64,000 bases of DNA, taken from the NCBI GenBank assembly GCA_023920165.1, contig CP089277.1, positions 4,216,001 through 4,280,000 of the forward strand, written 5' to 3'. The stretch is from Curvularia clavata. Its lineage: Eukaryota. Within the stretch, counting starts at the first letter, position 1; each line of letters begins with the position of its first letter. A program made the position numbers and the translations under genes. Below, one piece after another: positions 1 through 64,000 of the stretch. The notes under the pieces were generated by a model. That model did not search any database, was not told the origin of the DNA, and saw only the letters and a list, made by a program, of their open reading frames with translations.

Positions 1-19447: not shown

Positions 19448-21073
19448 TTATTTCAATTCTGGGGCATCATCAACAAAGGATGTAGTCACAAAGAGCTGCA
19501 AAACTCGTTGAAGGTAGTACGACAACCGCATACCTATGGCAGCCACGGCGAAGAAGATTTTACCCCAGATCGTGCTAGCATCGATGGGCTAGATGATAGG
19601 TTAGCGTGCTGAGCTTATATTATACGCGAACATGTTCATACCACAACCGTTGCTCCTCCACTTTTTTTGACCCAATTGAACGCGCGTGGAATCATTTCGG
19701 CTTCAAACTCCGTGCAAGCTCGATTTATTGCGCGCTTTTCTACCCTCCCAGTCGGACCGGCCAAGGAAGAAAGTTGTTGAAGGAAGTCAAGCGCGGTCGC
19801 GGTGTCGCGAAGAGCTGTGTTACCCCCCATACCACTGCGGAAAAGTTAAAGCTGTCGCCTTTACAGTTCTGATGTGGCTTGTAAAGCTTACCGGTTCGGC
19901 AGCATCGCATGGATAGCGTCCCCCAACAACCAGATGCGGCTATTACCTTTCTCTGGCTCTTTCCTAGATCTAACCTTGGCTCTCCAACCCTGCCCTGGAT
20001 TTACACTGACCATGCCTTTGTAGACGTAAATATCTGAATCCTGTAATAATTCAATTATATCGTGACTGCAATTGTGAGTAAGCAATTTAATACTTTAAGA
20101 ATATTCTAGGAGGACGCATACTATTCCGATGACCATCCCGATAGTGTTTTCCTTACAAAATCCCACTTGGCGTTCTGTGATAGACTTGACAAATCCTTCG
20201 GGCATATAGAAGAGGGAACATGGAAACCAAACATCGAAGATGAGATTTCTTCATCTCGGGAACCCGCCGAACTCGAGGACATTGGTAGATAGACTGCCAG
20301 CATGAGATCAGGTGACTGAATATGATAATGTAACCTTACCACAGTAATACATGGTTTTCGCATCAGCAAATGTCAGGATTGGTTTTTCGAGGATTTTTGG
20401 GTTGCTTTCTCGAAGCCGTTGAGCAGGAAGATTACTCTTGGCTACCATGCTAGTGTAATCGTCTACTTGGATGAGATTGTTCAAGCCTACCTGTTTGTTG
20501 ATCTGGTCGTAGGTTAACAGGTGCGTCTTATATTTACCAAAATCATACCTTCGAATGACTGCCGTCGGCTGCGACCAGAATGTCACAGAGGTCATGCGAT
20601 CCGTCTTTGAAGTATACTCTGACTCGCTCCTTTGGAGTATCGTGGTCTACAATTTCGTAACGATCGAATTCTTTACCATACTCGAGTTTTCCAGATGCAG
20701 CTATCGGCGCTGCTAAGGCATCTCTCAAAATCACGCGGCTTATAGGCGCGGATTTGTTGTAAGTCGGAAAAATAGTTAAGTCCAGCATAGTTTCGAATTT
20801 CTTATTTCTTATAACAGGAGCCTCGGATTTGTTGCCGCTAGCTGGTCCAAATTTTTGTACAATTAGGTCCAAATTTTCGGGAGACAAGCATGCTCGCATG
20901 CCTTTTAAAGCATCAGCACCTAATCGAATCTGATACCCCTCGCGTTTGTTGTTTTCTGGTAGCCGTTCGTACACAGTAAAATCGATATTATTGCGTAAGA
21001 GTCCATTCGCAAGGCAATTGCCTGCAAGACCACCTCCAATGATCACAACACGGAAGCTTTGCGGATCGTTCAT
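19448..21073 (-). CDS. FAD-dependent monooxygenase (class A flavoprotein hydroxylase), multi-exon
   Basis: IIGGGLAG (GxGxxG), DILVAADGSHS (DG motif), LLGDAIHAMLPNR/GMGGNTAL (GD motif); last exon PIDASTIWG...DDAPELK* ends at 19448. Confidence 0.92.
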
Positions 21074-21647
21074 TTTGCGATTTGGATACTTGATATATCT
21101 TTGCTGGGTTCTGCTCTAAATATATATACTTTCCCATTTCTATTACAAAGCGGATGGACCAATTGTCTCTATCAACACCTTGTCCTGTATATCAGCGCCA
21201 CCACCTCTTCCGAAACTCGTATGTAATTTTACCAAGGGATAAGATCAATGCAAATCAGTCTACATCAATTTTCAAAGCGCCAACCTGCAATTCTGGTTTT
21301 CATGCGCAATCCTCCACCCCCACCACCCCCACCTCCACCTCCACCCCCACCTCTATTTTCCAGACCAATAGGCTCAAATGCTTTCGCATACATGCAGACA
21401 CATCCATAAAATAATATCTTGCGCTTTACGAAGTTGTCTGCCGAGGGTGTATCGGAAACCTTGTCAAAGTTTTCAATTCCCGGTTAAGATATCTTCTACC
21501 ACCCCTACGTATTTTAAGCTTGGGTATTGTAAAATCTTGGTTACAAGGCTTGCTTCTGTTAGTGTGGGATAATTTCGAAGTGCGTCTTGAACCAGTATTG
21601 CCGTTTAGAGCTGCTACCTGGTTTTGGTCAACAAATTCATCCAAAAA

Positions 21648-22855
21648 ATGACATCTCAAGCCGGAACAACGACTTTGGAGTGGTTTGGTAATGGTTACAA
21701 TACTCCTCTGAAGCATTTGAAGTATTTGATACTGACGATCCCAAGGCGCAACTACTTTTAGGCTCAAGACTAGAGGACTGACTATCTTTCTCGACACATG
21801 GCTCGACCGTCCGGCTGCACTCCCATCGTATATCTCTGTCGCCGAGGTGCATGAAGCAGACTACATCTTCATCTCACATGCTCATTTTGACCAGTATGTT
21901 TTCGTCTGCTCTACAATCTATAATTCAGTCAGTTGACACTCTTGTCCAGCCTACCAGGGGCCGACCGATTGGCTTTGCAAACTGGTGCCATAGTTGTTGC
22001 AAATTGTGAAGCAATCAACATACTAGCAGCAGCCGGTGTACCTGAAGATCAACTGCTACGGGTGAGTGGAGGGGAGCGAGTACCACTCTTCACAAAGAAC
22101 ACCATTCAGCAAGCGAAGTTAGGCAAGTCTCCGCTTACACCAGGACCTCCGGGTGCTCCACCTACACCACATCCGTCTCTTGCTGTAGCAATAGCACATA
22201 TATGGCCGTCTCTACACTGCTTGATGCCTGGCGGACCAGACTTTCATCCTGAAGAAATAGATAGTGGCGAGGTCTTTACGGGGGGAGCACACCCGTGTAT
22301 ATGCACTGTGGACATCAACCGAGGTATGAAGTACGGTTTATTCAAACTGAATGACTCAGTACCCCAGGACAAGATGGATACTGGCATGATTTCTTTCTTA
22401 GATTACATTGCGGATCGTCAAAAGAATGTCATGTCTTATCACGATGGCGGACAGTTGATGGTGAATTTCCAGATCGGCGAGAAGGGGCTACTATGGAGTT
22501 CACACTTAGGTGCATATGAGGGCATCATGAAGTCTATCGAGCCGAAGCCAGAATTGGCCATCTTGGGTATCGCTGGTAGGGCGAACCTAAATGGAAGACC
22601 GTGGGATGGATCGGCTGCACAATTTGCACTTCGTGAGGTTGAGTGGCTAGGACATCCGGCGATGGTGATTTGGTGCCTCCATGACGAAAGGTACGTTCAA
22701 ACCGCCTTTACCAGAAATACCACTTACATGTAAGACACAGTTGCATCAGGCCGTATCGCATCAACACTAAAGCAGCGACTGAGCTAGTTGAAACACATTC
22801 CACGTCGAAGATCCTCGACTTGGACCACTCGCGGGCTTATGAATTTCACATTTAG
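21648..22855 (+). CDS. Metallo-beta-lactamase-fold hydrolase, multi-exon
   Basis: MTSQAGTTTLEWF/GATTFRL..IFLDTWLDRP..DYIFISHAHFD/H (HxHxDH split by an intron), HIWPSLHC, VIWCLHD. Confidence 0.9.
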
Positions 22856-23341
22856 TACTCGATAGCGCCAGCGAGTGGTGAAACATAGCATAGTTAACGG
22901 ATCAGATTGATGGCTTGAATCATGAAGTTGATCGGATTGATTGGTAGATTAGAGACGCGCTCGACACGTATATTAAGGATGGAGCCTTGCTTTTTCTACT
23001 CTAAGACCCCTATGTTTCAGTATGTGCTAGAGGCGGCTGGAGCCCCTTGATTTGATTGGCTCGCCGGATTAGGGCGATCAACTCACACCCTGAATCTGTC
23101 AGGTATCTTACATCTGACACTTATGTCCTCTCAAGTATCACCTGATCACCGTTCGGACCGTTTTCTTCTGGTACTAATGTCTCTACAACAATAGCTAATA
23201 TATATTTATATGCCACGGGTATGGACCAAGGCTACCTTATTTAAGGATTTGAGCTAATCTTCTCTATAAACGTCATGTGCAAAGTTAAGTTAAAGTCTAT
23301 GAACCCTATTATATTTTATGATTATATTTATAAACGTAAAG

Positions 23342-25260
23342 TAGGGCTAGGCTGGCAAGCGGGTATAGGGCACCCGGAGCGGGTAGGGGTAGGGTCGGGT
23401 CACTTGGTGTCCGGGTAGGGGTTAGGGTATAGGGCACCCAGACGGGTTATTAATATCCTAGTAGGCTCAGAGGCAGCGTGATTGATAGATTCTAGATAGA
23501 CGATAGATAGCTAGGGGAGAGAGCTGGAGCGATCAAACAAGTGACTTAGATCAGATAGTATTAAGTAGATTGAGATTGTCAGACTTCTCTACCTTCTATC
23601 TACTTGAATATACTACTACCATATATTGGCGAGATAGATTCTAGAAATATCTATTTACAGTAGCTTGTGTAGTCTTAAGCGTTATAGATAAATAGACAGT
23701 GATTGATTAATCGCAGCAATCATTCACAGCTTCTGATCATTGGTTGATCACAGATTCCAGGTGTGATGGGGAGCATCCAAATTCTGTCTAGTATATGGAT
23801 TAGATAGTTTACAAGCGAGTGACGCTGTAATGGCGCAGGCAAGACTGCTCGGATCAGTATCGGCGGTAGTGTCACTCAGAGGCATATGGGAGTGCGTGGG
23901 ACATCAAATGAGCCTTAATTTGAATAGACACCTATATATATAGACATGTAAGTCTGTTACACTAGTCTATCTTACTATTTCTAATCTTTACTAGTAAATA
24001 TCACCTACTTACCTAGTATAAGAAGATAGAGATCCTATGCGACTAGTGTCAGGCGCTGCGCTGACTATATATACTATCCTGTGCAGAGCATCAGCAGAAC
24101 GCTGATTACTCGTACCTTTTTGGTTGCAGTGGCCCAGTGGCACAGGGCTGAGCTTCTGACATAGTAATCAGCGTTCTGCTGGGGCTTCTATTGAGCGCCG
24201 GATCTGCCGGATCTACTGGGTGCCGGAGATGCCGGAGGTGCCGGGTTCGATTCTAGCTCTAGTCACAGCATAGCCAGTCTATTTAGAGGACTGAAGAATA
24301 GCTAGAGTGACTCTAGTATTCTGTAAGCTGCTGGGAGGTCTAGTATATAGAGTATCCCTAGAGAGCGCTCTATGGCGATTGGCCTAGAGGCTAGGCCCTA
24401 GAAAAGGGGGGGATAATGTCAGGCGCTGCGCTGACTATATATACTATCCTGTGCAGAGCATCAGCAGAACGCTGATTACTCGTACCTTTTTGGTTGCAGT
24501 GGCCCAGTGGCACAGGGCTGAGCTTCTGACAATAGTATTTATTTCTATTTTTGTTTCTCATAACTGGCTCGCCTATGGCGATTGGCCAACATCAAAAAGT
24601 AGTCTCAAAACAAAGGCAGGCCGCCCCTCAGCCTACTAAAATTTAAAAAAGGATTATGTCTAAGGAGAGATTTAAACGCGAGGTTTTAAGCTTCTATATC
24701 TTAAGCTCTAGTACCTTTAGCTTTATATATCGAATCTAAAATATGTTAAAATATGGGGTAGCTACTTGTTCCACTAGTAGCAGACTCAGAGGTAGCTTGA
24801 TCAAAGACTTAAGTGAGTAGTATATGCTAGGGGAGAGGGACAAAGTAGTTAGAGTAGTCAAGTTAGACAGTCTATTTTGATTGTGGTGATCCGCTCTAGT
24901 TACTATCTACTGGCTATTCTACTACTATATATATTGGCTGGTGTAGATTCTAGAAGAATATATCTAGCAGTAGCTTGCGTAATCTTTAGCGTCATAGACA
25001 GATGTCTATAGATCGATTATAGTCTTGGTAGATCGACTATAGATTTCGTTGATTCTAGGTGTAGTAGTACGCATCTAGATCCTATAGATCAACTGACTAG
25101 CTTAGATCTATAACAAAATATAGTATAGATCTAAATTAGAATAATAATAATTACTTTAATAGACTTCTACCTATTAAGCGGCTAATAATAGGTAGAGAAA
25201 ACTTTAAAATTGTCAAACTATAGTAATAATAAGGATATATAGTATTAAAATAGCGCATAC
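23342..25260. mobile_element. RIP-mutated repeat nest starting with a hAT-like terminus
   Basis: TAGGGCTAGG followed by CGGGT/AGGGT subterminal motifs (23342-23450); diverged internal duplication ~23610-23790 vs ~24920-25090; strong TpA excess. Superfamily is a guess. Confidence 0.55.
24047..24531 (+). mobile_element. 485-bp miniature LTR retroelement (TRIM-like or deleted chromovirus) with self-priming PBS
   Basis: Identical 115-bp LTRs TGTCAG...CTGACA at 24047-24161 and 24417-24531; PPT AAAAGGGGGGGATAA; PBS 24163-24181 is the reverse complement of LTR 24092-24110; no clean TSD. Confidence 0.9.
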
Positions 25261-25631
25261 TGCTTATAAATATCTGTTACAAGTAACAAGTCAAAGGATC
25301 AAGCCCCTGCAGAAGGAGGGAAACCACTTGGGATAACGTCAGCGCATCGGGGCCGCGGGGCAGCGGTCACGTAATGTGCCATCTCAACCATCTCGCATGG
25401 GCAAGATGGACCAGATGGCAGGACTAGAAGCGATGGGTATAAGAATGGGATGAATTTCATTATGACACTCGTTGTGGTCAACTCAAATTATACTTTCTTA
25501 CAAGTTACTTTACTTGACAAGATTGCTATTTTGTTATTCTATCCTAGATAGAATTGATTGTCTTTACTATCGGTTGAATCTCCATAACTCTTTTCCACCA
25601 GAATTGCTCGGCAATCACACTGCTTACCGCT

Positions 25632-26391
25632 AACCTACTGACTGTTAGACTGTTAGTGGCGTGAAGGTACAGCACGAGATAGATGAGAGAGAACTATGCT
25701 TTAACAGCCATGTCTTCACGAGACGAATCGCTATCGAGCACCTCTAGCGATCGTGGAGGCTTTATAGCCTTAGGTAAGCCCTAGCTGACTAACTAGCGTG
25801 AAGAAGGAGGGCATTGGACCAACATGTCCCAATTTGGACCAGGTCCTGACACTGACTCGCCCCAACCCGGATCGAGTACTAGAGAAGTACAGCCCAACCC
25901 AGTATAACAATATCTACTCTTCTACTTTTATAAACTTAATCTCTAGCTTAGTAAAATCTATTAATAGTATCATATACTTAGCTTATTCTATCTCTTTCTT
26001 CAGTCTTCTTCTTTAAATTTAGATTAACTATATCTAATCTTTCTAGATAATAGATAGTCTCTATTACTCTCTCTTTAGACGTACGGTCTACTCTCTATAA
26101 GCCGCTTTTAAGTCAAGTTACTATAGAGCTATAGAAATAGCTCTTTAAATAGCTTAACTTTCTAGATATAACTATTATCAGGACCTAGCCCAAATTGACC
26201 CAATTCAGTCCCATTCCCTCCCAGTTTGAGCTAGTTAGTCAGCTAGGGCTTACTTAAGGCTATAAAGTCTTACCCATCGCTAGAGAAGCTCGATAGCGAT
26301 TCGTCTCGTGAATATACGGCTGTTAAGACATAGTTCCCTCCTATCTATCTCGTGCTGTGCTATTATTACTCTAACAGTCTAACATTAGGTT
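25632..26391. mobile_element. Non-autonomous element with ~165-bp terminal inverted repeats (MULE or foldback-like)
   Basis: 25632-25797 is the diverged reverse complement of 26230-26391 (e.g. CACGAGACGAATCGCTATCGAG vs CTCGATAGCGATTCGTCTCGTG); interior RIP-degraded. Confidence 0.8.
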
Positions 26392-27733
26392 GAATATATT
26401 AAACTTCAAAGGTTTGATGTCTATTACTATATACTAAACCTTTTTATAGTATACTTAGTTGCTTAGTAGCGCTAAGTATTACTAATCACTAAGCAAGCCA
26501 CGCAATGCTTCTATTTCTATTATCCTTTCTACTAGTCTATATAATTAGTTGTGACTAAATATATATATGGAGGTGTGTAGTCTAGAGATATATTGCAGTC
26601 CAGGTACTAATGCGTGTCTTAAAATCACTCCTAGTCTAGAGATAGGGTTTGTTCGGGAGACAGCTTCTTGTCTGGGGACGATATCTTGTCTGGAGACTGG
26701 TTGGTGTCTGGGGACATATGGTGTCTTCGGACATGTCGTAACAATCTTATTCTCTCCGCTGCTAGTTCTACTTCTGAGCTATATCAGCAAACCTTATAGT
26801 CCCTGTAAAAATATAACACTCGTCTCTCTGCTTGTGTACAATATACGAATGTATAATCATCAGCCACGTCTCGCTATCTATAATATAAGGTCCTTGCTAA
26901 GTCAGGCCCTGATTTCGCAATTTGGTCTATCGAAGGAACTAGGGGGAAGTTATTAAGCTAGGCGCGAAGACCGCTATGTTCAGACTAGTTTAATAAACTT
27001 TTCGTATTTATGATTGGGTACCATAGGTGCGACCGATGGCTAGTAGGATTATCTGCCGAATCAACGATATGCTAAGCTCGGAAAGTGGAGGAGCAAAAGG
27101 AAAAGGCAGAATGCAAGAATGCTGCACCTGAACAAAGGTTACGCCAGGGAGGAAGGCCCGATTGTATGCAAAACGCATCACTGCAATTTTCACCGGATAC
27201 TGAACAATTTTTTTTTGCACATTTCTAAGGCATCTATTTAGGTAGTCATTTGACTTATCTATGAGCACAAGATTCCCAAACACTATACTTGTTAGGTTTT
27301 CTAACGCTGCGATCGATTCTAAGATATAAGCGTAGATGTCATTACTGTCTATCTAAAAGCTTAGAGACCTAGGAATGATAACTGTGCAATACGTACAAGG
27401 GGCGGTATGTGGAGGAAGTTCGGCGCTATACTGATGCCGAGAAAGTTTCGGCTTCACTGCGGGATTATCTGGATATGCAACATTTACTAAAACTCATACA
27501 TATTCAGCTTAGCTTGTATATTAGCTGGTAATTATAGATGAAGGGGCTTCGCGACTGCGGGGAAATCATGGGGTTCCCGCCCCGCGGGGAAACCCTGGGG
27601 TTCAAGGTTAGTCATAGCTCGGTTCCAGATCTAACGCCTGATGTACATATGTAAAGGTTGGTCATTACATATTTGTGCTGTATACGATACGCGTTGATAT
27701 CAAATACTCAAAGCTCGACTGGATTGTAACGAT

Positions 27734-29550
27734 ATGGATCATAAAGAAGAGTCACGAACAAGTGAGCATGTTCCGGAAGAAAACTTCGACGAACCAACGG
27801 AGGTTCATATTAGAACTATCATAGCGGTGGCCGTACGTTATACGCACTATTTGCTTCGTTGCTCCATTAGTCGCTCATTATTTCACTTAGGCCGTTTGCT
27901 TGACGAGCACTGCCCAACTTATTTCTATTGTGGGCGGCGGTCTACTCGCTCGAAGTATGGCAACCGCGCTTGGCGACCCTACTGTATCGCAGTGGTTCGG
28001 AACTATCAAGAACATATTGACCTTGGTCACTATTCTTCCCGTCGCACAGGGTGCAGATTTCTGGGGCCGAAAATGGTTCATTTTAATCTGTAACTCACTT
28101 GGTGTGATTGGATATCTAATAGTCTCCCGATCCAACAACATTACTACAGTCATAGTCGGCTTTATTATTGGCAGTGCCGCCTTTGGCTGTCAGTCTTTAG
28201 CCTATGCTATTCCTTCGGAAGTCTTGCCTCGAAAGTATCGTGGTTATGGCCAAGCTGCAGCAAACATATCTGGTGGAATAGGAGCTACAGTTGCAGTACT
28301 TATGGGCACCGCTCTTACGAAACACAACCCTGATGGCTGGCGGACATACTGGTACATCGGTGTTGGCGTCTACTTTCTCAGTATTGTATGCGTCCAGTTT
28401 GGCTACAACCCTCCACCACGTGAACTGGAGACTACAATGACTGCAACACAGAAAATCCGGACAATGGACTGGATTGGAGGCTTCCTTATTGGAATAAGCT
28501 TAGTCCTCGTTTGTATGGCTCTCCAGTGGGCCGGAAATCCATACCAATGGTCTAACACTCACGTTCTCGCGCCTTTAATTATCGGGATCTGCTTTCTTTT
28601 TGCCTTTGGACTGTGGGAATGGAAAGGTACTAGTGAAGGCATACTCAACCATCGCTTATTCCACCATCGGAACTTGCCTCTTTCCCTCCTACTGTTCTTT
28701 ACGGAAGGCCTGACTTTCCAGACGGTCAATAATTACTTTGTTTTCAATATAACTACGATATCTCATATTGACACCTGGAGAGGCGGCCTTCGGTTTATTG
28801 TGGTGTTCATCACCTCCGTTGTCATCGCTTTTGTCGCAGGTGCCTACATCACAGTTCGGAAGAGAGTCCGAGAGACGTTGGTGTGTGGTTTCCTCTTCGT
28901 TACTACGTTCTCTATCCTCATGGCATTCTATAGGGAAAGCCTCCCACTAGCTAATGGCTTTGGTTATGCGGTCCTTAGTGGAACAGGACTTGGCGTCATC
29001 TTGACTGGTACTATTGTAGCTGCACAGATGGGTACTCCTCCAGATATGATATCTCTTGGTACAGCACTACCCTTGGCTACAAGATCTCTTGGAGGTGCGG
29101 TCGGCCTCGCTATCGACAATGCAATCTACAGCAACACTCTTGATGAGAACCTTTCCAAAAAAATCGCTGAAGCAGTGTTGCCACTTGGGTTCAACGCAAG
29201 CAACTTAGGAGCTCTGATCAAAGCTCTCGTATCCAATTCGCCGACTGTCAACCAAATCTCCGGCATCACGCCACGGATTCTCGCTGCCGCTCAACATGGT
29301 TTGACTGAGGCGTACAGACTGTCCTTCAAAAGTCTTTGGACTTCTGCAGCTTGTTTTGCAGCTGCTGGCGTCATTGGTAAGCTTTCTACGCTCCATGCCC
29401 CTAGATCTACATGAATTTTGAAAGCTTTTAAGTGGCCCATCTAACACTTCCAAAGGTTCCATATTCATTTTAGAAACACAGTCTGAGTTTACAGAGTCGA
29501 TTGACGCTCCTGTCGAGACCAAGCTGTTGGGAAAAGAAGAGAAGTTCTAG
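27734..29550 (+). CDS. MFS transporter, TRI12/DHA2-like efflux family
   Basis: Hydrophobic ORF with QGADFWGRKW, AIPSEVLPRKYRG, YNPPPRE and DWIGG motifs; introns near 27833-27890 and after 29376; ends IDAPVE...EKF*. Confidence 0.92.
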
Positions 29551-29948
29551 GACAATGGTACAACTTGAAAAGGCACAACAACCTAAAGATGTTGATTAGC
29601 TACTTTGAATACGGAATTATTCCAAATTGGCTCTTTAGTTTAGTAACGGTCATTTAAATTAACAGTCCTGAGGCAACATGTGCCACTGTTTTGAGTAGTT
29701 GTAGGGAAAAGATGTAAAGTTGAAACAAACCTAACCAATATAAGGCCGCGAATCAACCCTTGATTCGTGCCGAATTAGGCTTAACGTTAGGGTTTTGTGC
29801 CGGATTCGGCTATTTTTTACCCCTTGATTCGCGGATTTTGACCCCCTTAATTCGTGCCTAAATAGGCTTAGCGCTAGGGCCAACTTAACCCCAGCACAAC
29901 CCTAACTCAACATTATTACTCACCAAAAGTAAAGTTACTAGTAGAGAA

Positions 29949-30092
29949 CAAAGCTACTATAAGCTGCCAAAGCTACTATAAGCTGCCAAAGTTACTATAA
30001 GGCGTCAAAGTTACTATAAGGCGTCAAAGTTACTATAAGGCGTCAAAGTTACTATAAGGCGTCAAAGTTACTATAAGGCGTCAAAGTTACAA
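29949..30092 (-). repeat. 19-bp tandem array (2x CAAAGCTACTATAAGCTGC, 5x CAAAGTTACTATAAGGCGT, plus a partial unit)
   Basis: Directly visible; its reverse complement matches the rDNA IGS subrepeat. Confidence 0.97.
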
Positions 30093-30342
30093 TACACTGT
30101 CAAGCTGCTAGCAGCTGCCTCACTTTATAATACGAAGAAATGGAGTCGGTTTCTTTGAAATTGCTGCAAAGCTGAGAAATGCGCACGGACTCATTGAGTC
30201 GGTTTCTTTGAAACTTCAGAGTCGGTTTCTTTGCTCTTAACATATCCGAAAATCGATGCAATTAACACTAGACGTGCATAAGGCATATATATATTATATA
30301 TTCAAATTTCAACACTTTTGTACTAGAATTGAGCGAGCAATA

Positions 30343-30527
30343 GCTAACCCTAACTTTGGTGTTGATGTTCCTAGCTCGCTTAGAGTTGCAGGGGTAGCTA
30401 ACCCCAACTTAACCCTAAGTACTGTTAACCCCAAGTACAGCTAACCCTAACGAACCCTAAGCATAAGAAACCCTAGATTTTCGCCAGACCTCAGTGTAGC
30501 TAACCCTAAGCACGGACCACCCGTGCT
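30343..30527 (+). repeat. Degenerate telomere-like AACCC(T/C)AA cluster ending in palindrome AGCACGG-ACCAC-CCGTGCT
   Basis: About 8 dispersed AACCCTAA/AACCCCAA motifs; perfect 7-bp inverted arms at 30509-30515 and 30521-30527. Confidence 0.85.
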
Positions 30528-30678
30528 GCCAATAACGCGTCGCAACTGCACTTATTAACTGCCATTCATATGTTTTGTCTTCAATTAATAGCTAATATCT
30601 ACAATTTGCATCATTTTTATAGTATTCACGACAACTAACTACATACAGATCATATACAAAAGATGCAAATCTCGATTA

Positions 30679-32466
30679 TTACCTACTATCTGCTTCATCA
30701 ACTGGATAGAACAGCTCAAGCAGTGACATCTGGCGCAACGGTGCAGAAGCGGCGGTGCTTTCTGGCGTTGCTGGTGACTGTAACGTTCCAAAGCTCTCAT
30801 TGTCATCGTCGTTGTCCTCACTATCTGCAACCTCCTCTATCTCGTAACGGACTAACGGCATGTTCGATTCGATACCCAAGGCCTGCTTTTGACTAATAGG
30901 ACCACCAGCAATCCCATCCAGCCCTAGCCAACTTTTAAGCGCCTTACTCACCTCCACAAGGTCAGAACGCTCTCGCTTGACCACGTCAATAAAGACTCCC
31001 AATTCTCCCACGCGAAGAACGCGTTCAATCCATCGATTTGGAACCTCTTAATGTGGGATTAAGAGTAGACTGCCCCAGCCCAGGCCCTGTACTACCGAGT
31101 GCCAGCGCATGGCCTGCTTGAGTCGCGTGCGGAAGGTATCGTGCTGTTTCCTAGTTGGCTCTGGGTACACTAGCTTGATTAACGCCGTGATGGCTTCTGT
31201 GCGGACAGGCCCCTTGCCGTACCGGTTGCGTGTACGATCATTGCTCGAGATCCAGCCCTGCTGCCGGATCTGCCGGATCTTCTGCGTATAAGCCTCCCCT
31301 AGCAGAGCCAAAGCCCATCGAGAGCCAATGTAGACAGCAGCTAACTCTTGGCCATACACTTTGCACATATCCCATGCGAAGCTAAACGCGCTGTCAGGGC
31401 TGCTACCTTGGGATGCGCTAGCCACAAGCTCTTGCTGGAGGTGCGCATGGGATTGAAGGCTTCGAACTTCTGCTCTTGTTTGGAACGGGGTGCCCTGCTG
31501 CCGCCACGTTTGCAAGAATTGCGCTGCATTGCATTGGGCCGACGAGTTTCCAAGCGTGCGCGCCTTTTCTAATATCATACAGGCCGTGTGGTATGGCGTA
31601 GTAGACGCTGAATACAAGACAGCGGAGCCTGAGACAGTTTGCTTAATCATCCAGGCAATGATAGATTCATCTTCCTGTGCAATAGCGTTGTACGCTGCAA
31701 GTTCTTAGAGTGGCGCCTTAGGCCCTGGCGGTTTGAGGCCGATTTCCGTACGCGTCTTCTCCCGCAAGGCCGCCAGCTTCTTCTCACGCTGCTGTTCTGC
31801 TCGGCGGTTGTTTTTTGCAGTAGTTGTTACATAGCAAACAGGTTCCTTGTCTCCACCATCTTGGCCTCCATCAGCGACGCTAGAAGTAGGCGAGGGGTCA
31901 ACGCTAAGGCGAGAGCGCTTTGAAGATGCAGGTATATCTTCTATGTCGATCTGGACACGCTTTGGGGAGCGTGCGGGCGTTTCAGTTAGGTGTGTTCCCC
32001 TTAGTGCTCTCTGTGTAGACGGTGGCACCCACCCTGCGCCCTCAGTAATCGACTCGACCTCTTGTATGGGCGTCTCCTACACTACATCAGACGACATTGG
32101 CATTCTGTTTGTCACATCTTGCGCAGCGCAAACCAGGCTTTCCCAGCTTGCTTCTGGAAGCGCATCATCGCCCACTGTTTCACGCAGTAGCCATATAGCT
32201 GCCAGGAGAGAATGTGCGATAAATAATGGCTTGCCAACGCGAGAGTTCTGCTCGTCGGGGATAAGCCAGCCCGCGCAGTGCGGTGTTGTGGCTTTGTCTC
32301 CTTGTGCCCATGATAGTCGTGCGGTATAGGTAAACAAGCCTTTGTAGTTTTCGTTGGGTGGGTAGTAGCCATACTTACGTGCCATATAAGTGTCCATAGC
32401 GTTTGGAAAGCTCCGGTCTCCACCATCATGCTCTTCTGCGGCGGAGCATAGTTCGAGTGACCACAT
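30679..32466 (-). pseudogene. ~595-codon hypothetical protein divergently paired with the recombinase-helicase gene
   Basis: ORFs 32077-32466, 31705-32028, 31048-31650 and 30679-31011 share one frame and are separated only by TAG/TAA; protein-like C-terminal block RLKQAMRWHSVVQGLGWGSLLLIP. Confidence 0.75.
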
Positions 32467-32891
32467 TATGCAAGTATAATCGTGTATATCGTATATATCG
32501 TATAAAAGAAATGCTAATATTGTAACGAGAAAGGTGGGTATAGTGAAGCTTATCTATAAGAGAACGCGCACGGACGTCTCCCCTGACATACGGGCCCACG
32601 GTTCGCCAACTCAGATTATAGTTTCAGCTCTTACTGGGGTGATACGACATATATAGTTAGTAATGTGGTAGTCATGTGATATTGCTTATTGTACTAAAGG
32701 TTATTTCCCCTGACAAGGGCACATGTTCCTCAAGTCAGCTTATTGTCTTAGCCCTTGCGAGAGTGACGTATAGCCATGGTAGTGTGGTATAATATTTCTC
32801 ATTCATATCATCTAATAAGAGTGCGCGTATTCCCTCAAGTTCGGCCGCTTCCTTGAATCAGCCTAGTAAATATTGCGCTACACTAACAAAT

Positions 32892-35800
32892 ATGGATGTC
32901 TTTGCAGAAATCTTTAATCACCAACCCAGTTTCAAATTATTGTCTGCCAGTCATGCGCTATTGCTATTCCCCCCGGCCAGATTGCGACGCATCTTCAAAC
33001 GCGCCATCCTCAGGTATCAGTTGCTAACCGACGACTAGTCGCTGAAGCCGTACGTACGTTACCCAACTTAGCATGGACACCCGAAGCGCTACAGCTACCA
33101 GGAGAGGCAGGAAAGTTGATCCCAGTCCTCAAATATCGGCATGACGCATTTGTGTGTCAGGAAATAGACTGCCACTATACCTGTGTTGCGATAAAAAGTA
33201 TCATGACCCATTGTAGGAAAACTCATGGCTGGATCAACCACGTTAAGCGAGGCGGCGATACAAGGAAGAAGGCCCAGCAGCGCAGCCCGCGGCCCTAGGC
33301 TGAACAGCAGTCTTGCCAACCCCTATTCCGAGCATCCAGATGGCCTGCATATCTAGCTGTCAAAACCATGCCTCCTAGACGAGACACAGCGAATCTATAT
33401 CAGACTATCCTTGACAGGAAGCAGCGCCTACAAGCCGAACAAGACGCGATGGCAGCACAGAGCACGATTCAAGAGCCCACCGCCAGTAACCTAATCCATG
33501 GCTTGAGCTAATGGGTTAGCTTCCTCATCTAAAAGGCAGAGTGCGCGAGGATCTATTGCACGCTCGCCTTCCTCCTGGTGAGAAGTCTAGATATCTACCA
33601 CAGTCCAGCAGTTCACAAGATTCCGGTCTAATAGCTGCATGCAAGGCCCTGCGCAAAGCCATACGCAAGGTTTTTCGACTCTGTCGCAGTAGGGTTATAG
33701 GTCGACCTGCATTAGAGATTATCCAGCGACGAGAGACTGGGGCCGAAACCAATGAGAAACCACTTTATGTTAGCCACCAGGCGCGTACTATCAAGCTGTA
33801 TAGCGGTCACGTCATCAAGATCTTATGTTATATATGGAGAACATCGAACAACCCAGACTCGGCGCTATACAAGCTCCGCGATGAGCCGTCTCTCTTGCTT
33901 GACAAGATACGAACATCTACAGTAGCATCTACAGAGAACTCTGTCGTGTCCGAGGATCTCGAACGGCTTTGCGCGCAGTTTTGGACCAGTCTCTTACATC
34001 GTCCTCTCTCAGATGATGAGTATCAGAGCCCGCTTCTTAGTGGCGTGGCGGTTCTAGCGCTACGGGACGACCATCTTGGAGGGGGTTGGCACTCGGCTGC
34101 TAATTTCTCGCCCATTCTCTCTGCGCTTATCACGACCTCCAAGATGCTGTTCCTTTATGACACTTAGATCTGGTATGAACAAAAGTACTTGGTTCCAGGA
34201 GCTAGGGTGCTAGGCGAAGTCCCCGCCTTTCATACATATATAGGACGCGGCGCAGTAACCTTTATGTCGCTGTCAACCTTGAAGGACCATGCCACGCCTA
34301 TAAACCGCATGCTACGTCTCCGCACGCTTGCCAGAACCTTGGGCAAACACGCTGCTCCTGCTGGCCTTGTATCGTGGGATCGGGACAAGATCTTGATCAA
34401 CCGGCAAAGCTTTTCACTAGATCGTCTTCGATCCATGATTCAGGGATTGTGCGAAGCTGTGCGGCTCATGCTCCTGCGAGACGTTCTACTACTCAACGTT
34501 GACGAGACAGGCCGCATCCGCAAGGGCGGAGCTACGATACCCGAGCTATCTCTGGAAACGCTGACGGATAGGCCAGGTGAGCTGAGCGCTGGCTATAGTT
34601 TCCTCAAGGAGCCCGGGAATGCCTTTAGCGACTGGGAGCACTGGCTGTTAAAGCGCGTAACGGGCGAAGCTGTGCTGCGGGAGCGATTTTTTACTGGAGA
34701 AAATGGAGATCAGTGGTGCAGTGGTGGTGTAGCAGCGTACATGAAGCGCGTGCGAAGATCCAAAGAGGCTCTGTTCGTACTCGTACACCTTTCTGCGGGC
34801 GCACCTGCTCGAGGCACCGAGATTACTTCCATCTTATGTGAAAACGAGCAGAATAGTATGGGCTATCGCGGCATCTTCATAGAAACGGGTCTAGTTTCGT
34901 TTACCACTACTTACCACAAAGGGTATAGTTTTAGCAAGAAGATCAAGACGATCCATCGATATGTCGCCCGCGAAGTGAGCGAGCTTGTTGTATACTTTCT
35001 AGGACTGGGCCGACCTTTCTGCCTAGATCTACTAAGGATGCACTATAGCGTCAAGCAGCCGTCTACCTTTTGTGGGAGCCACCACTAGAGAAGCCCTAGG
35101 ACGATGAGAGTGAAGAGGAGGATCATGTTGACGATGACGACGACAACGAACTTACTCATCATGACAGCAGTTCGGCAAGTGGCGAAGAGAGTGAGTATGA
35201 GCGCCCGCGTCCGAGCCATGTCCCGCCGAAACCACGGCTAGCAAATGCAGAAGGCACTTGGGGTACGGACCGCATCCGCCGTGTGTTGCGTCAATACACA
35301 CATGACTATATAGACGCTAAGATTGGGACGCGGGAGTGGCGCCACGCTTACCCAGCCATCCATCGAGAGTTGGCTAAGGATGAGAAAGCCCGCGAGCATA
35401 TCGAAACCATTTACTACAACCAGAGTGATGGTAGCCAAGATGATGCCCAAGCGTTACAGTCAGGTCACACCCGACAGACAGAAGAGATGAACTATGGTCG
35501 CTCTACACTCGAGTCGCCGTTCCAAACCGAGGTGGAGCGAGAGCGTTTCCGTCGGGTGAGTATCGATTGGCATCGTATTGTTAGGTTCGCATCAGCCTGG
35601 GAGGGGTGGGATGAAGATGCCTGTGCGCTAGCGCCAATGCAGAAGAAGCAGAATCAGCGCTGGCACGCACTGAAGACTGCTGACCTTCACCAAGAGTTTC
35701 GTGAGCTCATGGGCCGGCCCGACGCAGTACTACGACCCCAACAGGAATAGAGCCTGGCCGCTATAGTCAACAGACGGCTCCGCGTGCTTGTAGTCATGGG

Positions 35801-37472
35801 TACAGGCTCGGGGAAGAGCACGCTCTTCATGCTACCAGCTGCCTTATCGCCAGGTGGTGTTACCATGGTCATTGCACCGCTTAATGCCATGCGGCAGGAC
35901 TTCCAAGATCTCTGTGACAGACTAGGCATTCGCTGTGCTATGTGGTGTGGGACAGACCCCCCCTACGATGCCAGCATCGTGCTTACCACACCCGAGAGCG
36001 TAGTGTCTTCGTCTTTTGGCCGCTTCTTGAACCAAAAGCGTATGTTATGTCAACTTGACCGGATAGTGATTGACGAGTGCCATGTGTTGCTCGAGTCAAC
36101 TGCAACTTGGCGTCCGGCGGTGCTGGAATTGTGTGATATGACTAAGAAGAATACCCAGGTCGTCTACTTGACCGCCACGCTGCCGCCGACGCTAGAACCT
36201 GCTTTCCTTCAGGCAGCTGAGCTACAAGGTCAGCCTCTTAAAGTTTGTCGTGACCCGCATACAGCCCGGACAAATATTGCTTACCAGGTCATAGACTACG
36301 AGAGCGCTACGCGGGATGAAACCCTAAAGCGCCTAGTAGCTACAAAGCAACAGGAGTTTGGCCCAGACGCGCAAATTATTGTGTACTGTCTAAGCGTGTC
36401 TTTGACAATGGAAATTGCCAACCTTCTCAGCTGCGCTGCCTACTACAGCGCCATGGGCACAGAAGAAGAGAAGGCGAATTGTGTACGTGCCTTTGCTGCT
36501 GGCATTGTAAAGCTATGCACTGCCATAAACATGCTTGGACTTGGGCTTCATGCGCCTGGGGTTCGTGTCGTCATTCACTTGAAGATGCCTTTGCTATTGC
36601 ATCACTATGTTAAAGAGAGTGGGCGAGCTGGCCGTACTGGCCTGCCCAGCGAGTCTATTGTGTTGCGGCAGTGCTGGCAAACGCCAGCGGGAGATACACG
36701 ACGTAGTCTTCCCTACAAGCTTGACGCTCCTAGTAAGGCTTTTCTAACTGGCGAGCAATGCCGCAGAATCGCTATTGACCAGCATATGGATGGGAGGCAA
36801 GATCGGGAGCATTGCAGTGTGGGGGAAGCGCGCTGTGATCTATGTACAGTGCATCCTCACGGTACCAAGCGCCGCACGCCCCCTGTATCTGACACAGAAG
36901 CAAGTGCGCTTGCACGAGCTGTCGAACGTCAGCAGCGAGAGATCGAGTGTCAATTGCAAAGTAGACGTGCAAACCGAAGGAAAATACTAGAGAACTTGCA
37001 GCAATACATCCAGAAATGGGCTAGCGTGTGTCCTATCTGTATGGCTGCGACTGGCATGGCTATCAGCTACAGGCCCGAAATATGCAAACGTGCCGATAGT
37101 ACTCTCTTTCGATAGAAAATGGCATGGCTTAGGGGTGTACGACTCGACCAGTTTGCATGCTGCTTTAATTGCTGGCTACCACAGTCCATTTGCAACGTAT
37201 GTGAGGAAACTAGCCAGTACGGCATGTTTCGAAAAAACGGTTTGCCGTGTCATTACCAGGGCGTAGTCAAAGAAGCAGTTGCGGCCCTTCTTCTTATGCA
37301 ATATGAAACGTGTCTTCACCAGCTTCAGTCGTGGCTTCGGGTGGGTCAGATTGAAGAAGAGAGTCTTGACAAGAGTTTGCTGGTTCTATTTGGGCGTAAG
37401 AAAATAAAAGGCCCCTGCGAGATGAATTATGCGTTCTATCTTGTCTGCAAGTGGACGAGAGGTGAGATCTAG
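32892..37472 (+). pseudogene. DUF3505-like Zn region plus tyrosine-recombinase-like domain plus RecQ (telomere-linked-helicase type) SF2 helicase, ~1500 codons
   Basis: N-terminal IVCQSC..HLQTRH, CQEIDC..HCRKTHGW and NPWLELMG*LPHL; APARGTE / YHKG / WRH / QSGH..Y; RecQ motifs MGTGSGKS, IDECH, LTATLP, ESGRAGR, CRR..CDLC; about 3 frameshifts and several TAG stops. Confidence 0.9.
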
Positions 37473-37861
37473 ATCAATAAAAACAAGTGATGTTGTGTAA
37501 ATAGAGATTGTTTACTGTAATCGATAGTGAATATGTGTCAAGTATGGCAAGTTGCTGCTACTCGCAGCAATGCATATTTATTTCTAACTACAATAGGTTG
37601 CAAAAGCTCTTTTCTTTGTACACTAATTAATATGTCTAGTACTTGTAGAGTCAAGACCAGCTGAGAGAGCGAAAATGCTCTATTTGGAGAACAAAACTAT
37701 CACATACACGGGACTGAGTACAGGGGGTCTCCAGACATAATGCCATTCAAATTGAGCTAACGGTAGAGAAAAGTCGACAAGGTTTGGCTGGGGAAACATA
37801 GCTTGGTTCCTTACAGCCACTATATATACCACATCTAACCGCGACCATCTTTCCACACATC

Positions 37862-40800
37862 CTAAGCCACCATTTGGTCCATCCCTTCGTCCGCTAATGC
37901 CCTGATATCCTTGACTGTTGCGCCCTTGACCCTATCTGCGAATCGATTCGTCGCCTTATTTTTCCTGGCTATTTTCGTCTCAATGTACGAGTCTTTGTGA
38001 ACGAGCCATTTGACTTCCACCCTGGGCTGCTGCTGGCCAATTCGGTACTGGCGATTGCCAGCTTGCACTGCGTCGTTGTTTTTTGGTGTTGGCTCTAGCA
38101 CGTGAAGGATGTTGCCCTCGACCAGTGTGATAGATTGACAGATCACCGTCAACGCTGCCACCATGATCCACACAGGGCCGCTTGTGTCTTGCCAACGTGG
38201 AACGGCGTCCCTTCGGTCGTTGGAGTTGGCAACCCCAACTACGTGCTTCTCCCCAAATTCCTGGACCAAGCGACACCATAGCAATGCACGTGGTACGCGC
38301 AAGCAACTTGCCACCACATATTTGCTTTGGTAGCAGACCTCCTCTCCCTAGGCATCGCGCATGGTGGTCTTCTGGCCCTTTATAGATCTAGCCTGCTCCA
38401 GGATGAGATCAATTTTAGCCGATTCCCAGCAGGCGTCCCTGGCGATATCCTACAGGAAGGAGTTGCAGAGAGTGTGCACTAATCGTATAGCAGAATAGAG
38501 GACTGTGTTGGCGCTACCAAGCGAGGAACCCCACTCACAGCCCTCCCCTACAATGCGCGGTTCGTCGGGGTGTTCATCTTGCCATGCCTGGATAGCTTTC
38601 AGTAGGTTTGGGAAACTGGCGAGAATGCGTGCGTTTACGTAGGCTCTTGGGTCGGCCCTGTCTAAGGCTGGTCGTAGAGGCTCCTCACCAGGACGGTTCT
38701 TTTCCTCCCACTCCCTTTTGGCCTCCTTCCACTTCTCCTCGACAGTTGCCTTTACCTGTTCTTCTACGTCGACCAGTTCTTGGTGGTACTCGTCCTCGAA
38801 CTGAACCTCTTCGTATCGAATATCGTGTGTAGCATTGATGAGTTTGAGGGTCTCACCCTATGGATCCTTCGTGCCATGGTCTCGCAAGATAAAGAAGCAG
38901 TTTAATATGTGAGCGAAAGTCTAGTTCATAATTTGGATCGCGGGCTTGCTCGCTATCGCATGCTCTATCTATTTCTTTCGCTTTGTGGCGGGCTGCTTCC
39001 ACGAGTTTTTAAAGATTATCTGTATGTCCTTCCAAGACTTGGAAAAGTTGGCTATTGAAATTTCGGCTAGACCCTTTACAGCCTTGTCCTTTGGTTTGGA
39101 GCGCTTTATGGCGTTGACTGCAAATGCTGTCGTCGTATCTATTCCATTGGCCAAAGCTGACCCTGTTATACCTATAACGCCAGGCCAGGCTTGTTTAGGG
39201 CGGCCAGTGCGAAACACATTGACGACCTCAGTGTAGGTAAGCGTATGCTCTGAGCCAGCAGCGTGTAGCTCATCGACCACAACCCAACCTACAAACGCCA
39301 AGTCACAGATCCTGTAACTTGACTTCGTCACCTTGCCAAGTGTGCGGATAGGTCGTCGGGCTTAAGTTGGCCCGGTACTATCAACCCAACAACTTCGGCT
39401 CTTATACTAAGCGTCAATCTGCTGCTGTATATTATCTCGAATAGGTTTTCTACCTTTCTCGTTGGTTTGGCTTTGGAGATATCTTTGCAGGTTCTTGTAC
39501 TTGTTGTCTGGAGTCCAGGTACAGGTAATGTAGTTTCTCCACGAGTTATTTGTAGAAACGATGACGTACTGGGTACTAGTTGGTGCAGGGCGGCTCGTAG
39601 TAGCTCCTGGGGACTCTGGCCAGTTGGAGGTTCCAGTGAACTCCCACTCTAATTCCTTGTGGGGCGGCTGTATCGGCTCGCGGCTGTTGTTCCAGTCTGG
39701 CTTGGGGAGGACTTCTGCCCAGTCCTGTTGTGTCATCGTCCAGTATATCCCGCTTGCATGTCCGCCAAACTCCTGCGCATATGTTTGGCCGTCCCCGTGT
39801 AGAATGACTAATTTGGGACGCCAATTTGCTGGGAACGGTAGCAAGGCCTTGCTACTTCCCATCATGCGCGACCAAGCTTGCGGCCAAGCCTTCAAGCCTC
39901 GGGGGCTGGCGGAGATGAAGGTTGCGCCTATTCGTGGCTTAATACTATTAACTTTTCCATCCTCCATAGGAGGAAAGTAAAGCTCTTCGAGGGTCGGGTT
40001 AGTGCTATGCGTCTTGACAACCGCATCGAAGTTGATCTTCCATGCCCTGAGACTCGTGTGCGTCTTGCCAAAACCGATTTCGTCAGCTAGGACACAGCCT
40101 CTTTTGCTACTAAATGCATCGATATGGGCTTCAGTAGCACCAACAATCTAATGCGGGTAAGCGCTGTACTCTGGCGACAGGCCCACGGCAGCTGGTAGAC
40201 GAACTCGGCACTGCTCTTGCGTTGGGCGAAGCGCGTTCAACTCCATGCCGAAGGTCCTAGCTGCGCGCTTGTAGATGTCAAGGTTTGTTCGCGCGGCAGA
40301 TGCCTTCGCGGTAATTGCGGTCCTAGACGAGAGGGCGTATTGTATGGCGTCTTCCTCGGCTCTAGCGTTGGCCTCTGCGTCCACCTCTAGCCCTTGGTCC
40401 TCCTCTGGTCCTTGGTCCTCCTCTAGGTCTCCATCTATGCCGAAGTCGGGGTTCGCAGGTGCTGAAGTAAGGGTTTCTCCACCAGTGTGACGGGTCGGGC
40501 TCTCAGACCGCCTGCCATCGACTGTAAGATCAATCGTCTCACGAGTGTGAGGCTTTTTGACAGGGGTCTATGGAGAGGACATGGCCTCGGGATTGGATGG
40601 CGTAGGGTTATGTAACGGCAGCAACGAAGACGTTTCCTTGCGCGACGGGTAACTTAGACCAAAAAGACTAAAAAGACCTACGGAGGCCGGTACCCTACGG
40701 CTAAATCTTGAGGTAGGCAACATGAATGGCTTGGGTAATCTTGAGGCTGGTTTTGAGGTTAACCTTACCTGCCGCCTTGACTTCTCTGGCGCGTGTTCGA

Positions 40801-41809
40801 CGTCGGAGCCTCCACCTCTTGTCGACTCGTCTTTAGTAGGTACATCACTAGAACGTCTACCTATTCTCGACTTTTATAGCGGGACTGCCTCGCTCTGCTA
40901 AGGCTTAGGGACTGGCGAGGTGGTGCAGAGTACCGTCGAGCCAGGCGGAAAATCTCTCATCGCCGTGTTGAGGAGGGCCTGGTGTGTGATCACGAAGTGC
41001 TGATTAGACCTTGGAGACAGATATACTCTTGTACTGAAAACAAACCCTAGATAGTCGACAAGACTCCTAGCTATACTGGCGAGTTTCTCCAATGAGACTA
41101 TTGAGCCAGTTGAGAGCTCCTCTATCCCAATCTCGGTGATGATGTCTTCGTCTTCAATGACCCCATGCTCTGGTAGCTGGGTGAAGCGGATTTAGGCAGG
41201 GCCAAGAAAGCGCGGGGTTATGGCTGGAGTAGGTAGAGGCAGAAAGCGTTGAAGACTTAAGGATCTAGACTTCTCCACCGACTCGCGGTATGAATCGCGG
41301 TATGGCCTTGACTCAATAGATGGGACAATCTGCAGGTCGTCATTCTCGTCGCTCTCGTACTTGATTTTCCTGACTGGGTGTCTTCTTGGTCGCTTTTTTG
41401 TCATTCGAGTCTTGTCGACGTCTTCGCTATCGCTGGCGCTGCCTTCGCGTCTCCGCTTGTCACCGCACGATTGACTCGACTGGTGAGTCTGCTTGGAGCG
41501 ATTGACAGCAGTCCGCGATTGTGTTATCATGTAGGTGATGGCGGATACTTTCTATAGGACTGGCGCATCGCAAAGCTCTGGGAACTTCTCGTACATACGC
41601 GCTATATGCTTCTGTTGTTTTACAATCCCGTCGGCGCCATGGTAGGTAACTCGGCGTGGGTTGACCTCAAGGAATGCGCGTTTTCGCCGTGCTTTGATTT
41701 TGGCTCGGGTGTTCTCATCCTCGATCCCAAATCCTTCAAAGAAGCTCTTCTCGGTTATATGCATATTATTGTAGTCGAAGTTTAGGACTGGGGGCCTTCG
41801 TCGCGCCAT
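37862..41809 (-). pseudogene. SNF2-family SF2 ATPase/helicase, ~1315 codons, no introns evident
   Basis: Seven minus-strand ORFs share one frame; manual translation gives YPH*IVG (Q motif), GCVLADEIGFGKT (~40060-40100), VVVDELH, GITGSALAN, QSITLVEGN and QAGNRQYRIGQ. Confidence 0.88.
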
Positions 41810-43949
41810 CTTGGAGAGGATTGGATATGGGTGCGTTCATGCGAGAATAAGACTAGACGAGTTGGAATATTGAATTCAATTAAAGTAGTGGGGTAGAATA
41901 GAAGTAAGCCGTCGTAAATAGCGTATAAAAGCTTGCACTGGTGAACAGTGACTGCAGTAAACAGTGAGCGACCAGTGAACACGGCGCACGTGCCACAAAC
42001 AGCAGTAAGTAGTGAATGGTGAGTGGCGAATAGTGAGTACTTACAGTAATTCACCGTATGCAGTATAGGTAGTCGCTGTCGCCAGTGTGTGGGAGGATAA
42101 GAAAAGATACGGGGTTCACCCAGCCCAGCCTACCTCGTGTAGGCCAGGACTCTCAGTAGAGGACGTTCAGACGAGCTTAGAGCAACAGCCAGGACCGAAA
42201 GGATACTGGGAGAAATACTGCCGTCCGTATAGATCCGCGCAAGCGAAGCGTTATTTGCTACTGATTGCAGCACATGACATCAGTTTGCAGCAAAAGGTTT
42301 ACAATAGAGAAAAATGACCGTGCTCCAATGGCGTTTGTCTATAGCCGGGTATCGAATGGCATTGCTTCTTGCTATAGCTCTAAGATCTCCAGATCCACGA
42401 GAGTAGCCGTCATGTCGGTGAGGTTTTGAGAAGCTTGAACCTCCGCCTGGTGCGTAGCAAGACCGAATATGCGCGGATCTGACCATTGAGCCTCACCTAA
42501 GCCCGCTATAGTTGTGGTGTGGGTATTTAGCGCCGTCTTCCAAACAGACTGCGACCGACTTCAGCCGTGTAATCAGAGCCGTCTTAGAATAAGTCGTAGT
42601 ATGCTTTAGGTGTGATTTGAGTTGTCTTCGGGGTAGGCTACGAGTCGCGTTGGGCGTGAAGTTAGAGCCGTTGTAAAGTGAGCTGTGACTTTGCAGCCTC
42701 ACGGTGATAGAAAGGCATGAGGCATAGTCTCTGCTCCAAGCAGACATGCGGTGGGACGTGGTCAAGAAGTGCGTGGTAGAGGCTAGTCGTTCTACCAGGG
42801 CCCACTTTTACCGTACTACAAACGCGTTAGCATGAGGGAATCGCCATCCTTACCCGTATACATACGAAGCGATAATAAAGCTCGACGTGCGCATAGTGCT
42901 TCCCAGCATGTCGCGCGCTGAGTAGTATTATACTTCACCTAGTCCTGACTTGCGGGTGCATGGTCTGCCAGGTCAGATAGCGCCAAGCCAAGCTGTCCGT
43001 GGCGCGAAGTCCCGACCTGAAGAGGTTAGGTGGAGCGCAACCTAGAATAGACCTGTATTGCAGATAGGGTTAGGTCGTGTAAGACTCACGCTCTTAGAGA
43101 AGATATATAGTTATCACTGTAAGAATAGATGTATCATATGCAAAGTTCCACATTACTTTACAACAGTGCATTGATCCCAAGCTACCTCCAAGAAAAGAAC
43201 AGCTCCCATGCCTATTCGCGCACAAAAGAAAAAAAAATACATATCCAGGCATAGGGAGCCTCCAGGCATACAAAAACCTCCGACGATCCATGTACTAGCC
43301 TAGTATTGGTCCTGTCCCAGCAAAGGGAACCCGGACATGCAACAGTGATACAGTAGATATGCAACAAGCGCCATTCTGATATCGGGACAAGAAAAGACAT
43401 TCATAGTCTTGCAGTTATGAAGAAGAATCCTGGAACGCGTATCGTCCTCATGTGAAGCAGCTTCACGGTAGCAGGATACTCAGGCTGGCCGTCGTAGATT
43501 GGAGGCCTTGTGCGTCCGTTGTATCGTTACGTCTTATTGCGGACTGGTGACGTTATACATATTAGAATAGAATCCGCCGCAAAATCTTTCAATGCGGTAT
43601 TCAACAACCCTTGATGGGTAATTACGAAGCGCTGGTTCTAGCGTGGGGAAAGAAAGAGTCGGCCAGTAAAAGAAGAGCCTTCACTGGTACCAAGGGTCGT
43701 AGCAATCTCAGCCAGCTAGTCCTACGAGACTACAGACTTGTTCAAAATGTCCACGGTATCAATTTCTGCAACGATGTCCTCGTCCGTGACAGCGCCATTT
43801 AGAGGGACTGCTGTAAAGCGTATCTTAGATGGTCCAGAGTAGCTTTAATTGTGAGTTGGTATAATAGGCCTCTAGGTCGGTTGAAGGCTTAGTGACTTCA
43901 TGCGTTAGATAGACTCGCGATGGGTATCCTCTGTGAGATCGATGATTCC

Positions 43950-44438
43950 CTAGTTATGCTCGTCACTAGGCTCAGTCCTGTCGCGCTGTTGCCTACAGAC
44001 GTTGATTCTTCGTCGGGCTCGTTTGGCTTTAGTGATCTCGATATCTTCGTCGCTATCATTGTCATCGTTTTTGCGTCTCCGCTTGTCGCCGCGCGACTGA
44101 CTCGGCTTATAGGTCTGCTTCCGGCGCTGGATACTAGTCCTCGCCTGTGTCATCCAGAACATCATGGCGGATATTCTCCATGGTATGGGAGCATTGCATA
44201 GTTCTGGAAACTCTTCGTACATAAGCCCGATGTGCCTTTTTTGTACCGGAAGTTTGTTGGCGCCCTAGTAGGTAACTAGACCTGGATTGATTTTTCGAAA
44301 TGCAGCTGCCTGTCGCGCTTTAAGGTCCGTCTTCGTGTCGGCGTCATCAATCCCAAAGCCTTTGAAGAATTCGTCTTCTTTTCTGACGGTGACATTGTTG
44401 TAGTTAAAGTCGGTTACTGGTGGTTTGTGGTTGTCCAT
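43950..44438 (-). pseudogene. Diverged paralogue of the SNF2 gene's N-terminal domain
   Basis: PPVTDFNYNN..FFKGFGIDD..MYEEFPELCNAP..SQSRGDKRRR aligns with PPVLNFDYNN..FFEGFGIED..MYEKFPELCDAP..SQSCGDKRRR at 41809-41450; 3' extent uncertain. Confidence 0.8.
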
Positions 44439-46095
44439 AGCCACGTTGACAATATATTTGTGGAGCGATGGGTTGAACGTGATGCGTCGTGAATCGTGGC
44501 TAATTGCTGCAAATAGGTGGGGGGGCAAATGTCATTGTTAGTATGTATGGCCACATGACTAGACTAGTAGATGTAGCCACTGTGAAGAAGCAGCCTGTGG
44601 CGCACGAATGAAAATGGGCGTATATTGTTTGCAGCAGATAGCAGTGGAAGCTGTTTTGCCTCTACCCTAACATACGAGAGAAAGGAGCAGATTGTTTTAC
44701 CGCTGCTCGCAGTGCATAGCTGTTATTTGCGGGAAAAGGTAGAAAACGGAGTTTTGCCGCTAATCGCAGTCGATGGGAGTATTTTGCTACGAATTGCAGT
44801 GCACTGCTGCTGTTTAAAGCCAATGGCTGGTAATTTGCAAAGCTGCGAGAAATGAAGCCAAGCCAAAGTAGACGCTCCAGCTCAATCGGTTATGTGTAAA
44901 TCTTAAAAGTTTGGCTTGACCGATTTCAACGAGCTTGGCCTGGTTTGGCTGCTAACCTGTCTATTATTGTGTCGTCATATTGCTATCAAATGGTGGCTGA
45001 GCACTAGACGTTTGAAAGACTTGGTTACCAAAGTCTATAGTTGGCGGTAGGCGTAAACATAAGTGTCTGCTAGTATTGCAGGCGCAAGCTCGAGAGCGGT
45101 CTGAATTACGGAGTTAGCATATACCCCACGCATGAGCTACTCAAGCTGCTTAGTATAAGCTGATTTCTTCATAAACATGCCTTTGCTTTGCCGCTCAACA
45201 CAGCAGACACGTGTCTTAACAGCATTGGCACTATACTTCTACTCAGAGAGCTCGCAAATTCTACGCAAGAAACCCTGGCAGATAGGCGTCATGGACGAGG
45301 CTTCGCTGAGATCTGAGATATACTAGAGGACGTACTTGTGAGGAGGACCCTGTACAAGATGGGAGCTGTATGCTGTGATGCAGAGGATGAAACAGGTCTT
45401 CTTTAGAAACTTGAAGCATGGTGGATGCGAAGTCACTAGGCACATTAGCCACAATGGCGCATATCAGCAGCGATATTCTCACTTTCCTCTCGTCTAAGAC
45501 GCTGGGGAGCAATTATAGATTGTAGTCTACCTAGCCTTTACCTGTGGATCAAGCCAACGTGAAATGAACGTGGAGTGGACGTCTGATTGCCCAGGGCCTA
45601 CTTTTACCCTCTCCTCCTTATAGCACAAATATCGTCCACCATAACCCAACCTTTCTTCCCTCCGTCGCTTCAAGTGTCCAGTCTACCAGTACTGAACTGG
45701 CCGGGTAAACCCCAATATTCTGAATCATTCCTCCACTGCCAATCATCAGTTCCGACTTCTCTCACGGCTGTTTTTGTGCGCCTAGCTTGGTGTATTTGCC
45801 ACCATCACGGGCGTTTGCTCTCGTAAAAGCGCTCGCCAAGACCATCCGGCTTTGACTCCTGCCAGCCTCCAGTTCTTACTCAACTACCACTTCTTCCCTT
45901 ACGCTGCCGACCGCACTCAGTCCTAACGCAAGTATCGCGCGTCTCTTACTCGGCCAACCTCGCTCAGTCCTTACGCAACCATCACTCACTCTATCCAGCC
46001 CTTAGTTCTGTACCAGGTGCGTCTCTCGTCGGAACACCGCTGTTGTGCTTTGCTAACTGCAAATCTAGCTGCCTTTACAGCTACCGCTCGCCAGT

Positions 46096-48444
46096 ATGGC
46101 CGATTCTGCGGTCCACCACTATCTAGCCAGCACGACGGCGGTCCACCATGCCGACCGGCGCTTTGTGGTAGGAGTTGCGGTAATCAAATGTGACGACAGC
46201 TCTATCACCTTAGGACAGCTACGAGAGCCCAATCTCGAGGACTACAAGTGCGGCATCTGCCAGGAGTTTGGTCACAAGAAGGCTGTCTGCCCCAACAAAC
46301 AGAAGATGCAGAAGTGCAAGAACTGCGACGAGTACGGACACGTCAAGTCACAGTGCCCCTCCATTATCTGCAGTAACTGCTTTGAGCAGGGCCATCTTAA
46401 GGTTGCCTGTCCAATACCTCCTCTCTGTAAGCATTGCGGCGAGCGCGGGCACATGGCTAGAGAGTGTCCAGAAAAGGTGAAAGCGAAGAAGCAGCAACAA
46501 CGCCATACTTGCCGGTCTTGTGGAGACACGAGCCACGGCACAGACAACTGCACGACGAAGAAGTGTAGCAACTGCTCGCAGCTCGGGCATTTAGTGGACG
46601 ATTGCATGATGGGAGTTTAGTCCCTTGGCGTTGCTACCACGACAGTGCCCATCAACACCGAGACTACCACCGCCAGCGACGAGGAGCTGGCTCCGCCTGT
46701 AGGTGGGCTCCCAGCTGACTATAATGCACAATCTCTCACCATGAGGTTCGTTACCATCATCCAGCCTCAGTATGCGTCTTCAATTGGGTTTGACTTCGAA
46801 GGGTCGTTCAACTCCCCTGCTACCCGCAGTAGTCGCGAGCACAAGTCTGCCGCAATCACATTCCTGTACAGGAATATTGTCGACTGTAATATTTTCGAGA
46901 TTGAGACCGCCGATGCTCTGCTTGCAAAGCACGTCCCTGCTCAAGACATTAAGATCTTCCAGAGACAACTACACTACTGCGAGGAAATGAAACTTCTCTA
47001 CATCCGGCTACGTATGCGCACCAACGGCAACCAAGACCCAGTTGACGAGACTAGCCGTCCTTTATTTGGGCGTGCGATGTACATGGACTCCGACTTTGGT
47101 CCCTTCACCGCACAGCTGCATCAGGCTCGGGATATACTTGCCGGAGCTGACGTGGTGACAATCCATTTCTTTACCGTTACTATGGATACTCTAGCGTCTC
47201 GCATAATGGACGTGATGGCCACCATGGAGCAAGAGCACTCTGCGAACCCGATTCTGCGCTGGTGGGCCCAAGGTAAGGTCAATCCCCAGACTGGCATGCA
47301 GATGAGGAAAGAGGATCGCCCCGCCAGCTTCAAAATTAGCAAGCTCTACACCTTCAAAAGCCTAGAGGAGTACATTACGATACACTTCCAGAATCTGGTC
47401 CACGAGCTCGAGAGCATCGAGAGGCCCGGGTACACGCTTACCAGAGTACGGATTGCTACATTTCCAGCTAGTGCCGGCCAGTTGTACTACGCGCACATTG
47501 CCATCCCTCCAGCAAAAGATGACGCCCCTAATACTCACTTCCGTGAGGGCTCAACGCTGGACGTATGCTTTAGAGATCAGGAAGATCCCGAAGAAAAGCC
47601 ATAGGAATTTCAGATCATCACAGCGACGCCATACACCCATGCCAACGAGTACGCTAGGTACCTCCGCCGCCTACGTCTACAGAGAAGCTTCGTCGTAGAT
47701 CCTGTTTTTGAAGAGGGCATTCATGTCGTCGACACTACGAACTTCGAATCTTCGAAGGATCTACGCGACGCCATAGGAGACCTAGCTGACATCAGATGCT
47801 ACATTCGCGAGCGGGTTCCCACGGTTGGAGTTAGGCGCGCCATCAACACAATCAATCACATGTACCTTGGCCGATCGGGCTTTTGCCAAGAGATACAACT
47901 GTTGCTGGCAAACAACACGCGAAGCCTACCGACGGTCGACTACTTCGAGGGTCGTCTTACACAGGTCTACGGAGCGGATGCTGTTGCTCAAGAGCTGCAG
48001 CACATGGCAGCTAGACTTGGTGCAGAGCAGTTGCAGGTCTTAACCGCCTTGCGCCAGATCCACGCAGGTCTTCTCCTGGTACAAGGCCCAGGTGGAGTAG
48101 GTAAATCCGACATTTTGGTTGGTCTTGGTGCACTCTATTACCGCTTGGAGGCACGTCGCGCACAAGACAAGACAAAACGACTTGCCCCTCCGATCTGGGC
48201 CGTATCACCTATCAACAAGCAGCTGGACGACATCACAGTCAAGCTTTTCAACCGACATCAAGAAGAGCGCAGCGATCTGTTGAGAGAGGGCATCGAGGCG
48301 CCGCCACCAATCTTTATTCGACGACACATGGGCAGCACAGAGAAGCGGGTGTATAGAAAGGACGCCGAAGCTCAGCGCATACACGTCCGATGAGAGACAC
48401 TACCTCCTTACTTTGAAGGCCTACCTGAAGAAACCGAGGATACC

Positions 48445-48476
<32 letters not shown>

Positions 48477-50085
48477 CGACGCCGAGGAAGGGGATAAGGA
48501 GACCAGACTAGAGACGCAATAGAGGCGCTTCGCCCGCTCTTTTATTACAGCGACGCGTATCCAGCGCGAATATGCGAGCAACCACTCTACTGACTTTGAC
48601 AAGCGTCTCTAACTCGAGGAGTTCTCTGAGGGGCGTTGGATCCTCCGTCGCGCTGGTGTTTTGGAGCCAGATGGGGCACTGCACGAAATTGCAGACCCCG
48701 ACAAGTACACAGAGTTCCAGGAACTTCTTGTATTTCTGTCACAGGGTGAAGCCTTCGACAGCGATCGGATGACGCGACTGACTCTGTTGGCAAACCAGAT
48801 TGTAGCGGATCTTGCGACCATGGCCGACGGCATCTGTATGACACCGGACGTGGTGTCCTAGACTCGGGCCCACCAGCTTGGCCAGCCCAGCGCTGTCCTA
48901 CACGATGAGGCTGGGAAGACGCCAGAATACGGTAGTCTTGCCGCTCTTGTGTTCAGTCGCCCATACGCTGTGGGCGCTAGGACTATAAGTATACTTCCCA
49001 ACACTCACATCCCTTATGTGCTCTTTCGAGACATTTACCAGCCCGAGCCCCTTCTTGGTCGTAGCGCTCAGTCTCATCCCTTTGGAGAGCAGACTACGGT
49101 CCCCCTGTTCTCGCGTCTGGTCAACGTTGGTCATAACACTGTTTGGCTCCGGGAACAGCATCGGTCCAACAGTGACATTAACGATTTCATCAACTCCATG
49201 ATTCCCCGTAGTCAAATGAGTGTCGCCCCCGGTGTGGATAACCGGCAAGCCAATCAGCTGGCTTCTGCGTGCGCCAACAAGTTATTTGGAGTATCCAAGC
49301 GAGTGATCTTTGTGAGCCTGCCTAGCAAAGATAGAAGTCTGCCATCTTCCAAGTCCCGCTACAACGACAGCTTCGTGGGTCCCGTATGGAAGATCGTTCT
49401 CCGTCTACTAGACGAGGGTTTCGAAGCGTCGCATATTGCCATCATCTCCGCATACACTGCCCAGGTCGGCGCATATCGTTTTATCCAGCACGCCATCGCC
49501 GAGTGGTGTCTGCAGCAGGACAAGAGCTCACTCATGTATCGTGTCGCCTCTCGAATCCCCGAGGTAGAATGCTTTACAGTAGATAAGATGCAGGGTGCCC
49601 AGAAGGATATTATCATCCACTGCACTACGGTCGCCGGCGATCTCGGCTTCACACGCGACAACGCTCGTCAACTTCTTGCCAATAGCCGCGCGCGCTCGCT
49701 GCTCATCATGATTGGCGACCACGACGCTGTGAGCGCTCACTACACCAGCAAGGATCGCTATCGGTATCGCGAGTCTGCCTACTACAGAGCCATTATCTGG
49801 TGCAACAGGAACAAGACTTTCATCAATCTGCAGCACCGCCCCGAGACAGTCAAGTAGTGGCAGGTAGACGGTTTCCCCATGCAGGACATACTCGATGAGT
49901 TTCACTCTACCGTCAACAACAAGGCTGCGATTTCTTTTGACCCTGCAGACCAGTTGGAGGAGATTGAGTACGAAGGCGTTAGCGGTGATGGGCACGAAGG
50001 CGATGGCGGTAATGGGCACGAAGGCGATGGCGGTGATGGGCACGAAGGTGTTAGCGGTAACAATGGAAACGGCAATGTCGATTAG
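46096..50085 (+). pseudogene. 6x CCHC zinc knuckle plus Upf1/DNA2-like SF1B helicase, ~1330 codons
   Basis: One continuous frame with 7 in-frame stops (46618, 47602, 48391, 48520, 48610, 48859, 49855); six CX2CX4HX4C; QGPGGVGKS, LHDEAG, PLFSRL, LREQHR, ISAYTAQV, TVDKMQGAQ, SRARSLLIMIGD; putative 5'UTR intron 46017-46068. Confidence 0.9.
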
Positions 50086-50666
50086 TCGCAACAGTCACAG
50101 GGCACGTTTACTGCGAGCTCGAGTGGAACCAACGCCTGGGACTAGTCTGTTAAGACTGCGGTCAATCGGACAGATAAGAACATGTGAGAGAGGTAGCTAA
50201 CTTGAGCGACAAGAGGTTTGCTTAGGTGGTCAAGATGGACGTTTTGCTGACTGGATCGTACATGGGACAAAAAAATGCGAGTCTTGCAACTGATGTATAT
50301 AGCCCAGCTTGGCATACTCAATACTTGAACTACCACCAGAACCGCCAATTCATTCTACCATACTTGCTTGCATAGTCGATGCATTCAACTAAGGTCCTTG
50401 AAGGGATACTGCGTATGTGATATTGATGCACATAGCTCCTATGCTTTGTCGGGGTTCTGACTTGTAGGTGCATGGTTCTTCAAGTCAGAAAATCTCTCTT
50501 ATACCCTAGTATTGTGAGACTAACAGTTGTAAATAGCAGTACACAGTAGAAAATTACCGCGCACTATGGTAAATAATACTAAGTAGTTGTATAGTTATCA
50601 TTTGCATGAAATAGTAATAAATTGCAGAAAATTGATACAAGTCTGCATAAATCACCTGAACTGGTA

Positions 50667-50738
50667 TCGATAGCAATTCATCTAGTGCATACACGGCTGT
50701 TAACGCACAGTTCTCTCTCATCTATCTCGCGCTGTACC
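50667..50738. repeat. Fragment of the TIR family seen at 25632-26391
   Basis: CGATAGCAATTCATCTAGTG..ACGGCTGTTAACGCACAGTTCTCTCTCATCTATCTCGCGCTGTAC matches 26291-26360 and the reverse complement of 25667-25737. Confidence 0.8.
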
Positions 50739-51705
50739 ATTGTTCTACTAAAATTCTGACAAGTAGTAGTAAATAGTAGTAAATAGCACTGTCAGAAGTA
50801 GAATGTTGAGCAGAAGTATGATGGCGTTAAGACCCTAACAGGATTTATATTGATAACTAGATAAAGTAACAAAATAATAGAAATAATATCTTTGTCAATG
50901 AATCGTATAGTATGCTTATGTCTATAATTTAGATTGGATCTTCTACGCCATAGGACCTTACTGTCTATTCTTATAATTATGTACACTCTTGTACGGCGAA
51001 ACAGCAGTTAATGGGGAGATACCCTGACTCCTCTCAAGCCTCATCCCCTACGTCCAGCTCTCTTTCTTCCTAGCAAGCTACAATAGGCAGCTTCAGAGGC
51101 CCTAAACAAGCTCATCAGCGCGACGTCTCAAGTTACTTCTGAACGTTCTGGTCAATCCAGTTGTATTGTAGTGAATCGCCATGTCAAGAACTCACCAATT
51201 TCTTGTAATGTAATGAGCATCGGAAGAAAATAAGAACGGCATTGGAAAGTGCCAATTGTATTCTAGTACATGCCTAAATATTGAAGATTTTTAGCCACCG
51301 GAACATGTCAAAAAAGATGTTTGAGTATAGGATATATTCCCGACATATATACACACGTGTATATGAGGCCGACTTCACGCAGTACAAGTAGCACGGAGAG
51401 GAAGATGGTAACTGACAGCGATCTACTTGAGTGAACAAAGATAGCAGATACTGACTGAGCTGAGTACAGATGGTGTCTTGGTAATACACCATAGAGATAG
51501 AGCTAATCACAGCAGAAAATCAGGCAAAAAGACTTAAGCAGCAATCAGAGCGCTGCTCAATCAGTTTGTCCAGCCTACAGCCTGGCAGCAAGAACAAAGA
51601 GAGACAGAGAGCAAAGGTAGCGAAACATAGCAAAAGGTGGCGCAGATGACAGCTGAGTCAGCCTTTTGGGTCTGAGGCTTTGTAGGGAGAGAGCACCTAC
51701 TCTCC

Positions 51706-51776
51706 TGTGAATATGAGAGCTGTGAATATGAGAGCTGTGAATATGAGAACAATCACTCCATTGTGAATATGAGAGC
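51706..51776. repeat. 15-bp repeat TGTGAATATGAGAGC (3 tandem copies plus 1 spaced)
   Basis: Directly visible, ~130 bp upstream of the ATG at 51910. Confidence 0.92.
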
Positions 51777-51909
51777 GCCCATATTGAAGAACGAACTCAT
51801 CAATACAATACAAACAGTGGATGCAGCATTTTATATGCAGCTACGTTCAGAATCTCATATGATCATTTTTACCAGCTTACTCCTACTTCAAGCCTTATAC
51901 TCAACCAGA

Positions 51910-52629
51910 ATGAGTAACCGCCAATGCCCACAAGCGGATGCCCCTCCGTCTACACCTACGGCACCTCCATCCTGGTCCTTTGCTGCCCAGTATGCTAAAC
52001 CACTCCCACCAAGCCTTCAATTCGACCCTTCTTCTGGCTTTGGGAAGATGACAGACTACTTGAGCACCCAGCTACCTAGTGCTTACCCTACTACCTCTCT
52101 TAAAATCTGCCCTGTTGTCGCGACGTATCGGACGGGCGCTATCAAAAAGGCATGGGTAAACCAAGAGGGACTCTCTGAAGAGGCAAAAAAGGAGTATGCT
52201 TGCGGCGCTACACTCAGCACCGCTGTCAAGAACTGGACACAAGGTGGGACTGTTGGTGTCGTTACTTCTAGCATGTCAAGCGCATCAGAACAGTCTCAAG
52301 GCTTCAATGACTGGCATGCGGTAGGTATGGCGCTACTGAATGATGAAGTATGGGTGCACGATCCAGCATACGATGCAAACGACTATACCGGCAAGATCAA
52401 AAGAGTTGATGGAGTAAATGGGACGGGTATGGTGCATCAATTGGTCCAGTCCTGGCCACGGGTTCGAGGCGTGTATTTCCAAGGACCACCGACTAGCTAT
52501 AGTCCTAACCAGATGGAGTGCATGGGGCGGAGTGCGCAGTGGGTAGAGGCGACTGTAGCTGGTGAGCTTCCATGGCCACCCAACAAAGATGCATCAGGTG
52601 GCGTGTAGACATGGCACTCTCGTAATTAG
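51910..52629 (+). pseudogene. Hypothetical protein with His-Asp-Cys order suggestive of a clan CE (Ulp1/adenain-like) cysteine protease
   Basis: DWHAVGMALLNDEVWVHDP ... NQMECMG; a TAG at 52606 probably replaces TGG 7 codons before a second stop, so the gene could also be intact and end at 52608. Confidence 0.5.
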
Positions 52630-53737
52630 TTGTATAAGCCTAAATCTACTCGCTGCTTCTCTATTGAGCCAAATCAAGCTATATTTGGATTTGCTGCAAA
52701 TTGCCAAACCGCGCTACCACTACTTTACACGGTTGCAACACCAAAAAACCTTGACATTTCTAGTTTCTCATTCGATAGAAATTGCTATTCTAATCTTTAT
52801 TGCCGTAGTGGGGTTATCTTGTTAGAGTCGCTATAGTACCTGACTTAGAGTACCGCGCGCCCGCATCCCAGAATTATATCCAAGACTAGTTACCAATCTA
52901 ACGCCAGGTAATTACAGATACATAGACATCAAAAGGAATTGGATATATATAGAGAGGCGATAATAGTAAGTGACAATGCGTAGCAGTAAGTGGTGATACA
53001 ATAGTAAATAGTTAGTAGGGAATGTTGAACTATTCGCAAAGAGTGGAGAGTAGCAAATAGTTGGTAATAATTTGGAAAAGACGGTGAATAGCATGGAAGG
53101 GGAGTAAATAGTAAGAATAATTACATATAAGCTATCACTTATAACTAGTATCTTAATTATACTTATAGCACATAACAGGTTATGGTCACTGGTGGGGAAG
53201 CTAGATCGATTTCTTAATATGGTCAAGCAAGAGCGCCATACCATTATGACGGCGAGTAAGGCGCTTGAAGGCTACTTAAGGCTAGATAGTATTGTTAGTG
53301 TGCCCATCAGTTGGAAGTAGGCTCTCATCATTGATTCCGACGTCTACTTGATCTAGTACGTGATGGAGGAAGTTACGGATAGCAAAGTAGAATAATGGGT
53401 TGTTAGGATATAGCAGCTACTAATAACACAAGATAGAATTGCGTTTTCTGTACTAGGACACGAGATCCCACTATTTGTGTTGTTTTCTTTAGTGACTTCT
53501 ACGAAACGTAGTCATTGTTCAAATTTGCAAACCTTGTATATTATTTACACAAAATCGTAGCGAATTACTGACAATAGTCTCCAATTGACGGGATTTGCAT
53601 AGAATAGTGGCAGATTGCAGAGAGAAAACAATACTATCTTTAGCTAGTTACAAAGATTGCAAGAGTAAATGTCAATACGTGGCCACATGACAGCGTAGCG
53701 CGACCGCATGCCTTCCTTCGTCATCTCCATTCTGCTC

Positions 53738-54094
53738 CTACTCCTGCTCTGGCACCTGCTCTGGCACCTGCTCTGGGTTTTCGCCCTTCTTCTTCTTCCT
53801 GTCCTTTCTCCTTTCCTTCTTGGGTTTGTACCAATCTTCATTCTCTCTTTTCGCTTGTTCCTCCGCTGCCTTCTGCTGCTCCCGCTGCTTTCTCTCTTGG
53901 CGTGCTGCAGCTTGCAATCTGCCTTTGCGCTCCATGCAACCAGGTTGGTTTTTGAGATGGGGTTTTCCACATCCATTTCGGCACATCATGGCATGGGTCG
54001 TACAGTACGTTCTACATGGGGACTGGATGCAGTTTCCGGCGCTTATGTCCCCAATCGGAACGTTTCGCCCAGGGCAATGATGCTTAGTTGGCAT
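53738..54094 (-). CDS. Small Cys/His-rich protein with charged coiled-coil tail
   Basis: HHC..C....C..YC..H...C...C...H..C pattern followed by a K/R/E-rich tail; no family recognised. Confidence 0.45.
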   Translation of the reverse strand: MPTKHHCPGRNVPIGDISAGNCIQSPCRTYCTTHAMMCRNGCGKPHLKNQPGCMERKGRLQAAARQERKQREQQKAAEEQAKRENEDWYKPKKERRKDRKKKKGENPEQVPEQVPEQE

Positions 54095-54456
54095 CTTTGC
54101 CCTTTTTCAGTCTGAGTAATTTTCGCTCAACGGTTGCTTGCTTCTTGGGTGTTCCCAGTTGGGTTGTTTCGTTTCTGTCTGACAATGCGATTGTAGCACA
54201 TTGTAGGGAATCTTATGGTATACTTCTAGTGGGATAGCCAGAGAGTGAATCCCACAGCAGATAGGCAAAATATCTCGACATTGTGAAGAGTACCCTATAC
54301 GCTGTCCTGCATCGCGTGTGTTGTGCGCATACTGTGTTGAGCATATTGTTATACGTCAACGGCGCACGGTCGAGCTCCAACCCTTAAGTAACGTTGCCCC
54401 CATTCTTCTCTACTCTACTTGCGGAATCCACCTTCAACCCAACATTTCATCGCAAC

Positions 54457-54760
54457 ATGGAGTCATCTAACAGCATGGAGGGGCGCGACTACTCTCTTGT
54501 ATCCCCAGGCTCGACGCAGGAACGCCGTGCGGAAGAGGAATCTGAATCATCAACTCTCCATGACCAGGGTCTGCTTTCCCCAGAATCGTTTGAACGAAAG
54601 ATCCTCGCAGTGGCTTCCAAGAAATTCCCAAACGGCGTCGCAAAGATTGAGGGAATGGAGAGCGGTACTCACAACCGAGTTGTGGCTGTAACCATCGAGT
54701 CGCGGCGTCGACGCGGTTGGATGGCGTGGCTATAGCATTGCTTTCCAAGCTTCCACCGCA
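54457..54760 (+). pseudogene. N-terminal fragment resembling fungal APH/protein-kinase-like phosphotransferases
   Basis: FERKILAVASKKFP..KIEGMESGTHNRVVAVTI (glycine-loop-like GxxNRV); ends abruptly against the recombinase gene. Confidence 0.45.
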
Positions 54761-56428
54761 ACTGTTCCCCTGCGCATCATTTTGAAAACGGATCGTTAGT
54801 AACTCACTACCACGCGGTGGTGCACCTCCTGTCATATGCATAAGTACGGCAAGTGCGTGGCGGGCTTCTTGCATCGCTTGGTAGTATGCCTGGATGCGCT
54901 CCTTCACCCACACCAGCCCACCACCCCTCGCCATAGCCACGCGCGACGCAGCAGCATCAGCAAACTCATGTCGCAGTCGCTTCTCCTGCTGAATAAGTCC
55001 TAGCAGCCAGCGCTTGGGGTCACCTACACTAGTAGCCTGGCGGTTACGCGCATCTTCCATAAAACTCCACCCAGCCTGCTGCGCAGCCGCATTGTCCACC
55101 AGCTTATCCCAGTAAATAGCGGGACACGGCGTCGTCTCAGGCACCACATCGCCCTCAATGTCCAGCTGTAGTAGTAGCAATTGTTTCAGCATATCCTGTC
55201 GCGTGCTGGCAATCATGCCGTGCACCATCGTCCGTAGCTGCGCCATGCTGAACTGGATCTGCCCATACAACAACGTGTCGCCCACCCAGTCCACCACGCC
55301 CTCGGCATTAGTCGTGTACCGGATCTTGAAGCCAAATGCTCGCAGCCACAAAATGGCGTCCATGGGCGTGGGCTGCCCGTTGTAGTCGGTCAGCGCCATA
55401 AACCGGTGGCACATGTCCTGCACCAGCTCAAAATGGGTTGCTGCCGTCGTGCTGGCCGTCTCTTTGCTGTATCCCCCAGCCACCAGCTTGTCGATCTGGG
55501 CATTGCGCTTTTTGTGTGCTTGGTATAGCACTAGCATACGCGATATGCTAACCATGGCCGACTGCTTGGGGGTATACATGAGCGGATCTAGCCATGCCCT
55601 GTCCGCGCTGACACCCAACACAGCCATGCCACTGATCAAGCCGCTCTCATGATCGCTGCTGGCCAGCTTGTGATCCAGCAGTGCAAGCATAAATGCAAGC
55701 ACTTGGTCCTGCAGTGCCCGTTCGTGGTAACTGGGTGTATGCGCCATGTCCAGTAGCCATAGTCGGTCTAGTCCCTTCAAATGCCGTTTCCAGCCGACCC
55801 GGTTGAGCCATGTCTGGTATCCCCACTGGCTGCTGTCTTCTTCAATGATGTTGCTGGGGTTTCTGCGCTCTATCACCTGGTCTATCTGCGTGGTGGCAGC
55901 AGCCAATGCGCGCCTCAGCTGTGTCTCCTCCTCGTCACGATCTGGCTCAGCGGGCGGAGCGCCCTGGACTTCAAACAGCCGGCCCAGCGTGCTGGTGTTC
56001 TGGAACTTCTGGCACATGACGCTACCTGTCCACCTCTGCTGTATGCCTGCTGGACGGCCGACGCTGCGTGTATGGCTGCTAGTCCAGCCGTGGTGGTTCC
56101 GGCCATGCTCTTGCATCTTCTTCACGTGCCGGCAGATGTACCCACACTGACAGCACTGCAAGCCGTCTGTGTACACGGGCAGATGGGGTAGCGGCGCAGC
56201 ATCTGGGCGTGGAAACATGACCTCGTTTGGACTGTCGGCCCAGTTCTGCAGCCATGGCTCCTGGCTGGTGGCTTGTACTATGCTGCGTCGTATATGGGGA
56301 ACCAGCTCTTGGTGCTTGGTGTCTAAGTGGGTGCGTAGCTGCGACTTCACGACGCCCTGCTTGTGGCTCTTGCATATCGCTATGCAATGTATGGGTAAGT
56401 ACACAAAAATCTCTCTAAATAGATCCAT
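54761..56428 (-). pseudogene. Second DUF3505-like / tyrosine-recombinase-like gene, truncated after box I
   Basis: IAICKSHK..HLDTKH, CCQC..HGRNHHGW, CQKF, WLNRVGWKRHL, PMDAILWLRAFG, HMTGGAPPRGSELL; homology stops at FQNDAQGNS (~54761); internal deletion near ERALQD/QVLAF. Confidence 0.88.
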
Positions 56429-56537
56429 AGTAGTAAGTAGTTATAGCACAAGACATGCTATTATTGGTATAAACTGCTACGTAGTAGTGAACTGATCGCT
56501 ATTTACATTTTTGTTTGTTTTGGTTACTGGGCTGACA

Positions 56538-56648
56538 CAACCCTAGTCGTACGACGTTGCCCTGGTGTATTACCCAAACCCCTAATTCTGGGGTTGGGGT
56601 TAACTTGAGGTTAAGCCCTAACCCTACCCTACCCTGGGCACGGGCCAC
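56538..56648 (+). repeat. Telomere-like terminus motif CCCTAACCCTACCCTACCCTGGGCACGG-GCCAC
   Basis: Same architecture as TAACCCTAAGCACGG-ACCAC at 30501-30520; ~215 bp upstream of the recombinase ATG. Confidence 0.8.
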
Positions 56649-56790
56649 ATCAGCGAACACCAACTCTTCATCACATTTTATTAAATATCTCACGCTATAG
56701 CTGTCGTATAGTTATAAAAAGTGGTTCGTTAAATTAACACGGGTTTTCTGCACCTGTGATAGAACTTGAATGAATTTTAAGCGCTATTCC

Positions 56791-56884
56791 GACCTTAGTT
56801 CTAATCTCTAATAAATTCTGCAGAACTAAGGTCTGGAAAGTCGCCAAGAAATCGGGAACTAAGGTCGATTCTGACCTTAGTTCC
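56791..56884. repeat. Four copies of GACCTTAGTTC in two inverted pairs, including a perfect 12-6-12 palindrome
   Basis: GGAACTAAGGTC-GATTCT-GACCTTAGTTCC at 56855-56884; second pair at 56791-56802 and 56822-56833. Confidence 0.9.
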
Positions 56885-57130
56885 GTCAGGGATTGAGGAT
56901 AGGGGAACGGCATATATGACATGATGTGGCCCCCGTACCTGCTACCTACTCCCGAAAGGCGACCCGCCGTCGTCTTGAGCCTTGTCACCACAGAGTTACT
57001 AATATCGTCTCCTTGGGATTTCACTAGTCAGGTCGGGATGGTTGGGTAGTGAACGTAAGTTCGGACCATGACTGGGGGATGATGGTCCGTGCTGCCGATA
57101 CAGGTGCCACCGAAGAGGCTGAAGCCGCTA

Positions 57131-57396
57131 GACTGCCTGTGCGCGTAGCGAGCCACTTTTTAAAAATGTAAGGGGCTACGCTCAGGAAGCTATCGCACAG
57201 GTATACAAGAGTTGTATTTGACAGAGAGCTAAGCTCTAGGCTGCGTGGCTGTCTGTATGTATCTGGGTAAGAAGCGGTGAGATAAGCTCGCTTGTAGCCT
57301 GAGCAAGAATCGAGCTGAAGAACCGAGATATTATCGAGGAGAAGAGAACAAAGAGCTCTAGCCCATCACACTGGCTCGCTATGCGCACAGGCAGTC
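57131..57396. mobile_element. TA-flanked TIR element shell containing a solo-LTR-like insert (57167-57370)
   Basis: 25-bp TIRs GACTGCCTGTGCGC(G/A)TAGCGAGCCA with 1 mismatch and TA on both sides; interior TGTAAGGGGCTA...TAGCCCATCACA. Confidence 0.8.
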
Positions 57397-57664
57397 TAAA
57401 GCCGTGGCGCATGCTTCTAGAAGCGTCTTTATTTCTTGGAGCGCAGCCGCAACCGGGTTGATGGGGTGTACGTCACGCGGATCCGCGCGTCGCGCGCGTG
57501 GACACAGTAGTAATATCGCAGTCAGTGTTGTTGCTCGCTGCAGTATCCGCCCCCACATTGCACCCCTGCCGCCTCCCTCGCTGTCCACCGCTTCTCTCAG
57601 CCAGACGTCCACGAACCTTCCACACCATCACACCTACCACCCCCGTACCTCTGCCGAAAGCACA

Positions 57665-58996
57665 ATGTCGAACAAGAAGAACGAGGACCTTGAGAAGGGA
57701 GGCAATGGGTCGGCTGAGCACGAGAGCTTTCTGCCCAAGCCGGCGCTTCACTACCGCGCTCGCGTCGATGGCGGCACGAGCGGCCTTCTTGCGCGGCTCG
57801 ACAATAGTCCCGGCGCTGCTGTTTTGGCTTATTGCTTCTCCTCGATCAGCATGACCGTCGTAAACAAGTACGTCGTGTCGGGCTCGTCTTGGAACTTGAA
57901 CTTTCTCTATCTGGCTACTCAGGTACGTGCCGCTCTGTACCCACACCACCTCGCTGCGCTCAGCTAACGTCGTTTGGCAGGCCGTCATCTGTACAGTTGC
58001 CATCTTGGCCTTGCACCATGCGGGGTTGATTGCCAATCTCGCCGCTTTTGAAGTCCACCGAGCGAGGAGATGTATGTTTGCTATAACCTGTGCGTCCATG
58101 CATGCTAAATTATCGTTAGGGCTCCCCGTGTCCGCCGTTTTTGTCGGCATGATCTATACAAGCACCAAAGCTCTGCAATACTTATCGGTTCCGGTGTACA
58201 CCATCTTCAAGAATTTGACAATCGTCGTCATTGCATACGGCGAGGTTCTGTGGTTTGGTGGCAATCTCACCCCACTACTTCTGCTGTCCTTTGGCTTTAT
58301 GGTGCTCAGCTCAGTTGTGGCCGCGTGGGCTGACATTCAGGCTGCCCTGAGCGGCGTGGGGCACTCACGTGAGACGGCTGCTGCCATCTCCACCTTGAAT
58401 GCCGGCTATGTGTGGATGGCGCTTAATGTTTTCTGCTCGGCCACGTACGTCCTGGGTACGCGCAAGTTTATCATGTCAATGAAATTAAAGGAGTGGGATA
58501 GTAAGTTCTGCAATCAACATTGCAGGGCAGCAGTGGAAACTAATTCGAATGACCAGCCATGTTCTACAACAACCTGCTCTCCCTGCCCATTCTGATTATC
58601 TGCTCCCTGCTCACCGAGGACTGGTCTATGGCCAATCTAGCGCGAAACTTTCCCGCCGAGTCGCGAAACCACCTGATAGTGGGCATGTTCTACTCTGGCC
58701 TCGGTGCCATCTTCATCTCCTACTCCTCGGCCTGGTGTATTCGCAAAACGTCGTCTACTACATACTCGTTTGTTGGATATTTGAACAAGCTTCCCCTCGC
58801 CATTAGCGGCATTGTGTTTTTTGACACACCCGTCACGTTCGGTAGCGTGTCGGCTATTCTGCTGGGATTCTTTAGTGGCCTTATTTACGGCTATGGCAAA
58901 ATGAGGCAAAAGGAACAGTCCAAGCAGGCCCTCCCCATCTCTCAACCGCCCATAAGCGCTAGCTCTCAGAGCCAGAAGGATGCATCCAAGTTGTGA
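57665..58996 (+). CDS. VRG4: Golgi GDP-mannose transporter (4 exons)
   Basis: LAYCFSSISMTVVNKYVVSG, KALQYLSVPVYTIFKNLTI, WDTMFYNNLLS, TSSTTYSFVGYLNKLP; introns 57923-57980, 58072-58119 and 58501-58556 restore the frame. Confidence 0.95.
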
Positions 58997-59563
58997 ACCA
59001 AGATTACCCTACGCTATAGTGATAGACGAGCAAATTCGCTCTCGGCTTACGTTAAGCTGTTGACAAGATCAACAACACGCAAGCTAATAGTAACAAATTG
59101 GACGCAGTCAAGAGGCATTTGGACATGGACAGCATGCACTGCGAGTAATTGTATATCGCATTGAAAACCCTGGTGGAGAAGAGATGGCAAGCATATAAAA
59201 ATCTACGTACAACAAGATGCCCACCTGTCGCATCCGAGTGCTGCCAAATTACGACCAGCGCTCAAATAATCCTGGCTCATATTCACATCCACGTACTGCA
59301 TTCTGGTACACATAGTCGGCACGATCGGTGCTCTCATCGGTCGCCAGTCCATAACGTCACACTATCCCGCAGCACACCCGCCGGAATAACCAAAAGCTGT
59401 AACTACTTCTAGGCTAAAGTAGCCTGTAAATACACAGACAATACCAACTTCGAGTTTTCTAGAATAGATGTAATTTTAGTCAAATATATACAAATCCTTC
59501 ATAAAAAATCGATTGCAAATAGTGCCAAGACGTGCAGCTTACGCGCTATCAAACCGCAAGCTA

Positions 59564-60913
59564 CAGCTATGTGACTAAAGTTTCGCCGCGCTAGCTCAAC
59601 CCCGCCCAACACCACAACCTCCACCACCACTTCGAACGCCCACCACCACCGCCACGCGTATCCAATTCGACTGCGTAGTGTTTTAAATAATGGCGCACGG
59701 TCCAAATATGAGTTTAACGGAGCGAAATATCGCGATTGGTATGTTAATAGCGGGCGCAGGTTACCGAGAAGTTGCGGAGTACTTTCACCGAGATGCGACT
59801 ACTATCCGACGCCTCCACCACAAGTACAACACCACCCACATTACTGCCGACAGGCCTCGCTCCGGACGTCCACCAGTATTTTCAGACCGTCAGAAAAAGA
59901 TTATCCGCCGTATAGTTCGAAAAACGCCTAAAATCCACCATAAAAAGCTTATTGACGAGGCCATGTTTATGATCCCCAGTATGCCACCTCTGAAGCGCCC
60001 ATGCCGCCGCACACTTTACCGGGTCCTTGCCAAACTAAATATACATAAATATCAGTGTAAGGGACGTCCAAAACTAACCGCGGAGCATGTCAAAGCGCGT
60101 TATGCCTTCGCCCAAAGGTATCGACAGTTCCCTTGGCACCGCCGCACCATAAAGTTCTCAGACGAGTGCTCTATTCAGAAGGGCTCCGGCCACCAACGCG
60201 AGTGGTGCTTCCGCTATCCAGATGAGAAATGGAAGGCGAATATGATTACTGAGCTTACTCCTTTACAGGGGCCCCAGCAGATGGTGTGGGGCGCTATATA
60301 GGTGGATAGTCGTGGGCACCCTCGGCGGAGCTCACTTATCATGATGGAAAGGGATCTAGATGCTCCCCGCGGTGGATACAGCAGCCAAGGTTACATCCAA
60401 GTCCTTCGTCAAGGACTACTGCCTCACTGGCGGCCGGGTCAGATCTATATGCATGACAACGCGCGCATACATACGAGTCGCGCTGTCCGTGGATTTCTCG
60501 AAGAACAAGGCATCAGAACACTCGACTGGCCACCATACTCACCAGATCTCAACCCTGTCGAACACCTCTGGTGGGCTCTGAAACGACGCATGGATGACTT
60601 CTACCTACAATATAGAAACTACAGCGTCGCCTAAGAAGAGTGGGATGGCTTTTGTGAGGCTCTAAAAGACTGCTGGAGACAAACACCCAATTCACTTATC
60701 TTGGCATTGATCCACTCCATGTCGCGCCGCCTCACCGCCTGTCGACGCGCGCGAGGACACCAAACCAAATACTAGTATATAGGGAATATATTCTGAAATT
60801 TAATTGAAGCAATATGCTGTTTCGGCGGAGCAATGGCTGTTGTAATCATGGGGAGTCAATTTGGGTGAGGGCGGGGCTTCCGCTAGCGCGGCGAAACTTT
60901 AGTCCTAGTACTG
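59564..60913 (+). mobile_element. Tc1-family (DD34E) DNA transposon, full length (1350 bp)
   Basis: TA target duplications; TIRs CAG(6 nt)GACTAAAGTTTCGCCGCGCTAGC at both ends. Confidence 0.95.
59690..60775 (+). pseudogene. Tc1 transposase with two premature stops
   Basis: HTH plus RSGRP, FSDE, VWGAI*, HDNA-34aa-E (SPDLNPVE), ends QTKY*; stops TAG 60299 and TAA 60632 are RIP-type changes. Confidence 0.95.
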
Positions 60914-61096
60914 TATTATTATAGCCAGCTTCTTGGACAAGTCCCACCACCAAAACAAAACAAAAGCACCGACCAACCCCGCATAGTAATAACGGACTAA
61001 GCAACAAAATGCCACCGAATAGCGATAACTACTATCGAAGTCTAAATAGAACGGAGGCAAGAAAGCCTAGGCCCTGAGGCCCAGATTGACAGGAAG

Positions 61097-61440
61097 ATGG
61101 ATATAGAAAACCTATACCCAGCCACCCCTACTCAAAACCAAAATACGCCTGGCGTGTTCGAGATCCCAATCCTACCACCAAACAAAAGACAAGCCGACTT
61201 CTCACCAGAGACTACCTATCGAGGCAGAAACCCCTTTCAGAGCACTACTACACCAAAATCAGTCGCCAAGAACTCTGAACAAGCCATCTATTGAGCCAGA
61301 GACCTAATTCTCCAAACGTCGACCATGGCCGAATCCCACATATCTCAGAACAAACTCCTAGAGCTCCAAGACGTCTTTAGAGACTATACTGAAAAAAGCC
61401 GAGTAACAAATCAAATCACAGAAAAGCTATCAGTTGAGTT
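61097..61440 (+). mobile_element. Probable non-LTR (LINE) ORF1/gag relic
   Basis: AIY*ARDLILQ..QNKLLELQDVFRDYTEK, recalled as resembling fungal LINE ORF1 N-termini; A-rich coding strand; not verified. Confidence 0.45.
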
Positions 61441-63434
61441 ATATTCCGCGTTCCGAAAATCTAGGCGTGCGATCGGCTACGATCTACGACCTACAACCTA
61501 CGACCTACGACCTACTACCTTTCTTTGCACCCCGTGTATAATAAATCGTCTGACAGGTGTGTAGAAGCTATATACTCCTGTATCAGACATGCATACGAGG
61601 GTACCTGCCACGGGTGCTTTGATAGTTGAAGAAGAGATCCTCGCTCGCTCCGCGACGCAATAGTTTGTTTGTTTCAAGATGTCGATAATGCTGTGATGCC
61701 AAAGCCTAGATCATAGGGGCATTTTGCACTCTCCCGGCCTGCAGAGTGGATTTAGCTACCCTTATCGACAGTCGCTGGTAGCTTCTGAAAGCGCAGGCGA
61801 CCGGGCGTTTCGCAACTCGTGCTTCCCTAGGTTATGCGGAAAGAACGTTCTGCTTCTCATCGACACAGAGGACGCTAGCCAAGTCAAGATGCTCAAGTAC
61901 AAGGTCAGGACGGATGTGGAAGGAGATAACTTATCCATACTATCTCACGCGCCTGGCGTACCGATCAAACAAGCGTACAATGAGCAGGGCATCAAAGTGC
62001 TAGCCGATTATATAGAGGTGATGGTCGGCTTCGTGGGTCAGAATCGAGAGCTCATCCAGACTAGAGATATCGCATCCATTGTCATCGGATCCATCCAAGG
62101 CTATACGTTCGCACCTTGAAAAGGGACGGCTCGGGTGCTGCGTTTGAGATGATACTGTTCTACAACGCCACGACTGAGAGAGTAATCAAAGGTGTGTCGA
62201 GAGGTAATTCCCCTACAAGCAGAGTATCTGAGAGGAAGCAAGAGAAGGAAAGACAACCTACGGCGAGGCTCTAGATTCCGTGTTTTGTGATGCGGCTCGA
62301 AAGCGATTCGGTTGCGAATTCGACCTGGTCAGCGATTGGTGTTGGGCTGTTTGCGGACAATTGAGGTGTGACCGCCTGCAAGCGGTTGCCTGAGATTCTC
62401 GAATCCATTCTCGCTTGACGTCTTGGATGGGTTCCATCACTAAGCGCCAGCAGATAGTGCAGGATAGGAAGGCAAACATGACATAGTGTGGTTCAAAGAA
62501 TTAGGTATCTGCAGTCCTTTATTGCTTATCTACTATCTCCTACAGAGCGCACAGCTATGACTTCAACGTAGTCCCTCGAAGCGTCCAGTTGCCTTATTTA
62601 GATCACAGGGTAAATCGGGTCGATGATAGGTATCCCACTAGTTTACACGTCGCAATATAGGATCTCGGTGCGTCCCTGACGTCCTTTATTGTTGGTTCTT
62701 TGAATCATGATAAAGCATAGCTCTGCCCAGCTATACCACGAAGTCTTTCCCAACGCAGAACCCTGTCTCTGAACACACCAATCCGTCCTCGTACATGGGC
62801 AACTGATGAATGGGCTCGATAACCTGGCTGGGTACCTCCAGCTCACCGGCATACTGGATCAAAACCAGGCCAGTTGCCTACGTCCTCCGCTATGGCTTTG
62901 GCTTGCTTTCGCTTGGCAGGATGAGCCCGCTGCACATGGCTCTTGATCTGGCTGGGCAAAACGCCATGTTGGCACTCTCTGCACACGGCCAACGCGTACT
63001 CGACCAAATGCTCAAAATGCTAGCCTCGAACGCTGCTCTCTGCCATAATTACACGACGGTTGCAATAACGATAAATTTCACAATATCGTCTGCAAACCAT
63101 AAATGAAAGTGGGCTTCGTTGGCCTATAGACACGGCTTTATGTCTCGTGTTATGGGCGCGTATCTGCTTTTCGTGGTGGCTGGTCGTTATCTGGGAACGC
63201 CTCCAAACCTGGCTGGGGTATCGTGACGTCACGACCGAGCTTCGCAACAAGGGCAGCATTTCGGTCCTGACTTTTCAGGCCTTTAGCCCATGTGATATAT
63301 GTGCAAAAGCTGAGGTCTGTTTAGTGAGACATGATGAGGACGGCTGTAGCCGAGAGTTTTCATTGTATGCTCCGAGACTGCTGATTGGCTTTAAAATGAA
63401 GTCTTATAAGGTTGGAACTGGTCATAATATATCT

Positions 63435-63775
63435 AAGAAGCGCGGCACCACCTTTGGCTTGTCCCACTGCGACTGCGGTTTGTGATAGCGCACCACCGTC
63501 ATCACCTGCCCGTTCATGACGAAGACGTTGCGGTGCTGCAGCCGCCGCCCGTTACCGTACCGCATTGTCATCGCCTCCTGCAGCGGGATCGCGAACCGGT
63601 CGTCGCGCCGCGCCACCCACACCAGCTCCTCCAAAGCTTCTGCTCCGCCTCGGCGACCACGTCCTGCGCCATCTTGTGGAACCGGGCGATATGTATCGGG
63701 CGCCCGTTCAAGTAGAAAGATGCTCTTGTCGGTCGACCAGTACGCGTTGCTCCTGTAGAAATCTTGGCGGTTGGA
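63435..63775 (-). pseudogene. Third DUF3505/recombinase-family relic, internally deleted
   Basis: FYLNGRPIHIARFHKMAQDVVAEAEQKL..L/QEAMTMRYGNG..RNVFVMNGQVMTVVRYHK..KVVPRFL; parallels RGIFIETGLVSFTTTYHKG..KTIHRY in the 32.9-kb gene. Confidence 0.75.
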
Positions 63776-64000
63776 TCAAAGGAGGGTAGAATACAGGCAC
63801 GGGGGGCTTTCTGGGATGATCGAAGAACGATCTGAAGCGGCATAATTGTCAGATGTTAACTACGTCGTGAGGTGGTTTTAGCGCATTGGTCAGAGAGGGT
63901 CCTCTAAGGCACATCATAGATAGCAGCAACGCGTCGCTAGCTAAACAGTGGGTCATATTTCATGAGTTAGATAGCAAGCATAGTCAACCCCATTTCCACG

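Follow-up and report, generated by a model that had tools for sequence, protein, structure and literature searches.

A RIP-damaged pseudogene of a divergent SNF2-family ATPase and its intact paralogue in Curvularia clavata

The 64,000-nt stretch of the Curvularia clavata genome analysed here (the window, C4:4216001-4280000 in an assembly of 32.4 Mb and eight contigs) begins in the rDNA array and, about 150 kb from the C4 end, carries an SNF2-like pseudogene. This locus is very probably a dead copy of a genuine gene that has no introns and encodes a highly divergent SNF2-family ATPase, one of an accessory family subject to birth and death under RIP. Four full-length copies are found in the genome, three of them dead and one intact. 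What is new is the uncharacterised, divergent accessory SNF2 family, with its own architecture and a living member, and the interest lies there rather than in the fossil in the window.

The reading frame in the window and its decay

A single minus-strand frame extends from 41809 to 37862, giving 1315 codons and a terminal TAG with no frameshifts. Including the terminal codon it contains 14 stops (11 TAG, 3 TAA and no TGA), leaving 13 internal stops (10 TAG and 3 TAA). The remaining five frames of 37862-41809 contain 33-80 stops, and 2000 Markov simulations gave an expected 57.8 +/- 7.3 (minimum 39). Because the count for the minus frame is far below both, we conclude that the frame is a decayed gene and not a product of chance. 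The initial annotation had reported seven minus-strand ORFs in one frame, four SNF2 motifs and no frameshift, all of which were reproduced in the read-through translation, with exactly seven start-to-stop ORFs of at least 60 aa. The features of the gene are as follows:

37862..41809, minus strand: divergent SNF2-family ATPase pseudogene of 1315 codons with 13 internal stops, 41% identical over its full length to the intact paralogue P0002
41495..41782 (approximate, ~codons 10-105), minus strand: predicted N-terminal helical domain, from the AlphaFold model of the paralogue N-terminus, with no clear structural match
40919..41191, minus strand: predicted PB1-like (beta-grasp) domain, from alignment to paralogue residues 204-295
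40061..40099, minus strand: motif I (Walker A), GCVLADEIGFGKT, in the read-through translation
39263..39280, minus strand: motif II (Walker B), VVDELH, 267 residues past motif I (104-145 in core SNF2s)
39146..39169, minus strand: motif III, ITGSALAN, in the read-through translation
38033..38065, minus strand: motif VI, QAGNRQYRIGQ, with both arginines present

Motif I sits 5´ of the first start codon in its stop-to-stop segment and is therefore inside none of the seven ORFs. To that extent the description of the locus as invisible was apt; the locus itself, however, is covered by a public model for an 849-aa 'uncharacterized protein' (P0003), in which pieces of the frame are joined and the stop-bearing stretches omitted. 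This public model was the only match in a word-indexed protein search.

The pseudogene is part of a duplicated block with further decayed genes:

30119..53788, no strand assigned: duplicated 23.7-kb block, with a copy at C6:44588-13754 of about 91% identity and RIP-type differences throughout
30119..30235, plus strand: sharp left block end, a candidate terminus of an element in which the motif GAGTCGGTTT is repeated; the end matches to within one base at three further sites
32883..37472, plus strand: OrsD(DUF3505)-RecQ pseudogene of the telomere-linked-helicase type, interrupted by stops and by two frame breaks
43539..44438, minus strand: the N-terminal ~300 codons (helical and PB1-like) repeated in tandem as a stand-alone copy, full of stops
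46069..49857, plus strand: zinc-knuckle and UPF1-like (AAA_11/AAA_12) helicase pseudogene inside the same block

The three further sites matching the left end are in chromosome-end regions and have unrelated flanks. A search for an inverted partner of this terminus found none, and the right end of the block falls inside coding-like sequence.

Comparison of the window gene with its C6 sister revealed 287 differences over 3935 aligned bases, of which 245 are transitions and 42 transversions. C>T changes were in CpA context in 50 of 105 cases on the window side and 78 of 140 on the sister side, against an expected ~24% (CpA among CpN). C>T transitions biased to CpA in duplicates are the pattern left by RIP and, as the bias is seen on both sides, both copies were hit after the duplication. 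All 13 internal stops are opposite Gln or Trp codons in the sister, each one transition away. The earlier proposal that the gene is repeat-borne and RIP-damaged was thus well founded, given the block copied on C6, the dominance of transitions and the CpA bias. In order of events, the gene was first copied within the 23.7-kb subtelomeric block, and CpA-biased C>T mutation by RIP in both copies then produced the 13 stops.

The absence of TGA among the stops, together with the preference for TAG (10 of the 13 internal stops), could be taken to mean that the window copy still works, its stops being read through, decoded under a changed code or removed by A-to-I editing. We regard this as extremely improbable. 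The sister codons facing the window stops are of three kinds (6 TGG, 4 CAG and 3 CAA), so no single reading restores all of them and neither read-through nor editing can rescue the copy. In addition, the sister is interrupted elsewhere by stops of its own, TGA among them, and three other aligned segments show that the same transition and CpA bias runs through the whole block. The window copy is unable to make protein; it is a RIP fossil rather than a working hidden gene, and almost certainly a member of the divergent SNF2 family that was killed by RIP.

Copies, fold and architecture of the family

The other full-length copies are the C6 sister, a more heavily damaged copy at C6:8.5-12.9 kb and the intact gene at C7:2810399-2814619; two fragments are present elsewhere. 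The intact gene is a 1406-aa ORF (P0002) located 82 kb from the C7 telomere, and it shows no RIP signal (composite index -0.65). Between paralogues, synonymous sites in the core are near saturation (pS 0.73-0.85) while dN is 0.36-0.51, indicating long purifying selection.

Of 21 listed runs, drawn from 12 studies, 20 contain the intact gene, with four flagged as possible sources, and contigs were compared with the gene for 4 of the 21 runs. For run X8, one unspliced contig spans the entire intact ORF with one difference, and neighbouring genes show spliced introns; X8 was taken as RNA from these spliced joints, as none of the listed runs with the intact gene carries an RNA label. The intact C7 gene is thus transcribed, as seen in the contigs of one RNA run, possibly by read-through from the upstream gene: depth was 15 at the intact gene and 281 at the upstream same-strand gene, and the contigs abut. 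Run X13 (DNA, another population) has a C7-type gene with C>T-rich variants including RIP-type nonsense changes. Run X12 has a one-base deletion in the ORF, suggesting that the gene is dispensable in some isolates, and both observations suggest that other populations, too, are losing the C7-type gene. Run X16 covers the gene only, at depth 2 and with a possible 2-base gap, which is too thin for use.

Against Pfam, including the SNF2-rel_dom and Helicase_C families with which the initial annotation had proposed to confirm the gene, the read-through translation gave no match at E<=0.1. P0002 itself reached 21.1 bits for SNF2-rel_dom, below the cut-off of 24.9 and at motif I only, and a single-sequence PDB search with the intact core gave only E 0.3-0.8 matches, again at motif I. 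Some wider relatives do pass the cut-off for SNF2-rel_dom or Helicase_C, and we take the Pfam miss to be a limit of sensitivity rather than exclusion from the SNF2 family. Membership in that family, as first proposed, was instead established by a profile of close relatives and by the fold of the intact paralogue. The profile, built from 17 close relatives, matched 52 PDB sequences (best E 1e-7), almost all of which are named as SNF2-family proteins. The AlphaFold model of the P0002 core (pLDDT 91, pTM 0.90) has two RecA-like lobes in the SNF2 arrangement, and the best 50 Foldseek matches were SNF2-type. Alignment to SMARCAD1 gave Z 21.4 and rmsd 3.7 over 472 residues, and SNF2 ATPases in general aligned over 430-480 residues at Z about 21, the subfamilies being tied at the top.

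The family thus shares the two-lobed fold and motifs Q, I, II, III and VI, with II as DExH, with the SNF2/SWI2 ATPases (SMARCAD1/Fun30, CSB/Rad26, Rad54, ISWI, Chd1, INO80 and Rad5). It differs from them in having 13-17% identity in structural alignments, rewritten motifs IV and V, and a longer distance between motifs I and II. This spacing measures 222-286 residues among 16 family proteins and 104-145 among the 11 core loci that gave a valid value (the other 9 of the 20 core loci did not, nor did 2 family rows), and the difference implies a large insertion in lobe 1, of ~150 residues. Given the altered Walker A neighbourhoods of some relatives (P0005 and P0061-type), some members of the family may have little or no ATPase activity.

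The accessory domains differ as well. For P0002 residues 204-295, the ten best structural matches were PB1 domains (Z 6.2-8.2 and 7-16% identity, for a low-depth model); the best Foldseek match for this region had E 0.07, and Pfam PB1 found no match in the N-terminal module. We therefore have moderate confidence in a predicted N-terminal PB1-like domain, which is claimed for the close subfamily only, since in wider subfamilies a PB1-like profile failed to pick it up (best E 0.57). For the N-terminal helical domain, structure searches gave only Z 4.7-6.1 matches, and an ESM Atlas search with the N-terminus gave leads below 0.9 only. We also noted a free, intact 145-aa PB1-like ORF at C5:3160581-3161018, 44% identical to the PB1-like domain and with a 144-aa homologue of 77% identity in another assembly. 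This protein may be a partner or inhibitor of the SNF2-like ATPase. Among the domains usual in SNF2 proteins, bromo, SANT-SLIDE, chromo, HSA, RING and HIRAN were not found in P0002 by Pfam at E<=1. With no nucleosome-reader domain found, the label 'chromatin remodeller' used in the initial annotation goes beyond the evidence.

The genome keeps a normal SNF2 complement, in which P0002 ranks last among 33 PF00176 matches. For a tree, the top 20 of the 33 were considered and two (L038 and L046) dropped for an interrupted C-lobe; the 15 family rows then split from the 18 core rows at a 100/100 branch, in a tree that is unrooted and has long branches prone to attraction. This phylogeny, which had been suggested as a check, gave no grouping with a single-copy core gene. 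Together with the rank of P0002 and the four full-length copies, the separate branch agrees with the earlier view of a divergent gene rather than a core orthologue. Core SNF2 genes are single-copy, whereas the family is multi-copy near chromosome ends.

It could still be that the family consists of drifted duplicates of a core repair gene of the Rad5/Rad16 group, as has been read for X3X3R8, a repeat of Parastagonospora nodorum. The core rows at which the family branch joins the unrooted tree are Rad5/16-like by labels that we presume to be correct, RING-bearing SNF2s are among the nearest outside matches, and a broader profile ranked Rad5 first (E 1e-36), from an alignment that included canonical SNF2 rows. 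The close-family profile, however, placed CSB and Rad54 ahead with no clear winner, and the tie among subfamilies in the top structural scores gives Rad5 no preference either. The hallmarks of the Rad5/Rad16 group are a RING finger between the lobes and, for Rad5, HIRAN, and P0002 has neither by Pfam. Its architecture is distinct, and no ubiquitin-conjugating gene is found near any family copy (0 of 35 UQ_con matches in the genome). We consider descent from this repair group quite unlikely.

Neighbouring genes and the mobile-element question

The initial annotation placed the SNF2-like gene tail to tail with a recombinase-RecQ gene ~390 bp away, a distance that holds with the TAG at 37113-37115 read through and is otherwise 746 bp. 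This neighbour matches OrsD (E 2.5e-16), DEAD (E 4e-18) and Helicase_C (E 1.6e-10). Its recombinase-like middle had no Pfam, PHROG or PDB-sequence match, and the motifs there were recognised by eye only. The tail-to-tail arrangement is seen in both the window and the C6 sister block, and raised the idea that the SNF2-like gene is a dedicated helper of a recombinase-RecQ (TLH-type) element, which it would help to excise or to withstand heterochromatin. The window and its sister, however, count as one locus because they stem from one duplication event, and neither the third dead copy nor the intact copy has an adjacent OrsD-RecQ gene. With the last 126 kb of C7, around the intact copy, devoid of any recombinase-RecQ gene, the neighbour is present at only one of three independent full-length loci, and a fixed partnership did not hold up. 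Conversely, the 20 kb around each telomeric OrsD-RecQ gene, at the end of C4 and the start of C5, are free of SNF2-like genes. These observations and the lack of a library match for the recombinase domain make a dedicated helper role very unlikely.

The neighbour shares its OrsD/DUF3505-RecQ architecture with the telomere-linked helicases, for which subtelomeric duplication with RIP is described in the available text of that study (10.1101/721753). As presented there, those helicases are RecQ-type and not SNF2, and the SNF2-like gene is no constant partner of them.

For the C7 locus, another possibility is that the family travels as cargo of giant mobile elements, Starship-like or otherwise bounded by termini, and multiplied in this way. 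An apparently intact DUF3435 captain at C7 ~2,852,800-2,854,900 (minus strand) faces the intact copy from ~38 kb upstream, and the interval from the captain to a syntaxin gene at 2,787 kb contains NACHT, NACHT-WD40, HeLo, F-box and transposase genes. The captain upstream and the NACHT and HeLo genes around the paralogue are the features that resemble Starships, as far as these are set out in the main text of PMC11162782, a part of that paper in which SNF2 or helicase genes are not mentioned. The block in the window starts at a terminus common to five sites, and runs X8 and X13 depart from the reference at the same base, just past the stop of the intact gene. The captain 38 kb upstream and the sharp shared terminus argue against passive duplication alone. 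Yet the C7 copy comes with no demonstrated element boundaries, direct repeats or empty site; the diverging X8 flank was sought in the reference genome and is absent from it, so the shared breakpoint is not a shown empty site. No DUF3435 match was found on C4 or C6, home of the three dead copies, so that, unlike a Starship, the window copy has no captain near it; nor does its block, with a right end inside coding-like sequence, have a partner terminus that could be found. Transport as cargo, which would be compatible with birth and death of an accessory family under RIP, is therefore a possibility that we hold only tentatively.

Relatives, precedents and putative role

A full HMMER scan returned 107 cluster representatives at E<=0.001, mostly short fragments and, among the weakest, ordinary SNF2s. 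Of 30 clusters that were looked up, 15 had an organism name; one of these was a lichen metagenome assembly, and the other 14 are from Curvularia, Pyrenophora, Bipolaris, Stemphylium, Plenodomus, Periconia, Lindgomyces and Lizonia, which we take to be Pleosporales. A distant Chaetomidium protein also scored. Judging from accession numbers, several relatives are present per assembly in Bipolaris maydis and Pyrenophora teres. For B. maydis, two subfamilies have accession numbers that differ by 2-4, and this pairing is seen again, twice within single assemblies; the numbering suggests a repeated tandem unit. Pattern searches gave 484 matches in metagenome contigs and 28 in viral contigs, with no confirmed relative in either. 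A viral origin, hinted at by ESM Atlas feature matches that only restate SNF2, is thus unsupported.

No description of this SNF2-like family or its architecture was found in the open-access literature. The theme itself is already known: the closest precedent, compared by description, appears to be X3X3R8 of P. nodorum. According to the available text (Hane and Oliver 2010, PMC3017866), this is a block of 26 kb, present in nine copies and damaged by RIP, in which 'Rad5/SNF2-like' helicases stand in tandem and gene models are broken into short pieces. Both are RIP-damaged gene blocks with an SNF2-like helicase in Pleosporales. As described in that text, X3X3R8 also carries a Rad6-like ubiquitin-conjugating gene, of a kind absent near the family copies.

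Live members of the family are probably active translocases. SNF2 motors use ATP hydrolysis to track on double-stranded DNA, displacing nucleosomes or other proteins. The live protein would likewise be an ATP-driven translocase on double-stranded DNA, clearing nucleosomes or other bound proteins from it. Its PB1-like domain may serve in assembly or in binding partners, and the substrate contacts for which other SNF2 proteins use reader domains may come from the lobe-1 insertion. Since the family recurs in repeat-rich, mobile, RIP-exposed regions, its most likely job would be to act on the chromatin of those regions. That live members keep their own region open or mobile is a putative role for which we would claim limited likelihood. 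A more specific version, in which selfish SNF2 translocases on giant mobile or subtelomeric segments of Pleosporales strip silencing chromatin from these segments, a PB1-like module, also found as a free and conserved small protein, assembles or restrains them and the host applies RIP to each duplicate, is speculative and on balance unlikely.

SNF2 ATPases in fungi are treated as a fixed core set, and a family such as this one evades Pfam thresholds and is annotated as hypothetical proteins or chopped gene models. Nonetheless, it keeps the catalytic motifs, and crop-associated Pleosporales carry it repeatedly, in multiple copies, in their accessory regions. Should it act on the chromatin of accessory regions, it would be a candidate for influencing the expression or mobility of accessory DNA at heterochromatic, RIP-exposed chromosome ends, and the intact, transcribed paralogue makes a test of this chromatin role possible.

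Chromosome-end features and the candidate left terminus of the duplicated block

The first part of the window holds the end of an rDNA array, whose unit is 7,816 bp, and a gene cluster that follows directly and encodes a peptidase S15, a Zn-cluster transcription factor, a FAD oxidoreductase and an MFS/TRI12-type pump. Degenerate CCCTAA telomere-like repeats were detected at 29730-30520, together with a 19-bp minisatellite whose sequence is related to the repeat of the rDNA spacer, and part of this interval resembles telomere-adjacent DNA from other chromosomes. The interval may be a former chromosome end.

Window 1-12100, end of the rDNA array; the gene cluster follows at 13.5-29.4 kb
Window 30119-30235, candidate mobile-element terminus
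Window 31048-32553, minus strand, frame of ~500 codons with few stops

Within the candidate terminus GAGTCGGTTT is repeated three times. The same candidate terminus is found at C6:44588, C6:80528, C6:2993518 and C7:15885, with each copy oriented towards its nearer telomere. The ~500-codon frame, which lies immediately inside the candidate terminus and recurs in the block's C6 copy, matched no Pfam family.

Helicase genes, OrsD genes and repeats

Window 46069-49857, plus strand, fusion of a zinc-knuckle array and a UPF1-like helicase, interrupted by in-frame stops
Window 54467-56440, minus strand, second OrsD gene
Window 25640-26386 and C6:15774-23111, 215-bp repeat
Window 57129-57398 and 59562-60915, two inverted-repeat pairs, arms of 27 bp and 52 bp

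The zinc-knuckle/UPF1-like fusion was found in only two places, the window and the sister block on C6. The second OrsD gene aligns in pieces, at 72-86% identity, with the telomeric TLH-type genes at the end of C4 and the start of C5, and no RecQ match was found beside it. We also noted that the 215-bp repeat forms an inverted pair in the window and, on C6, borders a chromodomain Gypsy element that has inserted into the block copy there. The 27-bp and 52-bp inverted-repeat pairs may be small transposon ends.

A free PB1-like ORF and the flank of the intact SNF2-family gene

G000:C5:3160581-3161018 (L076:5581-6018), minus strand, intact PB1-like domain-only ORF of 145 aa
L010:2008-7540 (G000:C7 ~2822-2827.5 kb), 5.5-kb tandem array with a unit of ~72 bp
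G000:C7 ~2852800-2854900 (L059), minus strand, apparently intact DUF3435 captain gene with intron(s)

The C5 ORF, whose neighbours are genes of ordinary appearance, is 44% identical to the PB1-like domain of the paralogue (the intact SNF2-family gene on C7) and has a full-length homologue, 77% identical, in another assembly. At the C7 gene itself, the sequencing runs X8 and X13 diverge from the reference at one common base, L057:2341 (G000:C7:2810341), located 58 bp past the stop, and the alternative flank is absent from G000, the whole genome. The ~72-bp-unit array, which contains long open frames, sits between this gene and the captain. The captain stands at the head of a ~65-kb accessory stretch running towards the core arm, and this captain-headed stretch is a candidate Starship.
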